NCBI GenBank assembly: GCA_045611765.1
Contig: JAZKXT010000006.1
Span: forward strand, 32,203 to 96,202
From: Clostridia bacterium
Lineage (GTDB): Bacteria > Bacillota > Clostridia > TANB77 > CAG-465
Length of the DNA: 64,000 nucleotides
Direction of reading: 5' to 3'
In this document: positions 1 to 64,000 of the stretch, one piece after another
Numbering within the stretch: the stretch's first letter is position 1
How the letters are laid out: every line of letters starts with the position of its first letter
The notes under the pieces: generated by a model
The model's database searches: none
What the model saw: only the letters and a program-made list of their open reading frames with translations
Told to the model about the DNA's origin: nothing
Position numbers and translations under genes: made by a program

Positions 1-923
1 CATATAGACTTAAAACAGGTAAAATAGATAAATTTATTAAGACTCAAAGAAACAAAATGGGTCTTGAGAATTATGACGTAGAAATTGCGTTTAAAGCTGG
101 ATTTTGTTCGGCGTTTGTGGCCTTTGGTGACGCTAAGCAAAAGATAAACTGGATACACGAAGATTATGCAACATATAATAAAACCAAACGATACGAAAAT
201 ACTTTTAAAGAGATTTTTAACTCTTTTGATAAACATATAACTGTATCTGAAGATGCAAAAAAATCTTTTTGCAATATATATGGAAATGAGCAAAATACAT
301 TTGTTATAGAAAATTATATAGACACGAATTTAGTCTTGGAGCAAGCTAATCAACAAGACGTAATGGATGAAATGCTAATAGACAAGTCGAAACTGAATTT
401 TGTTACATTGGGTAGATTCTGCCGAGAAAAAGGATTTGAAAGAATAATAAACGCAATATATAATTTAAAACAAGAAATGGACATTTCCATGTTACACGTA
501 TATATAATTGGTTATGGAGAATATGGAGAAAAGTTAAAGAACGAAGTAACCAAACTGGGATTAACGCAATATATAGACATATTAGAAAGTAATAAGTTAG
601 AGGCTAGTCCATACGCTATTATGAAGCAATGTGACTTGTTTATACTTTCGTCACATAGCGAATCGTTTGGAATGGTTAGAGTAGAAGCCCTTTCATTGGG
701 CCTACCTGTTATTACAACAGACGTAGCTTATACACAAGAATTAATAGAAAACAAATACGGAATAGTTGTAGAAAATTCTGAACAAGGAATATTTAATGGA
801 ATTAAACTAATGTTGCAGGATGAAACTCTTGTAGAAAAACTAAAACTACAAGTTCACGATTATTCATATAGCAATAAAAATAAATTAATATTAGACAAAA
901 TAGAAAAACTTTTGGAGGAATAA
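1..923 (+). CDS. Glycosyltransferase family 4 (GT1 group), partial. The reading frame is open back to the window edge, so the N-terminus lies upstream of position 1.
   Basis: C-terminal GT4 fold with EX7E-like motif (ESFGMVRVEALSLGLPVITTD). No in-frame stop between position 1 and the M at 57. Confidence 0.7.
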   Translation, partial: YRLKTGKIDKFIKTQRNKMGLENYDVEIAFKAGFCSAFVAFGDAKQKINWIHEDYATYNKTKRYENTFKEIFNSFDKHITVSEDAKKSFCNIYGNEQNTFVIENYIDTNLVLEQANQQDVMDEMLIDKSKLNFVTLGRFCREKGFERIINAIYNLKQEMDISMLHVYIIGYGEYGEKLKNEVTKLGLTQYIDILESNKLEASPYAIMKQCDLFILSSHSESFGMVRVEALSLGLPVITTDVAYTQELIENKYGIVVENSEQGIFNGIKLMLQDETLVEKLKLQVHDYSYSNKNKLILDKIEKLLEE

Positions 924-924
924 A

Positions 925-2526
925 TTGAAACAAAGCAAACTATATGAAAAACTTAATAATTTACTTATGATATTTTTAGTATTGCAACCTATTTTAGACA
1001 TTTATATGGCTATCGTAGGGAATAAGCTAGACATATTAGGAATTTCAATGGCAACCATTATACGTACAGTATTTGTAATGTGTGTATTTTCCATTGTTAT
1101 TGTAAGTCAAATAAAATACAAGTATCATGTTAAATATGCATATGCTATCTTAGGCTATATACTAACTGTTATAATATACAGTTTACTACATCACTTTAAC
1201 ATTGTATATTCTAACGGATATTATATTACTGAAAATATTTATAGCTTTATGACAGAATTTATGTATGTTTTAAGATTGACAGTACCGATTTTATTAATAT
1301 ATATTACGATAATTACAAAACCATCTAGACAAGACTTGCTAAAAGTCATGGTTACAGTAGCAGTATTTATAGCACTCGTAATTGTTATAACAAACATTTT
1401 TAAAATATCTTTTGCTTCATATTCGCAAACCAATGGTAAAATTGAGTATAACATAATTGATTGGTTTACAAAAGACAATTTATCTTACGACAAGACTCTT
1501 TCTAAAGGATATTTTGTTTCAGCCAATCAAATGGGAGCATTGCTTGTATTTTTGCTTCCAATGGTTATTTACTATGCTATTAGGAAAAACAAATGGTATT
1601 TATACTTAATTATATTGCTTCAGATAATAAGTATGGTTCTTGTAGGTACGAGAGTTGCAAATTATGGCTGGATGCTTGTATTTATGGCAATGTCCATAAT
1701 GTATACTTTGTTATATTTTACTAAAGGATTGAAATTACAAATTCAGCCAATTGTTTGGCTTGGAACAATATTTGTAATTGGGCTTGTTTTGTATTCAAAT
1801 TCGCCTTCTCATAGTAGAGAATTTGCTTCGGAATATGAAGGTATGTATGACGAAGGATTGTTGGAAACAGATGGAGTGCAATATATTTCTTTAGAAGAGT
1901 TTGAGCAAATTATTTCAAGCGAAGCTAATATGAGTGCATACATAGGAGAACATAGTGACAATTTAATACAAGCGTCTAAAGAAAAATATATTTTTACAAT
2001 GTATAAATATCATCATATAACGAATAAGTATATTTTGGAAATTTATCCTTATGAAGATGATGTGGATTTTTGGTTGGACATTTTTGGGAAACCTATATCT
2101 ATTAAAGGAGACAATAGAGGAAGGCAGGTTGCAATTATACGAAGAATAAAACAAAATAATAACAACCTATTATTTGATACATTATTTGGAATGGGAGCCA
2201 CACCATTAAATTCTAGAGGTTATATGATAGAAAATGATCTTATATCTCATTATTACAACTTAGGAATAATAGGCACAATACTTTTTGTATCACCATTTGT
2301 ACTAGGCGTACTATATGCTATATATAGATGTAGAAGACGTTTGTTTGATATAATCAACATGGAATTTGTTGTATATGTATTAGCTGTTGTCATGACATAC
2401 TTTATGGGATACTTTGCAGGACATGTAATTGATGAGTATATAATATCTATATATTTAGCTGTTATAGCAGCAGTTATTATTAATTTTTATAGAGGAGAGA
2501 CGGTTAATGAAAAATCCAAAACTTAG
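925..2526 (+). CDS. Polytopic membrane protein, O-antigen polymerase/ligase (Wzy/WaaL-like) family, with a large extracytoplasmic loop
   Basis: About 10 hydrophobic TM segments, a roughly 130-aa hydrophilic loop in the middle, TTG start 6 nt after GGAGG, and position inside a glycosyltransferase cluster. Confidence 0.5.
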   Translation: MKQSKLYEKLNNLLMIFLVLQPILDIYMAIVGNKLDILGISMATIIRTVFVMCVFSIVIVSQIKYKYHVKYAYAILGYILTVIIYSLLHHFNIVYSNGYYITENIYSFMTEFMYVLRLTVPILLIYITIITKPSRQDLLKVMVTVAVFIALVIVITNIFKISFASYSQTNGKIEYNIIDWFTKDNLSYDKTLSKGYFVSANQMGALLVFLLPMVIYYAIRKNKWYLYLIILLQIISMVLVGTRVANYGWMLVFMAMSIMYTLLYFTKGLKLQIQPIVWLGTIFVIGLVLYSNSPSHSREFASEYEGMYDEGLLETDGVQYISLEEFEQIISSEANMSAYIGEHSDNLIQASKEKYIFTMYKYHHITNKYILEIYPYEDDVDFWLDIFGKPISIKGDNRGRQVAIIRRIKQNNNNLLFDTLFGMGATPLNSRGYMIENDLISHYYNLGIIGTILFVSPFVLGVLYAIYRCRRRLFDIINMEFVVYVLAVVMTYFMGYFAGHVIDEYIISIYLAVIAAVIINFYRGETVNEKSKT

Positions 2527-3493
2527 CATTATACTTCCTGTTTGGAACACAGAAAAATACATATATAAATGTTTACAAAGCATTTTTAGTAATACTTTTC
2601 AGGATTTCGAACTAATAGTTATAAACAACGCATCAGAGGATAATTCGGAAGATATAATATTAGACTTTAAGAAAAAACATTCGAATAAATTGATATATTT
2701 AAAAAGGGATAGAAATGATATAAGTGAAGCTAGAAATGATGGCATAGAATGCGCAAAAGGCAAATATATAGCGTTTATAGACAGCGATGATTATATAGCT
2801 CATAATATGTTCGAAGTTTTGATTGAAAAAATAGAAGAGGACAGTTTTGATATTGCCGTATGTGACGCTAAACTTGTATATGAGGATAGTGAAGACGCAA
2901 AAGTGGTTTCGTCAGGCTATACTCAAGATTTATATCACAAAAACAAAATAAGAGAAACAATGCCAATATTTTATCCGGTTATGTGGAACAAGATATATAA
3001 AGCTGAGCTTGTGAAACAAGTTAAATTTACAAGTGGAGTATGGTATGAGGACATGGAATACTTACTTAAACTTTATCCTCACATAAATAGCATTGGAGTA
3101 GTTAAGTACCCGTTATATAATTATTTACAAAGAAAAAATTCAATTACCTATACGTATAATGATAAACTTTATGATATAATTAATAATATGGAACGCGTAA
3201 TAGCATGCTACAAGGCGGAAGGGGTATATGAAGAGTATAAAGATGAACTAGAATACCTATACGCCAGATATGCATTTACAACATTCCCTAAAAGGCTAGC
3301 TAAATGTAAGGACAAGATAAAATATAACAAAGGAATAGATTTTGCTTTGGCTAAAGTAAAAGAATATTTCCCAAACTACAAGAAAAATAGATATTTACAG
3401 TTAATGGGAATAAAAGGAAGATATATAAAACACTTTAATAGATTTTTATCTCATATGAATTATATGGTACAAAATGGGAAAAAATATAATTAG
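2507..3493 (+). CDS. Glycosyltransferase family 2
   Basis: N-terminal GT-A motifs (LSIILPVWNTEKYIYKCLQSI, FIDSDD as the DxD motif). Start overlaps the upstream gene. Confidence 0.8.
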   Translation: MKNPKLSIILPVWNTEKYIYKCLQSIFSNTFQDFELIVINNASEDNSEDIILDFKKKHSNKLIYLKRDRNDISEARNDGIECAKGKYIAFIDSDDYIAHNMFEVLIEKIEEDSFDIAVCDAKLVYEDSEDAKVVSSGYTQDLYHKNKIRETMPIFYPVMWNKIYKAELVKQVKFTSGVWYEDMEYLLKLYPHINSIGVVKYPLYNYLQRKNSITYTYNDKLYDIINNMERVIACYKAEGVYEEYKDELEYLYARYAFTTFPKRLAKCKDKIKYNKGIDFALAKVKEYFPNYKKNRYLQLMGIKGRYIKHFNRFLSHMNYMVQNGKKYN

Positions 3494-3503
3494 TGAAGGA
3501 GAT

Positions 3504-3983
3504 TGCTTAATGAAAAAAAGAGTTATATTTATTTCTAGTACGGGTGGTCATTTTTCAGAATTAATGATATTAAAGCCAATATTTGAAAATTATGACTATC
3601 ACTTAATTACTGAAAAAACTGCGTCTACAATTTCGCTTAAACAAGAATATAAAGAAAGAATGCATTATCTAGTATACGGAACTAGGGTAAAGAAGGTTAA
3701 ATATTTTTTTAAAGCTACCTGGAATACTATAAAGTCGTTAGGTTTGTTTATTAAAATAAGACCTAAAGCGATAGTTACAACAGGTACTCATACTGCAATG
3801 CCCATGTGTATTATTGGAAAACTTTTAGGAGCAAAAATAGTATTTATAGAAACTTATGCAAATGTATTTACGCCTACCGGTTCTGGCAAGTTTATATATA
3901 AGTTTGCAGATAAGTTTATAGTGCAATGGGAGGATATGCTAAAAGTTTATCCGAAAGCTACATATCTAGGAGGAATATTTTAA
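3504..3983 (+). CDS. Alg14-like membrane-anchoring subunit of a split UDP-sugar glycosyltransferase (Cps14F/EpsE/PssD-like)
   Basis: KRVIFISSTGGHFSEL N-terminal motif and about 160 aa length. RBS GAAGGAG precedes the ATG at 3504. The stop overlaps the start of the next gene (TAATG). Confidence 0.65.
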   Translation, partial: CLMKKRVIFISSTGGHFSELMILKPIFENYDYHLITEKTASTISLKQEYKERMHYLVYGTRVKKVKYFFKATWNTIKSLGLFIKIRPKAIVTTGTHTAMPMCIIGKLLGAKIVFIETYANVFTPTGSGKFIYKFADKFIVQWEDMLKVYPKATYLGGIF

Positions 3984-4471
3984 TGATATTTTTAACAGTG
4001 GGAACACAAGACAAACCTTTTGCAAGAATTATACAGGCAGTAGAACAAGCTGTAATAGACGGCCAAATAACAGACGAAGTTATAGTACAAGCGGGTAATA
4101 CTAAATATGAATCTAAAGTTTTAAATGTGTTAAATTATGTTCCTTTTGAAGATTTTAACAAATATCTTTCAAAAGCTGATATAATAATAACACATGGTGG
4201 AGTTGGCTCAATACTTAATGCCCTAAAGCTAAAAAAGAAAGTTATTGCCGTCCCAAGGTTGAAAAAGTACAGCGAACATATAAACGATCATCAGCTTCAG
4301 GTAATACAAAAAATGACGGAACAGGGATATATTTTAAGCACAGAAGACGAAAAAGAAATAGGAAGAAAAGTAAAAGAAGCCGCAAATTTCGAAGTTAAAG
4401 AATACAGTAGTAACACAGAAAACTTTATACATAATTTTAAAAATGTTCTAGATGAGGTTTTAGATAGTTAA
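3983..4471 (+). CDS. Alg13-like catalytic subunit (GT28 C-terminal domain, Cps14G/EpsF/PssE-like)
   Basis: MIFLTVGTQ...ITHGGVGSILNALKLKKKVIAVPR matches the Alg13/MurG C-terminal domain pattern. Translationally coupled to the Alg14-like gene. Confidence 0.65.
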   Translation: MIFLTVGTQDKPFARIIQAVEQAVIDGQITDEVIVQAGNTKYESKVLNVLNYVPFEDFNKYLSKADIIITHGGVGSILNALKLKKKVIAVPRLKKYSEHINDHQLQVIQKMTEQGYILSTEDEKEIGRKVKEAANFEVKEYSSNTENFIHNFKNVLDEVLDS

Positions 4472-4552
4472 ATAATAATAGCAAATAATAAATAATAAAT
4501 AATAAAATAAAATTAATTACAATAAATTAAAAAAGAAATAAAGAGGGATATT

Positions 4553-5206
4553 ATGTTTGATATATTTACAACAGAAGGAATAATACAATTTTTATACTTT
4601 CTACCGGCCTTGCTATTGTCACTTGCAATACATGAGTTTGGACACGCTTTTGTTGCGTACAAACTAGGAGATAATAGTCAAAAATATTTAGGAAGACTAA
4701 CACTTTCGCCGTTCGCGCACATCGATTGGTTTGGCTTTATTTCTATTGCATTAATAGGAATAGGTTGGGGCAAACCTGTTATGGTAGACGATAGGAATTT
4801 TAAAAATAGAGGCAAAGGAAACATGTTAGTAGCACTTGCTGGTCCAACGTTTAATTTGGCTTTAGCATTAGTTGTAACAATACTTCTTAAGATACTTTTA
4901 ACAGTAGGCTTATTTACGACAATTGAAACAAATACAACTCTTGCAATTATATTTAATATAATATATTTGACAATACAGTTCAATATAATATTTGCTGTAT
5001 TTAACTTAATACCATTACCACCATTTGATGGTTCAAAAGTGTTGTATTACTTTTTACCATATAAAGCAAAACAATGGTTTGATAAACTAGAGCAATATTC
5101 TATTTGGATATTAGTTGCATTATATATAACGAAGGCATATGCGTGGGTTATTGAACCAGCATATTTTGTAATACAAGTATTACTTAATCTAATACTATTT
5201 ATGTAA
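4553..5206 (+). CDS. Site-2 protease family (peptidase M50) intramembrane metalloprotease
   Basis: HEFGH zinc motif inside a TM segment, downstream NLIPLPPFDGSKV (LDG-like) motif, multiple TM helices. Confidence 0.7.
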   Translation: MFDIFTTEGIIQFLYFLPALLLSLAIHEFGHAFVAYKLGDNSQKYLGRLTLSPFAHIDWFGFISIALIGIGWGKPVMVDDRNFKNRGKGNMLVALAGPTFNLALALVVTILLKILLTVGLFTTIETNTTLAIIFNIIYLTIQFNIIFAVFNLIPLPPFDGSKVLYYFLPYKAKQWFDKLEQYSIWILVALYITKAYAWVIEPAYFVIQVLLNLILFM

Positions 5207-5219
5207 AAGGGGAAAATAA

Positions 5220-6242
5220 ATGTATATATTAGGAATAGAAAGTAGCTGTGATGAAACATCCATAGCAATACTTGAATTTAATGGAGAGAACAATAACGAC
5301 AACAATTTTAAAGTGCTTGCAAACGTCGTATCTTCACAAATAGATGTACACAAAAAATATGGTGGTGTAGTGCCTGAAATAGCATCAAGGCATCACACTA
5401 AAAACATTGGGCTTGTGTTAGATGAAGCATTAGAAACGGCAAACATAAAACTCGAAGACTTGTGTTGTGTAGCTGTAACTATAGGGCCGGGGCTTGTTGG
5501 CGCACTTTTAGTTGGGGTGTCTTTTGCTAAAGCTTTGGCGTACACATTAAATATACCACTTGTACCTGTACATCATATAGCAGGACATATTGCTGCCAAC
5601 TTTTTAACACATCCAAATCTTAAACCGCCATTTTTATCATTAGTGGTATCTGGTGGTCATTCGCACGTAATAGAAGTTAAAGATTATACAAACTTTAAGA
5701 TTTTAGCTAAAACACGTGACGATGCTGTAGGAGAAGCTTTCGATAAAGTGTCACGTGTACTTGGACTAGGCTATCCTGGTGGCCCAGAAGTAAGTAAAAT
5801 GGCTGAAAAAGGACAAGCTACATATAAACTGCCTAAGACTAAATTTGAAGAGAATTTAGACTTTAGCTTTAGTGGTGTAAAAACAGCGGTGTTAAATATA
5901 GCGAATAAAGAAAAAGACAACTTAAGAGTCGCAGATATGTGTACAAGCTTCGAAAATAATGTAGCGGAAGTTTTAGTGGCACACACATTAGAACTAGCAA
6001 AGCAAACAAAAATAAACAAAATTGCCTTAGCCGGCGGAGTATCAGCAAACAGAAGAATACGCGAATTGTTAACACAAGAAGGAAATAAAGAAAACATACA
6101 AGTATATTTACCGGAACTTAAATATTGTACAGATAACGCTGCTATGATAACTGTTGCAGGAATATTTAAGTATAGAGAAGGCAAATATACAAAAGATTTA
6201 AGTTTAAATGCAAAAGCTAGCATGAATATAGAAGAGGAATAG
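5220..6242 (+). CDS. tsaD: tRNA N6-adenosine threonylcarbamoyltransferase TsaD (Kae1/YgjD family)
   Basis: MYILGIESSCDETS N-terminus, the GGVVPEIASRHH metal-binding region, 340 aa. Confidence 0.9.
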   Translation: MYILGIESSCDETSIAILEFNGENNNDNNFKVLANVVSSQIDVHKKYGGVVPEIASRHHTKNIGLVLDEALETANIKLEDLCCVAVTIGPGLVGALLVGVSFAKALAYTLNIPLVPVHHIAGHIAANFLTHPNLKPPFLSLVVSGGHSHVIEVKDYTNFKILAKTRDDAVGEAFDKVSRVLGLGYPGGPEVSKMAEKGQATYKLPKTKFEENLDFSFSGVKTAVLNIANKEKDNLRVADMCTSFENNVAEVLVAHTLELAKQTKINKIALAGGVSANRRIRELLTQEGNKENIQVYLPELKYCTDNAAMITVAGIFKYREGKYTKDLSLNAKASMNIEEE

Positions 6243-6252
6243 GGGTGAGATT

Positions 6253-6939
6253 ATGGCTATATATGCAATTTCAGATTTGCACTTGTCTAAAGCGGTTCCG
6301 AATAAATCAATGGAGCTATTTGGTAAGGGTTGGGAAAATTACGAACAAAGATTGGATGAAAATTGGAGAAAAACGGTAAAAGATACGGATACAGTACTTA
6401 TTCCGGGAGATATCTCTTGGGCAATAGATTTAAATGAAGCATACGAGGACTTTGCATATATAAACAGTCTTCCTGGAAACAAAATAATAATAAAAGGAAA
6501 CCATGATTATTATTTTTCAACACTCACAAAAGTAAATAAATTTTTAAAAGACAATAATTTTAATACGATCAAAGTATTAAATAACAATAGCTTCTTTGTA
6601 GAAAATATAAATATATGTGGTTTTAGAGGTTGGGGAAACACTGAAGATGATAAAACCAATAATTACAAAGTATACTTAAGAGAGCTTGTTCGTTTAGAGC
6701 TTTCATTAAATAGTATAGCGGAAGAGAACAAACACAAAGACATATTAGTAATGACTCATTTCCCACCTTGTAGGTATGAAATACAAGAGATTTTTAAGAA
6801 GTATAATGTTAAAAAATGTATTTATGGGCATCTTCACGGAGAGGGCCATTATATGGTTCGTGAGGGCGAAATAGATGGTGTAGAATACAAAATGGTTAGT
6901 GGTGATTATACGAAATTTGAACTAGTAAAGCTAAACTAG
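6253..6939 (+). CDS. Calcineurin-like metallophosphoesterase
   Basis: ISDLHL, GDISW and GNHDYY motifs. Confidence 0.7.
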   Translation: MAIYAISDLHLSKAVPNKSMELFGKGWENYEQRLDENWRKTVKDTDTVLIPGDISWAIDLNEAYEDFAYINSLPGNKIIIKGNHDYYFSTLTKVNKFLKDNNFNTIKVLNNNSFFVENINICGFRGWGNTEDDKTNNYKVYLRELVRLELSLNSIAEENKHKDILVMTHFPPCRYEIQEIFKKYNVKKCIYGHLHGEGHYMVREGEIDGVEYKMVSGDYTKFELVKLN

Positions 6940-6964
6940 TTTAACTATAAAAGAGAGGTTATAT

Positions 6965-7300
6965 ATGATAAAAGATTATAAAATAATAACATTATGTGGT
7001 TCAACTAAATTCAAAGATGAATTCATGAAAGCCCAAAAAGACTTAACATTACAAGGTAATATTGTAATTTCAGTAGGGCTATTTGGTCATTCTGGAGATA
7101 ATGAGGTGTGGGAGAACATGGATGACGGAACACTTACAAAAACTAAAATAATGTTAGACGATATGCACAAAAGAAAAATAGATATGGCGGATGAAATATT
7201 TGTAATTAATGTTGGCGGATACATTGGAGAAAGTACAAAATCTGAAATAGAATATGCCAAAAATACAGGTAAGACTGTAAATTATTTGGAAGAATTATAA
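6965..7300 (+). CDS. Small hypothetical protein with a nucleoside 2-deoxyribosyltransferase-like (SLOG-like) motif pattern
   Basis: 111 aa. C-terminal VGGYIGESTKSEIEYAKNTGKTV resembles the catalytic-glutamate region of the NDT family. I have no search confirmation. Confidence 0.3.
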   Translation: MIKDYKIITLCGSTKFKDEFMKAQKDLTLQGNIVISVGLFGHSGDNEVWENMDDGTLTKTKIMLDDMHKRKIDMADEIFVINVGGYIGESTKSEIEYAKNTGKTVNYLEEL

Positions 7301-7334
7301 TAAAAAATATTTACTTTATAGGATGTAATTTTAA

Positions 7335-7733
7335 ATGGAAAAAAGAATGAATAAAGAAGAACTAATTAATGTAATTGAAAGTTTAGGGATAGACTATGAA
7401 GAGTTTTGGATTTTATCTACTTCAGCTCTCGTTATAAGAGGGCTATATCCAGATGCGGGTGATTTAGATATTGCCGTTACTGAAAAAGGCTTAGAACAAT
7501 TAAAACAAAGATTCGAACTTAAACAAAAACCAAATGGTTGGTATATAGTTAATGACAAAGTAGAATGTGTATTAGATACAAAAGATGATTGGAATATTGA
7601 AAGGTATGGGAAATATAATTTAGAAAGCATACCTAAATATTACAAATATTTAATTTCTAGTACTAGAGAAAAAGATAAAGTCAAATTAAAAATAGTAGTA
7701 AAGTATATTAAAGATAATAATATAACTATCTAA
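7335..7733 (+). CDS. Small nucleotidyltransferase-fold protein (minimal pol-beta-like NTase), hypothetical
   Basis: 132 aa. RGLYPDAGDLDIAV resembles the G...[DE]xD signature of minimal nucleotidyltransferases. Confidence 0.3.
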   Translation: MEKRMNKEELINVIESLGIDYEEFWILSTSALVIRGLYPDAGDLDIAVTEKGLEQLKQRFELKQKPNGWYIVNDKVECVLDTKDDWNIERYGKYNLESIPKYYKYLISSTREKDKVKLKIVVKYIKDNNITI

Positions 7734-7825
7734 ACAAATATTTTACTAAAAACCATTGTATTTTATTTTAAGTTATGTTAAAATATTAAGGTAAAAATGA
7801 TTCCAAATACAAGGAGGGACAAATA

Positions 7826-8029
7826 ATGAGAAAAGAAATACAACCAAACTATAATGAAGCAACAATAACTTGTGCTTGTGGTAACGTGATTAAAGTTGGT
7901 TCAACTAAAAAAGAAATGAAAACAGATACATGTAGTGCATGTCATCCTTTCTTTACAGGATTAAAACAAGCTGTTTCTTCTAAAGGTAGAGCCGCAAAAT
8001 TTATGGAAAAATACGGAACAAAAATGTAA
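7826..8029 (+). CDS. rpmE: 50S ribosomal protein L31
   Basis: 67 aa. CxCG...CSxCHPFFTG zinc-ribbon signature typical of L31 type A. Confidence 0.9.
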   Translation: MRKEIQPNYNEATITCACGNVIKVGSTKKEMKTDTCSACHPFFTGLKQAVSSKGRAAKFMEKYGTKM

Positions 8030-8036
8030 TATAATG

Positions 8037-8064
8037 GTGCTACTTAGTGTAGCACTTTTATTTT
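8037..8064 (+). terminator. Rho-independent terminator after rpmE
   Basis: GTGCTAC-TTAGT-GTAGCAC hairpin followed by TTTTATTTT. Confidence 0.7.
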
Positions 8065-8082
8065 AATGTAAATGAGGTTATT

Positions 8083-8889
8083 ATGAAAGAAAAACACGTG
8101 GCATTTATTTATGACTTTGATGGGACTTTAGCTCATGGGAATATACAAGAATATAACTTTATACCCGCGCTTAATATGACTAGCAACGAGTTTTGGAGCG
8201 AAGTAGATAGATTGAAATTTGAAAATAATATGGAAAATGTACTAGCATATATGTATCTAATGCTAAAAAAGGCAGAGGAAAACAATATCTCTGTTAGAAA
8301 ATCTTCATTCATAGAATACGGCAAAAATATAGAATTTTACCCAGGTGTAATTTCTTGGTTTAATAGAATTAATGCGCATGCTAAAAATCTTGGGATTACA
8401 ATGCATCATTATATAGTATCGTCAGGTATTAAAGAAATGATAGAAGGTACAGAAATAGCAAAAGAGTTTGAGAGAATATATGCTTGTAGCTTTTTATACA
8501 ATATAGATGAAATCGCTAAATGGCCAGCAGTTTCTGTAAACTATACGAATAAAACCCAATTTCTATATAGAATAAATAAAGGTATATATGAAGTATATGA
8601 TTCAAGTATAAACGACAAGATGCTAGATAAAGACAAGAAAATTCCTTTTGAAAATATGGTGTACTTTGGAGATGGGATGACAGATGTGCCATGTATGAAA
8701 GTGGTAAAAGATAACGGTGGCCAGGCCATATCTGTATATTATAAAAATAACCAATTAGCCAATAAATTACTTGCTGATGGTAGAGTAAATTATATTGCAA
8801 CAACAGATTATACAGAAGGAAGCGATATTGACAAATATATAAAAGATATACTAAATAAAATTAGTAAAAGGACGGAAAATGAACAGTAA
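8083..8889 (+). CDS. HAD-superfamily hydrolase
   Basis: N-terminal DFDGTL (DxDGT) motif and C-terminal GDGMTD motif. Confidence 0.6.
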   Translation: MKEKHVAFIYDFDGTLAHGNIQEYNFIPALNMTSNEFWSEVDRLKFENNMENVLAYMYLMLKKAEENNISVRKSSFIEYGKNIEFYPGVISWFNRINAHAKNLGITMHHYIVSSGIKEMIEGTEIAKEFERIYACSFLYNIDEIAKWPAVSVNYTNKTQFLYRINKGIYEVYDSSINDKMLDKDKKIPFENMVYFGDGMTDVPCMKVVKDNGGQAISVYYKNNQLANKLLADGRVNYIATTDYTEGSDIDKYIKDILNKISKRTENEQ

Positions 8890-9751
8890 ATTAAATAGTG
8901 AAATAAATGTTTTAATAGATAAGTACAATTTAAATTCCCTTGATATAACTTCAAATCCAAGGGAACTTATTATTATGCTCTTATCTCATATAAAAAAGAC
9001 AAGTATAGCAAATATTAAACTAGACATGGTAAAAGTAGAAGATAAGGATATAGAACAACTAGAAAGGATGTTAAATAAAATAGCAAATGAAAAATTACCA
9101 CCTCAATATGTTACAAACAAAGAATATATTTGGGGTGAGGAGTTTAATGTTAGTGAAAATGTTTTAATTCCAAGACAAGACACCGAAACGTTAATAGAAT
9201 TTGCAATGAATAGCATTAAAGAAAATGGGTATAAAATTGCACTAGATATGTGTACAGGTTCCGGGATAATAGGTATACTTATAGCAAAGCATACAGAAAT
9301 TTCTCACGTAACGCTTTCAGATATTTCTTCTGAGGCTCTACAAGTGGCAAGAGAAAACATTAATATGAATGGTGTAGAAAGCAAATGCAATATTATAAAG
9401 TCTAATATGTTTGATGCTATATACAAATTAAATAACAAATATGATATAATACTTTCAAATCCACCATACCTTACCAAAAGTGAAATGAAAGAGATATCGG
9501 CGTTTGTAGAAAAAGAACCTAGCATTGCATTATACGGCGGACGTGACGGTTTAGATTTTTACAGAATAATATATAATGAGTCTAAAAACTTTTTAAAAGA
9601 TGGTGGAATGATAGCAGTAGAAATTGGACACTTACAAGCACAAGATGTTATAGATATAATCTTGTCGCACAAGTGCTATTATAATGTTCAAGTTGTGCAA
9701 GATATAAATAATAAAGATAGGGTGGTAGTATGTCATTTTCAGAACAAATAA
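8879..9751 (+). CDS. prmC: Release factor glutamine N5-methyltransferase PrmC (HemK)
   Basis: NPPY motif (ILSNPPYLT), SAM-binding DMCTGSG motif, start overlaps the upstream gene. Confidence 0.85.
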   Translation: MNSKLNSEINVLIDKYNLNSLDITSNPRELIIMLLSHIKKTSIANIKLDMVKVEDKDIEQLERMLNKIANEKLPPQYVTNKEYIWGEEFNVSENVLIPRQDTETLIEFAMNSIKENGYKIALDMCTGSGIIGILIAKHTEISHVTLSDISSEALQVARENINMNGVESKCNIIKSNMFDAIYKLNNKYDIILSNPPYLTKSEMKEISAFVEKEPSIALYGGRDGLDFYRIIYNESKNFLKDGGMIAVEIGHLQAQDVIDIILSHKCYYNVQVVQDINNKDRVVVCHFQNK

Positions 9752-10428
9752 AAGATGAAATACTGATGACTAAAAATAAAAAATGCTGTATCTTACCTTT
9801 AAGATATGGTGAACTTATAACAGAATCTAAAGACATAAAGATAACAGATATTAAAAAGTTAGTTAAAGATACTTGCTGTAAAAAAGCATTTTTAAAAGGA
9901 GTGTTTTTGGGCAGTGGTTGTGTTGTAAATCCAAATACAGATTATCATTTTGAAGTTACAACTAAATCTAAAGTATATGCAGACTATGTTATAAAACTTA
10001 TGAGTGAATTTGAGCTTTCTTCTAAGATAATTAAAAGAAATTCTAACTATGTTATATACTTAAAGGATTCCGAACAGATATCTACTTTACTTGCTGTTTT
10101 AGAAGCAAACAAAGCAGTTTTAGAGTACGAAAATATTAGAATAAGCAAAAGTATAACAAATAATATAAATAGAAGTGTAAATTGTGAAACTGCAAATTTA
10201 ACTAAAACAATTGAAGCAGCAGTAAAACAGCAAGAAGCAATAAATAAACTAAAGTCAGAGGACAGGTTTAACGAGCTTAATCCAAGGCTGAAAGAAATCG
10301 CCTCTTTAAGATTAAAATATCCAGAGGCCTCTTTAGATGAACTGGCTGAAAAATGCTCATATAAAATATCTAAATCTGGAGTATATCACAGATTAAATAA
10401 AATTATTAAAATAGCGGAGGAAGAGTAA
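9730..10428 (+). CDS. whiA: WhiA-family DNA-binding protein, unusually short
   Basis: MSFSEQIKDE...KKCC N-terminus and a C-terminal HTH-like tail are typical of WhiA. At 232 aa it is about 80 aa shorter than canonical WhiA. Confidence 0.5.
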   Translation: MSFSEQIKDEILMTKNKKCCILPLRYGELITESKDIKITDIKKLVKDTCCKKAFLKGVFLGSGCVVNPNTDYHFEVTTKSKVYADYVIKLMSEFELSSKIIKRNSNYVIYLKDSEQISTLLAVLEANKAVLEYENIRISKSITNNINRSVNCETANLTKTIEAAVKQQEAINKLKSEDRFNELNPRLKEIASLRLKYPEASLDELAEKCSYKISKSGVYHRLNKIIKIAEEE

Positions 10429-11549
10429 TGCTTGGTGCATATATACATATACCTTTTTGTGCGTCTAAATGCTTTTATTGTGATTTTTATTCGTGTGTAA
10501 ATAAAACAAATATAGAAGAGTATATAGATGCAGTAATAAAAGAAATAATGTCTGAAGCAGAGCTTTTATCTGTTAGGGGATTAAACACAATATATATAGG
10601 TGGCGGAACACCAAGTGTAATAGATTCAAAATATATTGTAAAGATTTTAGATGTACTTAAATTGTTTGTGACAGAGGATGCGGAAATAACAATAGAGGTT
10701 AATCCTGAATCTGTAACGGAACAAAAACTCCAAGATTATTTTGATGCTGGTGTAAATCGTATAAGTATAGGCCTGCAGTCCGCAAATGATACTACGCTTA
10801 AAAAAATTGGAAGAATAGCAACGCTAAAAGACTTTGAGAGAGCATATAACACTGCTATTAAAGTGGGATTTAAAAATATATCTTGCGATGTTATGATAGG
10901 CTTACCAGATGAAACATTAGATATGTTTGAAAACACAGTAGATTATGTTTTGGGTTTAGAACACATTACACATATATCTGCATATAGCTTAGAAATACAC
11001 GAAAATACTAAGCTGGATTTTCTAGTAAATAATAACTTTGTAACGCTTCCTGATGAAAATGTAGAGCGTGAAATGAAATATATACTAGATAAAAAATTAG
11101 AAGAGCATGGTTTTAATAGATATGAGATATCTAATTATGCTAAGCCGGGTTATGAATCAAAACATAATCTTAAATATTGGAATCAAGAACAGTATTTGGG
11201 TTTTGGCGCAGCAGCATCTAGCTTTGTAAATAGTATAAGATACACAAATATATACGATATAGATAAGTATATAGCCAATATACCAAGCGGTACAAGCAAT
11301 AAACAAGATATAGAAGAAATGGATAAGCTAGGCATTATAAAAGAATATATAATTTTAAGATTAAGATTAAAACAAGGAATTAATACTCTTGAGTTTAAAA
11401 CAAAATTTAAGCAAGATATATATGAACTATATAAAGAAAATATAGACAAACTAATAAACGAAGGCTTGCTACAAAGGGTTGGAGACAATCTAGCCTTAAC
11501 ATATAAAGGAGAAGACCTAGCAAATATTGTTTGGCAAGAGTTTATATAG
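10428..11549 (+). CDS. hemW: Radical SAM heme chaperone HemW (HemN-like, oxygen-independent coproporphyrinogen III oxidase-like)
   Basis: AYIHIPFCASKCFYCDF radical-SAM CxxxCxxC near the N-terminus, about 373 aa, HemN C-terminal domain. Confidence 0.85.
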   Translation: MLGAYIHIPFCASKCFYCDFYSCVNKTNIEEYIDAVIKEIMSEAELLSVRGLNTIYIGGGTPSVIDSKYIVKILDVLKLFVTEDAEITIEVNPESVTEQKLQDYFDAGVNRISIGLQSANDTTLKKIGRIATLKDFERAYNTAIKVGFKNISCDVMIGLPDETLDMFENTVDYVLGLEHITHISAYSLEIHENTKLDFLVNNNFVTLPDENVEREMKYILDKKLEEHGFNRYEISNYAKPGYESKHNLKYWNQEQYLGFGAAASSFVNSIRYTNIYDIDKYIANIPSGTSNKQDIEEMDKLGIIKEYIILRLRLKQGINTLEFKTKFKQDIYELYKENIDKLINEGLLQRVGDNLALTYKGEDLANIVWQEFI

Positions 11550-11577
11550 CGTACACACAAAATAAATGGAGGAATAT

Positions 11578-14313
11578 ATGGAACAAAACGAAAACAAATT
11601 CTTAATTATAGATGGAAACAGTATAATGAATAGAGCGTTCTACGGCATAAGAATTTTGACAACAAAAGATGGAACATATACAAACGCAGCATATGGATTT
11701 TTAAATATATACTATATGATGCTAGAAAGACTAAATCCAAATTATGTAGTGGTTACTTTTGATGTTTCCAAACCAACATTCAGACATGAAATGTATGGAG
11801 AGTATAAGGCCGGACGTCGTTCTATGCCAGATGAACTTAGACCACAACTACCTCTTATAAAAGACATACTCTCAGCTATGAACATTCCAATATTAGAATT
11901 GGAAGGATATGAAGCAGATGATATTTTAGGAACTGTTGCAAAAAACAATTCTAAACAAGGTATAAAAACATATATACTAACAGGAGATAGAGACTCATTC
12001 CAACTTATAGACGAAAATACAAGCATTGTTATGCCATCTACTAAAATGGGTAAAACAGAATATACCATATATGATATACCAAAACTTAAAGAGGTATATA
12101 ATATAACTCCTAAACAAGTAATAGACATGAAAGCTCTTATGGGAGATAAATCAGATAATATTCCGGGCGTACCTATGGTTGGAGAAAAGACGGCAGTAGG
12201 ATTATTAGAATCATATAACAATTTGGATTATATATATTCGAATGTAGATACAATAGATGTAAGCGAAAAACTCAGAGAACGTTTAAAAGAAAATAAAGAT
12301 ATGGCATATTTGAGTTATAAGCTTGCTACTATAAATACAGACGTACCTGTTAATATGGATTATGACGAGTTTAAATTAAAAGACGTAAATCTTCCTAAAC
12401 TTAGTCAATTATTTACACGACTAGCTTTTAAGAAGTTCTTAGAAAGATATGTATCCGGAGAGGATATTAAAAATATCGAAACTGATTCGGCGGCTAAATT
12501 TTATAAAGACCTTTCTAAAACAGAATTCAAAATATTAACTACGCTCGATGAAGTAGAGAGTGCTATTGCAAATAGCAATGCAGAAATCGTGTTTACATAT
12601 ATAGATAATGATTTTTCATATGATAAATTAAGAAATAAAATGCTATTGTATATTCGTAATAGTATATATGTTATAGATATGCCTCAAGAGAATTTAAAAG
12701 ACGCTTTAAAAACTTTTTGCGAAGAGGACAGAGTAAAGATTGGGTATAACACTAAAAAGGTTTTAAAACTGTATTTTGATGCGGGGTATAGAAATCCTAT
12801 AGGGTTTAATCAAGATGTAATGATAGCATATTATTTGTTACACGCAACAGAAACAAATTACTCTATTACAAATATAGTATATAACTTATTAGATGTAGCA
12901 TTTCCGGAATTAGAGGATAGCTCAAAGAAAAAAACTATTCAAACTTCTCTTTTTGATATGTTAGATGCTCCAAGTGGAGCATCGGTAGAAAAACTAGAAT
13001 TAACAGATGTAGACAAAAAGTATATATATACATATTTAAAAGGGATTAAAGAGGCAAGGTATATTTTAAATGAAAAACTTAAGGAATTTAATCTAGATGA
13101 ATTATATAATAATATAGAAATACCACTTATTGAAACGCTTGCAAATATTGAAAGCAATGGTATGTATCTTGATACAAATAAATTAAAAGAGTTTTGTGTA
13201 TATTTAGATGAGCATATAACAGAGCTTACAAGTAAAATATATAAACTAGCAGGAGAAGAATTTAATATAAATTCACCTGCACAACTCGGGCATATTTTAT
13301 TTGAAAAATTAGATTTACCTTGTTCTAAGAAAACTAAAACAAGTTATTCTACGGATAAAGAGGTACTAGAAGCTATAGAGGATAAACACGAAATAGTACC
13401 ACTAGTGCTAGAGTATAGGTCGCTCGCCAAACTTGCATCAACTTATGGTGAAGGACTTCTTAGTTCGGTAGGAGAAGATGGAAGAATACATACAACATTT
13501 ATGCAGGCTGTAACAGCTACCGGAAGACTTAGCAGTGTAGAACCAAATCTTCAAAACATACCTGTAAGAACAGAAATAGGAAGCAGAATAAGAGAATGTT
13601 TTACAACACCTAATGAAAACACAAAACTAGTAGACGCAGACTATAGCCAAATTGAGCTTAGAGTTTTAGCAAGTATAGCAGATGACCATAATATGATAAA
13701 CGCATTTCTAAGTAATACAGACATACATTCCGTTACAGCTTCAGAAGTGTTTAATGTACCGTTAGAAAACGTTAGTAAAGATATTCGTGCTAAAGCAAAA
13801 GCAGTAAACTTTGGCATTGTGTATGGAATAAGTGATTTTGGTTTAGCTAAAAATATAAATTCTACGAGAGCTGAAGCTAAAGAATATATTACAAATTATT
13901 TAAATCACTATACTGGTATAGCAAACTTTATGACAGATTCTGTGAAATTTGGTGAGGCAAATGGATACGTTAAAACACTGTTTGGAAGAATTAGAAATGT
14001 GCCAGAATTAAAATCTTCAAACTATAATACTAAAAACTTTGGTGAAAGAGTTGCCATGAACATGCCAATTCAAGGTACTGCTGCAGATATAATGAAAATA
14101 GCTATGAATAATTTATATATGAAGTTTAAAGAGAATAATCTTAAATCTAAAATAGTAATGCAAGTTCATGACGAGCTTATTGTAGAAGCGACTTTAGATG
14201 AGCTAGAACAAGTTAAAGAATATATGAAATATGCAATGGAAAATGCAGCTAAATTAAAAATGCCGCTGGCCATAGATATAAACGTTGGAAATAGCTGGGT
14301 AGAGGCAAAATAG
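11578..14313 (+). CDS. polA: DNA polymerase I
   Basis: 5'-3' exonuclease N-terminus (LIIDGNSIMNRAFYG), Pol A motifs (RRSAKAVNFGIVYG-like, QVHDEL). Likely start is the ATG at 11578, 5 nt after GGAGG. The ORF track used the upstream ATG at 11566. Confidence 0.9.
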   Translation: MEQNENKFLIIDGNSIMNRAFYGIRILTTKDGTYTNAAYGFLNIYYMMLERLNPNYVVVTFDVSKPTFRHEMYGEYKAGRRSMPDELRPQLPLIKDILSAMNIPILELEGYEADDILGTVAKNNSKQGIKTYILTGDRDSFQLIDENTSIVMPSTKMGKTEYTIYDIPKLKEVYNITPKQVIDMKALMGDKSDNIPGVPMVGEKTAVGLLESYNNLDYIYSNVDTIDVSEKLRERLKENKDMAYLSYKLATINTDVPVNMDYDEFKLKDVNLPKLSQLFTRLAFKKFLERYVSGEDIKNIETDSAAKFYKDLSKTEFKILTTLDEVESAIANSNAEIVFTYIDNDFSYDKLRNKMLLYIRNSIYVIDMPQENLKDALKTFCEEDRVKIGYNTKKVLKLYFDAGYRNPIGFNQDVMIAYYLLHATETNYSITNIVYNLLDVAFPELEDSSKKKTIQTSLFDMLDAPSGASVEKLELTDVDKKYIYTYLKGIKEARYILNEKLKEFNLDELYNNIEIPLIETLANIESNGMYLDTNKLKEFCVYLDEHITELTSKIYKLAGEEFNINSPAQLGHILFEKLDLPCSKKTKTSYSTDKEVLEAIEDKHEIVPLVLEYRSLAKLASTYGEGLLSSVGEDGRIHTTFMQAVTATGRLSSVEPNLQNIPVRTEIGSRIRECFTTPNENTKLVDADYSQIELRVLASIADDHNMINAFLSNTDIHSVTASEVFNVPLENVSKDIRAKAKAVNFGIVYGISDFGLAKNINSTRAEAKEYITNYLNHYTGIANFMTDSVKFGEANGYVKTLFGRIRNVPELKSSNYNTKNFGERVAMNMPIQGTAADIMKIAMNNLYMKFKENNLKSKIVMQVHDELIVEATLDELEQVKEYMKYAMENAAKLKMPLAIDINVGNSWVEAK

Positions 14314-14324
14314 GAGAGAGGGCA

Positions 14325-14879
14325 TTGAAACAAATACTAAAAAAATTATTACAAATAATACTAGTTGTTATCTCTATTTGTATTGTTGTTTTATGGATAT
14401 ATAGGAATATTGTATATCCTAGAAAATACAAAGATATAGTTGAACAAGCCTCTAGCATATACAATGTAGACCCCAATTTGGTATATGCAATTATTAGACA
14501 AGAAAGCAAATTTAACAGTAATGCAACTTCACATAGTGAAGCAAAAGGTTTAATGCAACTTATGGATGCTACAGCTTATGATATGGCAAGAAAAATAGAT
14601 AGTATAGATGAGAAGGAGTATGACATATATGACCCTCGCACTAATATATTTTTAGGAACAAAATATATATCCTATTTAATAAATCATTTTGATGGTAATT
14701 ATTATTTAGCTATTGTAGCATATAACGCAGGAATGGGAAATACAAAAGCATGGTTAGACAAAGATTACAAAGACTATGAAACGTTTTTTGATGTATATGA
14801 ATGTGTAGAGTATTCTGAAACTAGAAACTATTTTAACAATGTAATCAAAAATTATAATTATTATACAATGTTATATTGA
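14325..14879 (+). CDS. Lytic transglycosylase (SLT domain), membrane-anchored
   Basis: AIIRQESKFNSNATSHSEAKGLMQLM with catalytic ES...GLMQ motif, N-terminal TM, TTG start. Confidence 0.75.
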   Translation: MKQILKKLLQIILVVISICIVVLWIYRNIVYPRKYKDIVEQASSIYNVDPNLVYAIIRQESKFNSNATSHSEAKGLMQLMDATAYDMARKIDSIDEKEYDIYDPRTNIFLGTKYISYLINHFDGNYYLAIVAYNAGMGNTKAWLDKDYKDYETFFDVYECVEYSETRNYFNNVIKNYNYYTMLY

Positions 14880-14893
14880 TGTCAGTATATATA

Positions 14894-14931
14894 AAAACAG
14901 ATTAGGTAGTTAATTTACCTAATCTGTTTTG
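14894..14931. terminator. Bidirectional rho-independent terminator at the left edge of the island
   Basis: Perfect 14-bp inverted repeat AAACAGATTAGGTA...TACCTAATCTGTTT with T/A runs on both sides. Confidence 0.75.
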
Positions 14932-14934
14932 CTT

Positions 14935-15537
14935 TTAGCCTGATGGTTCTGAGTATGCAATAAATCTTGTGATTTCACAAGTAAACTTATTAATTTGCAT
15001 CCTAGCAAGCATTAATACACCAGGAACACATCCATTATTACGGTCGATGTTCACAATTTCCTCATATGAGAGATTTTCTGTATCTTCGTTCATCGCATGA
15101 TATTTGAATTGCCAAAAATTATCTTCGATTTTTATAGCACATCTCTCGTTTAAGAACTCATCTAAAATTTCCTTTTGAGATTTCTTGTAACTGATTTGCG
15201 GCTTGTAATACTCATAATATTCTTGTTTAGGTACAACACCTTGAAGCATAGAATCAAAAACATATTCTTTGTCTTCAAACACAAATTCCACCCAACCATG
15301 TCTATATCCGCCATTTCGCCAAATCCATTCATCCTTTAAGGTGATTTCACCTCTTACAAGAAAGTCTTGAGGCTTAAGCCCCATAAGTGCATATCCACTA
15401 TAATAATAACAATTGTCGCGGTATCTATGTGAAAGATACTCTTCAAATGATTCAATTTTTGCACGACGTTCTACATAAACAATTTTAGTTCTTTGCAGAA
15501 AATATTGCCAAGCTCTGTGTACAACATTGTTATTCAT
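14935..15537 (-). CDS. Hypothetical protein (W/Y/C-rich), divergently transcribed first gene of the island
   Basis: 200-aa ORF, no family recognised, composition unlike neighbouring housekeeping genes. Confidence 0.4.
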   Translation of the reverse strand: MNNNVVHRAWQYFLQRTKIVYVERRAKIESFEEYLSHRYRDNCYYYSGYALMGLKPQDFLVRGEITLKDEWIWRNGGYRHGWVEFVFEDKEYVFDSMLQGVVPKQEYYEYYKPQISYKKSQKEILDEFLNERCAIKIEDNFWQFKYHAMNEDTENLSYEEIVNIDRNNGCVPGVLMLARMQINKFTCEITRFIAYSEPSG

Positions 15538-15726
15538 GCCGACATCTCCTTTATTGTATTAACAATTAATATTTAAACAAATCGCAAAATAATTATATCA
15601 CAGACAACGGAGTGTTGCAATGCAAAGCCTTGTAAATTGACATAATGTATGATATAATAATTACGCAATTTATATAAAGTAGAAGTAATTATCTTTTACA
15701 AGAACACTTTGTTGGAGGGAAATATT

Positions 15727-16479
15727 ATGAAATTAACTGTACTTGGAACTGTTTCACCTTATCTTCGCTTTGACCATAACGGACCGGGATTTCTTATTGA
15801 AGATGACAGCCATAGAGTTTTACTTGACTGCGGCAGTGGCATCACAAGACATTTAACAATGCCGTGGCATTTAGACAATCTTCATGTATTTATTAGCCAT
15901 TTTCATCGAGACCATTACAACGAAATATACAATATTCAGTATGCATCTTATGTTTATAACAAACGGGGTGAATTGACAACTCCTATAGACATCCATTTGC
16001 CTACTGTTACAATGAGTCGTTTTGAAGACATTGTATCAGAAGAGTATGCTTTCGCTAATTACCACATAATTATTGACGAATATGAAGGCGTTCAAGTAGG
16101 GAACCTTAAGGTTACGTTTTGCTTGACGGGACACACCGTAGAGTCTTATGCTTTTAAAGTATCAGACGGTAAACACACAATAGTATATACTTCGGACATA
16201 TCATATTCTGTAAAAGATATTATTGTGAGTTTTGCTAAAGATGCAGATGTGCTTATTTGTGATTCTAGCCTTTTAGAAATTTATGGATTACCTGAAATCA
16301 CTTCGCATATTACAGCAAAACAAGCAGCAACTATTGCCAAGGAAGCCAATGTTAAACAATTGCTTCTTACACATTTTTGGCCTCAAGAACTATTCGGAAA
16401 CTATTTGACAGAAGCAAAACAAGTCTTTTACAATGTTAATCTGGCTACAGAGCAAATGGTTATTGATTTTAATGATTGA
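15727..16479 (+). CDS. MBL-fold metallo-hydrolase (RNase Z / beta-lactamase-like)
   Basis: HFHRDH (HxHxDH) motif, VLLDCGSG. ATG at 15727 is preceded by GGAGGG. Locally higher GC, around 40%. Confidence 0.7.
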   Translation: MKLTVLGTVSPYLRFDHNGPGFLIEDDSHRVLLDCGSGITRHLTMPWHLDNLHVFISHFHRDHYNEIYNIQYASYVYNKRGELTTPIDIHLPTVTMSRFEDIVSEEYAFANYHIIIDEYEGVQVGNLKVTFCLTGHTVESYAFKVSDGKHTIVYTSDISYSVKDIIVSFAKDADVLICDSSLLEIYGLPEITSHITAKQAATIAKEANVKQLLLTHFWPQELFGNYLTEAKQVFYNVNLATEQMVIDFND

Positions 16480-16514
16480 TATTTTATCGTGGATAAGAAA
16501 TGGGGGACGCATTA

Positions 16515-16724
16515 ATGTGCGACTGTTGCAACGGTGTAGGTCAAAAGTTTGAAGCGCGTGGTATGAATTGTAAAATTGTTATTCGGCAAAACATTATGTC
16601 TGTGTATTTGCCAAATAACGCAACGGATTTAAGAGTTACTTTTTGCCCTTTATGTGGCAGAAAACTTAATGTAGTAGAACGAAGGCTAGAAAACAATATT
16701 AATAACAAAGATATTAAGGAGTGA
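16515..16724 (+). CDS. Small zinc-ribbon protein
   Basis: CDCC...C and CPLCG pairs. 69-74 aa depending on start choice. Confidence 0.45.
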   Translation: MCDCCNGVGQKFEARGMNCKIVIRQNIMSVYLPNNATDLRVTFCPLCGRKLNVVERRLENNINNKDIKE

Positions 16725-16728
16725 TACT

Positions 16729-17244
16729 ATGAAATTAGATCTCAAATATAAAAGATTAGAAGAGATTGTCTCTGTTTTTATGTCCGAAGAAGATGTGACT
16801 GTGGATTTATTAAAACTTGCTCGGGAGCTAGGTATATCTGTAATTGAAAAGGCGTTTCAACCTGCAATAATTGAGAACGAAGAAGTTCTATGTGCATTTG
16901 TCACTAATAAAAGCGGGAACTCTTGTATTTTCTATAGCTCTAAATTTTTAGAGGATAAAGACTTTATTGCAGGTCGTTTAGCTATTGTCAGTACGTTTGT
17001 AAAACATATAGTAACAGGTGAAAACAGTTTCGTTACTACAAACCGAACAACTTTCTCGCCTAAAGAGCAACAGCTAATTTATGAATTACTTATGCCTGAA
17101 AAGCAAGTTAGAGTAATGTGTAACAAACTTTTGCTCCCAACGACTTATGCATTAGCTAACATTTTTAGCGTTTCACAAGAATTCGTAAGAGCTCGGTTAG
17201 ATGCTATGGGAATGAACAAGAACATAGCGGGATACAATTATTAA
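16729..17244 (+). CDS. ImmA/IrrE-family (COG2856-like) protein with a degenerate metallopeptidase motif
   Basis: Layout LLKLARELGISVIE ... RLAIVSTFVKHIV ... ELLMPEKQ ... FSVSQEFVRARL parallels ImmA/IrrE, but HEXXH is replaced by STFVKH. Good RBS AAGGAG. Confidence 0.4.
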   Translation: MKLDLKYKRLEEIVSVFMSEEDVTVDLLKLARELGISVIEKAFQPAIIENEEVLCAFVTNKSGNSCIFYSSKFLEDKDFIAGRLAIVSTFVKHIVTGENSFVTTNRTTFSPKEQQLIYELLMPEKQVRVMCNKLLLPTTYALANIFSVSQEFVRARLDAMGMNKNIAGYNY

Positions 17245-17261
17245 TCTTAAAGGAGAGCCAA

Positions 17262-17900
17262 ATGCAGTTATTTTGTATTAGAGATTGGAACAATAAGAAG
17301 CATTACTTCACAGCACGAGGACTATACAAAAGGATTATGCGAGATAGCCGTTCTAATTATAATTGGATTGCATCAGCAACGGAACTTGTAAAAGTATGTG
17401 AACGCTCAGATTTTCCTAAGAAATATGCTTTAGAAATAGAGCTTGCTATTCTAAATTGCTTTGCAAATTTGGAAACAAAAAGACATCTCGATTCCATGCA
17501 AGACTCCCATGACGCTGATTCAGTAGACTATTGCTATAGAGCAATTAGTATTGCAAACGACCCCAAAGACCCTCGAATTATTGCTGTTAAGCAAAAGTAT
17601 TTAAAAGCTATAATAGCGGGAGTAGTACAGTATAAACATCCAATAGGGAACTCATTCAGAAATGTACCAAATTACGGACCTGCTTATCGCAAAATATGTG
17701 AAGAATGGCAGAAACAACGTTTGGAAGAGTACCAAGACGTATATTTAGCTAGTTCTGCAATATTACGCATAGCTCTGTCAGAAGATTTTGAACAGACAAT
17801 AAAAGCTGCTGAAGAAAAAGGTATTTTCGAAAAAGAGCAAAACGACAGACTTAACCGGATTATTTCATACGATTGGATACCACCAGATCATATTCTATGA
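17262..17900 (+). CDS. Hypothetical protein, last gene of the island
   Basis: 212-aa ORF with RBS AAAGGAG, no family recognised. Confidence 0.4.
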   Translation: MQLFCIRDWNNKKHYFTARGLYKRIMRDSRSNYNWIASATELVKVCERSDFPKKYALEIELAILNCFANLETKRHLDSMQDSHDADSVDYCYRAISIANDPKDPRIIAVKQKYLKAIIAGVVQYKHPIGNSFRNVPNYGPAYRKICEEWQKQRLEEYQDVYLASSAILRIALSEDFEQTIKAAEEKGIFEKEQNDRLNRIISYDWIPPDHIL

Positions 17901-17914
17901 ATTTCAGCAATATA

Positions 17915-17951
17915 TAAACACACCTTAAACTATTTGTTTGAGGTGTGTTTA
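17915..17951 (+). terminator. Rho-independent terminator at the right edge of the island
   Basis: 11-bp stem TAAACACACCT/AGGTGTGTTTA. Confidence 0.65.
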
Positions 17952-18140
17952 TATACATTGTTAATGTTTAGTATATTACTATAATACTTCCATATAATAG
18001 ATATAGAAGTTTCCATATATTACTAATTACTTATTATAAATAATGTGTGAAATTAAGTTCAAACGTTGCTATTACTATTTTTTTATAGTAAAATTATATA
18101 GTTAAAATTAGTATGTGTAATTTGATTTTGTGGAGGGAAT

Positions 18141-21100
18141 ATGCTACAAATAAAAAATATATCTAAAAAATATAAAACAGGGGAGTTAGTACAAATTGCA
18201 TTAAATGACGTAAGCTTAAACTTTAGAGACAACGAATTTGTATCTATTTTAGGACCAAGTGGTAGTGGTAAAACTACGTTGCTTAATATAGTAGGTGGGT
18301 TAGATAGATATGACACAGGTGATTTAATAATAAACAATGTATCTACTAAAGACTATAAAGATAGAGACTGGGATTCATATAGAAACCACACTGTTGGTTT
18401 TGTGTTCCAAAGCTATAACTTGATACCTCATCAAACGATACTGGCAAACGTTGAACTGGCTTTAACTATTGGTGGTATTTCTAAGGGAGAAAGAAAGAGA
18501 AGGGCATTAGAAGCATTGGACAAAGTTGGGTTAAAAGACCAAGCACACAAAAGGCCAAACCAAATGTCTGGTGGACAAATGCAAAGAGTTGCTATCGCGA
18601 GAGCCTTGGTCAATAATCCAGACATACTTCTCGCTGACGAACCAACGGGAGCTTTAGATACAGAAACAAGCGTACAGGTTATGGAACTTCTAAAAGAAGT
18701 AGCAAACGATAGACTTGTTATAATGGTAACTCACAACCCAGAACTTGCAGAAACATATTCTACAAGAATAGTTAAATTAAGGGATGGAAAGGTAATTGAT
18801 GATTCGAATCCATGTTTCATAGAAGACAAAAAGAAGGAGAAACCTAAATACAAAAACCTAGGTAAGGCTTCAATGTCAATAATGACAGCGTTATCTTTAA
18901 GCTTTAACAATTTACTTACTAAAAAGGGAAGAACAATACTTACAGCATTTGCGGGCTCAATAGGTATAATTGGCATAGCTCTTATTCTGGCTTTATCTAC
19001 TGGCTTTCAAAATTATATAGACAAGATACAAGAAGATACCTTGACATCATATCCGTTAACAATAACGTCCGAAACTGCTGATGCAACATCAATGATTTTA
19101 TCTATGGTGCCGGGTGAAAGTGAACCAAGAAACGATGACATTGTAAAAGAGAACAAAAACTTCACTAATATGTTTTCAAAAATAGGAGAAAATGACCTTA
19201 AATCTCTCAAATACTTTTTACAAGATAATAAGAAAAAAGTAGATAGTATGGTGGCGTTAACTCAATATAGATATAATGTGAGCCCACTCATATATACTAA
19301 AGATGTAAAAGGGAACATAACAAAATTGAATCCAAGTGAAATTCTTGCATCTATGTACGGAGGAGATTCAATATTATCCATGGCTAGCGGCACAGTATCT
19401 GTATTTACTGAAATGATAGATAACGATGCTATGGCTAAAAGCTCATACCAAATGTTAAAAGGAAATTGGCCACAAAATTATGATGAAGTATTATTGGTAC
19501 TTCCAGCAGAAAATGAAATTTCAGACTTGTTGTTATTTAGCTTAGGATTAAAAGATATAAAAGAACTAGAGAAAATGTTAACCAATATAACGCAAGGCGA
19601 AGGAACTGAAGATAACACAGCACCTCTCGAACTTACATATGATGAACTTATGAACATAGAACTTAAACTTATACATGCTTCTGATACCTACAAATATAAT
19701 AGTAAATATAAAGTATATGAGGATATGGCAACAGATAAGAAGTTTATGGAAAACCTATATAATAATTCTCTAAAATTAAAAATAGTTGGAATTGCAGCTC
19801 CAAAAGACAGTTCAAATTCTTCCAACCTAATGTCGGGAGTATTATATAAAAAAGAACTCACAGAGTATGTAATAAATACGGCAGCTGAATCTGAAATAGT
19901 AAAAAAACAACTAGAAAATAAAAATATAAATGTATTTAGTAATAAATACTTCGATGACGAACAAGATAACACAGGCCTCAACTTCGAGGATATGATATCT
20001 ATAGATACAAATATGTTATCTTCAGCCTTCGGTGTAAAAATTGATGAGAAGGATATAGCAAATATGACAGAGGGCTATATGAGCGAAATATCTAAAGCCA
20101 TTACAACAGATACATCCAAAGCAGAAAAAGCGTTTATAGATACTTTAGCTTCCATTACAAAAGGTTTACTAAATAACTATATAGATAGTAGTGAGGTTGT
20201 AGGCTTTGCTACAATTAAACTAAGTCAGGTAGACAGCGTGGTAAACAAGTATATGCAATCAGAAGCAGTGATAGCTTTACTGACTGAGTTAGAAAAAGAA
20301 TATGTTATACCAAAAGATACATTTACTACAATGTACTCTGAAATTATTAAAGGCTTCTTTAAGCAGTATATATCTATGATGGATTCTACTTCTGAAGATC
20401 CAAGCGCTATGCTTGTAAAAAGTGCTGTCGATACGATAGTTGCAGCGTTTACATCACAGGAAATGATTTTGACTACTGCCAAAACCATGGGCGGCAAAAT
20501 GGTAGAAGCCTCTATGAATAAAACGATTCTAACAACAGTAGGGGAGCTAAGCGGGAAATTAATGTCAACTATGGCATCCGCATTTAATGTTGACGAAAGT
20601 AAAATTGCAAAAGCATTTAAATTTAATTTAGATGAAGATGAACTAAAAAGATTATTCCAAGCTATGACAAATACAACTACAAAGAGTTCTGAGACCAATT
20701 TAACTTCTCTTGGTTACCAAAATTTAGATGAACCAACCGCAACATCTTTTTATTTTAAAGACTTTGCATCAAAAGAAAACTTTATATCTTTTTTAGACGA
20801 GTATAATAATCAAATGGAAAAAGAAGACGATGAAAAAGTTATAAAATATACAGACATAACTGGAATATTAATGTCATCTGTGAAAGTAATAGTAGATAGT
20901 GTAAGCTACGTCCTTATAGCATTTGTAAGTATATCTTTAATAGTATCATCAATTATGATAGGTATAATTACATACATTTCTGTACTTGAGCGTACTAAAG
21001 AAATTGGCGTATTAAGAGCTATAGGAGCATCGAAGAAAAACATTTCATCTATATTTAACGCAGAGACATTTATAGTTGGACTATTTGCAGGACTTCTTGG

Positions 21101-21305
21101 TATAGGGGTATCGCTATTACTACTATTCCCAATAAATGGCATAATACATGCTGTTACAAACAATATGAATATAACAGCAGTACTTCCAACATCGGGCGCA
21201 ATTGTACTAGTAATACTAAGCGTAATACTTACACTTATTGGTGGATTAATTCCATCAAAACAAGCTGCTAAGAAAGACCCAGTACTTGCTCTTAGAAGTG
21301 AGTAA
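18141..21305 (+). CDS. MacB-type fused ABC transporter (ATPase plus FtsX-like permease) with a roughly 600-aa extracytoplasmic domain
   Basis: Walker A GPSGSGKTT, signature LSGGQMQR, Walker B LLADEPT, TM1 around aa 265-290, long hydrophilic domain, three C-terminal TM helices. Confidence 0.8.
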   Translation: MLQIKNISKKYKTGELVQIALNDVSLNFRDNEFVSILGPSGSGKTTLLNIVGGLDRYDTGDLIINNVSTKDYKDRDWDSYRNHTVGFVFQSYNLIPHQTILANVELALTIGGISKGERKRRALEALDKVGLKDQAHKRPNQMSGGQMQRVAIARALVNNPDILLADEPTGALDTETSVQVMELLKEVANDRLVIMVTHNPELAETYSTRIVKLRDGKVIDDSNPCFIEDKKKEKPKYKNLGKASMSIMTALSLSFNNLLTKKGRTILTAFAGSIGIIGIALILALSTGFQNYIDKIQEDTLTSYPLTITSETADATSMILSMVPGESEPRNDDIVKENKNFTNMFSKIGENDLKSLKYFLQDNKKKVDSMVALTQYRYNVSPLIYTKDVKGNITKLNPSEILASMYGGDSILSMASGTVSVFTEMIDNDAMAKSSYQMLKGNWPQNYDEVLLVLPAENEISDLLLFSLGLKDIKELEKMLTNITQGEGTEDNTAPLELTYDELMNIELKLIHASDTYKYNSKYKVYEDMATDKKFMENLYNNSLKLKIVGIAAPKDSSNSSNLMSGVLYKKELTEYVINTAAESEIVKKQLENKNINVFSNKYFDDEQDNTGLNFEDMISIDTNMLSSAFGVKIDEKDIANMTEGYMSEISKAITTDTSKAEKAFIDTLASITKGLLNNYIDSSEVVGFATIKLSQVDSVVNKYMQSEAVIALLTELEKEYVIPKDTFTTMYSEIIKGFFKQYISMMDSTSEDPSAMLVKSAVDTIVAAFTSQEMILTTAKTMGGKMVEASMNKTILTTVGELSGKLMSTMASAFNVDESKIAKAFKFNLDEDELKRLFQAMTNTTTKSSETNLTSLGYQNLDEPTATSFYFKDFASKENFISFLDEYNNQMEKEDDEKVIKYTDITGILMSSVKVIVDSVSYVLIAFVSISLIVSSIMIGIITYISVLERTKEIGVLRAIGASKKNISSIFNAETFIVGLFAGLLGIGVSLLLLFPINGIIHAVTNNMNITAVLPTSGAIVLVILSVILTLIGGLIPSKQAAKKDPVLALRSE

Positions 21306-21321
21306 CGTAATTTATATAAAA

Positions 21322-21350
21322 TTAGGTAGGACGACGAATCCTACCTTTAA
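21322..21350 (+). terminator. Rho-independent terminator after the ABC transporter
   Basis: AGGTAGG-cgacgaat-CCTACCT then TTTAATT. Confidence 0.65.
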
Positions 21351-21453
21351 TTATGTCAATTCCACTTGTAATGTTATGTAAATTATGATACAATATATGT
21401 GTTCGCAAAACTTTAACTCAATAAATAATTTCAAACGAGGGGAGAAGCATATT

Positions 21454-21906
21454 ATGAAAGACAGCAAGTTAATTAAATTAGGTAAAGTGGTAGAGCTACT
21501 ACCAAAGCAATCCAACAGTGGATTTATGATGCGGTACGGCTTACCGTTCGGTAAGAGGTCATTAACAAGCATAAGTGTTTCAGCAAACGACAAGGCTAAA
21601 AGTTTTATCTATTTTAACCAAGGCATGTCCAGCATTAAGCTAAATCGAAGCTCTGTCAGTATTAATATTAACAACGGCGAATATAAGCCCGGGAATGTGG
21701 AAGATACACTCCTTCTAATTGTTTCTGGTGCCAAGCAATTGGTGACTACTGCTGAAACAATCTATAAAAAAGAAGTCTCTGAGGCGGTAGTATTTATGCA
21801 TTTTGGAGACACTATACAATTATCCCAGTCATCTCATGGCAAATGTTCAGAATATAAGATTGTTAAGAATAACAACAAATTGTTCCTTGTATTAAACAGG
21901 GAATAA
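21454..21906 (+). CDS. Hypothetical protein
   Basis: ORF with RBS GAGGGGAG before the ATG at 21454. Terminator hairpin at 21943-21975 (AAAAGGCAAGC/GCTTGCCTTTT). Confidence 0.4.
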   Translation: MKDSKLIKLGKVVELLPKQSNSGFMMRYGLPFGKRSLTSISVSANDKAKSFIYFNQGMSSIKLNRSSVSININNGEYKPGNVEDTLLLIVSGAKQLVTTAETIYKKEVSEAVVFMHFGDTIQLSQSSHGKCSEYKIVKNNNKLFLVLNRE

Positions 21907-22054
21907 GGCCCAAACTTTGATTTTAATTTACAAAAATTATATAAAAGGCAAGCAAAATTTGCTTGCCTTTTAGCTATTTTTAAGCATAACTACTACACAA
22001 ATATATAATTTTATGGTAAAATTATTAAAGTAAATTTTAAAGGAGAGTGGAATT

Positions 22055-22777
22055 ATGTCAGGACATAGCAAATGGGCAAATATAAAAAGAAGAAAAGAAG
22101 CGGTAGATGGAAAGAAAGCCCAAATTTATTCAAAAATAGGGAAGGAACTAACTGTTGCAGTAAAACAAGGTGGCCCCGACCCTGTCAATAACGCAAAATT
22201 AAGAGATGTTATAGCTAAAGCTAAGGCTAATAATATGCCTAATGATAATATAAATAGATGTATTCAAAAAGCATCTGGTGAAGGAAGCAATGCAAACTAT
22301 GAAGAAATAACATATGAAGGTTTTGGGCCTTGTGGAGTTGCAGTTATAGTAGAAGCAATGACGGATAATAAAAATAGAGCGGCAGCAGATATTAGATGCA
22401 TCTTTGATAGAAGTGGCGGTAGCATGGGACAAACAGGCTCTGTTGGATACATGTTTAATAAGAAATCTGTATTTGTATTAGAAAAAACTACAAATATAGA
22501 CGAGGATGAACTTATGATGGAAGTTCTAGATTTAGGAGCTGAAGATATGGTTTCCGATGAAGAATGCATTGAAATTACAGCCGACCCAACAAGCTTTGCT
22601 AAAATAAGCGAATACCTTGAAGCTAAAGGCTACATAGCAATAGAAGCTGAAATAAAAATGGTTCCTACAATAAAGAAGGAATTATCTGAAGAAGAAGCTA
22701 CAAAACTTGAGAATTTTATAGACAAAATGGAAGCAAATGACGACGTTCAAAACGTTTGGCATAATGCAGATATATAA
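22055..22777 (+). CDS. yebC: YebC/PmpR-family transcriptional regulator
   Basis: MSGHSKWANIKRRK N-terminus, 240 aa. Confidence 0.9.
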   Translation: MSGHSKWANIKRRKEAVDGKKAQIYSKIGKELTVAVKQGGPDPVNNAKLRDVIAKAKANNMPNDNINRCIQKASGEGSNANYEEITYEGFGPCGVAVIVEAMTDNKNRAAADIRCIFDRSGGSMGQTGSVGYMFNKKSVFVLEKTTNIDEDELMMEVLDLGAEDMVSDEECIEITADPTSFAKISEYLEAKGYIAIEAEIKMVPTIKKELSEEEATKLENFIDKMEANDDVQNVWHNADI

Positions 22778-22935
22778 ATTGTAAACTAATTTATACTACG
22801 TTTATTACAAAAATACATGTAAAACCACTTTTATACGTTAATTTAATAACATAATATTGACTTTACATAAAATTTATGTTATCATAGTATATGGATAGTG
22901 TTTCGCACATTATTTATATATAGAGGTGAAAATAT

Positions 22936-23466
22936 ATGTATTATGAAGATAAACGTAGTTTTTATATAAAACAATATGGTCCTGCTGTATTAATTATTGG
23001 TATAGCTTTAGTACTAATAATTACAGGAATAGTTATTGGCCTAAAAGATGATAATGCAGTCGCTAAGCAACCAGTAGAAAGTAATGCTTATGTATATACA
23101 GATAACGCTATAACAGGTACTGTAACAAAAACAAAAGGATTAACAATCACAGTAACAGCAAATAATACTACATATGATATTAATCTCATAGGAATAATGC
23201 AACACGACAAAAATCCAAATTTATCTAAAACTATAGCAAGTGATTTAACAGGTAAGACTGTAACCATAGATTATGATATTGCAAAAACAGAAAACAATAA
23301 GACATACGCATATTTATATGTTGATGGTACATTATATAATGAAACATTACTTGCACAAGGCCTTGCAGAATTGAGAACCGAAAGACAAAATATAAATAAA
23401 TTAGACATACTTGTAGCAGCTCAAATTAAAGCAAGATATGAAGGTTTAGGAATTTGGAAATATTAA
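22936..23466 (+). CDS. Membrane-anchored thermonuclease (staphylococcal nuclease / SNase-like)
   Basis: N-terminal TM, SNase-like C-terminus (TLLAQGLAELRTE...ARYEGLGIW). Promoter TTGACT-17-TATCAT upstream. Confidence 0.6.
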   Translation: MYYEDKRSFYIKQYGPAVLIIGIALVLIITGIVIGLKDDNAVAKQPVESNAYVYTDNAITGTVTKTKGLTITVTANNTTYDINLIGIMQHDKNPNLSKTIASDLTGKTVTIDYDIAKTENNKTYAYLYVDGTLYNETLLAQGLAELRTERQNINKLDILVAAQIKARYEGLGIWKY

Positions 23467-23569
23467 AATTGAATGCTGACTAAAGAAAACTTTAGTTTTC
23501 ATATATAACCTCTTATAATCAACCTCTACATATAGTAGGGGTTTGATTTATTTTAATTAGAAAAGTTAT

Positions 23570-23598
23570 AAAAAACGACGCTCTAAAATCGATTTTAA
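23570..23598. repeat. Left inverted repeat (IR-L) of the candidate invertible element
   Basis: AAAAAACGACGCTCTAAAATCGATTTTAAG. Its reverse complement recurs at 24371-24400. Core AAAATCGATTTT is itself palindromic. Confidence 0.8.
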
Positions 23599-23651
23599 GG
23601 GGTTACAAAAATTCAGGTGATAAAATTTACGTCTGAAAGGAGTGTGATTTA

Positions 23652-23975
23652 ATGTATGTACCTTATATCATCAGAAATCGAATGAAAAATAATATAATAG
23701 AAAAACAAATGAGACAAAAAATGAAACTAAAGAATAATAAGTATGTATATCTGAAGTTGAATAGAAGATACGCCAGTCTTATAATTAATTCGTTAGCATT
23801 TACAAGAAGAGCCTTATATTATAAGAAGATGGAAGAAATACCAGTTGAAATGTTTTTTGATGTTGATAATTTTGAAGAAGATATTTTCGACTTAAATTTA
23901 TCCATAAATAAGATAACAGCAGATTGTAAAAGGAATTTTTATAATTGGAAAGAGTACAAAATTTACAAAAAGTAA
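23652..23975 (+). CDS. Small very basic hypothetical protein encoded inside the IR-bounded segment
   Basis: 107-aa ORF with RBS AAAGGAG and an extended -10 (TGATAAAAT) just inside IR-L. May be spurious in AT-rich DNA. Confidence 0.3.
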   Translation: MYVPYIIRNRMKNNIIEKQMRQKMKLKNNKYVYLKLNRRYASLIINSLAFTRRALYYKKMEEIPVEMFFDVDNFEEDIFDLNLSINKITADCKRNFYNWKEYKIYKK

Positions 23976-24370
23976 AAAATAGCGAAATCCATATAAGTTA
24001 GATAGGGCAAGGCATAGAAGGTCAAGAACCGTTTATTTTGTCTTGCTTTATTTCGCAAAATAAATATTTTGTGTATTTTAGAGAAGGAACTATTGATTAT
24101 TTAGTCCACTTCTATTATAATATTAGTATACATAGCTTATATGCTGTCTGACACCTTATATATATAAATATATTTATTTAACTTTCTATTTCACTCTACT
24201 TATTATAAGTTGTCATTCATTACTATATTATTTTACTATATATTTTATATTTAGTATATACTTTTATATACAATTTATAAAATTTTATGATTTTAAGCCC
24301 TTTTCCTCAAATTCGATTTTAAAGGCCTTTTTTCGGACGTCAAATGATACCACCCCGATTCTAAAAACGT

Positions 24371-24400
24371 CTTAAAATCGATTTTAGAGCGTCGGTTTTT
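24371..24400. repeat. Right inverted repeat (IR-R), ending at the recombinase RBS
   Basis: CTTAAAATCGATTTTAGAGCGTCGGTTTTT is the reverse complement of IR-L (24 bp perfect). A degenerate third copy AAATTCGATTTTAAAGG lies at 24310-24326. Confidence 0.8.
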
Positions 24401-24410
24401 GGAGGTTTTT

Positions 24411-25367
24411 ATGAAACAAATGACATTTGATGATATGCCAAGGATTTTACAAGATTATCTTAAGAATTACTTAATAATTACTAAAAACAGATCTAAAACA
24501 ACTGTTAAAGAATATTATTATGATTTACGTGATGCATTTCAATTTATTAAACGAGATAAATATAATATTAAAGTTGAAAATTTTAAAGAAATAAATATTA
24601 CGGATTTAGATGCAAATTTTTTTAAATCAATTGAAGTTTCAGATATATATGAATATTTATATGATAAAAATACTAAAGCAATTTCTAGAGCTAGAAAAAT
24701 TTCATCAATTAGATCATTTTTTAATTATTTGTGTAATGTTGTAAAAATTATTGATAGAAATCCTTGTGTGGGTCTAGAATCGCCAAAATTAGAAAAAAGA
24801 TTGCCAAAATATTTAGAACTTACCGAGGCCAAGTCCCTACTCCACTCTGTTGATGGTGAATTCAAAACAAGAGACTATGCAATCTTAACCATATTCCTAA
24901 ACTGTGGACTAAGACTTTCTGAGCTAGTAAATATAAATATGGAGCATATTAAAGGAGATACTTTATCTGTTATTGGTAAGGGTAATAAAGAACGCTCTGT
25001 ACACTTAAATAAAGCCTGCTTAGATGCTATCCAGGATTATCTTAAGGATAGACCAATAGATAAGGTTAAAGGCGAAGATAGACGTGCTCTTTTCATTAGC
25101 AGGAAGTATAAAAGGATAAGTCCTAGAATGATTGAAATAATGGTAAAAGACTATATTGTAAAGGCTGGTCTTGACCCTAAAAAGTATACTCCCCACAAAC
25201 TTAGACACACTGCAGCTACTCTAATGCACAAATATGGTGGCGTAGATATTAGAACGTTACAACAAGTACTAGGACACGAAACTATAGCTACTACGCAAAT
25301 ATATACTCATATAGACAGCGAAGAAGTTAAAAATGCCATAGATAACAATCCATTAAATAAGATGTAA
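24411..25367 (+). CDS. Tyrosine site-specific recombinase (XerC/XerD/RecV-like)
   Basis: C-terminal catalytic region HKLRHTAATL...LGHETIATTQIYTHI with R..H..R..Y residues. ATG at 24411 follows GGAGG. Confidence 0.85.
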   Translation: MKQMTFDDMPRILQDYLKNYLIITKNRSKTTVKEYYYDLRDAFQFIKRDKYNIKVENFKEINITDLDANFFKSIEVSDIYEYLYDKNTKAISRARKISSIRSFFNYLCNVVKIIDRNPCVGLESPKLEKRLPKYLELTEAKSLLHSVDGEFKTRDYAILTIFLNCGLRLSELVNINMEHIKGDTLSVIGKGNKERSVHLNKACLDAIQDYLKDRPIDKVKGEDRRALFISRKYKRISPRMIEIMVKDYIVKAGLDPKKYTPHKLRHTAATLMHKYGGVDIRTLQQVLGHETIATTQIYTHIDSEEVKNAIDNNPLNKM

Positions 25368-25456
25368 TTAGTATAATTTGAAAAATCACAAGTATTATGT
25401 TATAATATTTGTGGTTTTATTATTAGCTCTAAAATAATTTTAAGGAGATGTTTGAA

Positions 25457-25732
25457 ATGAAAAATGACCGGTTTTACATTAGCTGTACTGATAAAAGAGT
25501 AGTTATTACATTCACTGTTTCAATTGTTATTGCAATATTAGCAACTATGTTGCTCTGTACAGGAGGTTTTCTTCCTCTTATACCAGCTAATTTACAATTA
25601 GTAGGTTGGATATGCGTTTGGACACTTTGCTACTGTGGTTGGATAATCTCTCTTTCTCTGTTAGGTATACTCTTGATTGGTATTGTTGGTAAAATTTTAT
25701 CTAATAAAAATACTAAGAAAAAGAATATTTAA
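25457..25732 (+). CDS. Small membrane protein
   Basis: Two or three TM helices. Terminator hairpin at 25741-25775 (ACACAGCAAC/GTTGCTGTGT). Confidence 0.45.
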   Translation: MKNDRFYISCTDKRVVITFTVSIVIAILATMLLCTGGFLPLIPANLQLVGWICVWTLCYCGWIISLSLLGILLIGIVGKILSNKNTKKKNI

Positions 25733-25783
25733 TAAATAGTACACAGCAACAATTATATGTTGCTGTGTAATTTTATATTATTT

Positions 25784-26080
25784 CTAATTATATATAGGTA
25801 TTTCTAATATTTGTCCTGAATATATGTTACTACTTTTTAAGTTGTTTATATTCTTTATTTCAATTACTATATTCTGTACATTTAATTCTTCAGAAGAGTT
25901 ATTACAAACATCTTCAGCTATTTTCCAAAGAGTATCGTTACTAGCAACAGTAACTGACTTTGTATCTATATGTTTGTTTCCAAAAGTGAAATTGGAAATA
26001 AAATTCATTACTATAATAAACAATAAAATTATGCATATATTTGTCATTATTCTTTTCATATTTAATCTATATCTTTTCAT
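25784..26080 (-). CDS. LysM-domain protein with N-terminal TM
   Basis: LysM-like VTVASNDTLWKIAE...GQILEIP. Start at 26080 is preceded by GGAGG. Confidence 0.6.
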   Translation of the reverse strand: MKRYRLNMKRIMTNICIILLFIIVMNFISNFTFGNKHIDTKSVTVASNDTLWKIAEDVCNNSSEELNVQNIVIEIKNINNLKSSNIYSGQILEIPIYN

Positions 26081-26291
26081 AATATTACCTCCGAACCTCT
26101 GTTCTGTTAATATTATATAGCACAAATGTTCGTTTGTCAACAATATTTTTAAAATTTATCGAAAATTTGTTCGCTTTTGCACAGCGGATGATATTATGTT
26201 TACTACACTTGTTTTTTTGCTGTTACTGTGGTATAATTTAAACATTACCAAAATAAATCCTAAAATAATTTAAAGGAGATTGTGTTGTGTT

Positions 26292-26723
26292 ATGAAAACG
26301 AAAAAAATTACTTTGATAATCATTCTAACTCTTTTAAGTGCAATAATTTTCGGGCTGCTAGCTCATTTTGCTATTGCACCGGCGCTTAATGAGATAAATG
26401 AAACTTTTGAATCGTTACAAACCAAATCAGCGATTTATGAAAAAGACTTTGAAAAAGTATATTCACATCCAAACTACTCTATTTACCCCGAAAAAAATTT
26501 AACTGTTGTGGAGCTTAAAGAAAACGGCTTCTCTCTTAAAATGTATTATATGCAGGATGGTACTTTTGTAACGAGTGAAATAGTTGATTATGATTTTTAT
26601 ACCAACAATTTTGTGATTGGTTTCATATGGCTTCTCGTTGCGCTACTGTCATTTATGATTTCTCTCCTTATTACAATGCTAGGAATTGGGATGTGCGGCG
26701 GACTACTTGAAAGACGGCATTAA
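26292..26723 (+). CDS. Hypothetical membrane protein
   Basis: Two TM segments. Terminator hairpin AAGACGGCA/GCCGTCTT overlaps the 3' end. Confidence 0.4.
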   Translation: MKTKKITLIIILTLLSAIIFGLLAHFAIAPALNEINETFESLQTKSAIYEKDFEKVYSHPNYSIYPEKNLTVVELKENGFSLKMYYMQDGTFVTSEIVDYDFYTNNFVIGFIWLLVALLSFMISLLITMLGIGMCGGLLERRH

Positions 26724-26735
26724 TTTGCCGTCTTT

Positions 26736-28043
26736 TTACACTTCTTTATATTCATATATTGGTCCAATTTCACGAGTTACAACTTCCCTTGTTATTATAC
26801 ATTTTTTAATGTTTTTGTTTGAAGGTACTTCATACATTGGATTTAACATTACTTCTTCTAATATTGCTCTTAAGCCTCTTGCACCAGTTTTTCTTTCTAA
26901 TGCTAGTTTTACTATTTCTTCAATAGCATCTTTCTTAAATTCTAGATCTACCTTATCCATTTTAAGAAGCTTTTTATATTGCTTAATTAAAGCATTCTTG
27001 GGTTTTGTAACAATATCTATTAAAGCTTTATCGTCTAATTGACCTAGTGTTGTTATTATTGGTAAACGTCCTACAAGTTCTGGTATTAATCCAAATTTAA
27101 TAATATCGTTTGGAAGAACATTTTTAAATATAGTTTTGTAATCTATATCTTTTTTCTCTTCTATTTTAGCACCAAAGCCAATAGATTTCTCTCCTATTCT
27201 ATTTTCTATAATTTTGTCTAAGCCTTCAAAAGCACCACCACAGATAAATAGAATATTACTTGTATCTATTTTTAAATATTCTTGTTGAGGATGTTTCCTA
27301 CCACCCTGTGGAGGCACATTTGCGACCGTTCCTTCTATTATTTTTAGAAGTGCTTGTTGAACACCCTCGCCGCTAACATCTCTTGTTATAGATGGATTTT
27401 CAGATTTTCTAGTAATCTTATCTAATTCATCTATATATATAATTCCTTTTTCAGCTTTAGATATATCGTAATCTGCCGCTTGGATAAGTCTTAATAGGAT
27501 GTTTTCTACATCTTCACCTACATAACCAGCTTCAGTAAGAGTTGTTGCATCAGCTATTGCAAATGGAACACGTAATACTTTAGCCAGTGTTTGAGCCATA
27601 AGTGTTTTACCACAACCAGTAGGTCCCATCATAAGAATATTACTTTTTTGTATTTCTACATCATCTATTTTGTCTAGATTTCTAATACGTTTGTAATGGT
27701 TATATACAGCAACCGCAAGTACTCTTTTAGCGTCATCTTGACCAATTACATATTCATCTAAAATTTTTCTTATTTGGTCTGGAGTAGGTAGTTCTGTATT
27801 TTCAATAAGCTCTTTATTTGCCTTTGCTTTCTTTTTACCGGCATTTTCTTCTTCCATTAGAATGTTTTCTAGGTCTTCCTCTTCTATAAGGTCTTCTAGT
27901 ATTATTTTGTTACAGATATCTATACAGTCTTCACATATAAATATGCCATTAGGGCCGGCAATTAATTTGCCGACCTCATCTTTGTATCTGCCACAAAACG
28001 AACAAAATATATCATAATCATCATTTGTTGTTCTTTTAGCCAT
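26736..28043 (-). CDS. clpX: ATP-dependent Clp protease ATP-binding subunit ClpX
   Basis: N-terminal zinc-binding domain CSFCG...CEDC, Walker A GPTGCGKT, 435 aa. Confidence 0.95.
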
Positions 28044-28053
28044 GTTACTCTCC

Positions 28054-28650
28054 TTATAACTCGTTTATACTATTCATAACTTCATCTATTAAGCCATATT
28101 CTTTAGCTTCTAGGCTAGATAAGAAGTTATCTCTATCTGTATCTTTTTCAACTTGTTCTAATGGTTTGCCAGTATTTTCACTTAAAATTTTGTTAAGTTT
28201 TTCTTTTACTTTTAAAAGATATTCTGTGTGAATTTTGATATCACTAGCTTGACCTTGAACACCACCTAAAGGTTGGTGTATCATAATTGTACTGTTAGGT
28301 AATGCATATCTTTTACCTTTTGTACCTGCTGCAAGAAGAAATGCACCCATACTTGCTGCCATGCCAATACATATTGTACAAACATCAGATTTGATGTATT
28401 GAATTGTATCGTATATAGCCATACCAGCTGTAACGCTACCACCAGGACTATTTATATATAGATGTATATCTTTACCTGGGTCTTCTGCGTCTAAGAATAA
28501 TAATTGAGCTACAACTAAAGATGCTGAAACATCATTTACTTCTTCACTTAAGAATATAATTCTTTCTTTTAAAAGTCTAGAATATATATCATAAGATCTT
28601 TCACCTTTGCTTGTTTGTTCAACAACCATAGGTACTAAACTGTTTTTCAT
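28054..28650 (-). CDS. clpP: ATP-dependent Clp protease proteolytic subunit ClpP
   Basis: [23 protein letters not shown]-terminus, catalytic [11 protein letters not shown]. Start moved to the internal Met at 28650. Confidence 0.9.
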
Positions 28651-28669
28651 ATAACAACCTCCAAAAAAA

Positions 28670-29950
28670 TTATTTTTCCACAACATTTGATACTACAACT
28701 TCAATTGCTTTTTCTTGTCTTAATTTTTCAGTCATATAATTTATAACGTTTGGATTCTTTTTAAGCGGTTCTGCATCGTTTCCGTAAGTTGTTGCAAGTT
28801 CATCTATTCTTGCGTTTATTTCATCCATAGTTACTTCTATATTTTCAGCTTTAAGAACTTGTTCTAATGCAAGTTTTAATTTAATATCTTTAACTGCACT
28901 AGCTTCAAATTGCTCGTGTAAAGCTTTATCGTCAATATTTAGGATTTGTTTGTATTGTTCTAATGTCATTCCTTGGTAAGCCAAATTTTGTTCAAACTCA
29001 TGAATCATTTGGTGAATTTGTCCGTGTACCATTGGTTCAGGAATTTCAACTTCTACGTTTTCGCATAAAGCATCAACAGCTTTTGTTTCTCTTTCAGCTT
29101 TAGCAGTTGTTTCTTTAGATTTTTCTAATCTCTCTTTTACTGATTTAGTATATTCTTCTAAAGTATCAAACTCTGAAACGTCTTTTGCAAATTCATCATC
29201 AAGCTCAGGTAATTCTTTTTTCTTTATTTCATGAACTTTAATTTTAAATATTGTTTCTTTTCCTGCAAGGTCAGCATTTCCATAGTTTTCTGGGAATGTC
29301 GTTGTTATATCTTTTGACTCGCCAACCTTCATTCCTACAAGTTGTTCTTCAAAACCAGGAATAAATGAGCCAGAACCAATTTCAAGGTCATATTTTTCTG
29401 CTTTTCCACCATCGAAAGCAACTCCATCTAAGAAACCTTCGAAGTCTATGTTTGCGATGTCTCCATTTTCTACGCAACCCTCTTCTTTAACAGTTACTCT
29501 TGCGTTTCTTGCTCTTATATTGTCTAATTCTACTCTAACATCATCAGCAGTTACTTCTGTATTTACTTTTTCTATTTCTAAACCTTTATATTGTTTTAAA
29601 GTAGCTTCTGGCTTAGTATATACTTCTATACTAAATACTAAATCTTTGTCTTTACCAATTTCTTGAATATCTACTTCTGGACGTGATACTACTTCTAGTT
29701 CATTTTCTTCTACAGCAGCAGCATATTCTTTTTCTGCAACAATGTTAAATGCTTCATCATAGAATACACCTTCACCATATGTTTTTTCTATAACATTTCT
29801 TGGAACTTTACCATTTCTAAAGCCAGGCATTTTAATTTTGCTAGCATTTTTTCTAAAAGCTTCCTCTAAAGCTTCATTAAATTTTTCTTTTTCTACGTTA
29901 AATTCAAGTTTAATTTTTGAACCTTCTAATTTTGTTATTTTTACACTCAT
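28670..29950 (-). CDS. tig: Trigger factor
   Basis: [20 protein letters not shown]-terminus, PPIase middle domain, 426 aa, canonical tig-clpP-clpX order. Confidence 0.9.
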
Positions 29951-30059
29951 TTCTTATACTTCCTTTCAATTTGTTTTGCTATTTTATTATACCACAAATT
30001 CCCAAGAATACAAGACAAACCTAATGTTTAATTGTGTTTTATTTTGTGTTTTTATATAA

Positions 30060-30094
30060 AAATATCTGCCCATTCAGTGGACAGATATTTTTTA
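30060..30094. terminator. Bidirectional terminator between the glucan-synthase operon and the tig promoter region
   Basis: AAATATCTG-loop-CAGATATTT followed by TTTT. Confidence 0.65.
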
Positions 30095-30133
30095 CTGATT
30101 ATTGCACTACTATATTATTTTGTTGCGTAATAC

Positions 30134-30463
30134 TTATTCGCTTATGACGCCAGCTTCTGTTAGAAAATCTTTCATGTCTAAAAGACTTTCGAATCTCAAG
30201 GAACAATATACTGCTACTGCATTTTTTATAGAACTGAAGTCCATATTATGAGTGTCTTTAGTTGGCTCATTCATGATTAATTTGGCTTTATATTTCTCTT
30301 GTGCCTTTTCTATCAATTCTACAATATCCACCAGAACACTTTGTTCTGTTTGTGATATGAGTGACCGTGGAACTTTGCTAAATGCGCTAATAAATAACGC
30401 AGGTACAGGTAAAGTGGCGACTTTATATGTATATATAGTTTTAAACATAATGTATTCCCCCAT
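30134..30463 (-). CDS. Hypothetical protein, last gene of the glucan-synthase operon
   Basis: 109-aa ORF 114 nt downstream of the GH94 gene. Confidence 0.35.
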   Translation of the reverse strand: MGEYIMFKTIYTYKVATLPVPALFISAFSKVPRSLISQTEQSVLVDIVELIEKAQEKYKAKLIMNEPTKDTHNMDFSSIKNAVAVYCSLRFESLLDMKDFLTEAGVISE

Positions 30464-30577
30464 TGCATAGTTAGTAATGTGTTTATTTTCAGCAAATATA
30501 TTATATCACAAACATTATGTAAATTCAACAGTTTAAAGGATAGATTAACAGTAAGTTTATCTATCCTTTATTAAACA

Positions 30578-32695
30578 TTATTCTTCTTTCTTTTTTCTAG
30601 TTGTTATCCTTGGTTTCTTTACAGGAACGGCATTAACTTTTGTTGCTTTTTTTGTGTTTCCACTTTGACTAAAATTGTCTTCAACAACCTTATACATCCA
30701 AGCCGCCGAACCAGTATACCAAGTCCAACCACCACGTCCTATATGATTTTCATTGGCATAAACATCTGCCGCTACAACGTAAGGCTCAACCATATATATG
30801 TCAGCTTTATCTTTACTATCACTGTGATTTATTGGATTTAAAATGTGTAATATATCTAAAGCTTTTTCGGGCTCCCCTATTTCGAAATATGCTTTTGCAA
30901 GCCATATAGCGCCATGCGTATATTGACCGCCATTTTCTCTTACCCCAGGAACATAAGCTTTTATATATCCTGGATTATATTTTGGATTATCAAAAGGTGG
31001 ATTTAATAGTTTTACAACATTGTGTTTTCTATCTACTAAATATTTTTCTGCTGATTCTAGGCTAGATTTTATTTCGTCTTTTGTATCTATATAATCCTTT
31101 AAAGCTATTGCCGCCCAAGCTTGAGATATTAAGTCAATCTTACACTGTTCACTGTCAGGGGTTCCGAGAGGTGTTCCATCTGGGAAAAACGCCCTAGCAA
31201 AGTAATCTCCTGTCCAAGCAGAAGCAAATATGGCGTGTTTTAAAACGTGTCTTTCGCTCATGAATCTCATTTTGTTTACTTCATCCATTTTTAAATCTGC
31301 TATTTTTATAAATCTATCCAGTATATCCATCATAAAGAATGTAAGCCATACTGATTCACCTTTGATATTACTAAATCCGTCATTCCAATCGCCATCACCT
31401 ATAGATAAAAGTCCATGTCTACCTTTTCTAGATAGCCCATATTTAATAGCAATAAGCGCATGGTCATAAATACTTGCCGAGTTTTCTGTAGGAGCAAAAT
31501 AATCATAAAGTTCATCCCTATCTCCTAGCGGCTTATCCTCAAGGAAAGGAGCTTTTTCTTTTAATATTGATTCGTCCCCGGTTTTTAATATATACTCGCT
31601 TAATACGTAAGGTAACCATAGATAATCGTCACTAAAACGCGTTCTTATGCCTCTAGAATTATGTTCGTGCCACCAATGAAGAACATCACCTTGTTCGAAT
31701 TGTTTGGCAGCATGTTTTAAGATCTGAGCTCTTGTCCTTTGAGGCCATGATGAAATTAATGCAAGTGAATCTTGCAGTTGGTCTCTATAACCAAACGCGC
31801 CACCAGCTTGATATAAGCCTGTTCTTGCAAACAATCTTGATGCGATAGCTTGGTACATAAGCCAACCATTTGCCATTATATCTACATATTCATTTCCAGT
31901 ACTAAAATTACGAACTACTTTATTTCTCCAATACATTTTAGTGTTTTCATATTCACTAAATATGTTCTTTTCATCGTTATATTTATTTATAACATTTTCT
32001 ATTACCTCTAGGCCTTGGTCAGTTGCGCCAAATAAAATTGCTATCGTCGCTTGGTGGTCCTTTTTTACCATGCACTTAACACGTATTACTTTTTCGTCTT
32101 CATCATATTCGATGGAACCTTCTGAATCGTTTAATAAAATTGCCTTAGCATAGGATATCACATTGCTAAAAAATTCATTGTATGGATTTTTAAAATACAA
32201 CATGTCATTTTCACACTTGCATAGTACATAACTACTAGAAACTTCTTTAGCCACTCCCATTACCATATCTGGTCGATACTCTATAACAATTTCTTTATCT
32301 AGAGGTCTATTATTAGTAAGTGTTATGTAGTGAATTTTAACATCATCATCCATAGGAACAAATACATCCATATTTCTTTCTATGTTACCAAATTCACCTT
32401 TTACCTTAACATAGCCAAAACCATAGGTTAAGTTGTACGCGTTATCAAAAACGCCTTTAAAATGCTCTCCTGGAACAAAATCAGCCCAATCATTACACCA
32501 ATGTGTAAGTTTAAACTCTCCTGCATTTTTATAAAAAGAATATACTGTTCCATAAGTGGAAATTAGTGTTCCAAATCTTTCGTTTGTTAGAACGTTACAC
32601 CAAGGAAGCGGAGTATGAGTGTTCAAAATCTCATACTCATCTCCTGTTTTATTAAATCCGCCATATCCGTTAAAAGCTTTATATGTTTTATTCAT
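30578..32695 (-). CDS. GH94-family glycoside phosphorylase-like protein (cellobiose/chitobiose phosphorylase fold, corresponding to the C-terminal domain of cyclic beta-1,2-glucan synthase)
   Basis: GGQYTHGAIWLAKAYFEIGEPEKALDIL and GRGGWTWYTGSAAWMY are typical of GH94/GT36 catalytic domains. The start overlaps the upstream stop by 8 nt (ATGAATAA). Confidence 0.7.
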   Translation of the reverse strand: MNKTYKAFNGYGGFNKTGDEYEILNTHTPLPWCNVLTNERFGTLISTYGTVYSFYKNAGEFKLTHWCNDWADFVPGEHFKGVFDNAYNLTYGFGYVKVKGEFGNIERNMDVFVPMDDDVKIHYITLTNNRPLDKEIVIEYRPDMVMGVAKEVSSSYVLCKCENDMLYFKNPYNEFFSNVISYAKAILLNDSEGSIEYDEDEKVIRVKCMVKKDHQATIAILFGATDQGLEVIENVINKYNDEKNIFSEYENTKMYWRNKVVRNFSTGNEYVDIMANGWLMYQAIASRLFARTGLYQAGGAFGYRDQLQDSLALISSWPQRTRAQILKHAAKQFEQGDVLHWWHEHNSRGIRTRFSDDYLWLPYVLSEYILKTGDESILKEKAPFLEDKPLGDRDELYDYFAPTENSASIYDHALIAIKYGLSRKGRHGLLSIGDGDWNDGFSNIKGESVWLTFFMMDILDRFIKIADLKMDEVNKMRFMSERHVLKHAIFASAWTGDYFARAFFPDGTPLGTPDSEQCKIDLISQAWAAIALKDYIDTKDEIKSSLESAEKYLVDRKHNVVKLLNPPFDNPKYNPGYIKAYVPGVRENGGQYTHGAIWLAKAYFEIGEPEKALDILHILNPINHSDSKDKADIYMVEPYVVAADVYANENHIGRGGWTWYTGSAAWMYKVVEDNFSQSGNTKKATKVNAVPVKKPRITTRKKKEE

Positions 32696-35600
32696 CCGCT
32701 TTCACCTCATCCCATGTGTTTACTTCCTTGTTTATCTTTGGCATAAACTCTTCAATATCTTTAATTACGTGTTTGCCAACCAAATCAAACAAACCTCTTT
32801 CATCCTCTGGTATATTATTTAAATTAACTATATATATATTTCCTTTTGTATATGACATATATACAACTTTCTTAAGAATATCTTCAATATGTGTTTTTAT
32901 AGGTTCACCACTATATAGTTCTTCATCTACAAGTAGTACTATATCCACATCTACTTTTCTATATTTTGCATAATCCATAAATGATATTATTTCATCTACT
33001 ATTGCAGAATCTTCAAGTCTTCCTATTTTTACTGTCATAATTGGTATATCACCAGAAATGCCATATTTCCAAAGCATTGATTGACTAAATGATGCATTCC
33101 AAAAAGCGCTTTTATCCATATTCTTGTCTGAACCAAACATCAATTTAGCAATAATACTATTATATGCTTCCGCCTTACCCGGTTTTAATTTAAGATATTT
33201 TGCATTAACATTTTCTTTTTGAGCAGCAAACATAGCTTCTTTTTCTAGCGAATCATAATCCGCATTTACAATTGTATGAGAAATATTATATTTCGTATCT
33301 GCTGCGCCTGTTAAATAATAGAATGTTTGTGTTTCGCCGGGTTCTAACAATATCCTTGCCCTATATGACATTACTGGCCATAATGGGTATTTTACAAATT
33401 CTCCATCATAAGCCGTTTTGCCGCCATTAGATACAAGTTTAGATTTTTCTGTTTCCATTTCGTACTCGAAATCTATTCCTACCAATTTGGCAAACACATA
33501 AAATTCTTCTTCATCATTATTTCTAGAACGTTTTTTAGCAATGAGAGCTCCTAAATGTTCATCATAGTCTTCCTCTATTAAAAGGCTGTTAAATGCTGGA
33601 TGAATAATATTAGCTTTTTCCTCTGTCATTGCAAGTTCCAACTCGGTATTAATTACTATTTCTTTTCTCTCTTGTGAGGCGTTATATAATGTGTACTTGC
33701 GTATTTCCATATTATATTTAGGTGCTATAGAAATATTTGTTATTGTTTCTATATCTCCATCTTTTCTTCTATATTCGCTAGCAGCAAGTGAGTATGCTAA
33801 TGAATAGCTATCTGGTTCTTTATAATTTGGAGCATATGTTCCAGACCAAATCATTCCTGTTGATTTGTCTGTAAATATTACTTGATTTCCAAGAGTAATA
33901 TCCTTTACATATCTATTTTTTGTAATTGCATAATTTTTATAGTACATAAAGTTTGAACCATCATCTGTAAGCATAGTAGTGATTTTGCCGTTTGTATGAA
34001 TGTTTATCATTGGCATAAGTCTATTTTTAAACTTAGCATAATCTTCATATGATATGTGGCTTGTAAACTCCTCTTTTGCTGTTTGAACAAATTTGTTATA
34101 CCTAGAATGTATATTTTCTTTTATAGGAACAGCAAGTGGTATTCTTTCTTTTAAAAGGATCTCAGCCGCATCAATACTTGGATTTTCGTGGAATCTATTT
34201 TGTATAATTCCATCATTTATGTAATTGTTTATTGCTGTTAATATCATGCCCTGATGATGCGCCATATATGTTTTTACAACTTCATATTTTTTGTTTTTAC
34301 CAATATGAGTTTTAGTAAAGTCTACCGCTTCGTAAAATCCAAAATTAGAATATGAGTTATACTTCCTCAACGTTTTTATATTATTATAAACTTTCTTAGG
34401 AGCATATTGTAAACACATAAGAGACGAATAAGGAGATACAACCATATTATCATTTAAGCCCCTCTTAAGCCCCAACCAAGGTATTCCAAACGCTTTATAT
34501 TGATAATTTTGCTCGTTATCTTGAACAGCAAAAGCAGATTCAGATACACCCCAAGGCACTCCCACCGCTCTTGCATAATTCATTTGACTATCTAATGCAA
34601 AGCTTAATGCTTCATCGACTAGCGTATATTTATATGTTTTAGTAAATAGGTTTGGCATAAAGTACTCAAAACATGTTCCGCTCCATGATATAAGTCCTTT
34701 TGAACCATTCGCTTTAACTAGATTACGCGCTAGCGCAAACCAGTGTTTTGAAGTTATTTGAGACGTTGCTATTGCTATCATACTCGTAAGTCTTGATTCA
34801 GACATTAGCATATCATAATAACTGTCTACCAATTTATTTCCTTCAAGATCATATCCTATGGAGAATATATTTCTGGATTTAGCATATAGTTTTGTAAAGT
34901 CAACTTCATTTATAACGTCTCTACATATGCCTAACATTTCATTAACTTGTGCATGTAGTTTTTCTATAACTATCTTAGATTTAGATAATTTCTTTAAGAA
35001 TATTTCTGCCACGTAAATACTAGCAATAAAGTTTCCACTATCTACTGTAGATATAAATCTTGGTCTTAATGGCTCTAAGGTTCTTGTATTATACCAGTTA
35101 TACAAATGACCGTTCCATTTTGGCAGCTTTTGTATAGTACTCAGTATGTTATGCATTTTATTTACAGCTTCTTCTAAAGCAATATATTCAAGGTCGTATG
35201 CATTAATTATTGCCATTATTCCATAACCTATATTTGTTGATGATGTTCTACCAACAACTTTTGGACGTCTATTTTCTTGATAGTTATCTGGCGGCAAGAA
35301 ATTACTTGCTTCATTCATTGTGCTATCAAAAAACTTCCAAGTCCTCTTTCCTATTTCTAATATGTCTTGTCTTTCCTTGTTATCTAACTTTCCGGTAGAT
35401 TCAAATATTACTTTTTTGCTCATTATATATGCTGCATAAGGGGCTATCAATATAAATCCTGTAAATATTAAAGTGAATATTTGCTTGCCGTAAGAAAAAT
35501 CGTTTAGTGCTACCATAACAATAAGTAAAGCTGCGTATAAAAGGTTTGGCATCATATTTTTATATACATATGGCAATTTTTCTTTTGCGCCTTTTTCAAT

Positions 35601-38222
35601 AGTTTCAGCTGTCGCCCATTCAAGAAGTTTTTTCTTTGATATAAACATTCTATATAATGACGTGCAGAATGCATTTAATGTAGTCCAAGCTTTATATGGT
35701 AAAGTAATTATATTAAATACCATTTTTAAAAGATTGGCTCTAAGCCCATAAATCACTGGTATATATTGTTTTTGTTTTCTTTCAGCATTTCTCCCAAAAA
35801 CTAATTGGTCAAGTACTGATAACAAATATCCAAAGTTCATTACTGTAAATGTAACGATTACCGAATAAGTGAAGCTGTTTCCCGGTATAAATATTGATAC
35901 TATTAAAAGTAACATTGAAAGAATGTCCAATGCTTCTCTTCTTAGGTTGTCAAAAATTTTCCAACGAGATAATAAATTTAGTCCACTCTTTGGTCTAAAC
36001 AACCAAGATATTATCTGCATATCACCTCTAAACCATCTGTGATTTCTTTTCATATATGCAATAAAGTTTGATGGGAAGCCATCTTGTACTTCTACATCAG
36101 ATGCAAGTCCCGTTCTCATAAAACTGCCTTCTAAAAGGTCGTGACTTAATATTAGATTTTCAGGCACTTTATCTCCTATTAACTTATCAAAAAGTTCTAT
36201 ATCATAAATACCTTTACCTGTATAGATGGCCTCTTTAAACAGATCTTGATATACATTAGATATTGCATTTGTATATATGTCTAATCCGCCGAATCCGCCG
36301 AATACTTTTGAGAATATGCTATTGTTTGCAGATTCTATATCTAATCCCACTGCTGGTTGTATTAGTCCATAACCAGATTTTACTGTCTTTCCATTTTTAG
36401 AAAGTACTGGTTTATTTAGCGGATGTGATATAATTGCAACTAACTCTTTTGCTGAATTAAGAGAAAGCGATGTATCCTCGTCTATAGTTATCATGTATTT
36501 AACTTCAGGAATTTCTCTGTGTGCCAAGTACATACTATTTGCTATTTGGCCATCCGAAAGTTTATTTAAAAGAAGTGAGTTTAACTCTGTTAAAGCACCA
36601 CGTTTTCTCTCCCAACCCATATAGCAACCTTCAGATTCCGAATACACTCTTTTTCTGTATAAAAAGTTAAACAATTTTGGCTCTGATGGATATTTTGCAT
36701 TTAGTTCATCTATTAATTTTTTACCATGTTTTACCACCTTGTAGTCTAGGTCGATATATTCCTTATCACTCGATGTACAGTCGCCAAGCAACATATAATA
36801 CATGTTTTGTGAACGGTTGGCAAGATATGTTACTTCCATCTTTCTTATCATCTTATCTAATTTTTCTGTAGAATTAATCACTGTAGGCATTGCTATCATG
36901 GTACTTGTCTCTTTGTCTATAGTCTTTGCAAAGTTAAATCTAGGAAGTGGTTCTGGTCTAACCAACTTTCCAACAAAATATGCTATAGTTTTATCTGCAA
37001 TTTCCATTCCATATGCAAATAGAACAATATCTATTATGACTCTGTACAATATACTAAAGTTTCCTATAAACACTCTATCTACAAATGCTGTAAATATTGT
37101 GGCTATAGCAAGTATGGATAATATATATATATATGCTTTTATAGGTCTAAAAATATAGTTATTGAATGTTATTCCGAAAGTACTTCTCTTCATCATTTTA
37201 ATTAAAAGTACCTTGTCTTCACCAATCAAAAAATGCCCCACGTGTTTTTCGTATTTGTATGAGCATTCTACTGCCTTCTTAGCAACATACATTTCAGAAA
37301 CCTTATATTTCTTAGCAAGTTTTATTATTGTATGTCTATATCTTGCTTTTGTCTTATGATCACACTTTATATACTCTTTTGTATAATCTTCTTTTAATAT
37401 TTCATCTATTCTGTTTACATTAACTATTACATCACCCCAGTTAGTTGATGCAACTGTTTTCATAGACATAATAGAGTTAGATATAAGGCTTGTAGTTTTT
37501 GCTATTTCATCGTGTTCTTTTTCTATTGCTTCATCTATTGTGAAACCAGTTTTAGTTGTTTCTTCTTTAAACTCTTCAAAAAACTCTTCACCTCTAGATC
37601 CCAAGTCTTTTAGTCTATATGCCATATATTCTACATACGCTGTATTGCTAGTTTTTACACCTGTATTTACAGTAAGTTCGTTTTTAATATTTCTTATACT
37701 CTTTAACGATTTGGTAGTTATTTTGTCGGCATATCTAGAAATAGCTTTGTTAAGTCTTTTTTCCACTTTAAGCTTTTGCATCTCAGCATTAAATATATTA
37801 ACACATATCCTCTTTATATATTTTATAAGAGCAACTCTAATCATTATTGGAAGGACTGACAATTCTTCAAATGTTACATAAGTGTTTTTTTGAAACTCTC
37901 TAACGTAGTTACTTACGATTCCATCGTCCACAATTCCATTGTTGCGACTTACTATCTCATCGGCCATAAACATGATCCTTAAAGAGTGTTTGTTGTCCGC
38001 CGGTTTTACTGTAGGCATGCCAACCTTAATTTCAAAACGCAATGCGTTTTTTGCTATATTATATTCTTGTTCTATAATATACATGTTATCTAATAGCCAT
38101 TGACCAGCAGAATGTGAAGGGATTTTTAAATCACTATTCATATTAAGCAAGTCATAAGTGGCTTTAATTATTCTAAAAGAATTCTTTAATTCGTAGTCCA
38201 TTTCAAATAAGAAATCTTGCAT
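32688..38222 (-). CDS. Cyclic beta-1,2-glucan synthase-like multidomain membrane protein (NdvB/Cgs-like: N-terminal soluble region, multi-TM GT84-like glycosyltransferase, glucan-processing alpha/alpha-barrel-like domain)
   Basis: 1844 aa. GT motifs ITIDEDTSL (D.D) and NHRWFRGDMQ (xRW). At least 10 TM helices flank the GT domain. Followed by a coupled GH94 gene. Confidence 0.65.
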   Translation of the reverse strand: MQDFLFEMDYELKNSFRIIKATYDLLNMNSDLKIPSHSAGQWLLDNMYIIEQEYNIAKNALRFEIKVGMPTVKPADNKHSLRIMFMADEIVSRNNGIVDDGIVSNYVREFQKNTYVTFEELSVLPIMIRVALIKYIKRICVNIFNAEMQKLKVEKRLNKAISRYADKITTKSLKSIRNIKNELTVNTGVKTSNTAYVEYMAYRLKDLGSRGEEFFEEFKEETTKTGFTIDEAIEKEHDEIAKTTSLISNSIMSMKTVASTNWGDVIVNVNRIDEILKEDYTKEYIKCDHKTKARYRHTIIKLAKKYKVSEMYVAKKAVECSYKYEKHVGHFLIGEDKVLLIKMMKRSTFGITFNNYIFRPIKAYIYILSILAIATIFTAFVDRVFIGNFSILYRVIIDIVLFAYGMEIADKTIAYFVGKLVRPEPLPRFNFAKTIDKETSTMIAMPTVINSTEKLDKMIRKMEVTYLANRSQNMYYMLLGDCTSSDKEYIDLDYKVVKHGKKLIDELNAKYPSEPKLFNFLYRKRVYSESEGCYMGWERKRGALTELNSLLLNKLSDGQIANSMYLAHREIPEVKYMITIDEDTSLSLNSAKELVAIISHPLNKPVLSKNGKTVKSGYGLIQPAVGLDIESANNSIFSKVFGGFGGLDIYTNAISNVYQDLFKEAIYTGKGIYDIELFDKLIGDKVPENLILSHDLLEGSFMRTGLASDVEVQDGFPSNFIAYMKRNHRWFRGDMQIISWLFRPKSGLNLLSRWKIFDNLRREALDILSMLLLIVSIFIPGNSFTYSVIVTFTVMNFGYLLSVLDQLVFGRNAERKQKQYIPVIYGLRANLLKMVFNIITLPYKAWTTLNAFCTSLYRMFISKKKLLEWATAETIEKGAKEKLPYVYKNMMPNLLYAALLIVMVALNDFSYGKQIFTLIFTGFILIAPYAAYIMSKKVIFESTGKLDNKERQDILEIGKRTWKFFDSTMNEASNFLPPDNYQENRRPKVVGRTSSTNIGYGIMAIINAYDLEYIALEEAVNKMHNILSTIQKLPKWNGHLYNWYNTRTLEPLRPRFISTVDSGNFIASIYVAEIFLKKLSKSKIVIEKLHAQVNEMLGICRDVINEVDFTKLYAKSRNIFSIGYDLEGNKLVDSYYDMLMSESRLTSMIAIATSQITSKHWFALARNLVKANGSKGLISWSGTCFEYFMPNLFTKTYKYTLVDEALSFALDSQMNYARAVGVPWGVSESAFAVQDNEQNYQYKAFGIPWLGLKRGLNDNMVVSPYSSLMCLQYAPKKVYNNIKTLRKYNSYSNFGFYEAVDFTKTHIGKNKKYEVVKTYMAHHQGMILTAINNYINDGIIQNRFHENPSIDAAEILLKERIPLAVPIKENIHSRYNKFVQTAKEEFTSHISYEDYAKFKNRLMPMINIHTNGKITTMLTDDGSNFMYYKNYAITKNRYVKDITLGNQVIFTDKSTGMIWSGTYAPNYKEPDSYSLAYSLAASEYRRKDGDIETITNISIAPKYNMEIRKYTLYNASQERKEIVINTELELAMTEEKANIIHPAFNSLLIEEDYDEHLGALIAKKRSRNNDEEEFYVFAKLVGIDFEYEMETEKSKLVSNGGKTAYDGEFVKYPLWPVMSYRARILLEPGETQTFYYLTGAADTKYNISHTIVNADYDSLEKEAMFAAQKENVNAKYLKLKPGKAEAYNSIIAKLMFGSDKNMDKSAFWNASFSQSMLWKYGISGDIPIMTVKIGRLEDSAIVDEIISFMDYAKYRKVDVDIVLLVDEELYSGEPIKTHIEDILKKVVYMSYTKGNIYIVNLNNIPEDERGLFDLVGKHVIKDIEEFMPKINKEVNTWDEVKADE

Positions 38223-38350
38223 ATTTTCACCTCTTAATCATTCATTTGGATTATATACTAAACACATAATATTTTCAAGGCTTTTAGAGTATTATTTGCA
38301 CTTTATTTGGTTAATATTTTGTTTCTACTTTTTACCAATTTTTGCGTTCT

Positions 38351-38380
38351 AAAAAGGCACGGAAAAACCGTGCCTTTGAA
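38351..38380 (-). terminator. Rho-independent terminator
   Basis: AAAGGCACGG-aaaaa-CCGTGCCTTT. Confidence 0.7.
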
Positions 38381-38398
38381 TATTCAAAATTAAAATTA

Positions 38399-38887
38399 TT
38401 ATAATTTTTTATTGTCTTTTTTAGATGTAATTTTTTTCTTAATGTACTTTATTAATTCGTATACCATAACCGGTGTAAGCAGTATTAATAATAATATACA
38501 AGATGACATGTAACCAATTGAAAAACCAAATAAAACGAAGATTAATGTAAATGTTATACTAGAGCCAATTCGATTATCTCTTATTATAGCATTAATAAAC
38601 TCATTATTCTCATCAAAGAATGCTTCTAAAATATGCCGTTCGCCCTTTATTTCAACCGTCATTCCTGAATCTTCGAGCTTTATTGTTGCGTCTTCTAGCA
38701 GGTAGATACTGCTAGTATCCTCTTTCACCATTTCTAATTGTTCATAATGCTTTTGTAGTTCAGCCGCATCTATTGGAACTTGCATATCAACAATGACAAA
38801 CAGTAGTGCAAGTAGTGCGCAACATAGGCCAATGGCGATTAGCCAGTCATGACCTTTTTCACCTAAATAGTTCTTATACTTCTCCAT
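38399..38887 (-). CDS. Hypothetical membrane protein
   Basis: TM segments. Start at 38887 is preceded by AAAGGGG. Confidence 0.4.
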   Translation of the reverse strand: MEKYKNYLGEKGHDWLIAIGLCCALLALLFVIVDMQVPIDAAELQKHYEQLEMVKEDTSSIYLLEDATIKLEDSGMTVEIKGERHILEAFFDENNEFINAIIRDNRIGSSITFTLIFVLFGFSIGYMSSCILLLILLTPVMVYELIKYIKKKITSKKDNKKL

Positions 38888-39135
38888 AGAATCTATCCCC
38901 TTTAAAATATATATTAAACTATTATAACATACCTTAACGCTATCGTTAACAACTGCATACATTGCCTATACATCTAGCAATAAAACAGTACTAATTTTCT
39001 CATCTCCTTATAAATTATTATTAAGGATATATTAAACAGTCTTTAATTATTATACAACATTGTTTACATAATGTCAAGCACAAGCTTAAATGTATACATA
39101 AAACCAAGACAGTACGTCTTGGTTTTATATGTTTA

Positions 39136-39627
39136 TTATTCATCTTGCTCTTGAGTTTGACTTTTTGCTTCTGTTTTAGCCTGCTTTTCCTTCTCCAGTT
39201 TAGATAATGCAATATCCAGTGCACCAAGCAGAATAAACGACCAACCAGCCGTTACAAAAGCTATTGATACCAAGAGAGCTATCGCCGCGCCTAAATTCGT
39301 TCCCAACCTTGAATCTTCAAATTCTTTCGTTAATACCTCTCCCTGTTTGTTATATATTGTCTTTAAAGAACAATCCGCGCTCTCGAACACGACAACAACA
39401 TCGCTTTCATTAATGTAGCAAGTCACTCCGTTTAGCTCGTATGCATTCGCAAAGCTTTGTTGCACTAACTTATCTTTTTCATATAAATTGTTGATTTGAT
39501 CGTCTATGCTTCTTGAAGAATCTAAGAAGATAAATAGCGCGGATAAGGCTGTTGCTATGATTGTAATAAATATAACCATAGCCATCGCGTACTTTTTTAA
39601 AAATTTTCTAGATTTCATAACAATCAC
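39136..39627 (-). CDS. Hypothetical membrane protein with acidic C-terminal tail
   Basis: Two TM helices plus a KQAKTEAKSQTQEQDE tail. Confidence 0.4.
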   Translation of the reverse strand: MIVMKSRKFLKKYAMAMVIFITIIATALSALFIFLDSSRSIDDQINNLYEKDKLVQQSFANAYELNGVTCYINESDVVVVFESADCSLKTIYNKQGEVLTKEFEDSRLGTNLGAAIALLVSIAFVTAGWSFILLGALDIALSKLEKEKQAKTEAKSQTQEQDE

Positions 39628-39702
39628 ACCTCATAAATTATTATAGGGTTAAAAAATAATCCGAGTATATTATACCATACACACGGATTATTTTCAACTA
39701 AT

Positions 39703-40872
39703 TTACAGTTTATCTGCCTCTAATGGAGACATTTCTCTTAATCTTTCTACTATTTCTTTTAGAGAGTCTACAATAAATTCTGCATCTTCTATTGTGTTCA
39801 CCTCACCGTAGGAAATTCTTAAAGAGCCATGAGCTATTTCATGTTTCAAACCGATAGCAAGTAGTACATGAGATGGATCAAGAGAGCCCGACGTACAAGC
39901 ACTTCCACTTGATGCCTGAATTCCCTTCATGTCTAAAAGAAGTAACATTGACTCGCCTTCTATACCTTTAAATGACACGTTAACATTTCCAGGGAGTCTG
40001 TTTTCTTTATGCCCATTCAATTTAACATAAGGTATCTCTTTTAAAATTCTTTCAATAGTATAGTTTCTAAGCTTTATAAGCTTATTATTATACTCGTCTA
40101 AATTAGCATATGCAAGCTCTATTGCTTTTCCCATACCTACTATAGCAGGCACATTTTCTGTTCCCGCACGTTTACCTTTTTCTTGGTGTCCACCTGTTAC
40201 AATTGGGTTAAATTTTACACCTCTTTTAATGTAAGCAGCACCTATTCCTTTTGGCCCATAAAATTTATGCGCAGACATCGAAAGTGCGTCTATTCCCATT
40301 TTTTCCACGTCTATAGCAATATTACCAATCGCTTGAACCGCATCAGTATGGAAATATACCCCTTTAAATCTTGTAACCTTCCCTATTTCTTCTATAGGCT
40401 GCACAGTTCCTATTTCATTGTTTGCAAACATTATTGATACAAGAATAGTTGTGTCTTTTATAGCGTTTCTTACACTATCTGCAGTTATTACGCCCTCTTC
40501 ATCAGTTGCTAGATACGTTACTTCAAAGCCCTCTTTTTCTAAAGCCTTACATGTTTCGAGAACGGCCGGATGCTCAATTTTAGATGTAATTATGTGGTTG
40601 CCTTTACCTTTGTTTGCATAAGCAATTCCACGTATTATCATATTATCTGATTCGCTTCCACCAGCTGTAAAATATATCTCGTCAAATTTGGCACCTATTG
40701 CACTTGCTACTTGCTCACGCGCTTTATCTACAGCGTCTCTTGAAATCTGTCCCATTTTATACGGTGATGAAGCATTACCATACTTCTCTGTAAAGTATGG
40801 TAACATTTCATCTAATACTTCTTTTTTTACATATGTTGTAGCACTATGGTCTACATATATAATTTTGTCCAT
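39703..40872 (-). CDS. iscS: Cysteine desulfurase (NifS/IscS, class V aminotransferase)
   Basis: PLP-lysine region [17 protein letters not shown], active-site SSGSACTS, 389 aa. Confidence 0.85.
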
Positions 40873-40920
40873 TAACTTTTCACCTATTAATCCTTTATAT
40901 ATATTGTACTCAAAGTATTG

Positions 40921-43704
40921 TTATTTTGTGATTGCATCTATACATCTTGGACATATTGTAGAATGTTCCGCATGTTCTCCAACATGTTCATTGTATTTCC
41001 AGCATCTCTCACATTTTGTGCCTTTTGCTTTAGAAACTTCTATGCGTCTTTCGCCTATTTTTATATCTACTTTAGATACTATAAGAACCATTTCTAGTAC
41101 TTCTCTTATTTCGTTTAAATAGTCCGCTTTTTGTTCATTATCATAAATTGTAACGCAAGCATCTAGTGGGTGACCTATCGTTTTTTCTGCTCTTGCTTGC
41201 TCTAATGCTCCCAAAGCTTCATCTCTTAATTCATATATTGCATCCCATTTTGTAGCAAGTTCTGTGTTATTATATACATCATTTGATTTAGCCATAGGAA
41301 GTAATAATACAGAATCAAACTTATCTTCATCTTTAAGATTCATAAAGCTGTATATTTCTTCTGCGGTAAATGTAAGGATTGGTGCAAGCAAGCTTACCAT
41401 TGCTTTTAGCACGTCATACATTGTAGATTGAATGCTTAGACGAAGTTTGTCTTTGGCATTTAATGTATACAATCTATCTTTTACAACATCTAAGTATCTC
41501 GAACTTAATTCTGCTGTACAGAATCTGTGTATACTATTAAATACTCCATGAAATTCATATTTATCGTATGATGCTATACAATCACTTACAAGTGTATTTA
41601 GTTTTAACATAATGTATTTATCTAGTTCATCACGTTGTTCGTAATCTACATATTCTGCACTCGGATTAAAGTCTGACATATTTCCTAGCATAAATCTTGC
41701 TGTATTTCTTATCTTTTTATATACTTCAGCTATTCCTTTTATAATATCATCAGAAACTTTAACGTCAGCGTGGTAATCTGAAGATACTGTCCATAGTCTT
41801 AGAATGTCTGCACCATATTTATCACAAACACCAAGTGGATCTACACCGTTTCCTAAGCTCTTAGACATTTTTCTCTTATCTTCGTCTATTAAGAAACCGT
41901 GTGTAACATTTTCTTTGTATGGAGCTACACCTTTAACTGCAACAGATGTGAGCAGAGATGATTGGAACCATCCTCTATATTGGTCGTTACCTTCTAGGTA
42001 TAGGTCTGCTGGCCAAGATAAGCCATACTTTTCTGTATTTAAAACTGCAAAGTGACTTGAACCAGAATCAAACCAAACGTCCATTATGTCTGTTTCTTTC
42101 ACTAACTTATCGCATCCGCATTCACACTTAAAGTCATAGCCTTTAAGTAGTTCTTCAGGAGATAGTTCATACCAAGCATTTGTGCCAGTTTCTTTAAATA
42201 TTTCATTTAGTCTTGTTATTGTTTCATCATTTATTAATTCTTTGCCACAGTCTGCACAATAGAATATTGGAATTGGAACACCCCAAACTCTTTGACGAGA
42301 TATACACCAATCGCTTCTATCTTTAAGCATATTGTACATTCTATCTTCTCCCCAAGTTGGATACCATTTAATTGTTCTAATAGCCGCTAGCGCTTCGTCT
42401 CTAAATTTCTTAACAGAAGCAAACCATTGTGTTGTCGCTCTATATATAACTGGTTTGTGGCATCTCCAACAGTGTGGATATGGGTGAGTTAATTCTTTGC
42501 TTGCAAGTAGAGCGCCTGTTGTAGCTAAAACTTCTATTACTTTTTTATTTGCTTCAGTATACTTCATACCTTCAAGTTCGCCAGCTTCAGCTGTCATATA
42601 TCCCTTTTCATCAACTGGACATATAACTTCTATATCGCCATAACGTTTACACGCAAGATAGTCTTCATGTCCGTGGCCTGGAGCTGTATGTACAAGTCCC
42701 GTACCAGCATCAAGTGTAACAAGAAGGTCGTTATCTGAACCTAATATTACACGTGAAGTTTTATCTAGCATTGGATGCTGCAATAGTATGTTTTCAAGAG
42801 CTGCTCCTTTAAATGTTTTATCTAAAACTGTATATTCCGCAATTTCAGCTTCTTTCATTACAGATTCTATCATTTCTTCAGCTATTACATAATATTCATC
42901 ATTAACATTTACTATAGCATAATCGAATTCTGGATTTACAGTTACAGCTTGGTTCCCAGGCATTGTCCATGGCGTTGTTGTCCATATTACAAAGTATAGT
43001 TTGTTTGTGTTTACTACACCATTAAATACGCCATTATCTTGTTTAACTGCGAATTTAACAAAAATACTTGTAGCGGTATCATCTTGGTATTCGATTTCCG
43101 CTTCAGCCAAAGCTGTTCTACAATCTTCACACCAATATACCGGTTTAAGGTCGCGATATATATATCCCTTTTTATACATGTCTGCAAATACTTTTATTTG
43201 TTCAACCTCAAACTCAGGATCAAATGTAACATATTTATTATCGTAATCTGCTATAACTCCTAAACGTTTGAACCCTTTTTCTTGAGTTTCAACTTGAGTT
43301 AAAGCATATTCTTTACATTTTCTTCTAAATTCAGGAACTCCAACCATGTCTTTGCTTATTTTTAGTACTTGTTCTACTTTCTTCTCTATTGGAAGACCAT
43401 GTGTATCCCAACCAGGGATAAATGGTGCGTAGAATCCTTGCATATTTTTATATTTTATAATAATGTCTTTTAGTATTTTATTAAAGGCATGTCCTAAGTG
43501 TATATTACCGTTGGCATATGGTGGTCCATCATGTAATATAAATGACTTGTTTCCTTTATTCTTTTCCAATAATTTTTCATATACTTTTGCTTCGTTTTGT
43601 TTTTCTAAAACAGCTGGTTCTCTTTCAGGTAGATTCCCTCTCATTGGGAATTCTGTCTTTGGAAGGTTTAGTGTTTCAGAGTAGTTTTTCTTTTCATTTT
43701 CCAT
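40921..43704 (-). CDS. ileS: Isoleucine--tRNA ligase
   Basis: HIGH-like PYANGNIHLGHA, KMSKS, C-terminal zinc finger CxxC...CPRC, 927 aa. Confidence 0.95.
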   Translation of the reverse strand: MENEKKNYSETLNLPKTEFPMRGNLPEREPAVLEKQNEAKVYEKLLEKNKGNKSFILHDGPPYANGNIHLGHAFNKILKDIIIKYKNMQGFYAPFIPGWDTHGLPIEKKVEQVLKISKDMVGVPEFRRKCKEYALTQVETQEKGFKRLGVIADYDNKYVTFDPEFEVEQIKVFADMYKKGYIYRDLKPVYWCEDCRTALAEAEIEYQDDTATSIFVKFAVKQDNGVFNGVVNTNKLYFVIWTTTPWTMPGNQAVTVNPEFDYAIVNVNDEYYVIAEEMIESVMKEAEIAEYTVLDKTFKGAALENILLQHPMLDKTSRVILGSDNDLLVTLDAGTGLVHTAPGHGHEDYLACKRYGDIEVICPVDEKGYMTAEAGELEGMKYTEANKKVIEVLATTGALLASKELTHPYPHCWRCHKPVIYRATTQWFASVKKFRDEALAAIRTIKWYPTWGEDRMYNMLKDRSDWCISRQRVWGVPIPIFYCADCGKELINDETITRLNEIFKETGTNAWYELSPEELLKGYDFKCECGCDKLVKETDIMDVWFDSGSSHFAVLNTEKYGLSWPADLYLEGNDQYRGWFQSSLLTSVAVKGVAPYKENVTHGFLIDEDKRKMSKSLGNGVDPLGVCDKYGADILRLWTVSSDYHADVKVSDDIIKGIAEVYKKIRNTARFMLGNMSDFNPSAEYVDYEQRDELDKYIMLKLNTLVSDCIASYDKYEFHGVFNSIHRFCTAELSSRYLDVVKDRLYTLNAKDKLRLSIQSTMYDVLKAMVSLLAPILTFTAEEIYSFMNLKDEDKFDSVLLLPMAKSNDVYNNTELATKWDAIYELRDEALGALEQARAEKTIGHPLDACVTIYDNEQKADYLNEIREVLEMVLIVSKVDIKIGERRIEVSKAKGTKCERCWKYNEHVGEHAEHSTICPRCIDAITK

Positions 43705-43738
43705 TTGTATTTACTCCCTTTCTTATTACTAATTAACA

Positions 43739-45412
43739 TTATTTTATTATTCTTTCTAATCTTTCTCTTGTTTCACTTTCACCTAACACTTGCATAATAG
43801 CATAGATGTCTGGTGTATTTTGTTTGTTTGTAAGAGCTACACGTATAAAGCCAGTAACATCAGCAATGCTTCCTTTGAAAGCTTCTGGATTTGCTTTGTA
43901 TTCTTTCATGTTTACGCAATATCCTAAAGTTTCGGCCATAGCTTTTACAGCGTTAAACCAAGTTTCTTTATCTTGTGATGCATCATAAACTTTTAGATAT
44001 TCTGCTATAACAACTTTTACATCTTCTGTAGTAAACTTGCCTTCTTTTAAATCGAAGTTATACCCTTCTGTTATATTTTCATTAAATAGGGCCGTATACA
44101 TATAGAATATGTTTGGTAATATATCTTTGTATTTTGCAAAATCTTTTCTAATCTTGGTTACATTTTCTCTTTCAATACCTAAAACTTTTCTAGCATAATC
44201 TAAATCGCTATTTAAAAGCTCGTATAGTTCGTTATCATATTGTTTTGACCAAACTAATACATTATTTAAAAGTTCTTCTGTATTCATTCTAGCAATTACT
44301 TCTTTAGATACGTCTGTAAGTTTTACCATATCAAAAAGAGCTCCAGAACTGTTAAGCTTATCTAATTTTACTTTAAACTCTCTCCAATTAGCATCTTTGT
44401 TAGCTTTTCTCCATAATTCATAGTCTGAGTTAATAATAGTTAAAAGATATTCTAACACACTATCTACAGGATATCCTTCTTCCAAGAAGAAGCTTACTGC
44501 AGATTCAGGATCTTTTCTTTTACTTAATTTTCTCTTAGAACCATTATCATTTTTCATCATTGTTGGAGTATGAGCATATCTAACTTGTTCAAAACCTAAG
44601 GCTTCAAATAAGTCTAAATGAAGTGCTGTTGAAGGTATCCATTCTTCACCGCGAATTACAATAGTTGTTCTCATAAAGTGGTCGTCTACTGCATGTGCGA
44701 AGTGGTATGTTGGAAGTCCATCAGATTTAATTATTACTATATCTTGGTCGTTTTGAGCCATCTCAATTTTGCCACGTACAATATCTTGTACCTTAACTTT
44801 TCTCATATGGCTACCTTCTGACCTAAATCTTAAAACATAAGGCACTCCTGCTTTTATCTTTTCTATTTGTTCTTCAGTAGTATAATTTCTACATCTTGCA
44901 TATGTTCCATAATACCCAGGTATTTGTTTGTTCTTTTCTTGAGACTCACGTAACTTGTTTAAGTCCTCTGCTGAACAAAAACAAGGATAGGCTCTGCCAC
45001 GTCTAACTAGCTCTTTAGCACATATTTTATATATATGTTCTCTTTCGCTTTGTTTATATGGTCCATATTCTCCTACTTGTTCGGTTTCAGATACTAGCCC
45101 CTCATCGTTAATTATATTAAATGCTCTCATTTGATTTATTAAATCACGAGTTCCATTTTCTATTTCGCGTTTTTGGTCGGTATCTTCAATTCTAAACATA
45201 AATTTACCATTAGATTGGTTCGCAACTGTCATATCTATTAGTGCACCAAATAAACCTCCAATGTGTAAAAAACCTGTTGGAGATGGGGCAAAACGAGTTA
45301 CTTCCGCCCCATCTTCTAGATTCCTTTTAGGAAATCTTTTCTCTAAATCTTCTATTGTTTCTGTTATGTTTGGGAATATTAAATTTGCAAGTGTTTCTTT
45401 TAAGTTGTCCAT
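43739..45412 (-). CDS. gltX: Glutamate--tRNA ligase
   Basis: RFAPSPTGFLHIGG (HIGH) and KLSKRK (KMSKS) motifs, 557 aa. Confidence 0.85.
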   Translation of the reverse strand: MDNLKETLANLIFPNITETIEDLEKRFPKRNLEDGAEVTRFAPSPTGFLHIGGLFGALIDMTVANQSNGKFMFRIEDTDQKREIENGTRDLINQMRAFNIINDEGLVSETEQVGEYGPYKQSEREHIYKICAKELVRRGRAYPCFCSAEDLNKLRESQEKNKQIPGYYGTYARCRNYTTEEQIEKIKAGVPYVLRFRSEGSHMRKVKVQDIVRGKIEMAQNDQDIVIIKSDGLPTYHFAHAVDDHFMRTTIVIRGEEWIPSTALHLDLFEALGFEQVRYAHTPTMMKNDNGSKRKLSKRKDPESAVSFFLEEGYPVDSVLEYLLTIINSDYELWRKANKDANWREFKVKLDKLNSSGALFDMVKLTDVSKEVIARMNTEELLNNVLVWSKQYDNELYELLNSDLDYARKVLGIERENVTKIRKDFAKYKDILPNIFYMYTALFNENITEGYNFDLKEGKFTTEDVKVVIAEYLKVYDASQDKETWFNAVKAMAETLGYCVNMKEYKANPEAFKGSIADVTGFIRVALTNKQNTPDIYAIMQVLGESETRERLERIIK

Positions 45413-45453
45413 TTTAATTCTCCTTTTAAATCTATATTGTTATATTTTTACCT

Positions 45454-47157
45454 TTACTTATTCATTTTTACTTCAGTTATAATTGGAAGTATCATTGGAT
45501 TACGTTTTGTTTTCTTGTATACGAAATCACAAAGCTCTTGCCTTAAACCAGATTTTATTGCTGACCATTCTGTCACATGAGATTTCACAAGTTTTTGTAT
45601 TTGCTCTTTGGCAAACTCTCTTATTTCATCTACAAGGTCTTCAGATTCACGTACATATACAAATCCTCTTGTAATTATGTCTGGCCCACCCACAAGCGCG
45701 CCTGTACCACTTTCCAAAGAAAATACTACAAGTATCATACCATTTTCAGAAAGCATTTGTCTGTCTCTTAAAACTATGTTTCCAACATCTCCAACTCCAA
45801 GTCCGTCTACAAGTACTATTCCAGATGGAACTTGTGCTCCAAGTCTTGCACCTTTTTCATCAATTTCAAGTATTCTACCATTTTGTGATACGAATATATC
45901 GTCTGATTTCATGCCAATTTGTTTTGCAAGTTCTTTATGGTGTCTTAAAAATCTATATTCACCATGAACTGGCATAAAGTATTTTGGTTTTGTAAGCATT
46001 AGCATCAACTTTAATTCTTCTTGACAAGCGTGTCCGGAAACGTGTACATCTGCTAGTTGATTATATATTACTTCAGCTCCTATTTTTTGTAGTTCATCTA
46101 TTACTTTACCAATAGATTTTTCATTTCCTGGTATAGATGATGAAGAGAATATTACTAAATCTTTGTCTGTAATAGTAACTTTTTTGTGTTCCCCTTGTGA
46201 CATTCTTGCTAAGCCCGACATAGATTCTCCTTGAGAACCTGTTGTAATTATTACAAGTTGCTCTGGATTATATAATCCTATCTTATCTATTTCAATAAAC
46301 GTACCTTCTGGAGCTGTTAGGTATCCTAGTTCTTTTGCAACCCCCATAACACGTATCATACTGCGCCCTACTATCGCTACTTTTCTACCAAATTTAGCAG
46401 CAGATGTTACAATTTGTTGCATTCTGTGAATATTAGATGCAAATGTTGCAACAATAATTCTCTTGTTTGAATTCATAAATATTTTATCAAACTCAGCACC
46501 AACACTTCTTTCAGACATCGTGTAACCAGGTCTTTCTACGTTTGTAGAGTCTGACATAAGAAGCGTTACTCCTTTTGTTCCTAATTCTGCAAATCTTGCA
46601 AAATCCATAACTTGACCATCTATTGGAGTATAGTCTACTTTAAAATCTCCTGTGTGAACTACTGTACCAACTGGTGTAGTAATTGCAAATGCTACTGAGT
46701 CTGCTATAGAGTGAGTTGTACGTATAAATTCCACTCTAAATTTACCAGCCACAACTGTTTGTCTAGGTTCTACTATTTTTATTTTAGCGATTTTATCCAA
46801 TCCATGTTCTTCAAGTTTTGCTGTAATTAAACCCGCTGTAAGTTTTGTTGCAAATATTGGAACGTTCATTTTCTTTAAGAAATATGGAATTGCTCCAATG
46901 TGATCTTCGTGGCCATGAGTTATAAACAATCCTTTAACCTTTGTAATGTTTTTCTCTAGGTAAGTTGTATCTGGTATTACTAAATCAACTCCTAGCATGT
47001 CATCTTCCGGAAAACCAAGACCGCAGTCAACAATTATAATATCCTTACCATATTCAAATACTGTAATGTTTTTTCCTACTTCTTGAAGCCCACCTAGAGG
47101 AATTATTTTAAGTTTATCTTTTTCAAATATACTATCTTTTGTACCGTTCTTTATCAT
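45454..47157 (-). CDS. rnj: Ribonuclease J
   Basis: MBL motif HGHEDHIGA, beta-CASP, C-terminal domain. The longest ORF extends to 47334 with a K/E-rich N-terminal extension. The internal Met at 47157 gives the canonical length. Confidence 0.85.
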   Translation of the reverse strand: MIKNGTKDSIFEKDKLKIIPLGGLQEVGKNITVFEYGKDIIIVDCGLGFPEDDMLGVDLVIPDTTYLEKNITKVKGLFITHGHEDHIGAIPYFLKKMNVPIFATKLTAGLITAKLEEHGLDKIAKIKIVEPRQTVVAGKFRVEFIRTTHSIADSVAFAITTPVGTVVHTGDFKVDYTPIDGQVMDFARFAELGTKGVTLLMSDSTNVERPGYTMSERSVGAEFDKIFMNSNKRIIVATFASNIHRMQQIVTSAAKFGRKVAIVGRSMIRVMGVAKELGYLTAPEGTFIEIDKIGLYNPEQLVIITTGSQGESMSGLARMSQGEHKKVTITDKDLVIFSSSSIPGNEKSIGKVIDELQKIGAEVIYNQLADVHVSGHACQEELKLMLMLTKPKYFMPVHGEYRFLRHHKELAKQIGMKSDDIFVSQNGRILEIDEKGARLGAQVPSGIVLVDGLGVGDVGNIVLRDRQMLSENGMILVVFSLESGTGALVGGPDIITRGFVYVRESEDLVDEIREFAKEQIQKLVKSHVTEWSAIKSGLRQELCDFVYKKTKRNPMILPIITEVKMNK

Positions 47158-47480
47158 ATGTGGTTGTTGTTCTTTTTTGTTTAAGTTATTTAATCTTCTT
47201 CTAGCTGTTTTTTCTTCTGTTTTTGCTATACTTACGCTATCTATTGCAATATTATCTGTTTTTTCTAATTTTCTTTTTAATTCTTTATCTAAAAATTTAC
47301 CTTCTTCGTAAATTCCTTGTTTATTTTTTTCCATTTATCTCATCCTTTCTTTTTGTTATTAAACTCTATTAAATTTTAATTTCCGAATTCATTTTTCAAA
47401 CTTTAAAACAACCGCACAAAAACGTATATCTTGCGACACACAAATCTTTTAATATTATACTATTATGTATATGTAAAGTC

Positions 47481-47507
47481 AAGAAAAACGGCTCTATTTT
47501 AGCCGTT
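47481..47507 (-). terminator. Rho-independent terminator overlapping the pnuC stop codon
   Basis: AACGGCT-ctatttt-AGCCGTT with a T-run on the minus strand. Confidence 0.7.
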
Positions 47508-48173
47508 ATTTTCATTCTTTTTTTCTATATTTTTCTTAAACTTTTTGTTCCATTCACACAGTCCATAAATGTTATTTATTAAATATATAACCCACATAAC
47601 AAGCATAGAAATATTGGATATGTCCTGTACGCATTTTATACCCCAAAGAGCAATCATAGCAACGTTAGATACTATAAACATATGCCATTGTTCTACTTTC
47701 TTTTTAGATGTCATGTATAGTCCCGCTATACCTAGGATTATAGAAAGGCCATCAACCAACGCAAATTGTACACCAATCCTTGTTGCAACTACATTGTACA
47801 CAGATACGACTACTAATATTATTAGCCATATAACTAGTCTCTGCATATCAGCATATCTAGATATCTTCAATTTATTTTTACCATTCTTGTCTTTTCCCCA
47901 GTTGAAAAAAGTATATATTTGCATTGGGATACAATATATGAAATTATATATGCTTGTCCCAAACACGCCATTAGAATACATTATAACTCCGTAAAGCAAT
48001 GAATTGACTACTCCAAAAAGTTGACCATATCTGTTTTCAAAAACTGTATTAAATACATATATTACACCACATACCGCAGCTATAATTTGTAACAGCGAAG
48101 ATTTACTTATTATAGACAGTACTACTATAATTAGCACTGATAATATCATCCATATTTTACTTAATTTTTTCAT
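47499..48173 (-). CDS. pnuC: Nicotinamide riboside transporter PnuC-like
   Basis: 224 aa, about 7 TM helices, conserved Trp-containing motifs (FFNWGKD, LCEWNKKF) typical of PnuC. Confidence 0.6.
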   Translation of the reverse strand: MKKLSKIWMILSVLIIVVLSIISKSSLLQIIAAVCGVIYVFNTVFENRYGQLFGVVNSLLYGVIMYSNGVFGTSIYNFIYCIPMQIYTFFNWGKDKNGKNKLKISRYADMQRLVIWLIILVVVSVYNVVATRIGVQFALVDGLSIILGIAGLYMTSKKKVEQWHMFIVSNVAMIALWGIKCVQDISNISMLVMWVIYLINNIYGLCEWNKKFKKNIEKKNENNG

Positions 48174-48244
48174 ATGTTTATTTCCCTTTTCAAAACATTT
48201 TTAGCATTAAAAAACTTGATACCAGTCTAGTACCAAGTAGTTTT

Positions 48245-48318
48245 TGGCAGGGGCACTAGGAATCGAACCTAGCTCTGGAGTTTTGGAGACTCTTATTCTA
48301 CCAATGAACTATGCCCCT
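48245..48318 (-). tRNA. trnW: tRNA-Trp (anticodon CCA)
   Basis: 74-nt cloverleaf: acceptor AGGGGCA/TGCCCCT, T-arm CTAGG-TTCGATT-CCTAG, anticodon loop CTCCAAA, 3' GCCA. Close to E. coli tRNA-Trp. Confidence 0.85.
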
Positions 48319-48578
48319 ATCATGTTTCATATTATACTATATATATGTTATAAATTGCAAGAGTAAATTATACTTTTTTTGAAAAAGTTGGTAAATCCTA
48401 AAAGTTAGCACGTTTTATTTAAAACTATTCTTAAATAGAATTGTGTTAAGTTTTAGATTTAGTTAGTCTTGAAATTTACGTAACATTGTGATAGAATTAA
48501 TAAGCATTATAATGCTAAAGAGTTCCTAATGATTAATAGGAATAAAATCCAAATTAATATTTTAAGGAGAATAATAAA

Positions 48579-49064
48579 ATGAAAACTACTGCAAAAGTTG
48601 AACATCGAGACTATGTGCCTTCGTGGTATTTAGCTGTTACTTTCTGTAATGTGTATTTTTATGGTTTTCGGGCAAAAGAAATGGAAACAAAATGGCGGGA
48701 AATTAAAAAGATGCGTTTTGCCGAATACGACTTACTTGTTAAACAAAATGAAATCAAAATCCAATATTTGCTCGACACCGCAAACGAAATTCGTAATAAT
48801 GTAAAAAAGAATAAGCCATTTTATCGTTTTTGGTACAACAAAGTAGAAAAACATCAGATTGCTACAGCGGACGAGTATTTGTATAAGGCCGAGAAATTGG
48901 AAGAAGAAACCAAAGAGCTTAAAAATAAGCGCATATTTGATGTTTATGACTCTCTTAAAAAAATCGAAGAGCTTCTACAGCAAAATGGGTTTGTGCTAAC
49001 GCACACATCTTCTCGCGGAGAAGAGTGTGTTACAAAAACTGAAGTTTGGACACTCGAGGAATAG
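48579..49064 (+). CDS. Hypothetical protein
   Basis: 161-aa ORF, slightly higher GC than surroundings, followed by a strong hairpin. Confidence 0.35.
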   Translation: MKTTAKVEHRDYVPSWYLAVTFCNVYFYGFRAKEMETKWREIKKMRFAEYDLLVKQNEIKIQYLLDTANEIRNNVKKNKPFYRFWYNKVEKHQIATADEYLYKAEKLEEETKELKNKRIFDVYDSLKKIEELLQQNGFVLTHTSSRGEECVTKTEVWTLEE

Positions 49065-49077
49065 TTTCGTGTGCACT

Positions 49078-49110
49078 AAAAGACGCTTACAAATGTAAGC
49101 GTCTTTAGCA
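49078..49110. terminator. Bidirectional terminator (serves the hypothetical gene on + and rho on -)
   Basis: 12-bp stem AAAGACGCTTAC/GTAAGCGTCTTT with a 4-nt loop. Confidence 0.75.
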
Positions 49111-49207
49111 TAAGTTACTAACCTATTTTTATTTAACTGTATCTCAGGCATTTAACGTTGCTTTTTTGTGGTGCAAGTTATATTTGCCACTTGATTTATT
49201 CCTTATT

Positions 49208-50518
49208 TTATTTCTTTACAACTTGTTTCTTTAACATCTCTATAAATTCTATGTTGTTATCTGTTTTGGCAAACATGTTGAATATTTTTTCTGTTGTTTC
49301 TATTGCTTGTACTGAATTTTGATTTCCAATAAGTTTACGTATAATAGTACTTGCTTCTTGTTCCTCTTTAGATAACAGTAAGTCTTCCCTTCTAGATGAA
49401 GATTTTACAATATCTACTGCTGGGAATATTCTTCTTTCACTTAATTTTCTGTCTAAGTGTATTTCCATATTACCAGTGCCTTTGAATTCTTCAAATATAA
49501 TATCGTCCATACGACTTCCTGTGTCTATTAAAGCTGTTCCTAGTATTGTTAAGCTTCCACCTTTTTCTATATTTCTAGCAGCTCCAAAGAACTTTTTAGG
49601 GAAATGTAGACACACTGGGTCAATACCACCAGACAATGTTCTTCCAGATGGTTCAACTGTTAAGTTATTTGCCCTTGCAAGTCTTGTTATACTATCTAAA
49701 AGTATTACAACATCTCTGTTGTGTTCGACTAGTCTTTTAGCTCTTTCTAGCACCATTTTTGCAACTCTAATATGATGCTCCGGAGATTCATCAAATGTTG
49801 AAGAAATAACTAAAGCATCTATTGAACGTTCAATATCTGTTACTTCTTCCGGTCTTTCATCAATTAAAAGAACTATAAGAGTAACTTCTGGGTTATTTTT
49901 TCTAATACTTGTTGCTATTTGCTTTAATATAGTTGTTTTTCCCGCTTTTGGTGGAGCAACTATCATACCGCGACTGCCTTTTCCTATTGGTGCTAGTATA
50001 TCTAGTATTCTCATAGTAGTATCTGTTCCATTTTCTAGTTTTAACTTCTCATTTGGATATATTGGAATTAAAGCATCAAACGCCTTTCTTTTTAAAGCTA
50101 CATCTACTCTGTCATTATTTATTCCTTCTATAAATATCATGGAAGGGAATTTATTTGCTGGTTCTGTAGTAAAACGTGCAATACCCCTTAACATATCTCC
50201 TGTAGACAAATTAAATCTTCTTATTTGCATAGCAGACACATATACGTCACGGTTTCCAGAAAGTAGATTATCACTTCTTAAGAAACCATATCCATCTGGT
50301 AACACTTCTAGTATTCCTTCTGTTATAAAATCTGTTTCTGGATTTTCTATTTGTATGTCGTTTTTAGTTTCCAACTCTTTTTTCTCTTCTAGTTTTCCTA
50401 TAATTTCCTCAACTAAATATTCTTTTTTTAGTCTTTCAAAACCGTCTAATTTTATTTTTGCGGCTATTTCTCTAAGTTCTGTTAATGTTGCTGCCTTTAA
50501 ATATTCCTTGTTATACAT
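49208..50518 (-). CDS. rho: Transcription termination factor Rho
   Basis: Walker A GMIVAPPKAGKTT, Rho RNA-binding N-terminal domain, 436 aa. Confidence 0.9.
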   Translation of the reverse strand: MYNKEYLKAATLTELREIAAKIKLDGFERLKKEYLVEEIIGKLEEKKELETKNDIQIENPETDFITEGILEVLPDGYGFLRSDNLLSGNRDVYVSAMQIRRFNLSTGDMLRGIARFTTEPANKFPSMIFIEGINNDRVDVALKRKAFDALIPIYPNEKLKLENGTDTTMRILDILAPIGKGSRGMIVAPPKAGKTTILKQIATSIRKNNPEVTLIVLLIDERPEEVTDIERSIDALVISSTFDESPEHHIRVAKMVLERAKRLVEHNRDVVILLDSITRLARANNLTVEPSGRTLSGGIDPVCLHFPKKFFGAARNIEKGGSLTILGTALIDTGSRMDDIIFEEFKGTGNMEIHLDRKLSERRIFPAVDIVKSSSRREDLLLSKEEQEASTIIRKLIGNQNSVQAIETTEKIFNMFAKTDNNIEFIEMLKKQVVKK

Positions 50519-51839
50519 TATTATCTCCTTTCACAAACTTGCATATGTAATCGTAACCTTTAGTTCCTATAATTTCCACGTTACACCATTCGCCTACAAC
50601 TACATTTGCTATACTCGTTTTATTTATTTTAAGTAACATTTTAGGGTCTACATCCGGTGCATCCATATACGATCTACAAACAAAATACTTTTCGCTTTCA
50701 TCTACGTCAGTAACTAGCACCTCTATTTTTCTTCCAATATTTGATGTCATAAATTCATTTACAACCTTTTGTTGTTCTTGCATAAGAGTTTTGTATCTTG
50801 CCTTTTTAACTTTTTCTAGAACATCACCTGGCATTGTTTCGGCAACGGTATCATCCTCTTTAGAAAAAGTAAACGCCCCTATTCTTTCAAACTTCAAGTC
50901 GCGAACAGCCTCTATAAGCTCATTATAATCTTCTGTCGTTTCCCCTTGATACCCTACCATAAACGTGGTTCTAAGAACTGCTTCGGGTATTTCGTTACGG
51001 ATTTTTTCTACAAGATCATATACTTCCTTTTTATTTGTATGTCTATTCATAGCCTTTAACATTTTATCTGAAATATGTTGTAAAGGTATGTCGAAATATT
51101 TGCAAAGTTTTGGATTTGTTTTAAATTCATGAATAAGTTCATCTGTAATCTTACCCGGATACATATATAGTACTCTAATCCATTTTAATTTGTCTAACTT
51201 AGATAGCTCCTGAATCAGCTTATATAACATAGGCTTTCCATATAAGTCTAAACCATATGATGTTGTGTCTTGAGCTATTACAACAAGTTCTCGGATACCT
51301 TTGTTTACTAAAAACTTTGCTTCATCTACTATGTCTTCTATTTTTCTAGATTTAAGTTTTCCTCTAATTAATGGGATTGCACAATAATGGCAATTATTAT
51401 TACATCCATCTGAAATTCTTAAATATGCTGTTGGGAATACGCTTGATACAATTCTATCTTTGAACTCTAACTTTGTTTTTATCTCTTTACTAAAATACTT
51501 AGAAAAAATCTTATCTATATTATTATACTCGTCTACACCAATTACTAAATCTACTTCCGGAAATTCTTTTTGGATTTCAGATTTATACCTTTTGGCTAGA
51601 CAACCTGCAACAATTAAATGTTTACATTTTCCTACCTTTTTATACTCAGCCATATCTAAAATGGTATCTATAGCCTCTTGTTTTGCAGATTTTATAAAGC
51701 CACATGTATTTACCATAATGCACTCAGCTTCATTTAGATTTGTCTCTAACTCAAATCCAATGTTTTTCAAAAAGCCTAGCAACATTTCGCTATCTACTTC
51801 ATTTTTTGCACAACCAAGTGTAACTAAACTAACTTTCAT
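50511..51839 (-). CDS. rimO: Ribosomal protein S12 methylthiotransferase RimO (MiaB-family radical SAM MTTase)
   Basis: MKVSLVTLGCAKNEVDSE N-terminal MTTase domain, radical SAM CNNNCHYC, C-terminal TRAM. Start at 51839 follows GGAGG. Confidence 0.75.
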   Translation of the reverse strand: MKVSLVTLGCAKNEVDSEMLLGFLKNIGFELETNLNEAECIMVNTCGFIKSAKQEAIDTILDMAEYKKVGKCKHLIVAGCLAKRYKSEIQKEFPEVDLVIGVDEYNNIDKIFSKYFSKEIKTKLEFKDRIVSSVFPTAYLRISDGCNNNCHYCAIPLIRGKLKSRKIEDIVDEAKFLVNKGIRELVVIAQDTTSYGLDLYGKPMLYKLIQELSKLDKLKWIRVLYMYPGKITDELIHEFKTNPKLCKYFDIPLQHISDKMLKAMNRHTNKKEVYDLVEKIRNEIPEAVLRTTFMVGYQGETTEDYNELIEAVRDLKFERIGAFTFSKEDDTVAETMPGDVLEKVKKARYKTLMQEQQKVVNEFMTSNIGRKIEVLVTDVDESEKYFVCRSYMDAPDVDPKMLLKINKTSIANVVVGEWCNVEIIGTKGYDYICKFVKGDNNV

Positions 51840-51969
51840 AGTTTTTGCCTCCAAATTAATTATACCATAAATTGTAATAAATACAAATATTTTTACATGT
51901 TTTCCTGTTAGCACCTGCTAAAAAATAGAAGTTGGTTTATTACCAACTTCCTGTTATATCGATGTTATA

Positions 51970-53757
51970 TTAATGATTTAATTGTTCCTTTATTTCATTT
52001 TCAAGTTTTGCAATAACTTCATCGACTGTTAAAGTTCCTACTTTTTCTCCGCCGCGAGCAGTTAATGCAAGCGTTGACTCATTCATTTCATTGTCGCCTA
52101 TTACTGCAAAATATGGAACTTTTTCAAGTCTTGCTTCTCTTATCTTGTAACCTATTTTTTCGTTAGAACTATCTACTTCTACTCTAAATCCCGCTTGTTC
52201 TAGTTTTGCTTTAACTTCATTTGCATATTCAATATGCGCATCAGATATAGTCAACAATTTTATTTGAGTCGGCGCAATCCAAAGCGGTAATGCTCCTGCA
52301 TATTTTTCAATAATTAACGCGAGCGTTCTTTCATAGCATCCAATTGAAGTTCTGTGAATAATATATGGATTCTTTTTAGCGCCATCACGGTCTACATATT
52401 CCATACCAAATTTTTCAGATAGCATTTGGTCGATTTGGATAGTAATTAACGTGTCTTCTTTACCAAATACGTTCTTTATTTGTATATCTAGTTTTGGCCC
52501 GTAGAATGCAGCTTCTCCTACACCTTCTTTGTAATCAATACCGAGGTTATCTAGTATTTTTTTCATAACTCCTTGAGCCTCATCCCATTGTTCAACTGTC
52601 CCAATATATTTCTCTCTATTGTCTGGATCCCATTTAGAGAACCTATACGATACATCTTCATATAACCCTAAACACTTTAACATATATATTGCAAGTTCCA
52701 AGCAGTGTTTGAATTCGCCTTCAAGCTGATCTGGGGTACACATTAAATGTCCTTCAGATATTGTAAATTGTCTTACACGGATAAGTCCATGCATTTCTCC
52801 TGAAGCTTCGTTTCTAAACAAAGTAGACGTTTCATTAAGGCGCATTGGAAGGTCTCTATAGCTTCTTCCTCTATTTAAAAATACTTGGTATTGGAATGGG
52901 CAAGTCATCGGACGAAGCGCAAATACTTCATCGTCTTTTTCCTCATCTCCTAATACAAACATTCCATCTTTATAATGATCCCAGTGGCCAGAGATTTTGT
53001 ATAGGTCAGATTTAGCCATAAATGGAGTTTTAGTTAACTGCCAACCATGTTTAGCTTCTGTATCTTCAACAAATCTTTGAAGAAGTTGTATTACTTTAGC
53101 CCCCTTTGGAAGCATAATTGGTAAGCCTTGGCCAATATAATCTACAGTTGTGAAAAATTCCATTTCTCTACCAAGTTTATTGTGGTCACGACGTTTAGCA
53201 TCTTCCTGTTTTTCTATATATTCCGTTACTTCTTGCTCTGTTGCAAAACATGTGCCATATATTCTAGTTAGCATTTTGTTCTTCTCAGAGCCCCTCCAAT
53301 ATGCGCCTGTTACAGACATAAGTTTCACCGCTCCTACGTCTTTTACATTTAATAAGTGTGGTCCTCTACACATATCTGTAAACGGCCCGTTTTCATAGAA
53401 AGTAATTCGTGCTCCTTCTTCTAGTTCTTCTATTAATTCTAATTTGTATGGTTCGTCTTGCATTTTTTCCAATGCTTCATCTTTTGAAAGTTCATACACT
53501 TTCATCTCCTGCCCTTGAGAAATAATATTTTTCATTATATTTTCTATTTTCTTTAAATTCTCTGCAGTAATGCTTAGATTGTCGAAATCATAATAGAAGC
53601 CATTTTCTGTAGAAGGTCCTATTGCAAGTTTTACGTCAGGATACACTTTCTTTATAGCTTGTGCTAATACGTGTGATGCTGTGTGCCTAGCAACAGCAAT
53701 GTTTTCATTGTAATCTGCTTCTATTATACTGCCATCATTATTTAATACTTTTATCAT
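51970..53757 (-). CDS. thrS: Threonine--tRNA ligase (lacks most of the N-terminal TGS domain)
   Basis: RHTASHVLAQA, class II motifs, anticodon-binding C-terminus. Start at 53757 follows GGAGGG. About 595 aa. Confidence 0.85.
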   Translation of the reverse strand: MIKVLNNDGSIIEADYNENIAVARHTASHVLAQAIKKVYPDVKLAIGPSTENGFYYDFDNLSITAENLKKIENIMKNIISQGQEMKVYELSKDEALEKMQDEPYKLELIEELEEGARITFYENGPFTDMCRGPHLLNVKDVGAVKLMSVTGAYWRGSEKNKMLTRIYGTCFATEQEVTEYIEKQEDAKRRDHNKLGREMEFFTTVDYIGQGLPIMLPKGAKVIQLLQRFVEDTEAKHGWQLTKTPFMAKSDLYKISGHWDHYKDGMFVLGDEEKDDEVFALRPMTCPFQYQVFLNRGRSYRDLPMRLNETSTLFRNEASGEMHGLIRVRQFTISEGHLMCTPDQLEGEFKHCLELAIYMLKCLGLYEDVSYRFSKWDPDNREKYIGTVEQWDEAQGVMKKILDNLGIDYKEGVGEAAFYGPKLDIQIKNVFGKEDTLITIQIDQMLSEKFGMEYVDRDGAKKNPYIIHRTSIGCYERTLALIIEKYAGALPLWIAPTQIKLLTISDAHIEYANEVKAKLEQAGFRVEVDSSNEKIGYKIREARLEKVPYFAVIGDNEMNESTLALTARGGEKVGTLTVDEVIAKLENEIKEQLNH

Positions 53758-53794
53758 GTAAATCCCTCCTTCGCTTATGATAATAAGTAAATAC

Positions 53795-54040
53795 GAATGC
53801 ACCCCTATAGGCACATTACCTACAGGGGTGCAAATTATATCTATTTACACGGTTCCACCCTATATTTTACTTAATTCACGATTTTACGAAATCAACGGTA
53901 GCTTTCACTACAAGCTCAGGGGTAGTCTTCAAAATGTCAACCTTCAAAAGCAGCTTTCAGCCACGACTGCTTCTCTCTGTTGTGTACGACAAATCTACTC
54001 GTCCCTTCAACGCTTACACATATATTATACTACTTAATAC
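53795..54040 (-). promoter_or_regulatory. T-box riboswitch leader of thrS
   Basis: Minus-strand T-box motif AATATAGGGTGGAACCGTG, then terminator GCACCCCTGTAGG...CCTATAGGGGTGC plus U-run, directly upstream of the thrS RBS. Confidence 0.8.
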
Positions 54041-54047
54041 AAAAAAA

Positions 54048-55055
54048 TTAAATAGTTTTATCTATATTTTCTTTAATTTGTAATATTTTTTCTTCGTCTA
54101 CTCCTGTTATTTCGTTTATAAGAGAAACATCCAGGCCTTTCTTTAGCATATTTACTATGTGGCTATATTGTGTTTCCTCTTTTCCTTGTTCTTTTCCTAC
54201 CGCTACTCCCTGTTCTATGCCTCTGTCCAAGCCTTGTTGTATGCCTTGTTGTATGCCTTGTTGTATGCCTCGTTCTATACCTTGTTCAATTCCTTGTTCA
54301 ATTCCTTGTTCAATTCCCTTTTGAATGCCTTCATTTAACCCTTTATGAAAAGTGTTATACTTTACGCTAGCCATATCTCTTAAAAATCGTTCTTTACCAG
54401 CTTCCGTATATTTTTCAGCTTCTATTGCGACCAATCTATCGAATTCGTCCATAGCCTTTGAAATGCTTTCATTAAAATCTTTTGCCATGTTCATCCACTC
54501 CTTATTTTGATCGTCAATAAACGCCAACCATTGATTTAACTTGTCCCTCATATCCGGGTTAGATTTTCTAAACTTAGGTAATTCTATATAATGAAATCTA
54601 AGTTCGTTTATTATTACATCTCTCCTATTAAGTTCATCTACTATAACGGTACTTGTTTTGTAATGCTCACTTTTTAAGAAATTGAAATCTGTAATGTATA
54701 TTATTTCTACAGGTTTAAGTTCATCATAAGCTTCACCTATTTGCAACTGCTCGGATAAGAGTTTTCCAGCATAGAAAACCGTTCTTTTTATGTGATTAAC
54801 TTCATCCCATCGTTGCATTTCAACATCAATCTTGCTACCATCTTTAAGTGTTACTTCAATATCTAGCATTCCATATTTATTGTTTTCTCTTTCTTGTAAC
54901 AACATTTTCTCGATTTGAACAGTGGCAGATATTACCTCTCTTCCTATTATGGCTGAAATGAAATCACATAAAATATCTTCATTTCCTTTGGTTGTAAAAA
55001 GCTTCTTGAATAAATAGTCATTTTTGGGCGACAATCTGTTTGTGTTTATTTCCAA
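54048..55055 (-). CDS. Rpn/YhgA-like PD-(D/E)XK nuclease family protein (recombination-promoting nuclease / putative transposase) with a C-terminal G-I-[EQ]-Q-G repeat tract
   Basis: N-terminus LSPKNDYLFKKLFTTKGNEDILCDFISAII is typical of the family. C-terminal repeats GIEQGIEQGIEQGIERGIQQGIQQGIQQG. Confidence 0.6.
   Translation of the reverse strand: MEINTNRLSPKNDYLFKKLFTTKGNEDILCDFISAIIGREVISATVQIEKMLLQERENNKYGMLDIEVTLKDGSKIDVEMQRWDEVNHIKRTVFYAGKLLSEQLQIGEAYDELKPVEIIYITDFNFLKSEHYKTSTVIVDELNRRDVIINELRFHYIELPKFRKSNPDMRDKLNQWLAFIDDQNKEWMNMAKDFNESISKAMDEFDRLVAIEAEKYTEAGKERFLRDMASVKYNTFHKGLNEGIQKGIEQGIEQGIEQGIERGIQQGIQQGIQQGLDRGIEQGVAVGKEQGKEETQYSHIVNMLKKGLDVSLINEITGVDEEKILQIKENIDKTI
54185..54310. 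repeat. Tandem 12-bp repeats (3 x CCTTGTTGTATG, 3 x CCTTGTTCAATT plus variants) inside the Rpn-like CDS
   Basis: Directly visible periodicity encoding the GIEQ/GIQQ tetrapeptide repeats. Confidence 0.85.
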
Positions 55056-55338
55056 TCTTATACCTCCATTTTAACACATTATTGGAAGCGCTTCAATATT
55101 TTTTGTTACTTTTCTAGAAAAAATTGTAATTCTTTACAGATAAAAAATTTAAATAAAATTCTTAGATTTAATTTTTCAGATAGAATCATTGGTTTGCATG
55201 CTAAAACCACACACGTTTCGTGTGTGGCATCATTATACAATCATATATAATATTTGACAAGCAAAAAACAATATTTTTTTACTCATAACTTTGTAAACAT
55301 ACACTCTCTAGCAACACATTCATCGCATAAATCGACAA

Positions 55339-56193
55339 TTAGAGCTCTATAGTACTGCTCAACACTTGATAAAACTCGTTATTTTCTCTTAATTCTAAAA
55401 CACTGTATGTAACATCATTTCCTGTAGTTTCTTGAAGTATTATTTCAGGTTTTGTGTCATTATTTAGGTCCATTATAAATTTCAAGGAGTATACTGGCCA
55501 TCTATCCGCGTCATTCGTATCCCTAACGTAGGCGTATTTCACTAAATGCGCACGCCCCGCTGTAACATATACAACCGCGCTATATACGCCCAGTAGATTC
55601 GCCTTGTTGCTTGTAGCGCATATAATTTTATCCGTTACATTGTTTATGTTCGTACCATAAACTTCCGTAACTTTAACCGAACCGTTTATTAAATCGTAAG
55701 AGCCTATAGCATCTTGGACATATTTTTCATCTTCGCTCGTCGCCTCTATCTTAGACATACCCGGAAGAACTGTTGAGCTATCTGATGCACTAATTGCTAA
55801 ATAATTGCTTGGCAAACCTTCTTTAGCAATAGTTGTATAAATTACCGATTTACCATATCTTTTTAAGCTAGCTGTTTTATATGTTCCATACTTAGCATTT
55901 TCAGCAAACAAATCTATTTCGATTGCTGTTTTATCACTACTCGCATTATAGAATTTTTCTGCAGAAACCCATTTGTTGCCGTTAACACCGCCAAGTACAA
56001 TTCCATTTACTATTATAACATTAGAATTTGCCGCCTCAAATTTTGTTACATTATCCGCTGCGTTATCTACATTTTCAATAGTAATATAATTTCCGCTTAA
56101 CGTATACCATACAAACATACCGCAGGCCACTATAACTAGCATAAAAAATATAGTCAAAAGCGGTAATACTATTCTCCTTTTATTCTTTTTCAC
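55339..56193 (-). CDS. Hypothetical membrane-anchored extracytoplasmic protein
   Basis: N-terminal TM followed by a 250-aa Gly/Asn/Thr/Val-rich domain. Confidence 0.4.
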   Translation of the reverse strand: MKKNKRRIVLPLLTIFFMLVIVACGMFVWYTLSGNYITIENVDNAADNVTKFEAANSNVIIVNGIVLGGVNGNKWVSAEKFYNASSDKTAIEIDLFAENAKYGTYKTASLKRYGKSVIYTTIAKEGLPSNYLAISASDSSTVLPGMSKIEATSEDEKYVQDAIGSYDLINGSVKVTEVYGTNINNVTDKIICATSNKANLLGVYSAVVYVTAGRAHLVKYAYVRDTNDADRWPVYSLKFIMDLNNDTKPEIILQETTGNDVTYSVLELRENNEFYQVLSSTIEL

Positions 56194-56762
56194 TTTTTCT
56201 TTCCTCCTTCGTCAATAGAAAAGATACAGCCACAATATTTTTGTCTATACAGTTCTAAATCTCGGGCTCTATGTTGGCCGTCCCAAAACATCGGCCTGAA
56301 ATCTTTATACATAAATTTAACGTCATACTTATCTGCTAGCCTCTCGCAAACCTCACAAATAATCTCGTGCTTTTGATATGGGCTAATTAAAAGGGTTGTG
56401 GTAACTGCTGTATAACCATTGTTCCTAGCATATTCAAAAACCCTTTCAAGACGAGAAGTATAACAATACTCACATCTTAATCTAAAACCATTTTCTTGAA
56501 AGCTTAATGCTTGTTTGGTCCAATCTAACAAATTGTATTCATCTATAAATATTCCTTGTTTGTTTTTAATGGTTAAAAACTGCTTTAATGTTTCTTTTCT
56601 TTGTTCGTATTCATATTTTGGGTGTATGTTTATGTTGTACCATATGACATCCATGTCCTCTATGTCATCTAGGTTGTATTCAATATAATTTTTCTCTATA
56701 TCCTCATACACCGCAACCAGACAAGGCCCACAACAAGCGTGAACTAATAACTTATCCTTCAT
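56190..56762 (-). CDS. queH: Epoxyqueuosine reductase QueH (DUF208)
   Basis: [10 protein letters not shown] motif and further conserved Cys, about 190 aa. Overlaps the ruvB 3' end. Confidence 0.7.
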
Positions 56763-57756
56763 ACGGCACCCCCATATGTTGATATGCAAGACGTGTAAGC
56801 ATTCTGCCTCTAGGCGTTCTATTTACAAAACCAATTTGCATAAGATAAGGTTCATATACATCCTCTATTGTGTCTTTATCTTCTCCAATGGCTGCAGCTA
56901 AGGCCTCAAGTCCCACTGCTTTACCGTTAAATTTAGTTATCATAGTATCTAACAGTTTTCTATCTATGTCATCTAATCCATATTCATCAATTTCTAACGT
57001 GTCCAAAGTTTGCTTTGTAATGTTATAGTCTATATTAGACATATCTTGAACCTCTGCAAAGTCCCTTACTCTCTTTAAAAGCCTATTAGCTATTCTAGGA
57101 GTACCTCTGCTTCTAGAACCGATTTCTTCCGCTGCTTCTTTAGATATTGGTATTTCCAGTATATTAGCACTTCTTGTTACAATTGTTGCAAGTTCCTCTA
57201 CAGAGTATAAGTTTAATCTGTGTATTATTCCAAATCTATCTCTTAAAGGACCAGATAACGAACCAGCTTTAGTAGTAGCTCCGACCAAAGTAAACTTAGG
57301 AAGGTCTATTCTAATGCTTCTAGCAGATGGTCCTTTTCCTATCATTATATCTAAATTGCAATCTTCTAAGGCTGGATAAAGTACTTCTTCAACACTCTTT
57401 TTAAGTCTGTGTATTTCATCTATAAAAAGCAAATCGTTTTCTTCAAGATTTGTAAGTATTGCAGCCAAATCTCCCGGCTTTTCTATGGCAGGACCTGATG
57501 TTATTTTTATATTTACTCCAAGTTCTGACGCGATAATATTTGCAAGGGTGGTTTTTCCCAGTCCCGGCGGTCCATATAACAAAACATGGTCTAAAGCTTC
57601 TTTGCGTTTTAAAGCAGCTTTAATATATATTTTCATATTTTCTTTTACCTTTGTTTGCCCAATATATTCTTCAAAGTTGTGTGGTCTTAAAGACACTTCA
57701 ATTTTAGAATCTTCTTCTAAATCATATTCTGGCATTATTACTCTGTCTTCTGTCAT
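56752..57756 (-). CDS. ruvB: Holliday junction branch migration ATPase RuvB
   Basis: [18 protein letters not shown] Walker A, 334 aa. Confidence 0.95.
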
Positions 57757-57928
57757 ATTTACCTCTTTTCTTAATGAATTATATCAACAGCGCGTATAAA
57801 TTGCAAGTAGAAAATACAAATGTTTCATTTAGTATAAATCACTAATAATTTTTGTAACAAATTATTTAAATCTTCATAAGATGTAATATATACAATGAAA
57901 TATATTAATTGTATATGAAAGGAGTTCG

Positions 57929-58097
57929 CATGTGGGGTACTAATAATAATCAAAACAATTCATTTATTTGGCTTATTTTACTAATACTTATCTTCTTTAC
58001 TAATAGTTCATCAACACCAATTAGCCAAGCAAATTACTTTAAGCTTACAGATAATATTAATAACACTAACAATTTGCTAAACGGCTTCTTTAATTAA
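57929..58097 (+). CDS. Tiny transmembrane protein (Asn/Thr-rich termini flanking one hydrophobic helix)
   Basis: RBS AAAGGAG then ATG at 57929. MWGTNNNQNNSFIWLILLILIFFTNSS... Confidence 0.4.
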
Positions 58098-58112
58098 AAG
58101 GAGGAATTTAAA

Positions 58113-58259
58113 ATGATAGATGAAAGATGTGGATGCGGTTGTGGAAACTGCGGTGGAAACTGCGGAGGTAACTTCGGTGGAGGTTTCGGTGGCGGAAATT
58201 GTTGCTGCATTTGGATAATCCTTATAATAATCATATTAGTATGCTGCTGCGGATGCTAA
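58113..58259 (+). CDS. YjcZ-like tiny TM protein (Gly/Cys-rich termini, sporulation-associated family), not in the supplied ORF track
   Basis: RBS AAAGGAGG 8 nt upstream. MIDERCGCGCGNCGGNCGGNFGGGFGGGNCCCIWIILIIIILVCCCGC (48 aa). Terminator hairpin TAACCCGGG/CCCGGGTTA at 58291-58315. Confidence 0.55.
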   Translation: MIDERCGCGCGNCGGNCGGNFGGGFGGGNCCCIWIILIIIILVCCCGC

Positions 58260-58323
58260 TTAAAAACATAATACCCTTTAACACAATACTTAACCCGGGA
58301 TTTTAACCCGGGTTACATATTTA

Positions 58324-59271
58324 TTATTCCATTTTGTTTTCTGAACCTAGTACGTTTATAATTTTGTGTTTTACCATTTCTTTTACCGCTAAGCGCCCTT
58401 TTCCAAGATATGTTCTAGGATCAAATACATCTGGCATTTGTTCAAAACACTCACGAATGTTTGCTGTCATAGCCAAACGTATGTCTGAGTCTATATTTAT
58501 TTTACACACTCCGTATTTTGCTGCTTCTCTTAAAAGCTCTTCTGGCACTCCTTTTGCCCCAGGAATATTGCCACCATATTTATTACACATCTCAACAAAT
58601 TCTTGAGGTACAGATGACGCTCCGTGAAGTACAAGTGGAAATCCTGGTAATCTTTCAGTTATCTCTTTTAATATGTCTAGTCTCAATTTTGGTTCGCCTT
58701 TAAATTTATATGCTCCATGGCTAGTTCCTATAGCTATTGCTAAAGAATCGCAACCTGTAAGCTCTACAAACTTAACCGCTTCGTCTGGAGATGTGTACAT
58801 TGCATCACTTTTTGCAACATTTACATCATCTTCTATTCCTGCAAGTTTACCAAGCTCAGCTTCAACTACAACCCCTCTTGGATGAGCATATTCAACAACT
58901 TTACGAGTTAGCTCAACATTTTCTTCAAATGTATATTTTGAACCATCTATCATAACAGATGTAAAGCCCGAGTCAATACAATCTTTACATAGTTCAAATG
59001 TATCTCCATGATCTAGATGAAGTACCACATCTATGTCTTTTCCTTTTAATTTGGCATCTTCTATTCCAGCTTCCACAAGCTTTCTTAAATATATTGGATT
59101 AGCATACTTTCTTGCTCCGCTAGATACCTGTAATATTACTGGCGAATTAGTTTCAGTCGCTGCCTCCATAATTCCTTGTATTATTTCCATATTATTTACA
59201 TTAAAAGCGCCTATGGCATAACCACCTTCATATGCTTTTTTGAACATTTCCTTTGATGTTGTAAGTCCCAT
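58324..59271 (-). CDS. fba: Class II fructose-bisphosphate aldolase
   Basis: VILQVSSGARKY and HLDHG motifs, 315 aa. Confidence 0.9.
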   Translation of the reverse strand: MGLTTSKEMFKKAYEGGYAIGAFNVNNMEIIQGIMEAATETNSPVILQVSSGARKYANPIYLRKLVEAGIEDAKLKGKDIDVVLHLDHGDTFELCKDCIDSGFTSVMIDGSKYTFEENVELTRKVVEYAHPRGVVVEAELGKLAGIEDDVNVAKSDAMYTSPDEAVKFVELTGCDSLAIAIGTSHGAYKFKGEPKLRLDILKEITERLPGFPLVLHGASSVPQEFVEMCNKYGGNIPGAKGVPEELLREAAKYGVCKINIDSDIRLAMTANIRECFEQMPDVFDPRTYLGKGRLAVKEMVKHKIINVLGSENKME

Positions 59272-59494
59272 AAATTAACCTCCCAAATTTAAATATATAC
59301 TACTATATTTGCATATTTTTTTCAAGAGAAAAGTTTAGTTTTCTAAACTTACTTATTAATTATTTACAAGTAAAAGTTGTTATGTATATCTATTATCTTT
59401 TAGTAATATATTATGTATATGGAGGTAATTACAGTGCGGTATATGTGGATATATAAACAAACAAAATATAACTGAAGATAAATTAATTGTTAAT

Positions 59495-61249
59495 ATGGCC
59501 TCTGCTTTTAAAAATAGTTCAGGTTCAATAGGTATACTTGCAAATAATAATATAGCTTTTGCTAATAGTGAAGGCGGCATACAACCATTAACTCGTGTTA
59601 TACAAGGTACACGTTACTCTATTGTGTTTAACGGCAAATTATATAATGTTGAAAGCATTAAAGAGGATTTAAAAAATAGCGGTTATGAATTTTTAACAGG
59701 TTGCAATGCTGAAGCTGTACTTTTAGCATACATAGAATATGGTGAAGAGTCTGTAAAGCTTCTTGATGGAATTTTTTCTTTCGCCATTTATGATGCCTCA
59801 AAAGAAAAACTGTTCATAGCAAGGGATAAACTAGGTATATCCCCCTTTTACTATTACAACAATGGTTCCTTTGTCTTTGCAACAGAAATAAAAGCTATTC
59901 TAAAGCACCCCGATGTGTCTGCCAGAGTTGGAAGAGACGAACTGTGCGAAATATTTGGCTTGGGTCCAGCTCATAGCCCGGGTAAAACTTTCTTTAAGGG
60001 AATATATGAAATTATGCCAGGTCATTATGGTCTGTATTGCAATCATGAACTTAAAATGTATAAATATTGGGATTTAGAAACCAATGAAGTTCTAGATACT
60101 GTAGAGGAAAGTATATCTAAAGTAAAAGAGCTTGTAAGTAATTCTTTGAAAAAACAATTAATTTCTGATGTGCCAATATGTTCTATGCTTTCTGGCGGTC
60201 TTGACTCAAGCGTACTTGCTTGTTTGGCGTCAAAAGAAAAAGAGGACCTTGCAACGTTTTCAATAGATTTCGAAGGAAACGAAACAAATTTTGCAGGTAC
60301 AGATTACCAGCCTACAAGAGACAGTGATTTCGTCATAATCATGAAAGACTTGCTAAAGACTAATCATACAAATCTGTATTTTTCTACCGATGAGATATAT
60401 AACAACCTTAAAGAGGCTATGCTTGCCCGTGAAATGCCAGGTATGGCAGATGTTGACTCTTCTATGTTGGTATTTTGCAGAAAAATAAAAGAATATGGAT
60501 ATGATGCGGCAATATCTGGTGAGTGTTCTGATGAAATATTTGGTGGTTATCCTTGGTATTATAAAGAACATTTAATTGCGTCTCCAACCTTCCCTTGGTC
60601 ACGTTCAATAGAAACAAGAAAGAATATACTAAATCCAAATTTAGTATCTCCAGAATATTTAGAAAATTATGTAGAAGCTGCATTCCAGGCTACTTCAAAT
60701 AACGTCGTATATAACAATTGTGATGAAATGGAAAATACTTTTAGAAAGACTTGTTATAACACAGTTAAATGGTTCATGAACACATTGGTTGAAAGAACAG
60801 TAAGAATATCTAATATGACTAAGCTAGATATTAGAGTTCCTTTTGCAGATTATAGAATATTTGAATATGTATATAATGTGTCTGCCAAATATAAATTAGG
60901 GCTAATTAACAGCAACGATACTCCAGTTGAAAAATATCTTCTTAGAAAAGCTTTTGAAAACGAACTACCACACGATGTTGTGTATAGAAAAAAATCTCCT
61001 TTTCCTAAAACGTATGACCCTAACTATACAAAGCTATTAGAAGATAGTTTAAAAGATATTATTAATAAATCTACTTCTCCACTACTAGAAGTAATAAATG
61101 TACGTTATCTATATGATATATTAGATACAAAAGGTGAAAACTTAAAAGAAAACTGGTTTGGCCAGCTTATGACATATCCACAAACTCTGGCATATCTAAT
61201 ACAAATTAACATGTGGCTTGAAGAGTATAATATTGAAATAGACATATAA
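59495..61249 (+). CDS. asnB: Asparagine synthetase (glutamine-hydrolysing) family protein. N-terminal boundary uncertain.
   Basis: PP-loop SGGLDSS. The glutaminase-domain sequence (CGICGY...) continues in frame upstream of the first Met, back to a stop at 59426-59428, with no canonical start codon before the Cys. Confidence 0.7.
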   Translation: MASAFKNSSGSIGILANNNIAFANSEGGIQPLTRVIQGTRYSIVFNGKLYNVESIKEDLKNSGYEFLTGCNAEAVLLAYIEYGEESVKLLDGIFSFAIYDASKEKLFIARDKLGISPFYYYNNGSFVFATEIKAILKHPDVSARVGRDELCEIFGLGPAHSPGKTFFKGIYEIMPGHYGLYCNHELKMYKYWDLETNEVLDTVEESISKVKELVSNSLKKQLISDVPICSMLSGGLDSSVLACLASKEKEDLATFSIDFEGNETNFAGTDYQPTRDSDFVIIMKDLLKTNHTNLYFSTDEIYNNLKEAMLAREMPGMADVDSSMLVFCRKIKEYGYDAAISGECSDEIFGGYPWYYKEHLIASPTFPWSRSIETRKNILNPNLVSPEYLENYVEAAFQATSNNVVYNNCDEMENTFRKTCYNTVKWFMNTLVERTVRISNMTKLDIRVPFADYRIFEYVYNVSAKYKLGLINSNDTPVEKYLLRKAFENELPHDVVYRKKSPFPKTYDPNYTKLLEDSLKDIINKSTSPLLEVINVRYLYDILDTKGENLKENWFGQLMTYPQTLAYLIQINMWLEEYNIEIDI

Positions 61250-61294
61250 CAATTAGCAGATAGCGATAGGCTATCTGCTAATTGTTCCTTTGTA

Positions 61295-63022
61295 CTACTT
61301 CTTAATTGGTATTGTAATGTAAAATGTTGTTCCTTTACCTTCTTCTGTCTCAAAAGTAATTTCTCCGCCAAACGCTCCCGTTATTACAGAATATGCTAGA
61401 TATAGGCCAAATCCTGTACCATTTACACCTTTAGTTGTAAGAATATTTTTACCAATATTATCTCTAATATGTTCTGGTATACCTCCCGCAAAATCTTCTA
61501 TTGAAATTACAGCATTGTTGTTTTTCTCATCTACAACAACATTTACTTCTCCACCTTTATCCTCATAAGCTTGCACAGCATTTACAATAATGTTCGTTAC
61601 AACTTGAGAAAGCTTCGCTGAGTTCCCTTTAACAATTAAATCTTTCTTTATATCTAGATTTAAATTTACTCTATGTTTTGTAAGTTCATTATGTATTATT
61701 ACAGATACGTCTTTTATAACTGATGTAATATTCACATCACTTACTTCATTACTTCCAATATTTCTTATTTGATTTCTTAAACTATTTGTAAGTGTTACAA
61801 TTTTATTTGCACAACTATCCATTCTCTCTACAAGCATTTTTTCATCATCTGTCTGTGCTGTAGATTTAAATATTAATAGCCCACTCTTTATTGCAGATAT
61901 TGGAGTATTTATATCATGAGCAACACCCCCAGCAAGTTCTCCTAGCATTACTAAAGATTCGTTTTTAAGCATGGCTTCCATATCTTTTTTAGCTTGTGTA
62001 ACATCACGAAGAAGTATAAGTGTTGCTACATATTCTGTACCATCTTTAGACTTAACTGGTTGGAAATCCACTTCAAAGTACTTATCATAGGCACCTTTTT
62101 CTATGTGATATTCTTTAGTAATAGTTGTTTCTTTTTCTACTGCTTCTGCTATATCTTTTTGTATATCAGTAAGACTTATAAAATCCACAGATTTTAAGAT
62201 ATCAAAAAGGTTGTCCTTGTTTTTTATCTCGCCAAACGCTTTAAATTTCTCTACGAATGTTTTATTTAAATCTGCTATTGTTCCATCTTCACTTATTACT
62301 ACGAAAGCATCACTCATGTTATCTACTATAGCTTTTAGCGTTACTGGTATTATGTTTAATGCTTTTAATCTAAATATTGCTATATAGAAACATACTGCAG
62401 TAACAGTATATGTAATGGGCATTATATACACATTACTATCTATAATTTTCAAAGCTCCCAATGCATTAAATACTACAGGAACTAAAGCTCCTAAAAGTAC
62501 TAAGGCTGTTTGTACGGAGAAAAATCCCGACTGTTTTACTGTCTTTACTGTTATAAGTGTAAAAGATATTAATACTAATGTATACGAATACACCATAAAT
62601 ACATATAGCATCGGTCCAAAAACTGTTGCAGCAAAATCTGTTGAATACTCTATGTAAAATAAATTATGCCAATCATTTGTCCAAAGAAATCCTAAAAGAA
62701 TTATTGGAACTAGGTATAACCAACTAACCTTTTGCGTATTAGCATTCTTATTTTTAAATACAACGGCTATTACCATAAGTTCAACAGCAGTAAACATTGC
62801 TCCTATATATGTTATATATTCAAAATAAATTGGTTTTATATTCGTTTTAGACATCAATATTTGTAGAGCTAATCCTAATATATGTATACAGAATAATATA
62901 TCTAGTATTATAAAATGATTATGTAATTTATTTCTTTTCTCTATTTTTAACAATGAATAAATTAATACTATAAGTATTATAAATGCCATTGTTAATATTA
63001 AAAATGTTGAATTAATTGTCAT
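61295..63022 (-). CDS. Sensor histidine kinase with about 7 N-terminal TM helices
   Basis: HisKA-like H box (ELAGGVAHDINTPISAIKSG), HATPase_c (GTGFGLYLAYSVI), PAS-like linker. Confidence 0.8.
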   Translation of the reverse strand: MTINSTFLILTMAFIILIVLIYSLLKIEKRNKLHNHFIILDILFCIHILGLALQILMSKTNIKPIYFEYITYIGAMFTAVELMVIAVVFKNKNANTQKVSWLYLVPIILLGFLWTNDWHNLFYIEYSTDFAATVFGPMLYVFMVYSYTLVLISFTLITVKTVKQSGFFSVQTALVLLGALVPVVFNALGALKIIDSNVYIMPITYTVTAVCFYIAIFRLKALNIIPVTLKAIVDNMSDAFVVISEDGTIADLNKTFVEKFKAFGEIKNKDNLFDILKSVDFISLTDIQKDIAEAVEKETTITKEYHIEKGAYDKYFEVDFQPVKSKDGTEYVATLILLRDVTQAKKDMEAMLKNESLVMLGELAGGVAHDINTPISAIKSGLLIFKSTAQTDDEKMLVERMDSCANKIVTLTNSLRNQIRNIGSNEVSDVNITSVIKDVSVIIHNELTKHRVNLNLDIKKDLIVKGNSAKLSQVVTNIIVNAVQAYEDKGGEVNVVVDEKNNNAVISIEDFAGGIPEHIRDNIGKNILTTKGVNGTGFGLYLAYSVITGAFGGEITFETEEGKGTTFYITIPIKK

Positions 63023-64000
63023 TTGTTATCCCCTTTTATAAAATTTATTTTTTCCAGATATTTAATATATTTAATAATATACTCTTCATCTATTTTTGGC
63101 CATTCAAATCCTAAAAGTTCTAATACTTTTATTGTGAAATCTGATTTGATTACTGTGTTTGGTGTATAATCTAATTCTTTATTTCTATTCAAATCTTGGA
63201 TTATTCCTTTTACCTTTTCATAGCCATTCTCCTCTTTAGAATAAAAAGCTATAAGTTCTGTCATTTGTCTTTTGCTAATATGTTTCAACTTATAATTTAA
63301 ATTATTAAGTGCTCTATCTAGTTCTGACATAATTATATGATTATGATTAAATAAGTGATATGTATTGTAGTTTCCTTTTACTGTAGCAAGTAAACATATC
63401 GCTTTCGCTGCTAAGTCTATAGGTGTAAATTCAACATTAAAATCTAATAAATTCTTAGGAAGTACTCCTAAATCTATTATCGTTTTTAATCTGTTAGCAA
63501 AAGCATTTTCCTCAACATTTGGTTGAAACATACCATCAGTAATTCTACTAGTCAAATTACCCATTCTAATCACAATAGCATCTAAGCCTTTTAATATATA
63601 TTCATACACTGATTTTTCTCCTAAAAACTTAGTATATGCATATACATTATCTAGGTTCTGTCCTATATATAAATTTGTTTCATTAAATATCGTTCCCTTT
63701 GCAATATCAACTTGTTCTATTTGTCCAACTTCTAAAATATTTCCAGAAACACTAAGTGTTGATATATGTATCAATTTCTTATTATTCTCTAAAGCAAATT
63801 GAGCTAAATTATCTATCCCGAAATAATTTATCTTTTTAAATATTTCTATATTTCCATAGTGCTTAACATAGGCTGCAGAGTTAATAATTATTTCTACATC
63901 ATTTTTAATTAGCTCTAAATCTTCCTGATTGTTAACAATATTTTCTAAAACAATATCGCCATCAATTGTTATAATTCTTTTATCAAATAATTCATCATAT
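63019..64000 (-). CDS. SDR-family thioester-reductase/epimerase-like protein, partial (N-terminus beyond window end)
   Basis: Frame open to the window edge. IINSAAYVKHYGN ... HISTLSV ... YAYTKFLGEK (YxxxK) resemble NRPS terminal reductase / male-sterility domain proteins. 4-nt overlap with the HK gene. Confidence 0.5.
   Translation of the reverse strand, partial: YDELFDKRIITIDGDIVLENIVNNQEDLELIKNDVEIIINSAAYVKHYGNIEIFKKINYFGIDNLAQFALENNKKLIHISTLSVSGNILEVGQIEQVDIAKGTIFNETNLYIGQNLDNVYAYTKFLGEKSVYEYILKGLDAIVIRMGNLTSRITDGMFQPNVEENAFANRLKTIIDLGVLPKNLLDFNVEFTPIDLAAKAICLLATVKGNYNTYHLFNHNHIIMSELDRALNNLNYKLKHISKRQMTELIAFYSKEENGYEKVKGIIQDLNRNKELDYTPNTVIKSDFTIKVLELLGFEWPKIDEEYIIKYIKYLEKINFIKGDNK

What the first reader, a model, noticed from the sequence alone, without database searches (positions are those of the whole stretch)
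14894..17951. Terminator-bounded compositional island: MBL-fold hydrolase, Zn-ribbon, catalytically degenerate ImmA/IrrE-like protein and two unknowns
Between slt and the ABC transporter lies a 3-kb block with visibly higher GC (roughly 35-42% against about 28% outside). Near-perfect hairpin terminators sit at both edges. One gene is divergent (200 aa, W/Y/C-rich, no recognisable family) and it shares a promoter region with four co-directional genes. These are an MBL-fold hydrolase (HFHRDH), a 70-aa CxxC Zn-ribbon protein, a protein laid out like ImmA/IrrE (COG2856) whose HEXXH is replaced by STFVKH while ELLMP and FSVS..RL are retained, and a 212-aa unknown. ImmA/IrrE-like modules are hallmarks of mobile elements and of sensor/regulator parts of phage-defence and toxin-antitoxin-like systems, and a pseudo-protease version suggests a binding or regulatory role. 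The combination does not match any named system I know. It could be an uncharacterised defence or stress module acquired horizontally.
Basis: partly seen in the sequence, partly recalled or inferred. Interest (0 to 1): 0.7.

Follow-up and report, generated by a model that had tools for sequence, protein, structure and literature searches.

The report
Mosaic accessory slot with dead ImmA-like protein
The 3-kb block is a fast-changing slot for accessory genes in an uncultured Clostridia chromosome, built around a cyclic-nucleotide phosphodiesterase-like enzyme and carrying a catalytically dead ImmA/IrrE/CapP-like protein; I found no evidence that it is one horizontally acquired defence system.

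Summary
The five ORFs, both hairpin terminators and the shared divergent promoter region are real. The GC contrast is overstated: 34.4% in the block against 31.6% for the window.

The gene calls hold up and can be sharpened:
- The MBL protein is a YhfI/Apyc1-type class II phosphodiesterase.
- The 200-aa "unknown" is a papain/transglutaminase-like protein with a conserved Cys-His-Asp.
- The 212-aa protein remains unassigned.

The reading as a single island or system is not supported. Five related genomes or contigs carry different gene sets in the slt–ABC slot: 200|MBL|Zn|171|212, LysM|MBL|212, 200|MBL|Zn, and 200|MBL|Zn|223. A sixth, more distant relative has an empty slot and also lacks the ABC gene. 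Only the MBL gene is present in every occupied slot.

Elsewhere each family occurs alone, in housekeeping or Mob_Pre/resolvase contexts. There were no PADLOC hits and no close or family-level matches in the viral-contig, phage or plasmid searches. The block has no integrase and no flanking repeats.

Block proteins are 59–81% identical to their orthologues, against 83–97% for most flanking proteins, so this is a rapidly diversifying accessory locus. Interest is modest.

The parts
14894..14930 (.). Bidirectional intrinsic-terminator hairpin between slt (+) and the 200-aa gene (-). Perfect 15-bp arms with a 7-nt loop.
   Evidence: I6, 100% complementary; z -6.9 and -6.7 on the two strands.
14935..15537 (-). 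200-aa protein of an unannotated family (at least 127 clusters at 90% identity). Papain/transglutaminase-like fold with conserved Cys43, His80 and Asp95. Transcribed divergently from the operon.
15538..15726 (.). Shared divergent promoter region. The minus-strand promoter runs from 15620 to 15592 (TTGCAA-17-TATAAT). The plus-strand promoter is at 15630-15658 (TTGTAA-17-TATAAT). Both have a TG-extended -10. The two -10 regions form an imperfect inverted repeat (15572-15600 / 15650-15678).
   Evidence: I1; conserved in L009, L010 and L021.
15727..16479 (+). MBL-fold class II phosphodiesterase of the YhfI/Apyc1 type (250 aa from the ATG; a TTG at 15709 is an alternative start). HFHRDH at residues 58-63. 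It is the only gene present in every occupied haplotype of the slot.
16500..16724 (+). 74-aa zinc-ribbon protein (CDCC...CPLC). It is a truncated form of a 133-134-aa protein in L009/L010 and lacks the C-terminal tail domain. The L021 orthologue is split by a frameshift.
16729..17244 (+). 171-aa minimal M78 (ImmA/IrrE/CapP-fold) pseudo-peptidase. It has no HEXXH, one histidine and no GAF domain. The family is small: 8 clusters at 90% identity found by the word-indexed search of 5.8 billion sequences.
17262..17900 (+). 212-aa protein of an unannotated family. No Pfam, PDB or PADLOC match and fold not determined. Usually a stand-alone gene in Clostridia-like contigs. A few members have an N-terminal hydrophobic extension that looks like a membrane anchor.
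   Evidence: 212 representatives at 50% identity..
17911..17955 (+). Operon terminator: 20-bp arms, 95% complementary, 5-nt loop. It travels with the 212-aa gene, since homologous hairpins follow that gene in L021 and L052. L009 and L010 have a different terminator here.
   Evidence: (I3).
17969..18140 (+). Conserved leader and promoter region of the ABC/FtsX gene. It lies outside the variable block and is the point where collinearity with the relatives resumes. It contains a duplicated TTTCCATATA motif (17988-18006 and 18010-18027).

Best explanation
The block is a mosaic, rapidly diversifying accessory-gene slot between slt and a MacB-like ABC/FtsX gene in the chromosome of an uncultured Clostridia lineage. 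It is not one coherent system.

Anchor gene. The only gene present in every occupied version of the slot is a YhfI/Apyc1-type class II (MBL-fold) phosphodiesterase. It is transcribed from a conserved promoter with an extended -10 box. By inference from its characterised relatives it hydrolyses 3',5'-cyclic mononucleotides.

Interchangeable cargo. Downstream of the phosphodiesterase, and divergently upstream, the lineage carries different genes in different genomes:
- a papain/transglutaminase-like Cys-His-Asp enzyme (the 200-aa gene, replaced by a LysM protein in one relative);
- a zinc-ribbon protein (full length, truncated, frameshifted or absent);
- a catalytically dead minimal M78 protein (171 aa);
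- a 212-aa protein of unknown fold;
- in one relative, a 223-aa hydrophobic protein that appears membrane-bound.

In this window the four plus-strand genes form one operon. The gaps between them are 4-20 nt, there is no internal terminator, and one strong terminator closes the operon.

The 171-aa protein. It keeps the peptidase-plus-HTH-like-linker scaffold of ImmA/IrrE/CapP. It cannot bind the catalytic zinc in the zincin manner, so it most likely acts by binding a partner or ligand rather than by cleaving a repressor.

Shown: the anatomy, the fold assignments, the loss of catalytic residues, the variability of the slot and the independent distribution of the families.
Inferred: the phosphodiesterase substrate, a binding role for the pseudo-peptidase, and thiol-hydrolase or amidase chemistry for the 200-aa protein.
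For: - Slot haplotypes. Window: 200|MBL|Zn-short|171|212. L021: 200+178|MBL|Zn-frameshifted|167|205. L052: LysM|MBL|207. L010: 200|MBL|Zn-long. L009: 200|divergent MBL|75|Zn-long|223. L011: slot and ABC gene both absent.
- Divergence. Most flanking proteins are 83-97% identical to L009/L010 (one small SNase-like neighbour is only 68-69%). Block proteins are 59-81% identical. The 171-aa protein is only 50% identical to its L021 orthologue.
- Independent distribution. The 171 family stands alone between DedA and tyrS, or occurs as a tandem pair in L001. The 212 family stands alone in several chromosomal contexts and once lies just downstream of a resolvase/Mob_Pre gene cluster. The 200 family sits among housekeeping genes or near Mob_Pre/TnpV/resolvase genes.
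- MBL. Full-length similarity to BA1088 and YhfI and to NF041851. The HxHxDH motif is intact. YhfI and Apyc1 biochemistry is described in PMC9117128.
- 200-aa protein..
- No PADLOC hits. No matches of the four families in viral contigs.
- Terminators and promoters..
Against: - Only six related loci could be compared, and three of them are short contigs. The ancestral state and the direction of gain or loss are therefore not resolved.
- Persistent co-transcription of MBL with its downstream cargo could still mean functional coupling. MBL-212 adjacency recurs in three haplotypes.
- A 200-family gene lies 650 bp from a distant Apyc1-like MBL in the unrelated loci L026-28.
- The MBL scores far below the NCBIfam equivalog cutoff (93 against 400 bits). 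My own Pfam scan did not report PF23023, although the precomputed annotation of its orthologues does (against 36, 90).
- No function was tested.
Confidence: 0.6

Rival explanations
1. The operon is one functional module linked to cyclic-nucleotide signalling. This would be a new defence, counter-defence or immune-regulatory system. The phosphodiesterase would set cNMP levels. The dead CapP/ImmA-like protein would sense a signal (ssDNA or a ligand) or hold a partner. The 212-aa and papain-like proteins would act as effector or regulator.
For: - The closest structural relative of the 171-aa protein is CapP, the regulator of CBASS and other immune operons.
- The orthologues of the MBL carry the precomputed Anti-Pycsar_Apyc1 family call.
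- The genes are co-transcribed with short gaps.
- The locus is hypervariable and diverges fast, as immune loci often do.
- MBL+212 recurs in three haplotypes.
- A 200-family gene lies near an Apyc1-like MBL in L026-28.
Against: - None of the five proteins matches PADLOC.
- A PADLOC scan of 44 other window proteins returned no family named as a cyclase, Pycsar or CBASS component.
- There is no HTH repressor partner for the M78-like protein.
- Haplotypes drop 171, the Zn-ribbon gene or the 200-aa gene freely.
- Outside this lineage the families occur singly.
- In 9 non-redundant loci carrying the 200 family, no neighbour family recurred beyond chance.
Confidence: 0.12
2. The block is the decayed remnant of a horizontally acquired mobile element (a genomic island) that has lost its mobility genes.
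For: - GC and GC3 are slightly raised.
- Block proteins are much more divergent than the flanks.
- The 200-aa and 212-aa families occur beside or inside elements carrying resolvase, Mob_Pre, TnpV or KilA-N.
- The whole 14877-21987 stretch is missing in the more distant relative L011.
Against: - The block has no integrase, transposase or relaxase, and no tRNA gene was seen in it or in its immediate flanks (no dedicated tRNA scan was run).
- There are no meaningful flanking direct repeats. The only candidate is an 18-nt, 83% match that lies inside the two terminators.
- The same genes sit at the same position in several sibling genomes, with conserved promoters.
- The stretch deleted in L011 also includes the ABC gene, so it does not delimit this block.
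- The composition is within the range seen elsewhere in the window.
Confidence: 0.15
3. It is an ordinary conserved housekeeping operon: an RNase Z/YhfI-like nuclease with small accessory proteins and no special biology.
For: - The MBL gene is present in all occupied haplotypes.
- It scores against the RNase Z and YhfI models.
- The neighbourhood is chromosomal core: polA, slt, yebC, tRNA synthetases, Clp, RuvB.
Against: - The slot is empty in L011.
- The MBL allele in L009 is only 59% identical while the flanks are about 90%.
- The cargo genes come and go.
- The RNase Z matches are partial and weak compared with the YhfI-type matches.
- RNase J is present elsewhere in the window.
Confidence: 0.08

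Closest known systems
ImmA / IrrE (PprI) / CapP: M78 (COG2856) zinc metallopeptidases that cleave XRE-type repressors
   Same: - Weak Pfam PF06114 hits in 6 of 9 family members.
- Conserved E..L..E.LMP and F.VS..FVR.RL motifs at the places of the M78 EAN.FA..LLMP and F.VS...RL motifs (the M78 motifs are recalled from my own knowledge).
- The size is close to that of B. subtilis ImmA (about 170 aa, from memory).
   Different: - No HEXXH in any member. The first His is replaced by S/R, the Glu by T/A and the second His by K. The window protein has only one histidine.
- No GAF domain, unlike IrrE and CapP (one search gives the CapP architecture).
- No adjacent HTH repressor gene.
- Scores below the Pfam gathering threshold (14.5 against 22 bits).
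- Not on a phage or ICE in any locus seen.
PrpR/RamB-type regulators with a non-catalytic M78-like domain (M. tuberculosis PrpR, 6d2s/6cyj)
   Same: - From my own recollection of the PrpR literature, which I did not check here, that domain serves as a ligand-binding module and not as a protease. That is a precedent for a non-catalytic M78 scaffold.
   Different: - PrpR is a multidomain transcription factor with an N-terminal XRE HTH domain. The 171-aa protein is the bare M78-like domain.
- There is no four-cysteine cluster. Only Cys55 is invariant, and there are 2-5 Cys per protein in the nine sequences counted.
YhfI (B. subtilis), BA1088 and phage Apyc1: class II MBL-fold cyclic-nucleotide phosphodiesterases
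   Same: - Full-length sequence similarity: 1zkp E 1.7e-30 and YhfI 6kns E 8.5e-28.
- NF041851 aligned end to end.
- Intact HxHxDH.
- The orthologues carry the precomputed PF23023 call.
- Size of about 250 aa.
   Different: - Far below the NCBIfam equivalog cutoff (93 against 400 bits).
- No match to Apyc1 crystal-structure sequences at E <= 0.001.
- Only 25-34% identity to the phage-record homologues.
- Whether it has the Apyc1-specific loop that allows cCMP/cUMP cleavage (PMC9117128) was not determined.
- Substrate untested.
Transglutaminase-like / papain-fold thiol enzymes (LapG, NTAQ1/C8orf32, TglA, protein-glutaminase, SseI; Pfam Tox-PL-2)
   Same: - Cys43 is nearly invariant in an N-C-Y-Y-Y-S motif where the model places a helix start. 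His80 is nearly invariant in H-G-W-V-E-F. Asp95 is invariant in F-D-S. The order is the canonical Cys-His-Asp.
- Weak Tox-PL-2 hits in 8 of 40 members.
   Different: - No Pfam family reaches significance.
- Foldseek against the PDB found nothing.
- It is a stand-alone protein with no signal peptide noted by eye and no toxin-delivery or immunity context.
- A tandem paralogue in L021 lacks the His and the Asp.

Membership tests
M78 peptidase (ImmA/IrrE/CapP, Pfam PF06114, COG2856) | Sequence match to the family model above the curated threshold | tested here: not met
   Window protein: 14.5 bits against a 22-bit cutoff, E 0.031, C-terminal part only. 6 of 9 family members match weakly, best E 9.2e-5.
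M78 peptidase (ImmA/IrrE/CapP, Pfam PF06114, COG2856) | Zincin fold of the peptidase domain with the following HTH-like helices | tested here: met
   [not shown]
M78 peptidase (ImmA/IrrE/CapP, Pfam PF06114, COG2856) | HEXXH zinc-binding and catalytic motif | tested here: not met
   No HE..H and no H..H or H...H in any of the 9 sequences. The window protein has a single His.
M78 peptidase (ImmA/IrrE/CapP, Pfam PF06114, COG2856) | Third zinc ligand (Glu downstream of HEXXH; Glu129 in CapP) | tested here: inconclusive
   Glu113 and Glu119 are invariant in the E..L..E.LMP motif. No residue-level structural superposition was available.
M78 peptidase (ImmA/IrrE/CapP, Pfam PF06114, COG2856) | Adjacent XRE/HTH repressor substrate (ImmR, DdrO, CapH) | tested here: not met
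   No HTH family matched any of the five proteins. None was evident next to homologues in L001, L002-8 or L021.
IrrE/CapP subfamily | C-terminal GAF domain | tested here: not met
   The protein ends after the HTH-like helices at residue 171. CapP is 278 aa with a GAF domain.
YhfI/Apyc1 class II cyclic-nucleotide phosphodiesterase (NF041851, PF23023) | MBL fold with an HxHxDH di-zinc motif | tested here: met
   Lactamase_B_2, E 8e-14. HFHRDH at residues 58-63.
YhfI/Apyc1 class II cyclic-nucleotide phosphodiesterase (NF041851, PF23023) | End-to-end similarity to characterised members rather than to RNase Z | tested here: met
   [not shown]
YhfI/Apyc1 class II cyclic-nucleotide phosphodiesterase (NF041851, PF23023) | Score above the curated equivalog cutoff | tested here: not met
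   NF041851: 93 bits against a cutoff of 400. PF23023 was not reported by my scans, although it is precomputed for the orthologues.
YhfI/Apyc1 class II cyclic-nucleotide phosphodiesterase (NF041851, PF23023) | Hydrolysis of cNMPs, and the Apyc1-specific loop giving cCMP/cUMP activity | not testable with these tools
   Needs enzymology or a structural comparison. The criteria come from PMC9117128.
Transglutaminase-like / papain-fold cysteine enzymes | Conserved Cys-His-Asp in canonical order on a papain-like core | tested here: met
   [not shown]
Transglutaminase-like / papain-fold cysteine enzymes | Significant match to a named family model or solved structure by sequence or Foldseek | tested here: not met
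   Pfam gives only weak Tox-PL-2 (best E 0.0019) and Transglut_core (E 0.17) hits. The PDB profile search found nothing relevant. Foldseek E > 0.1.
Known anti-phage defence systems (PADLOC-DB v2) | Any component model matched | tested here: not met
   No family at E <= 1 for any of the five proteins.
Horizontally acquired genomic island | Atypical composition | tested here: inconclusive
   34.4% against 31.6% GC, about +1.5 SD, 96th percentile. Other regions of the window are higher.
Horizontally acquired genomic island | Mobility genes, att-like direct repeats or a tRNA target | tested here: not met
   No integrase or transposase ORF in the block. The only repeat at the boundaries is an 18-nt, 83% match inside the terminators. 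No dedicated tRNA scan was run.
Horizontally acquired genomic island | Absent as a unit from close relatives, leaving slt next to the ABC gene | tested here: not met
   L009 and L010 keep 200+MBL+Zn. L052 keeps MBL+212. L011 lacks the block but also lacks the ABC gene.

The most novel reading that the evidence does not exclude
The phosphodiesterase-anchored slot is a diversifying hub for cyclic-nucleotide signalling or immune regulation. A catalytically dead CapP/ImmA-like protein, perhaps together with the 212-aa protein or the papain-like enzyme, would sense a stress or phage cue. It would then control cNMP turnover or a downstream effector by binding rather than by proteolysis. That would make it a pseudo-peptidase branch of the CapP/IrrE regulatory logic, working without an XRE repressor.
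Probability: 0.08. Interest if true: 0.65.

Novelty: new variant of a known kind. Interest (0 to 1): 0.3.

Why it matters
- The work turns a suspected "new defence island" into something more ordinary: a hypervariable accessory slot whose genes are distributed independently of one another.
- It identifies three uncharacterised protein families that could be annotated or given Pfam entries:
  - a small family of M78 pseudo-peptidases whose members all lack the zinc site;
  - a widespread papain/transglutaminase-like Cys-His-Asp family of about 200 aa;
  - a roughly 200-aa family of unknown fold.
- If the pseudo-M78 protein proves to be a ligand or partner sensor, it would extend the ImmA/IrrE/CapP paradigm to non-proteolytic signalling.
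- If the MBL enzyme degrades immune cNMPs in a bacterial chromosome, it bears on the open question raised for host-encoded Apyc1 homologues (PMC9117128).

Tried and rejected
- Exact-sequence look-up of the window's 171-aa protein gave no contig, although the cluster table lists it on a 118.5-kb NCBI contig. The source record could not be retrieved.
- A profile search of the 171 family against PDB sequences gave only a chance HTH hit. Structure prediction was needed.
- PHROGs gave only weak hits: phrog_87 metallo-protease at E 7e-4 for the 171-aa protein and phrog_392 hydrolase for the MBL.
- Profile searches of the 200 and 212 families against PDB sequences gave nothing credible (thymidine kinase, a designed repeat protein).
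- An apparent link between the 212 family and trigger factor (P0323) is a chimeric or fused sequence, not homology.
- Longer members of the 212 family carry only hydrophobic N-terminal extensions and no informative domains.
- I tested whether the 200-aa family is functionally linked to Apyc1-like MBLs, as suggested by L026-28. It was rejected as a general rule. None of the other roughly 12 longer loci has an MBL homologue detectable by tblastn, and the neighbours are unrelated housekeeping genes.
- Viral-contig scans for all four families, and phage and plasmid database searches, found no family-level matches. The one exception is low-identity MBL hits in Listeria and Enterococcus phage records.
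- Rfam found nothing in 14000-18600.
- The afdb50 fold library was unavailable.
- Foldseek against the PDB was uninformative for the 200-aa model.

Full report
**1. What is in the sequence**

- a 200-aa gene on the minus strand (14935-15537);
- an MBL-fold gene (ATG at 15727, alternative TTG at 15709, ending at 16479);
- a 74-aa CxxC...CxxC gene (16500-16724);
- a 171-aa gene (16729-17244);
- a 212-aa gene (17262-17900).

The four plus-strand genes are separated by 20, 4 and 17 nt with no terminator between them. All genes except the Zn-ribbon gene have strong Shine-Dalgarno sequences.

Both edge hairpins are real. 14894-14930 has perfect 15-bp arms and folds on either strand (z -6.9 and -6.7). 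17911-17955 has 20-bp arms (z -7.6). None of 200 shuffles did as well.

The 189-bp divergent intergenic region contains back-to-back promoters with TG-extended -10 boxes. These are conserved in three relatives.

The compositional claim is overstated. The block is 34.4% GC against 31.6% for the window, which is about +1.5 SD for same-size windows and the 96th percentile. Other parts of the window are richer. GC3 is only mildly raised.

**2. What the proteins are**

*212-aa protein.* It belongs to a family of about 212 representatives at 50% identity. It has no Pfam, PDB or PADLOC match. A few members have hydrophobic N-terminal extensions. One apparent link to trigger factor is a chimera. Its fold was not determined.

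*74-aa Zn-ribbon protein.* It is the N-terminal half of a 133-134-aa protein found in L009 and L010. The tail domain is missing here, and in L021 it is split off by a frameshift.

**3. Is it an island or a system?**

A PolA-based scan found three related "Clostridia bacterium" MAGs, with PolA identities of 91%, 90% and 78%. Exact-protein look-ups added two short syntenic contigs, L021 and L052.

The slot between slt and the ABC/FtsX gene has at least five occupied versions:

| Locus | Slot content |
|---|---|
| window | 200 \| MBL \| Zn-short \| 171 \| 212 |
| L021 | 200 + degenerate 178-aa paralogue \| MBL \| Zn-frameshifted \| 167 \| 205 |
| L052 | LysM protein \| MBL \| 207 |
| L010 | 200 \| MBL \| Zn-long |
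| L009 | 200 \| divergent MBL \| 75 \| Zn-long \| 223-aa hydrophobic protein |
| L011 | empty; window 14877-21987 is missing, including the ABC gene |

Only the MBL gene is present in every occupied slot.

The terminator at 17911-17955 travels with the 212-aa gene. L009 and L010 have a different terminator.

Most flanking proteins are 83-97% identical between the window and L009/L010; the exception is a small SNase-like neighbour at 68-69%. Block proteins are 59-81% identical. The 171-aa protein is only 50% identical to its L021 orthologue. The locus is therefore hypervariable and fast-evolving. It is not, however, a unit that was inserted between slt and the ABC gene.

Outside this lineage the families are not linked:
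- The 171 family stands alone between DedA and tyrS (L002-8). In L001 it occurs as two tandem paralogues beside a sirtuin.
- The 212 family stands alone in several chromosomal contexts. In L013 it lies just downstream of a resolvase/Mob_Pre gene cluster.
- The 200 family sits among unrelated housekeeping genes. In three distinct contexts it lies beside Mob_Pre, TnpV or resolvase genes.
- Only in L026-28 is a 200-family gene near a distant Apyc1-like MBL.

None of the five proteins hits PADLOC. None of the four families was found in IMG/VR viral contigs. The 171-aa protein found no match in the phage collection and the 200-aa protein none in the plasmid collection. The block has no mobility genes and no meaningful flanking repeats. 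The rest of the window is chromosomal core. A PADLOC scan of 44 other window proteins returned no family named as a cyclase, Pycsar or CBASS component.

**4. Most likely explanation**

This is an accessory-gene slot anchored by a YhfI/Apyc1-type phosphodiesterase. Downstream and divergent cargo genes are exchanged, truncated and lost. The phosphodiesterase probably hydrolyses cyclic mononucleotides; this is inferred from its characterised relatives. The 171-aa protein is a pseudo-peptidase that can only act by binding. From my recollection of the PrpR literature, which I did not check here, the M78-like domain of PrpR is a precedent for a non-catalytic use of this fold. The 200-aa protein is probably a thiol hydrolase, amidase or transglutaminase-type enzyme.

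I put about 0.6 on this "mosaic cargo, no single system" reading. I put about 0.12 on a coherent cNMP-linked immune or regulatory module, about 0.15 on a decayed mobile island and under 0.1 on plain housekeeping.

**5. Novelty and interest**

The components are new members or variants of known superfamilies. The most distinctive is the small M78 family whose members all lack the catalytic site. The five-gene combination is not a conserved architecture, so it does not define a new system. Interest is 0.3.

Noticed in passing
window 21385-21906 (+): A 173-aa ORF with the highest GC3 in the window (0.40) and no Pfam match. It is absent from L009, L010 and L011 while its neighbours (the ABC gene and yebC) are conserved. 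This is a second strain-specific insertion just downstream of the ABC gene.
   Followed up: partly
window 17988-18027 (the leader of the ABC/FtsX gene is 17969-18140): A duplicated motif, TTCCATATAATAGATATAG ... TTTCCATATATTACTAAT, in a leader that is almost invariant across the window, L009, L010, L021 and L052. It may be an operator or regulatory site for the MacB-like transporter. There is no Rfam match.
   Followed up: partly
L011 13293-13333 (corresponds to window 14877-21987): The 78%-PolA relative lacks the whole stretch from the end of slt to just before yebC. That includes the 1054-aa ABC/FtsX gene, so the transporter itself is accessory in this group.
   Followed up: partly
L009 14161-14934: The MBL allele in L009 is only 59% identical to the window's, although flanking proteins are about 90% identical. 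The L010 and L021 alleles are 79-81% identical. This looks like allelic replacement by recombination at the anchor gene.
   Followed up: no
L021 405-941 (-): A tandem 178-aa paralogue of the 200-aa family. The conserved His and Asp are replaced (PFGWLEF and FSP in place of HGWVEF and FDS), so it is a degenerate copy next to an intact one.
   Followed up: no
L001 8544-10984: In an unrelated 39%-GC metagenome contig, two tandem paralogues of the pseudo-M78 family (160 and 161 aa, 36% identical to each other). They follow a sirtuin-like SIR2 gene and a 166-aa protein that has an E-V-K motif suggestive of a PD-(D/E)xK nuclease (my reading, and it has no Pfam hit).
   Followed up: partly
L023-L025 1-11359: A 200-family homologue (67% identical) lies inside a cluster of two large serine recombinases, two Mob_Pre relaxases, TnpV and KilA-N, resembling a Tn4451-like mobilisable element. 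A 477-aa Transglut_core protein lies nearby.
   Followed up: partly
L013 4803-5000: A 65-aa ORF in a resolvase/Mob_Pre gene cluster resembles the C-terminal tail domain of the long Zn-ribbon protein of L009/L010 (38% over 65 aa). It lies 1 kb upstream of a 212-family gene.
   Followed up: no
window, 44 proteins outside the block: Strong PADLOC matches to DndA/SspA (E about 1e-158, probably a housekeeping cysteine desulfurase) and to the candidate family PDC-S34 (E 7e-113). Pfam also reports a Phage_integrase and a PDDEXK_2 transposase somewhere in the window. The genes responsible were not located.
   Followed up: no
P0323: A 263-aa database protein that joins a trigger-factor C-terminal segment to the C-terminal half of a 212-family protein. 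It is probably an assembly or gene-call chimera.
   Followed up: yes
window 15727-16479 and L021 1133-1882: The precomputed annotations give PF23023 (Anti-Pycsar_Apyc1) for the L021, L052 and L026 MBL proteins. Direct hmmscan against the session's Pfam copy did not list PF23023 for the window MBL or for the L021 and L009 orthologues (L052 and L026 were not scanned). This is an unexplained discrepancy between the two resources.
   Followed up: partly

Follow-up and report, generated by a model that had tools for sequence, protein, structure and literature searches.

A probable Xer/dif module with a probable phage relic at the replication terminus of an uncultured low-GC Clostridia bacterium

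Overview of the locus

The 770-bp segment that lies between two inverted repeats beside a tyrosine recombinase gene is probably part of a replication-terminus recombination locus of an uncultured low-GC Clostridia bacterium, composed of an Xer/dif module and a probable phage relic, and not a phase switch. A sequence-only reading of the window (the whole stretch of 64,000 nucleotides that was analysed) had proposed a phase-variable switch at this place. This proposal is unsupported: the right repeat (IR-R) is older than the pair, the left repeat (IR-L) is decaying in some lineages, a single orientation was seen, and the recombinase is a conserved gene of the terminus. The enclosed DNA does not look like a promoter cassette; it appears to combine a phage-type gene, a dif-like site used for phage attachment, and the leader of the recombinase. 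The palindromic sequence found at IR-R is called the T-site below. The features of the locus are the following.

22936–23466, plus strand: thermonuclease (SNase)-like membrane-anchored gene (Pfam SNase, synteny)
23521–23543, plus strand: hairpin with T-run, like an intrinsic terminator, closing the SNase gene (terminator scan)
23570–23599, no strand assigned: IR-L, inverted copy of the T-site, AAAAAACGACGCTCTAAAATCGATTTTAAG (direct reading)
23652–23975, plus strand: ORF107, small, basic, mostly helical protein of 107 aa
24050–24077, no strand assigned: dif-like core ('pal2'), ATTTCGCAAAA TAAATA TTTTGTGTATT, 11 + 6 + 11, single copy in the window
24093–24121, plus strand: promoter-like TTGATT-17-TATAAT (consensus scan, 10/12), just right of the dif-like site
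24125–24304, plus strand: very AT-rich leader (alignment A3), unexpectedly conserved at about 24231–24300
24305–24327, no strand assigned: site 3, degenerate T-site copy, core AAATTCGATTTT, then a T-run
24368–24400, no strand assigned: IR-R, the main T-site, CGTCTTAAAATCGATTTTAGAGCG then TCGG and a T-run, a polar near-palindrome
24411–25367, plus strand: Xer-family tyrosine recombinase of 318 aa, last plus-strand gene before the strand switch

The recombinase and the replication terminus

The recombinase carries the Pfam domains Phage_integrase and SAM_1. Its best NCBIfam models are XerC, XerD and XerA, with a score under the equivalog cut-off for every one of them, and the nearest solved structure is that of E. 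coli XerD (E 6e-37). NCBI applies the label XerC to the large, conserved set of orthologues in which the protein falls. The ATG at 24411 is supported by homologues of 318 aa; the TTG listed at 24399 is probably unused.

Both the GC skew (from positive to negative) and the strand of the long ORFs (from plus to minus, for all of them) switch at 24–26 kb, with the maximum of the cumulative G-C curve at 25798. This joint flip places the replication terminus here. Skew and strand also flip at the recombinase in four out of four related loci (L004, L050, L052 and L054). The gene order is kept in relatives whose recombinase is 58–97% identical, with PolA-SLT-YebC-SNase, a variable region and the recombinase on one side, and LysM-ClpX-ClpP-Tig on the other. 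The SNase-like gene is the final conserved gene of the left replichore ahead of the variable region, and the hairpin that closes it (23521–23543) was the sole call of a terminator scan of 23400–24480. By homology and gene order, the recombinase is encoded by a chromosomal gene of the Xer family that is conserved at the terminus. The case that the sequence-only reading had named as contrary to a switch, namely a recombinase that is the chromosomal Xer orthologue, is essentially what was found.

The inverted repeats

IR-R, taken at 24371–24400, is the reverse complement of IR-L with one mismatch; the T-site sequence is given as CTTAAAATCGATTTTAGAGCGTC (IR-R) and as CGYCTTAAAATCGATTYTAGAGCG. The two repeats share a perfect 24-bp core, CGACGCTCTAAAATCGATTTTAAG, at 23576–23599 (plus) and 24371–24394 (minus), with a spacing of 771 bp. 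At up to 3 mismatches, two copies of this core were found in the 64 kb, where none was expected (100 shuffles), so the repeats are genuine and non-random, as first described. The 12-nt core by itself was seen 3 times for 1.1 expected, which is not significant. By repeat search, the pair stretches to 68 nt at 75% complementarity, with arms 713 nt apart. A dispersed element of the REP/MITE type does not fit this distribution, the repeats forming a single locus in 64 kb; the T-site was likewise found at one locus per related contig (contigs up to 21 kb).

The link between the repeats and the neighbouring tyrosine recombinase also stood, and each copy is built of two arms, like a recombinase site. 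In IR-L, the TCT-type arm is outside and the CTT-type arm inside. The degenerate third copy was confirmed at 24305–24327. This site 3 has the orientation of IR-L and is inverted relative to IR-R; its equivalent in a distant lineage is an inverted degenerate partner located 181–202 bp upstream of the main site. IR-R ends 10 nt ahead of the RBS and 16 nt ahead of the ATG at 24411. This position just upstream of the RBS fits the earlier suggestion of a recombinase autoregulatory site, though no promoter could be mapped with confidence.

The repeats could instead act at the RNA level, IR-R as a terminator or attenuator in the recombinase leader and IR-L as the terminator of an antisense transcript. 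An A-run and a T-run flank each copy, many T-site contexts are at gene 3' ends or between convergent genes, and site 3 could pair alternatively with IR-R. However, IR-L (both strands) and the minus strand of IR-R fold at -2.9 to -5.3 kcal/mol, no better than shuffles, and the plus strand of IR-R reaches -12.4 kcal/mol (z -2.6) through pairing of the flanking A-run and U-run. Neither repeat was called by the terminator scan or matched in Rfam, and terminator stems normally co-vary, whereas the T-site is a single-locus sequence that is invariant across deep lineages. The terminator/attenuator reading was rejected for its weak hairpins and the missing calls, and an RNA-level role is very improbable. 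A T-box reading of GGGGTGGTATC, on the minus strand near IR-R, was also rejected, an Rfam T-box match being absent.

A single orientation and a decaying left repeat

A homologue of ORF107 lies on the strand of its neighbours in 18 out of 18 contigs (the window and 17 others), the orientation being judged against the SNase-like gene and/or the recombinase in 17 of them, from assemblies that give the majority orientation and in which a rare inversion would escape notice. IR-L is limited to the subclade that carries ORF107. It is intact in L003, L005, L010 and L011, and nearly so in L121 and L122, where one position at the inner end differs. Mutated copies are those of L001 (core TTGA), L004, L007, L117 and L123; the copy of L120 is decayed, and that of L118 is lost. 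ORF107 remains intact where its repeat is mutated, decayed or lost (L001, L118, L120). The two repeats are not maintained as a pair, since IR-R occurs without IR-L in several lineages and IR-L is altered or missing in the three loci just cited.

Lineage-specific changes are found in both IR-L and IR-R, namely A to G at -5 (L004–L009) and G to A at -14 (L007–L009), which suggests that the copies have recombined or undergone gene conversion; a 'dead relic' alone fails to explain IR-L because of these common changes. L117 has a nearly perfect repeat of about 42 bp, and a gene of filamentous-phage (inovirus) type lies directly left of IR-L.

These observations bear on the switch model, in which the recombinase would flip 23600–24370 through IR-L and IR-R. 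Such an inversion would reverse ORF107, the dif-like site and the upstream promoter region of the recombinase, and make the recombinase or ORF107 phase-variable. A true invertible element should be hard to reconcile with 18 contigs of which none is inverted while ORF107 diverges down to 61% identity, with the presence of IR-R without IR-L in all other lineages, with an intact ORF107 beside a decayed or lost IR-L (L001, L118, L120), or with a recombinase that is a conserved terminus gene and not an accessory invertase. It would account for the perfect 24-bp repeat with two-arm anatomy beside a tyrosine recombinase, for the substitutions common to both copies and for the very long repeat of L117. 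Moreover, with IR-R directly adjoining the RBS, any upstream promoter of the recombinase would have to lie within the segment. We consider this model unlikely.

The dif-like site and phage insertions

The dif-like site has conserved arms (GCGCAAAA / TTTTGTG) and a variable 6-bp centre at about 45 loci, the centres being TAAATA, TAATAA or TCAAAG according to the lineage. In alignment A3, it forms an invariant block. Compared with B. subtilis dif, 24050–24077 matches at 19 of 28 positions, which is tied for the best in the window, such match counts being non-significant in AT-rich DNA. The best match to E. coli dif (21/28, at 1689) is inside a gene and was dismissed as a chance match. The recombinase is 0.33 kb from the dif-like site in the source clade and about 3 kb or less in a distant clade.

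A complete inovirus is inserted in L120 (a contig of 8.3 kb) and in L002, with junctions that lie within the dif-like site. In L120, the left junction joins ATTTCGCAAAATTAATAG to TTTCGCG and the right one reads ATTTCGCAAAATTAATATTTTGTG, with ATTTCGCAAAATTAATA common to both. Rep and Zot were confirmed on this inovirus. L120 has 14 called genes, and for none of them is a recombinase or transposase family on record. A stretch that resembles a tRNA, on the phage side of this contig, was discarded, having no ARAGORN confirmation. Two other insertions concern the same site: that of L093, with a Zot-like gene, ends inside it, and a 1.9-kb element in L103 has a full site on its left and a hybrid site on its right. 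From these junctions, we read the dif-like site as the place where, in relatives, filamentous prophages that lack an integrase attach. Phages may have integrated successively or in tandem, to judge from assembly breaks and from the duplication of att-proximal genes. In a first model, IR-L and IR-R were the attL and attR of an element between two palindromic sites; this model was dropped because the phage junctions of L120 fall in the other palindrome, the dif-like one.

ORF107 and the interior of the segment

The 107-aa ORF is a real conserved gene, with 26 homologues at 61–93% identity. Pfam, NCBIfam and PHROG gave no family above threshold for it, and its AlphaFold2 model is of low confidence (pLDDT 61). 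Identity to ORF107 is 30–36% for ORF106, from the prophage of L002, and for a 119-aa gene of L050; over a partial tblastn match, the L120 counterpart of ORF106 reaches 39%. These relatives in L002, L120 and L050 are all directly upstream of the dif-like site. By sequence and position, ORF107 resembles a gene that filamentous prophages carry beside their attachment site. In IMG/VR, neither ORF107 nor the prophage Zot has any relatives.

To the right of the dif-like site, the block at 24093–24121 is conserved across the clade, L002 included, and faces the recombinase. It is a candidate promoter of the leader and the recombinase, in a stretch of AT-rich DNA where promoter-like matches are abundant (16 seen for 7.9 expected). 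The AT-rich tract reported within the segment was confirmed. The fold of the leader has a z-score of -3.1 and is driven by the palindromes. Rfam searches of the whole window at the gathering threshold, and of 23400–24500 at E<=10, returned nothing relevant.

Conservation and contexts of the T-site

IR-R is identical before the recombinase gene in L050, L052 and L054, three loci found via the protein, with recombinases 58–70% identical. IR-L was sought in these loci and was absent from all three. Since it is invariant in relatives without IR-L, IR-R did not originate as an inverton end. The T-site was seen at 62 loci in metagenomes and in about 9 distinct contexts in viruses, the metagenome loci coming from a DNA-pattern scan (a scan of the metagenome contigs for the recombinase protein matched nothing). 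It stays with recombinase homologues in three gene arrangements, one homologue being 32% identical; near this last homologue, which has a T-site, no dif-like site was found. Direct T-site repeats are present on both sides of the recombinase gene in L050 and L066. T-sites are polar (CTT vs TCT arm) and usually occur in inverted pairs 45–200 bp apart, in the distant lineage as well, the partner being degenerate in most lineages. The AAAA and TTTT blocks are just 4 bp apart and the centre is fully invariant, which is unusual for a recombination core, and another protein may be involved. Besides the recombinase, no candidate binding protein is conserved near T-sites. The T-site is an undescribed cis-element, to which the recombinase most likely binds.

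The T-site is also, by its junctions, a hot spot for prophage integration. In L017, the boundary between the tailed prophage and the host lies 36 nt to the left of the T-site, at a place that is unoccupied in L092 and L109, and between close relatives homology stops 28–40 nt right of the T-site start. Some, at least, of the elements associated with the T-site encode an integrase themselves (L082, L063). In L065, a GC jump near the T-site begins 360–400 nt off, and is hence not decisive. About 15 further viral matches, with a GC near 0.5, were judged coincidental: they share the 20-nt string only, within a single repeated family, and have no left arm. A palindromic 'attP' guess, CTTAAAATCGATTTTAAG, had 13 unrelated-looking matches in viral contigs.

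The T-site could itself be the true dimer-resolution site of the recombinase, acting as a single enzyme. The cassette from IR-L to IR-R would then be a chromosomal analogue of pdif modules, invertible or movable by Xer, and 24050–24077 would serve another system, e.g. a canonical XerCD encoded elsewhere. It is the T-site, and not the dif-like site, that follows the recombinase homologues through three gene arrangements; the direct repeats around the gene in L050 and L066, the prophages and variable cassettes that abut the T-site, and the pdif modules with inverted flanking sites already on record (PMC12907356, PMC11705084) all point the same way. However, the integrase-less elements, which need the host recombinase, occupy 24050–24077 and not the T-site, while some of the elements at the T-site encode an integrase of their own. 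Moreover, the T-site has a 4-bp AAAA/TTTT gap with an invariant centre, whereas difH and difSL have a variable centre of 6–11 bp. We consider a dimer-resolution role of the T-site unlikely.

Another reading takes T-sites as polar binding sites that organise the terminus, either as a Ter-like fork trap or through an XDS-like SMC unloading, the inverted pairs IR-L/IR-R and site 3/IR-R reflecting this polarity. The sites are exactly at the skew switch, their arms are polar, they form inverted pairs 45–200 bp apart even in a distant lineage, and an invariance that includes the centre is more in keeping with a binding site than with a site of crossover. As the inverted partner is degenerate in most lineages and no other candidate binding protein than the recombinase is conserved nearby, we regard it as very improbable. 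In a related proposal, which we rate as quite improbable, the T-site would be a hitherto undescribed element that defines the terminus in a broad group of uncultured low-GC Clostridia. The linked Xer-family protein would bind this polar site in a non-recombination role (fork trap, SMC unloading or terminus anchoring), inverted pairs would set the termination zone, and phages would target the site as they do tRNA genes.

Proposed functioning of the module

In the Xer/dif module that we favour, chromosome dimers would be resolved at the dif-like site (24050–24077), where integrase-less filamentous phages and small elements are inserted in relatives, as mobile elements exploiting Xer (IMEX, see below) would be. 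The recombinase would bind the T-site at IR-R, placed immediately before its RBS, and throttle its own gene. A T-site bound by the recombinase would offer a dependable target, which temperate phages would use as an attachment site. IR-L and ORF107 would be the right-hand relic of a filamentous prophage that had its own T-site before its att-proximal gene. If so, the 770-bp segment amounts to a phage relic, the dif and the recombinase leader, and is bounded by one relic and one functional T-site.

Replication completion and dimer resolution are poorly known outside E. coli and B. subtilis, and the uncultured Clostridia of gut and rumen are a blank in this respect. The module is compact, with an Xer gene, a dif-like site and a more conserved polar palindrome within 0.4 kb at the skew switch, and natural 'experiments' are available, with filamentous phages in one site and tailed prophages and cassettes abutting the other. 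It also documents inoviruses that exploit Xer in Gram-positive anaerobes. If the T-site is the operator of the recombinase, the locus would neatly illustrate an Xer that regulates itself. A T-site that serves instead for a second recombination, or for organising the terminus, would add a new part to the biology of termini, and would help to locate termini and integration hot spots in metagenome-assembled genomes. The locus is also a warning that an inverton should not be called merely from inverted repeats next to a tyrosine recombinase.

Comparison with known systems

The locus shares with fimS (FimB/FimE) and with the RecV switches of Clostridioides difficile the presence of short inverted repeats beside a tyrosine recombinase gene. 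It differs from them by its single observed orientation, by a recombinase that is a conserved terminus gene, and by one repeat whose age and conservation far exceed those of its partner.

In streptococci and lactococci, the XerS/difSL system links a single Xer-type recombinase gene to a terminus site (PMC5357621). The candidate module similarly has one Xer-type gene near its terminus site, but its recombinase is below the cut-off of the XerS model (144 vs 267 bits), its site is unrelated in sequence to difSL, and an extra invariant palindrome, the T-site, lies between the dif-like site and the gene. The difH site of Helicobacter and Campylobacter, TTGAAAA CTATAA TTTTCAA, is not adjacent to the recombinase gene (PMC3325230). 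Its A-run and T-run arms around a 6-bp centre recall those found here (GCAAAA TAAATA TTTTGT), although the recombinase is only distantly similar to XerH (E 1e-13, vs 6e-37 for XerD).

The pdif modules of Acinetobacter are cassettes bounded by inversely oriented XerC/D sites (PMC12907356, PMC11705084). A short gene cassette between inverted recombinase-type sites is common to both systems. The pdif modules form plasmid-borne arrays with 28-bp XerC/XerD sites and resistance or toxin genes, whereas the present cassette is a single one, at a chromosomal terminus, with sites that are not of dif type and with no movement or inversion seen.

In B. subtilis, the inverted repeats TerI and TerII lie beside rtp, and at terminus sites (XDS) XerD plays a role other than recombination. 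The T-sites have neither sequence similarity to these elements nor an RTP homologue; they could be compared with Ter and XDS as polar sites in inverted pairs at the terminus, with a possible non-recombination role of Xer.

Finally, CTXphi, TLCphi, VGJphi and other filamentous phages are IMEX, which integrate at dif via the host Xer. The host is here a Gram-positive of the Clostridia and the site has a different sequence. The window itself contains only a putative one-gene relic (ORF107 and IR-L), read as such from homology and position, and one can only guess that the ORF107 family might act as XafT, an Xer activation factor, does. The inovirus of L120, with Rep and Zot, no integrase called and hybrid sites on both sides, lies inside the dif-like site as an IMEX does.

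Inverted repeats beside the recombinase gene

The sequence-only reading had described inverted repeats around about 770 bp adjoining a tyrosine recombinase gene, a third degenerate copy and an enclosed 107-aa ORF, and had taken the whole for a phase-variable invertible switch. These structures are present, and the locus has the following features:

23570-23599, IR-L, left repeat, reverse complement of IR-R with one mismatch
23652-23975 (+), ORF107, the 107-aa ORF
24050-24077, dif-like palindrome, ATTTCGCAAAA TAAATA TTTTGTGTATT, one copy in the window
24305-24327, site 3, degenerate third copy of the T-site, oriented as IR-L
24371-24400, IR-R, reverse complement of IR-L with one mismatch; main copy of the T-site, a 24-bp polar near-palindrome
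24411, ATG start codon of the recombinase

The perfect 24-mer CGACGCTCTAAAATCGATTTTAAG is found at 23576-23599 (+) and 24371-24394 (-). With up to 3 mismatches, these are its only two copies in the 64 kb (0 in 100 shuffles), and the pairing of IR-L with IR-R reaches 68 nt at weaker complementarity. ORF107 has 26 homologues and is a real gene; it received no family assignment, and its AlphaFold2 model (pLDDT 61) is unreliable.

Replication terminus and recombinase

The GC skew is +0.1 to +0.27 until about 24 kb and -0.1 to -0.26 past about 26 kb, with a cumulative G-C maximum at 25798. Long ORFs are nearly all on the plus strand left of 25.4 kb and nearly all on the minus strand right of 26.7 kb. 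The gene order PolA-SLT-YebC-SNase (thermonuclease-like)-variable region-recombinase, followed by LysM-ClpX-ClpP-Tig, is kept in relatives found via the protein, and each of the four loci tested shows the skew switch at the recombinase. The locus is the replication terminus. At one related locus, a tandem duplication lies between SNase and recombinase (L052:3069-9621); it holds a 99-aa gene identical in both copies, leucine-rich-repeat-like genes of 472 and 560 aa and a duplicated SNase N-terminal fragment. A single tRNA gene (48248-48318, minus strand) is the sole Rfam match in the window at the gathering threshold.

The recombinase carries Phage_integrase and SAM-like domains. Its top NCBIfam models (XerC, XerD and archaeal XerA) all fall below cut-off, its nearest solved structure is E. 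coli XerD, and NCBI applies the label XerC to its large orthologue group from uncultured Clostridia (58-97% identity). From its terminus position and kept gene order, it is essentially the chromosomal Xer orthologue, a case that the sequence-only reading had itself named as contrary to a switch. In several assemblies (L017:7421-8402, L092, L117), an apparent frameshift breaks the gene into two ORFs, which may reflect either sequencing errors in A/T runs or genuine pseudogenes.

A dif-like site occupied by filamentous phages

The dif-like site is kept about 280-370 bp upstream of the T-site in some 45 loci, covering every lineage. Its arms are constant (GCGCAAAA and TTTTGTG) and its 6-bp centre is variable, which is the signature of a recombination core. 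On an 8.3-kb contig (L120), the end of SNase, IR-L and an ORF107 orthologue are followed by a complete filamentous phage, the phage gene ORF106 and the start of the AT-rich leader. This inovirus-like prophage of about 7.5 kb (L120:570-8110; the same prophage at L002:1-5640) encodes a Phage_CRI Rep, coat-size proteins (one coat-like, of 60 aa), a protein of adsorption size (602-604 aa; 602 aa in L120) and Zot, with PHROG matches supporting Zot and Rep; no recombinase family is on record among the L120 phage genes. Both L120 junctions have ATTTCGCAAAATTAATA in common, placing the crossover within the palindrome. In another lineage, the site is occupied by a Zot-bearing insertion (L093) and by a 1.9-kb element (L103); the latter is flanked by the full site and, at its other end, by a hybrid keeping just the TTTTGT arm. 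Integrase-less filamentous phages in a terminus palindrome beside a Xer gene correspond to IMEX at dif.

The site matches the E. coli and B. subtilis dif at 18-19 of 28 positions, which is not significant in such AT-rich DNA; the assignment is accordingly based on the architecture, position and occupancy of the site and on its conservation pattern. By these, the palindrome at 24050-24077 appears to behave as a dif site.

Assemblies end within the L120 and L002 prophage, in keeping with tandem or circular forms. ARAGORN did not call a tRNA-like stretch (L120:665-745, with the T-arm motif GGTTCGAATCC) that lies on the phage side of the left junction. Directly right of the dif-like site lies GAGAAGG (24081-24087), which matches the core of the sequence recognised by Bacillus SpoIIIE; an AGAGAAG block is kept in the clade, other lineages have related purine-rich words after the site, and purine-rich words in general show a strong strand skew around the terminus.

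The T-site is conserved and used for integration

cttAAAATCGATTTTagagcgtc is identical, and within about 15-20 bp of the called recombinase start, in L050, L052 and L054, three loci picked via the protein (recombinase 58-70% identical) rather than via the site, and none of them has IR-L. A pattern scan found the T-site in 62 metagenome loci (GC 0.18-0.50) and several viral contigs, with the consensus CG(C/T)CTTAAAATCGATT(T/C)TAGAGCG. The near-palindrome is polar because its two arms differ (CTT against TCT), and A-run and T-run flanks are usual. It accompanies recombinase homologues in three arrangements:

Directly upstream of the recombinase gene
About 2 kb upstream of a convergent recombinase copy, beside rho
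181 bp upstream of a 32%-identical recombinase copy

An inverted degenerate partner usually lies 45-200 bp upstream (site 3 in the window; -181/-202 in the rho-linked lineage).

A tailed prophage (L017) meets host DNA 36 nt to the left of the T-site, where two loci 96-97% identical to the right (L092, L109) have an ordinary leader; homology between close relatives ends 28-40 nt past the T-site start; and in L007 and L123 inserted DNA separates IR-R from the recombinase. Two direct, near-perfect copies, with about 45 nt of left flank in common, are found on both sides of the recombinase gene in L050 (9964-11040) and L066, so that the gene would be excisable as a circle. Other T-site-bearing elements have their own integrase-type gene (L082, L063) or a weak relaxase match (L059). 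Such conservation, together with these insertions and junctions, indicates both a strong host constraint and use by elements: the T-site is an integration hot spot, exploited as an attachment site.

Two further observations concern GC-rich DNA. The exact 20-mer TAAAATCGATTCTAGAGCGT is carried by about 15 viral contigs of about 100 kb (L013-L035; GC about 0.5), all large elements of a single family, in an otherwise unrelated GC-rich context and without the left arm, probably by coincidence. In L065, where the host GC is about 0.26, a block with a GC of about 0.55 (5980-9937) begins 360-400 nt to the right of the T-site, owing either to a foreign element or to chimeric assembly.

At the RNA level, no Rfam family was found at the locus, and a terminator scan called the SNase terminator and neither repeat. 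The hairpins of the palindromes are weak, and of four folds only one, the plus strand of IR-R (-12.4 kcal/mol, z -2.6), does better than shuffles; in it the A-run pairs with the U-run. Within the extremely AT-rich leader, the block 24231-24300 is kept across the clade (L002 and L007 included) better than the ORF107 coding sequence, and no RNA family or obvious motif accounts for this.

The invariant centre of the T-site agrees better with a site bound by protein than with a crossover region. We favour the linked recombinase as the protein that would bind there; because the T-site sits immediately before the ribosome-binding site, binding could regulate the recombinase gene itself. The T-site is an undescribed, highly conserved polar palindrome with a putative host function.

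IR-L, ORF107 and the orientation of the segment

IR-L is confined to the ORF107-bearing subclade, and ORF107 is intact in all the contigs below.

State of IR-L in related contigs
Intact: L003, L005, L010, L011
Nearly intact, one change at the inner end: L121, L122
1-3 changes: L001 (core included, TTGA), L004, L007, L117
More than 1-3 changes: L123
5 changes: L120
Essentially gone: L118

ORF107 is co-directional with its neighbours in 18 of 18 contigs (the window and 17 others; ORF107 identity 61-100%); these neighbours are SNase and/or recombinase in 17 contigs, and in L120 they are the genes of the inserted phage. As IR-R is also invariant where IR-L is absent, the invertible switch is unsupported. 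Of the two repeats, IR-R is the old, invariant one and IR-L the young, decaying one. Lineage-specific changes common to both repeats (at -5, G in place of A in L004-L009; at -14, A in place of G in L007-L009) argue against a purely inert IR-L and suggest occasional gene conversion or recombination between them; other changes, in L004, L006 and L117, are not mirrored.

ORF107 is 30-36% identical to ORF106 of the L002 phage and to a 119-aa gene of L050 (39% with the L120 copy of ORF106, a partial tblastn match), and each of the three lies immediately upstream of a dif-like site. L117 has an inverted repeat of about 42 bp, and to the left of IR-L it has, instead of SNase, a gene homologous to a small gene on the minus strand of the L002 prophage. 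This homology, position and neighbouring gene point to a prophage relic: IR-L and ORF107 are probably the right-hand remnant of a filamentous prophage in which a T-site copy would have preceded the att-proximal gene.

Comparison with known systems

The locus combines a terminus Xer/dif module, the probable relic of a filamentous phage and the undescribed conserved polar palindrome. Its interest lies in the T-site and in a Clostridial IMEX, not in phase variation. The literature searched contained neither the T-site motif nor anything connecting IMEX, Xer and Clostridia. A dif site adjacent to its recombinase gene is known for XerS/difSL (PMC5357621), and the A-run/6 bp/T-run layout of difH is the same as that of the 24050-24077 site (PMC3325230). 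Cassettes bounded by inverted Xer sites are represented by the pdif modules of Acinetobacter, and in Legionellales a new single-recombinase system was discovered through the integration of mobile elements.

Follow-up and report, generated by a model that had tools for sequence, protein, structure and literature searches.

A predicted cyclic β-1,2-glucan synthase encoded by two genes, with the break inside the GH94 module, in gut Clostridia

Introduction

Cyclic β-1,2-glucan synthase (Cgs) is a single-chain machine of ~320 kDa that is hard to express and dissect, and to our knowledge every characterised member has its full set of modules on a single polypeptide of about 2500-2900 aa. The locus discussed here, from a Clostridia metagenome-assembled genome (MAG), contains two adjacent genes that resemble the two parts of such an enzyme, and it raises the questions of where the chain is divided, whether the two products would still act as one synthase, and whether the division is genuine.

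The gene pair and its junction

The pair lies in a 64-kb window, the whole stretch of DNA analysed. The three open reading frames (ORFs) of the initial annotation, A, B and C, were confirmed in coordinates, strand and length; A and B are hereafter called cgsA and cgsB.

32688..38222, minus strand: cgsA (ORF A), large subunit, 1844 aa (ORF list, Pfam, homology, conservation, dN/dS)
30578..32695, minus strand: cgsB (ORF B), small subunit, 705 aa (ORF list, Pfam, homology, conservation, dN/dS)
32688..32708, minus strand: coupling junction, with a GAGGTG Shine-Dalgarno (SD) at 32703-32708, a 7-nt spacer and the cgsB ATG (sequence, SD scan)
38250..38278, minus strand: promoter-like TTGAAA-17-TATAAT 5' of cgsA, then an AGAGGTG SD 6 nt before the ATG (consensus match)
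30535..30569, minus strand: stable hairpin directly 3' of the cgsB stop (MFE -17.2 kcal/mol, z-score -4.9)
30134..30463, minus strand: ORF C, 109 aa, no assigned function (ORF list, homology)

The two genes overlap by 8 nt (ATGAATAA), with the start of cgsB (ATG, 32695-32693) overlapping the end of cgsA (TAA, 32690-32688). The junction reads ...GAGGTGAAAGCGGATGAATAA..., and in the window cgsB stands in the +1 frame relative to cgsA. The promoter-like site 5' of cgsA belongs to a class of matches that is not enriched in the region (45 found versus 52.6 expected in shuffles). None of 200 shuffles folded as well as the hairpin behind cgsB, which has no clean U-run and might mark the operon end or act as an attenuator.

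Domains and residues of CgsA

Both products match the cryo-EM structure of the Agrobacterium tumefaciens (Atu) Cgs, 8RF0, CgsA with E 7.4e-248 and CgsB with E 1.5e-131, and both match the cyclization-domain structure of Thermoanaerobacter italicus, 8WY1 (E 1.2e-127 to 3e-127 for CgsA). For ORFs of 1844 and 705 aa in DNA of 31% GC, Cgs matches at E 7e-248 and 1.5e-131 are far beyond chance. The Cgs/NdvB/ChvB layout proposed earlier for the large ORF is borne out by the 8RF0 and 8WY1 matches and by the presence of D.D and RW motifs. Furthermore, domain searches, suggested as a check on that proposal, returned a GT84-like glycosyltransferase for CgsA and GH94 for CgsB, and neither an unrelated glycosyltransferase family nor a non-GH94 fold. 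The modules of CgsA are as follows.

37137..38222, minus strand: N-terminal scaffold domain, aa 1-362 (alignment; boundary at the first transmembrane (TM) pair)
35943..36935, minus strand: GT84 glycosyltransferase domain, about aa 430-760 (residue-level alignment to 8RF0)
35424..37136, minus strand: three hydrophobic hairpins, aa 363-402, 763-804 and 891-933, read as six TM helices flanking and following GT84 (hydropathy)
34137..35366, minus strand: cyclase/GH189 domain, aa 953-1362 (8WY1 match, residue mapping)
33183..34013, minus strand: GP1, the first GH94 β-supersandwich, aa 1404-1680 (Pfam PF06165, alignments)
32691..33089, minus strand: Rossmann-fold-like subdomain (RFL), about aa 1712-1834, and a short charged tail, aa 1835-1844, ending cgsA (alignment)

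The order of modules across the pair is that of Atu Cgs/ChvB (8RF0/8RF9; PMC10901819), considered here with Brucella Cgs and Sinorhizobium NdvB, namely NTD, GT84, six TM helices, cyclase, GP1, RFL, GP2 and GP3. The N-terminal alignment begins at CgsA residue 36, equivalent to Atu 86, and the Pfam matches in CgsA are Glyco_trans_2_3 (578-790), DUF3131/Glycoamylase (959-1348) and the GH94 supersandwich (1404-1639), the last of which covers positions 3-251 of the 251 of its profile.

In the GT84 domain, D481, R539, D581/D583 (the DxD motif), Y650, D695 (catalytic base), R729-W730 and R732 have D527, R586, D624/D626, Y694, D739, R773 and R776 as their Atu counterparts; with its DxD motif at 624/626, 8RF0 has the same numbering as the native chain. 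The domain thus has the Asp that binds UDP, the DxD and RW motifs and the catalytic-base Asp, and all of these are invariant in 27 of 27 species. The same holds for Y650, the predicted primer Tyr, which aligns with the Atu Y694 that is autoglucosylated in the IF1-homology loop. With D1104, E1300, D2393 and D2528 added, the reported functional residues of Atu Cgs are all conserved in the pair. The TM helices were called from Kyte-Doolittle profiles (19-aa windows, score of at least 1.6), and the six predicted by hydropathy agree with the compact six-helix TM domain of Cgs (PMC10901819).

A C-terminal glucan-processing domain had been ascribed to CgsA as well. The cyclase is indeed there; its family is GH189, with the residues of a retaining transglycosylase, and not GH144 or GH162. 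Its key positions are D1061, E1142 (acid/base), E1186, E1228 (nucleophile) and H1322/H1323, and all but the first align to E1356, E1400, E1442 and H1536/H1537 of TiCGS, which were characterised in its cyclization domain (PMC10834661). This domain, TiCGSCy (8WY1), is the founding member of GH189 (PMC10834661), comes from a Firmicute too, and is the best structural match for the middle of CgsA, with conserved nucleophile (E1442), acid/base (E1356), E1400 and H1536/H1537. TiCGS is treated as one CGS protein (numbering beyond 1590; PMC10834661) and has a long insert between the cyclase halves, whereas CgsA lacks this ~120-aa four-helix dimerisation insert (CY insert). The short form of the insert was tried as a trait specific to the split and rejected, as the nearest fused relatives also have it.

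GP1 aligns to Atu 1564-1938 and to residues 23-269 of cellobiose phosphorylase, whose N-terminal domain is homologous to it, as is Ndom1 of SOGP. RFL was defined as Atu residues 1847-2012 (PMC10901819).

CgsB and the break inside the phosphorylase module

The first module of CgsB is Ndom2 (FNGYGGF at residue 8), and 39 aa follow the barrel. CgsB comprises GP2, i.e., the second sandwich and a helical linker (aa 8-254), and GP3, an (α/α)6 barrel (aa 255-672), with Pfam matches to the GH94 supersandwich at 86-185 and to the GH94 catalytic domain at 255-672 (E 2.8e-96). The barrel holds D305 and the catalytic D439, which align with D2393 and D2528 of the Atu enzyme, as well as H594. The GH94 C-terminal domain of ~85 aa, which nearly all relatives retain, is replaced by a Lys-rich tail (aa 676-705). 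Kyte-Doolittle windows revealed no hydrophobic segment, so that CgsB is predicted to be a soluble subunit. Cellobiose phosphorylases match it with E 4e-50, as against 1.5e-131 for 8RF0, and in the tree it nests inside the C-terminal modules of Cgs and outside the free GH94 enzymes.

The description of CgsB as a separate GH94 ORF thus stands for the sandwich and the barrel, but GP1 and RFL remain on CgsA, and the break falls within the module. It lies in the linker between RFL and GP2 (about Atu residues 2012-2040), not at the border of cyclase and phosphorylase; this linker is variable and charged, the RFL and GP2 sequences on its two sides are conserved, and all domain sequence is accounted for. 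The GH94 module, GP1-RFL-GP2-GP3, is complete across the pair, and CgsA and CgsB together align along the full Agrobacterium Cgs. The modules are therefore not on a single polypeptide but on two ORFs with a stop and a restart, as in 26 other species. Compared with the Atu enzyme of about 2800-2900 aa, the pair totals 2549 aa (1844 + 705) and is without the ~120-aa cyclase insert and the ~85-aa C-terminal domain.

A probable two-subunit synthase

In dimeric GH94 enzymes, the N-terminal domain of one subunit and the barrel of its partner form the active site together. In LpSOGP, it is Ndom1 that faces the barrel across the pocket, and what corresponds to this part in Ndom2 is a short loop only (PMC5309861). 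On both precedents, the phosphorylase pocket of the CgsA/CgsB pair is expected to form in trans. We infer that the pair is probably a two-subunit Cgs, with that pocket formed between the subunits.

Judged by the conserved residues, CgsA would be anchored by its six TM helices, with all domains in the cytoplasm. Tyr650 would first be self-glucosylated with UDP-glucose, GT84 would then elongate a linear β-1,2-glucan, and GH189 would cyclise and release it by transglycosylation, with E1228 as the nucleophile and E1142 as the acid/base. Translation of the soluble CgsB would be coupled to that of CgsA on one mRNA, starting as the C-terminus of CgsA is completed, and CgsB would dock non-covalently onto the GP1-RFL end of CgsA. 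Docking would rebuild both the rigid GH94 "glucan-binding landscape" and the phosphorylase pocket that trims chain length with phosphate; this pocket would form in trans, with GP1 contributed by CgsA and the barrel by CgsB. The predicted product is a cyclic β-1,2-glucan with a DP of about 17-25, made from UDP-glucose. Truncation of Atu Cgs to residues 1-1846 abolishes function, while D2528A has a mild effect (PMC10901819), which indicates that scaffolding is the main reason for which the C-terminal module is required. The missing C-terminal domain of CgsB and the missing CY insert of CgsA mean that the enzyme may behave differently from Atu Cgs.

Alternatively, CgsB could be an autonomous soluble phosphorylase that recycles or degrades β-1,2-oligoglucans to glucose-1-phosphate, maybe as a homodimer like cellobiose phosphorylase, next to a self-sufficient CgsA to which it is linked only genetically. 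CgsB alone has the sandwich-linker-barrel layout of the dimeric cellobiose and chitobiose phosphorylases (3QDE, 2CQS, 1V7V), in keeping with its cellobiose phosphorylase match, and an orphan B-like gene without an adjacent cgsA in one locus (L031) shows that GP2-GP3 proteins can persist alone; moreover, the phosphorylase catalytic residue is dispensable in Atu (PMC10901819). However, the dimeric enzymes are homodimers of one gene product that act on β-1,4 substrates and keep a C-terminal jelly-roll, whereas CgsB lacks that domain and groups with the Cgs modules instead; what they share with the pair is the inter-subunit site, the same logic as that proposed for CgsA and CgsB. The comparison with SOGP points the same way, as its Ndom1-Ndom2-barrel sub-architecture is that of the Cgs GP module (PMC5309861) and CgsB, without Ndom1/GP1, has only half of the SOGP pocket. 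SOGP is a catabolic, soluble monomer of ~1100 aa with a C-terminal domain, whereas here Ndom1/GP1 is on CgsA, Ndom2 and the barrel are on CgsB without a C-terminal domain, and no β-1,2-glucan utilisation locus (sugar ABC importer, GH3, GH144) was found among the neighbours of the pair. The inactivity of Atu Cgs cut at residue 1846 (PMC10901819) and the tight translational coupling in almost all species also argue against an autonomous CgsB, which we regard as improbable.

Within the two-subunit reading, a bolder version makes the dissociable CgsB an on-switch or a product-length dial of CgsA, since in Agrobacterium the loss of the equivalent region inactivates Cgs and the loss of phosphorylase catalysis does not. 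The pocket would then exist only in trans, a return to the ancestral inter-subunit site of GH94, and the corollary would be a widespread clade of gut Clostridia that makes cyclic β-1,2-glucan as a core, vertically inherited trait and without a periplasm. This version is speculative, and we would give it only a modest chance.

Genomic neighbourhood and the fate of the product

The neighbours of the pair are housekeeping genes (ileS, nifS, typA, tig, clpP, clpX), and the other large ORFs of the window encode tRNA synthetases, RNase J, Rho, PolA and similar proteins. A search of the 64-kb window and of 10-kb flanks around 27 loci detected no ABC exporter of the ChvA/NdvA/Cgt type, which sets the locus apart from that of Atu Cgs, as does its host, a gut Clostridia MAG of Gram-positive type. 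The sole ABC protein in the window is a fused ABC-FtsX, and a gene of ~603 aa upstream of the pair in nine loci, tried as an exporter, proved to be TypA/BipA. No B. subtilis-type dif site was found near the strand/skew switch.

ORF C had been thought to be co-transcribed with the pair. This was not supported, as ORF C is flanked by a promoter-like site with an extended -10 (30500-30528) and by a hairpin/U-run terminator (30060-30090) of its own, and homologues occur only in the two closest relatives, L001 and L021 (34-50% identity), among 27 loci. Pfam and homology searches gave no significant family match, and on these grounds ORF C was rejected as a third component.

A Gram-positive cell has no periplasm. 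This bears on a further reading, in which the complex forms and, for want of the C-terminal domain and the CY insert, makes an altered product, perhaps a linear or differently sized β-1,2-glucan that serves as a cytoplasmic osmolyte or storage compound and not an exported cyclic glucan. The missing C-terminal domain of CgsB and the lack of an exporter in the window or near the pair in any locus would fit, as would the observation that substrate length decides whether the isolated cyclization domain of TiCGS yields cyclic or linear products (PMC10834661). Against it, the cyclase residues are all invariant, the short CY insert is shared with the nearest fused relatives and so is not tied to the split, and an exporter gene may lie beyond the 64 kb of the genome that were covered. 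An altered product is thus quite improbable, and a cyclic glucan remains the preferred prediction.

Conservation and origin of the split

The 120 best homologues of CgsB, from 90% down to 57% identity, are without exception standalone proteins of 615-722 aa; a protein identical to CgsB of the window is not on record, the best relatives being 90-92% identical. CgsB is carried by 30 species-level MAGs; the 27 of these that have upstream DNA all encode a CgsA homologue (1809-1885 aa) immediately before cgsB and on its strand, the pair being kept in 26 of 26 intact species-level MAG loci with upstream DNA. In one locus (L027), both genes are broken. The MAGs stem from different studies and hosts, the clade consisting of uncultured low-GC gut Clostridia of humans, ruminants and rabbits. 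Overall identity falls to 49% (CgsA) and 55% (CgsB) across 27 species, yet none of the 18 functional residues checked varies; 15 of them are in CgsA, and together they cover the primer Tyr and all three active sites. The dN/dS values are 0.04-0.11 for cgsA and 0.05-0.07 for cgsB.

The junctions vary: the genes overlap by 1-38 nt in 20 loci and are separated by 1-2 nt in three and by 17-129 nt in four, with a few overlap lengths uncertain because in relatives the cgsB start was placed, guided by homology, at the nearest ATG. The SD usually sits in the 3' end of cgsA, and an SD with an overlap or a short gap is seen in equivalent form across 26 relatives. The earlier view of the junction as translational coupling and not a frameshift is therefore upheld, by the split in 26 other species, the varied geometries and the SD and ATG.

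A fused protein might still be made by programmed ribosomal frameshifting or stop-codon bypass, as the ATGAATAA overlap brings the two frames into contact, with cgsB in the +1 frame in the window. However, the relatives show all three frame relationships, spacers of up to 129 nt contain stops, no slippery motif or structure is conserved across the junctions, and a canonical SD and ATG precede cgsB in most species; with neither frame relation nor spacer conserved, this reading was rejected as highly improbable. The last alternative, a frameshift introduced by sequencing or assembly, or else a recent indel turning a fused cgs into a pseudogene, can hardly be entertained and is in practice refuted, for although one indel could leave an 8-nt overlap in different frames and such artefacts occur (P0217 in L035, a candidate second natural split, is nearly identical to the fused P0257 and a probable artefact), no single indel explains the many junction types with an ATG each and usually an SD in 26 independent species-level MAGs, the standalone state of the 120 best homologues, the invariant catalytic residues, and a dN/dS of about 0.05 in both genes.

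Gene fission is a common evolutionary event. The split proteins form a single clade with 100% bootstrap, which lies within the fused ones. Its sister in the GP2-GP3 tree (70% bootstrap) is P0249, the nearest fused relative (uncultured, 2634 aa; locus L036). Thus, the fused version that was to be sought in related genomes does exist, as a single ORF that retains an 87-aa C-terminal domain and is ~30-40% identical to CgsB around the junction. It lies directly upstream of tig-clpP-clpX, in the same chromosomal slot as the split pair, which indicates that the cgs gene was split in place.

Significance

Cgs had been described as best known from Proteobacteria, and a split version as unusual for a Gram-positive. 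This needs qualification, as a Firmicute Cgs was already known (TiCGS, PMC10834661), but no description of a split one was found in the literature, a Mycoplasma paper that surfaced in the search being unrelated. What is new is the encoding of Cgs by two genes with the break inside GH94; the predicted chemistry is unchanged by the split, which limits the novelty.

The split predicts that GP2-GP3 is a separable, docking-competent unit, and it makes smaller constructs available for deciding whether the C-terminal module serves as scaffold, as length controller or in both roles. The natural cuts in Cgs, at the RFL/GP2 linker here and between GP1 and RFL in at least one other lineage, with function retained, are a guide to the sites at which the chain can be divided.

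Cyclic β-1,2-glucans are known elsewhere as host-interaction factors. The presence of the complete Cgs machinery as a conserved, syntenic core gene pair under purifying selection in a broad clade of gut Clostridia raises the questions of what role cyclic β-1,2-glucan would have in a monoderm gut commensal, what its destination would be, and how the host may perceive it.

Gene organization and assignment to the Cgs family

Two translationally coupled genes, cgsA and cgsB, together carry all the active sites of a cyclic β-1,2-glucan synthase (Cgs), and these sites are conserved. The three open reading frames (ORFs) proposed by the initial annotation were all found at its positions:

32688..38222, minus strand: cgsA, 1844 aa (ORF call)
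30578..32695, minus strand: cgsB, 705 aa (ORF call)
30581-30670, minus strand: Lys/Thr-rich low-complexity tail, CgsB residues 676-705 (…KKATKVNAVPVKKPRITTRKKKEE), replacing the GH94 C-terminal domain
30134..30463, minus strand: 109-aa ORF (ORF call)

The junction reads GAGGTGAAAGCGGATGAATAA on the coding strand, where the ATG of cgsB and the TAA of cgsA share an 8-nt overlap that places cgsB in the +1 frame; a Shine-Dalgarno (SD) sequence, GAGGTG, lies within the end of cgsA, 7 nt 5' of this ATG. Ahead of cgsA lie a promoter-like TTGAAA-17-TATAAT and an SD, and a stable hairpin (z = -4.9) follows the cgsB stop, in a window of about 31% GC.

Pfam assigned to CgsA a weak GT2-type domain (578-790), a DUF3131/Glycoamylase domain (959-1348) and a complete GH94 β-supersandwich (1404-1639), and to CgsB an incomplete supersandwich (86-185) together with the GH94 catalytic domain (255-672, E 2.8e-96). 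Among solved structures, CgsA matched the cryo-EM chains of Agrobacterium tumefaciens Cgs (Atu; 8RF0/8RF9, E 7e-248) and the cyclization domain of the Thermoanaerobacter italicus enzyme (TiCGS; 8WY1, E 3e-127), while CgsB matched the 8RF0 C-terminus (E 1.5e-131) far better than free cellobiose phosphorylases (about 4e-50). Residue-level alignments to 8RF0 and TiCGS gave a counterpart in CgsA or CgsB for every residue reported as functionally important; the position of the DxD motif, 624/626, shows that the 8RF0 chain numbering is the native one used by Sedzicki et al.

Functional residues of Cgs and their counterparts
GT84: CgsA D481, R539, D581/D583, D695, R729/W730, R732 = Atu D527, R586, D624/D626, D739, R773/W774, R776
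Primer tyrosine: CgsA Y650 = Atu Y694
Cyclase, mapped on Atu: CgsA D1061 = Atu D1104; CgsA E1142 = Atu E1300 = TiCGS E1356 (acid/base)
Cyclase, mapped on TiCGS: CgsA E1186 = E1400; E1228 = E1442 (nucleophile); H1322/H1323 = H1536/H1537
Phosphorylase: CgsB D305, D439 = Atu D2393, D2528

Three hydrophobic hairpins in CgsA are consistent with the six transmembrane helices of Cgs, and CgsB has none. Judged by these domain and residue comparisons, the pair belongs to the Cgs family, in agreement with the first reading of the sequence, including GH94 for the second ORF.

Reality and position of the split

The split is real. The best 120 database homologues of CgsB, which share between 57% and 90% identity with it, are without exception standalone, at 615-722 aa. 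When one genome per GTDB species was scanned, CgsB turned up in 30 MAGs, all from uncultured Clostridia/Bacillota, with gut samples of humans (Hadza), sheep, roe deer, rabbit and others as sources. All 27 loci with upstream DNA carry a CgsA homologue (1809-1885 aa) immediately 5' of cgsB on the same strand. The junctions vary: 20 loci have overlaps (1, 8, 11, 14, 17 or 38 nt), three have gaps of 1-2 nt and four have gaps of 17-129 nt. A GAGGTG/GGAGG SD usually lies within the 3' end of the cgsA homologue. The differing geometry between species rules out a single indel, and the proposal of translational coupling rather than a frameshift is thus upheld. All 18 of the functional residues tabulated above, with the GGQYTH histidine of CgsB counted among them, are invariant in 27 of 27 sequences, whose overall identity to the window pair falls to 49% for CgsA and 55% for CgsB. 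The dN/dS values against the four closest relatives are 0.04-0.11 for cgsA and 0.05-0.07 for cgsB. In one roe-deer rumen MAG (L027, about 4460-12035), the cgsA and cgsB homologues are each interrupted, giving two ORFs apiece, and tig-clpP-clpX does not follow them, reflecting either decay of the system or poor assembly.

The last 460 residues of CgsA align with Atu 1564-1938 and continue to about 2012, and residue 7 of CgsB aligns with Atu 2047 (8RF9 chain numbering plus 19). The alignment therefore places the break within the GH94 module, at the linker between the Rossmann-like subdomain (RFL) and the second sandwich (GP2), and not between cyclase and phosphorylase, as had been assumed. When split and fused relatives are aligned, the break falls in a variable, charged linker flanked by the conserved RFL end (GNIYIVN...) and GP2 start ((A)FNGYGGF), with no domain sequence lost.

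The GH94 C-terminal domain (about 85 aa), kept by canonical Cgs, is absent from CgsB. In 17 species the protein ends just 10-18 residues beyond the final barrel motif; in the 10 closest relatives, among which the window is counted, a Lys-rich tail of 39-56 aa is found instead. The median for fused proteins is 88 residues after this motif (n=89), with 82-89 in the nearest fused relatives. The tail of CgsB might bind the membrane or another polyanion. Unlike Agrobacterium Cgs, in which a 4-helix cyclase insert of about 120 aa mediates back-to-back dimers (PMC10901819), CgsA lacks this insert; the nearest fused relatives lack it as well, so its loss is not tied to the split.

Origin of the split and other fissions

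In an exhaustive search over 1.84 billion cluster representatives, the whole split clade formed one 50%-identity cluster (P0112), and nearly all remaining strong matches were fused proteins of 2450-2990 aa with 38-45% identity. In a neighbor-joining tree of GP2 and the catalytic barrel (GP3; 145 sequences, 50 bootstrap replicates), the clade containing the window is monophyletic (100%), and its closest neighbors are fused, namely P0249 (70% support) and then P0132/P0170 (62%); fused versions, which the initial annotation had suggested seeking, thus exist. The tig-clpP-clpX genes lie directly 3' of the split pair in at least 24 of 27 loci, and fused P0249 occupies the identical slot; hence the fission happened in situ, at a chromosomal locus passed on by vertical inheritance.

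Other arrangements, each seen on a single contig for L031-L034, are:

L033 (P0165), 2692-10040: 1768 + 679 aa, 2-nt gap, break RFL/GP2, different genomic context; GH94 C-terminal domain absent
L032 (P0182), 1-2614: CgsA-type C-terminus, 28-nt spacer, 669 aa, break RFL/GP2, far more divergent
L034 (P0142), 2890-10743: 1678 + 934 aa, break between the first sandwich (GP1) and RFL, groups with a fused protein (98%); C-terminal domain kept
L031 (P0121), 764-3073: orphan cgsB-like gene, no cgsA within 760 nt, adjoining a ComEC-like gene and DUF3006; C-terminal domain kept
L035 (P0217): partial upstream gene + 984 aa, break before RFL; near-identical to fused P0257 and probably an artefact, not a natural split

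Many proteins of 1130-1320 aa (e.g., P0207, P0208, P0219, P0240, P0266) have their initial Met at the GP1 sandwich and group with the C-terminal modules of Cgs; these could be Cgs-derived free GP-only (SOGP-like) proteins or further fission products.

Genomic neighborhood

Housekeeping genes flank cgsAB. On the upstream side these are ileS and nifS, or typA in relatives that are more distant; tig, clpP and clpX lie on the downstream side. The host cell has no periplasm, and no ChvA/NdvA-type exporter was seen in the 64-kb window or the flanks of the loci. The 109-aa ORF, once tied to the operon, is served by a separate promoter-like site with an extended -10 and by a separate hairpin and U-run terminator. 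Among the loci compared, just the two closest relatives carry a homologue, and the ORF gave no significant family match; it does not belong to the system. Other features of the window are:

38399-38962 (187 aa) and 39136-39627 (163 aa), minus strand: paralogous ORFs just upstream of cgsA, confined to the four closest relatives among the loci compared, with no Pfam or NCBIfam match
18141-21305, plus strand: 1054-aa ABC ATPase-FtsX-type permease fusion (MacB-like, not ChvA/NdvA type); no other ABC transporter was noticed among the large ORFs checked
925-2526, plus strand: O-antigen-ligase-like membrane protein, 533 aa
61295-63022, minus strand: sensor histidine kinase, 7TM N-terminal region and PAS
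24000-26500: switch of genes from plus (1-25.7 kb) to minus strand (25.8-58 kb)

The genes for the ligase-like protein and the kinase serve the cell envelope or signalling and show no obvious connection with cgsAB. GC skew turns from positive to negative at the strand switch, a pattern expected of a replication terminus or an inversion boundary; no B. subtilis-type dif core was found nearby, even with 3 mismatches.

Comparison with known Cgs and proposed mechanism

A Cgs in Firmicutes is not new, because TiCGS founded GH189 (PMC10834661). All characterised members are single polypeptides, whereas this pair comprises two, and no description of a split Cgs was found in the searchable literature; the finding is real and well supported.

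On the basis of what is established for other Cgs enzymes (PMC10901819, PMC10834661), CgsA would prime on Tyr650, its GT84 domain would elongate the glucan and its GH189 domain would cyclise it. Docking of CgsB on the GP1-RFL part of CgsA would rebuild the rigid C-terminal platform and restore the phosphorylase, the trimmer of chain length. Three facts support the prediction of an obligatory CgsA-CgsB assembly. Agrobacterium Cgs cut at residue 1846 is inactive, even though a mutant of the full enzyme in the phosphorylase catalytic residue is nearly normal (PMC10901819). The catalytic pocket of GH94 enzymes lies between Ndom1 (equivalent to GP1) and the barrel in SOGP-type members, and between subunits in dimeric ones (PMC5309861). 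Finally, GP1 of CgsA, which covers the full PF06165 profile and can be aligned with cellobiose phosphorylase residues 23-269, is the sandwich resembling the trans-acting N-terminal domain of that enzyme; the sandwich of CgsB matches PF06165 only partially. Given the pocket position and this likeness, each chain would carry one half of the phosphorylase pocket, and the start-stop overlap would favour equimolar synthesis of CgsA and CgsB and their assembly as the chains emerge.
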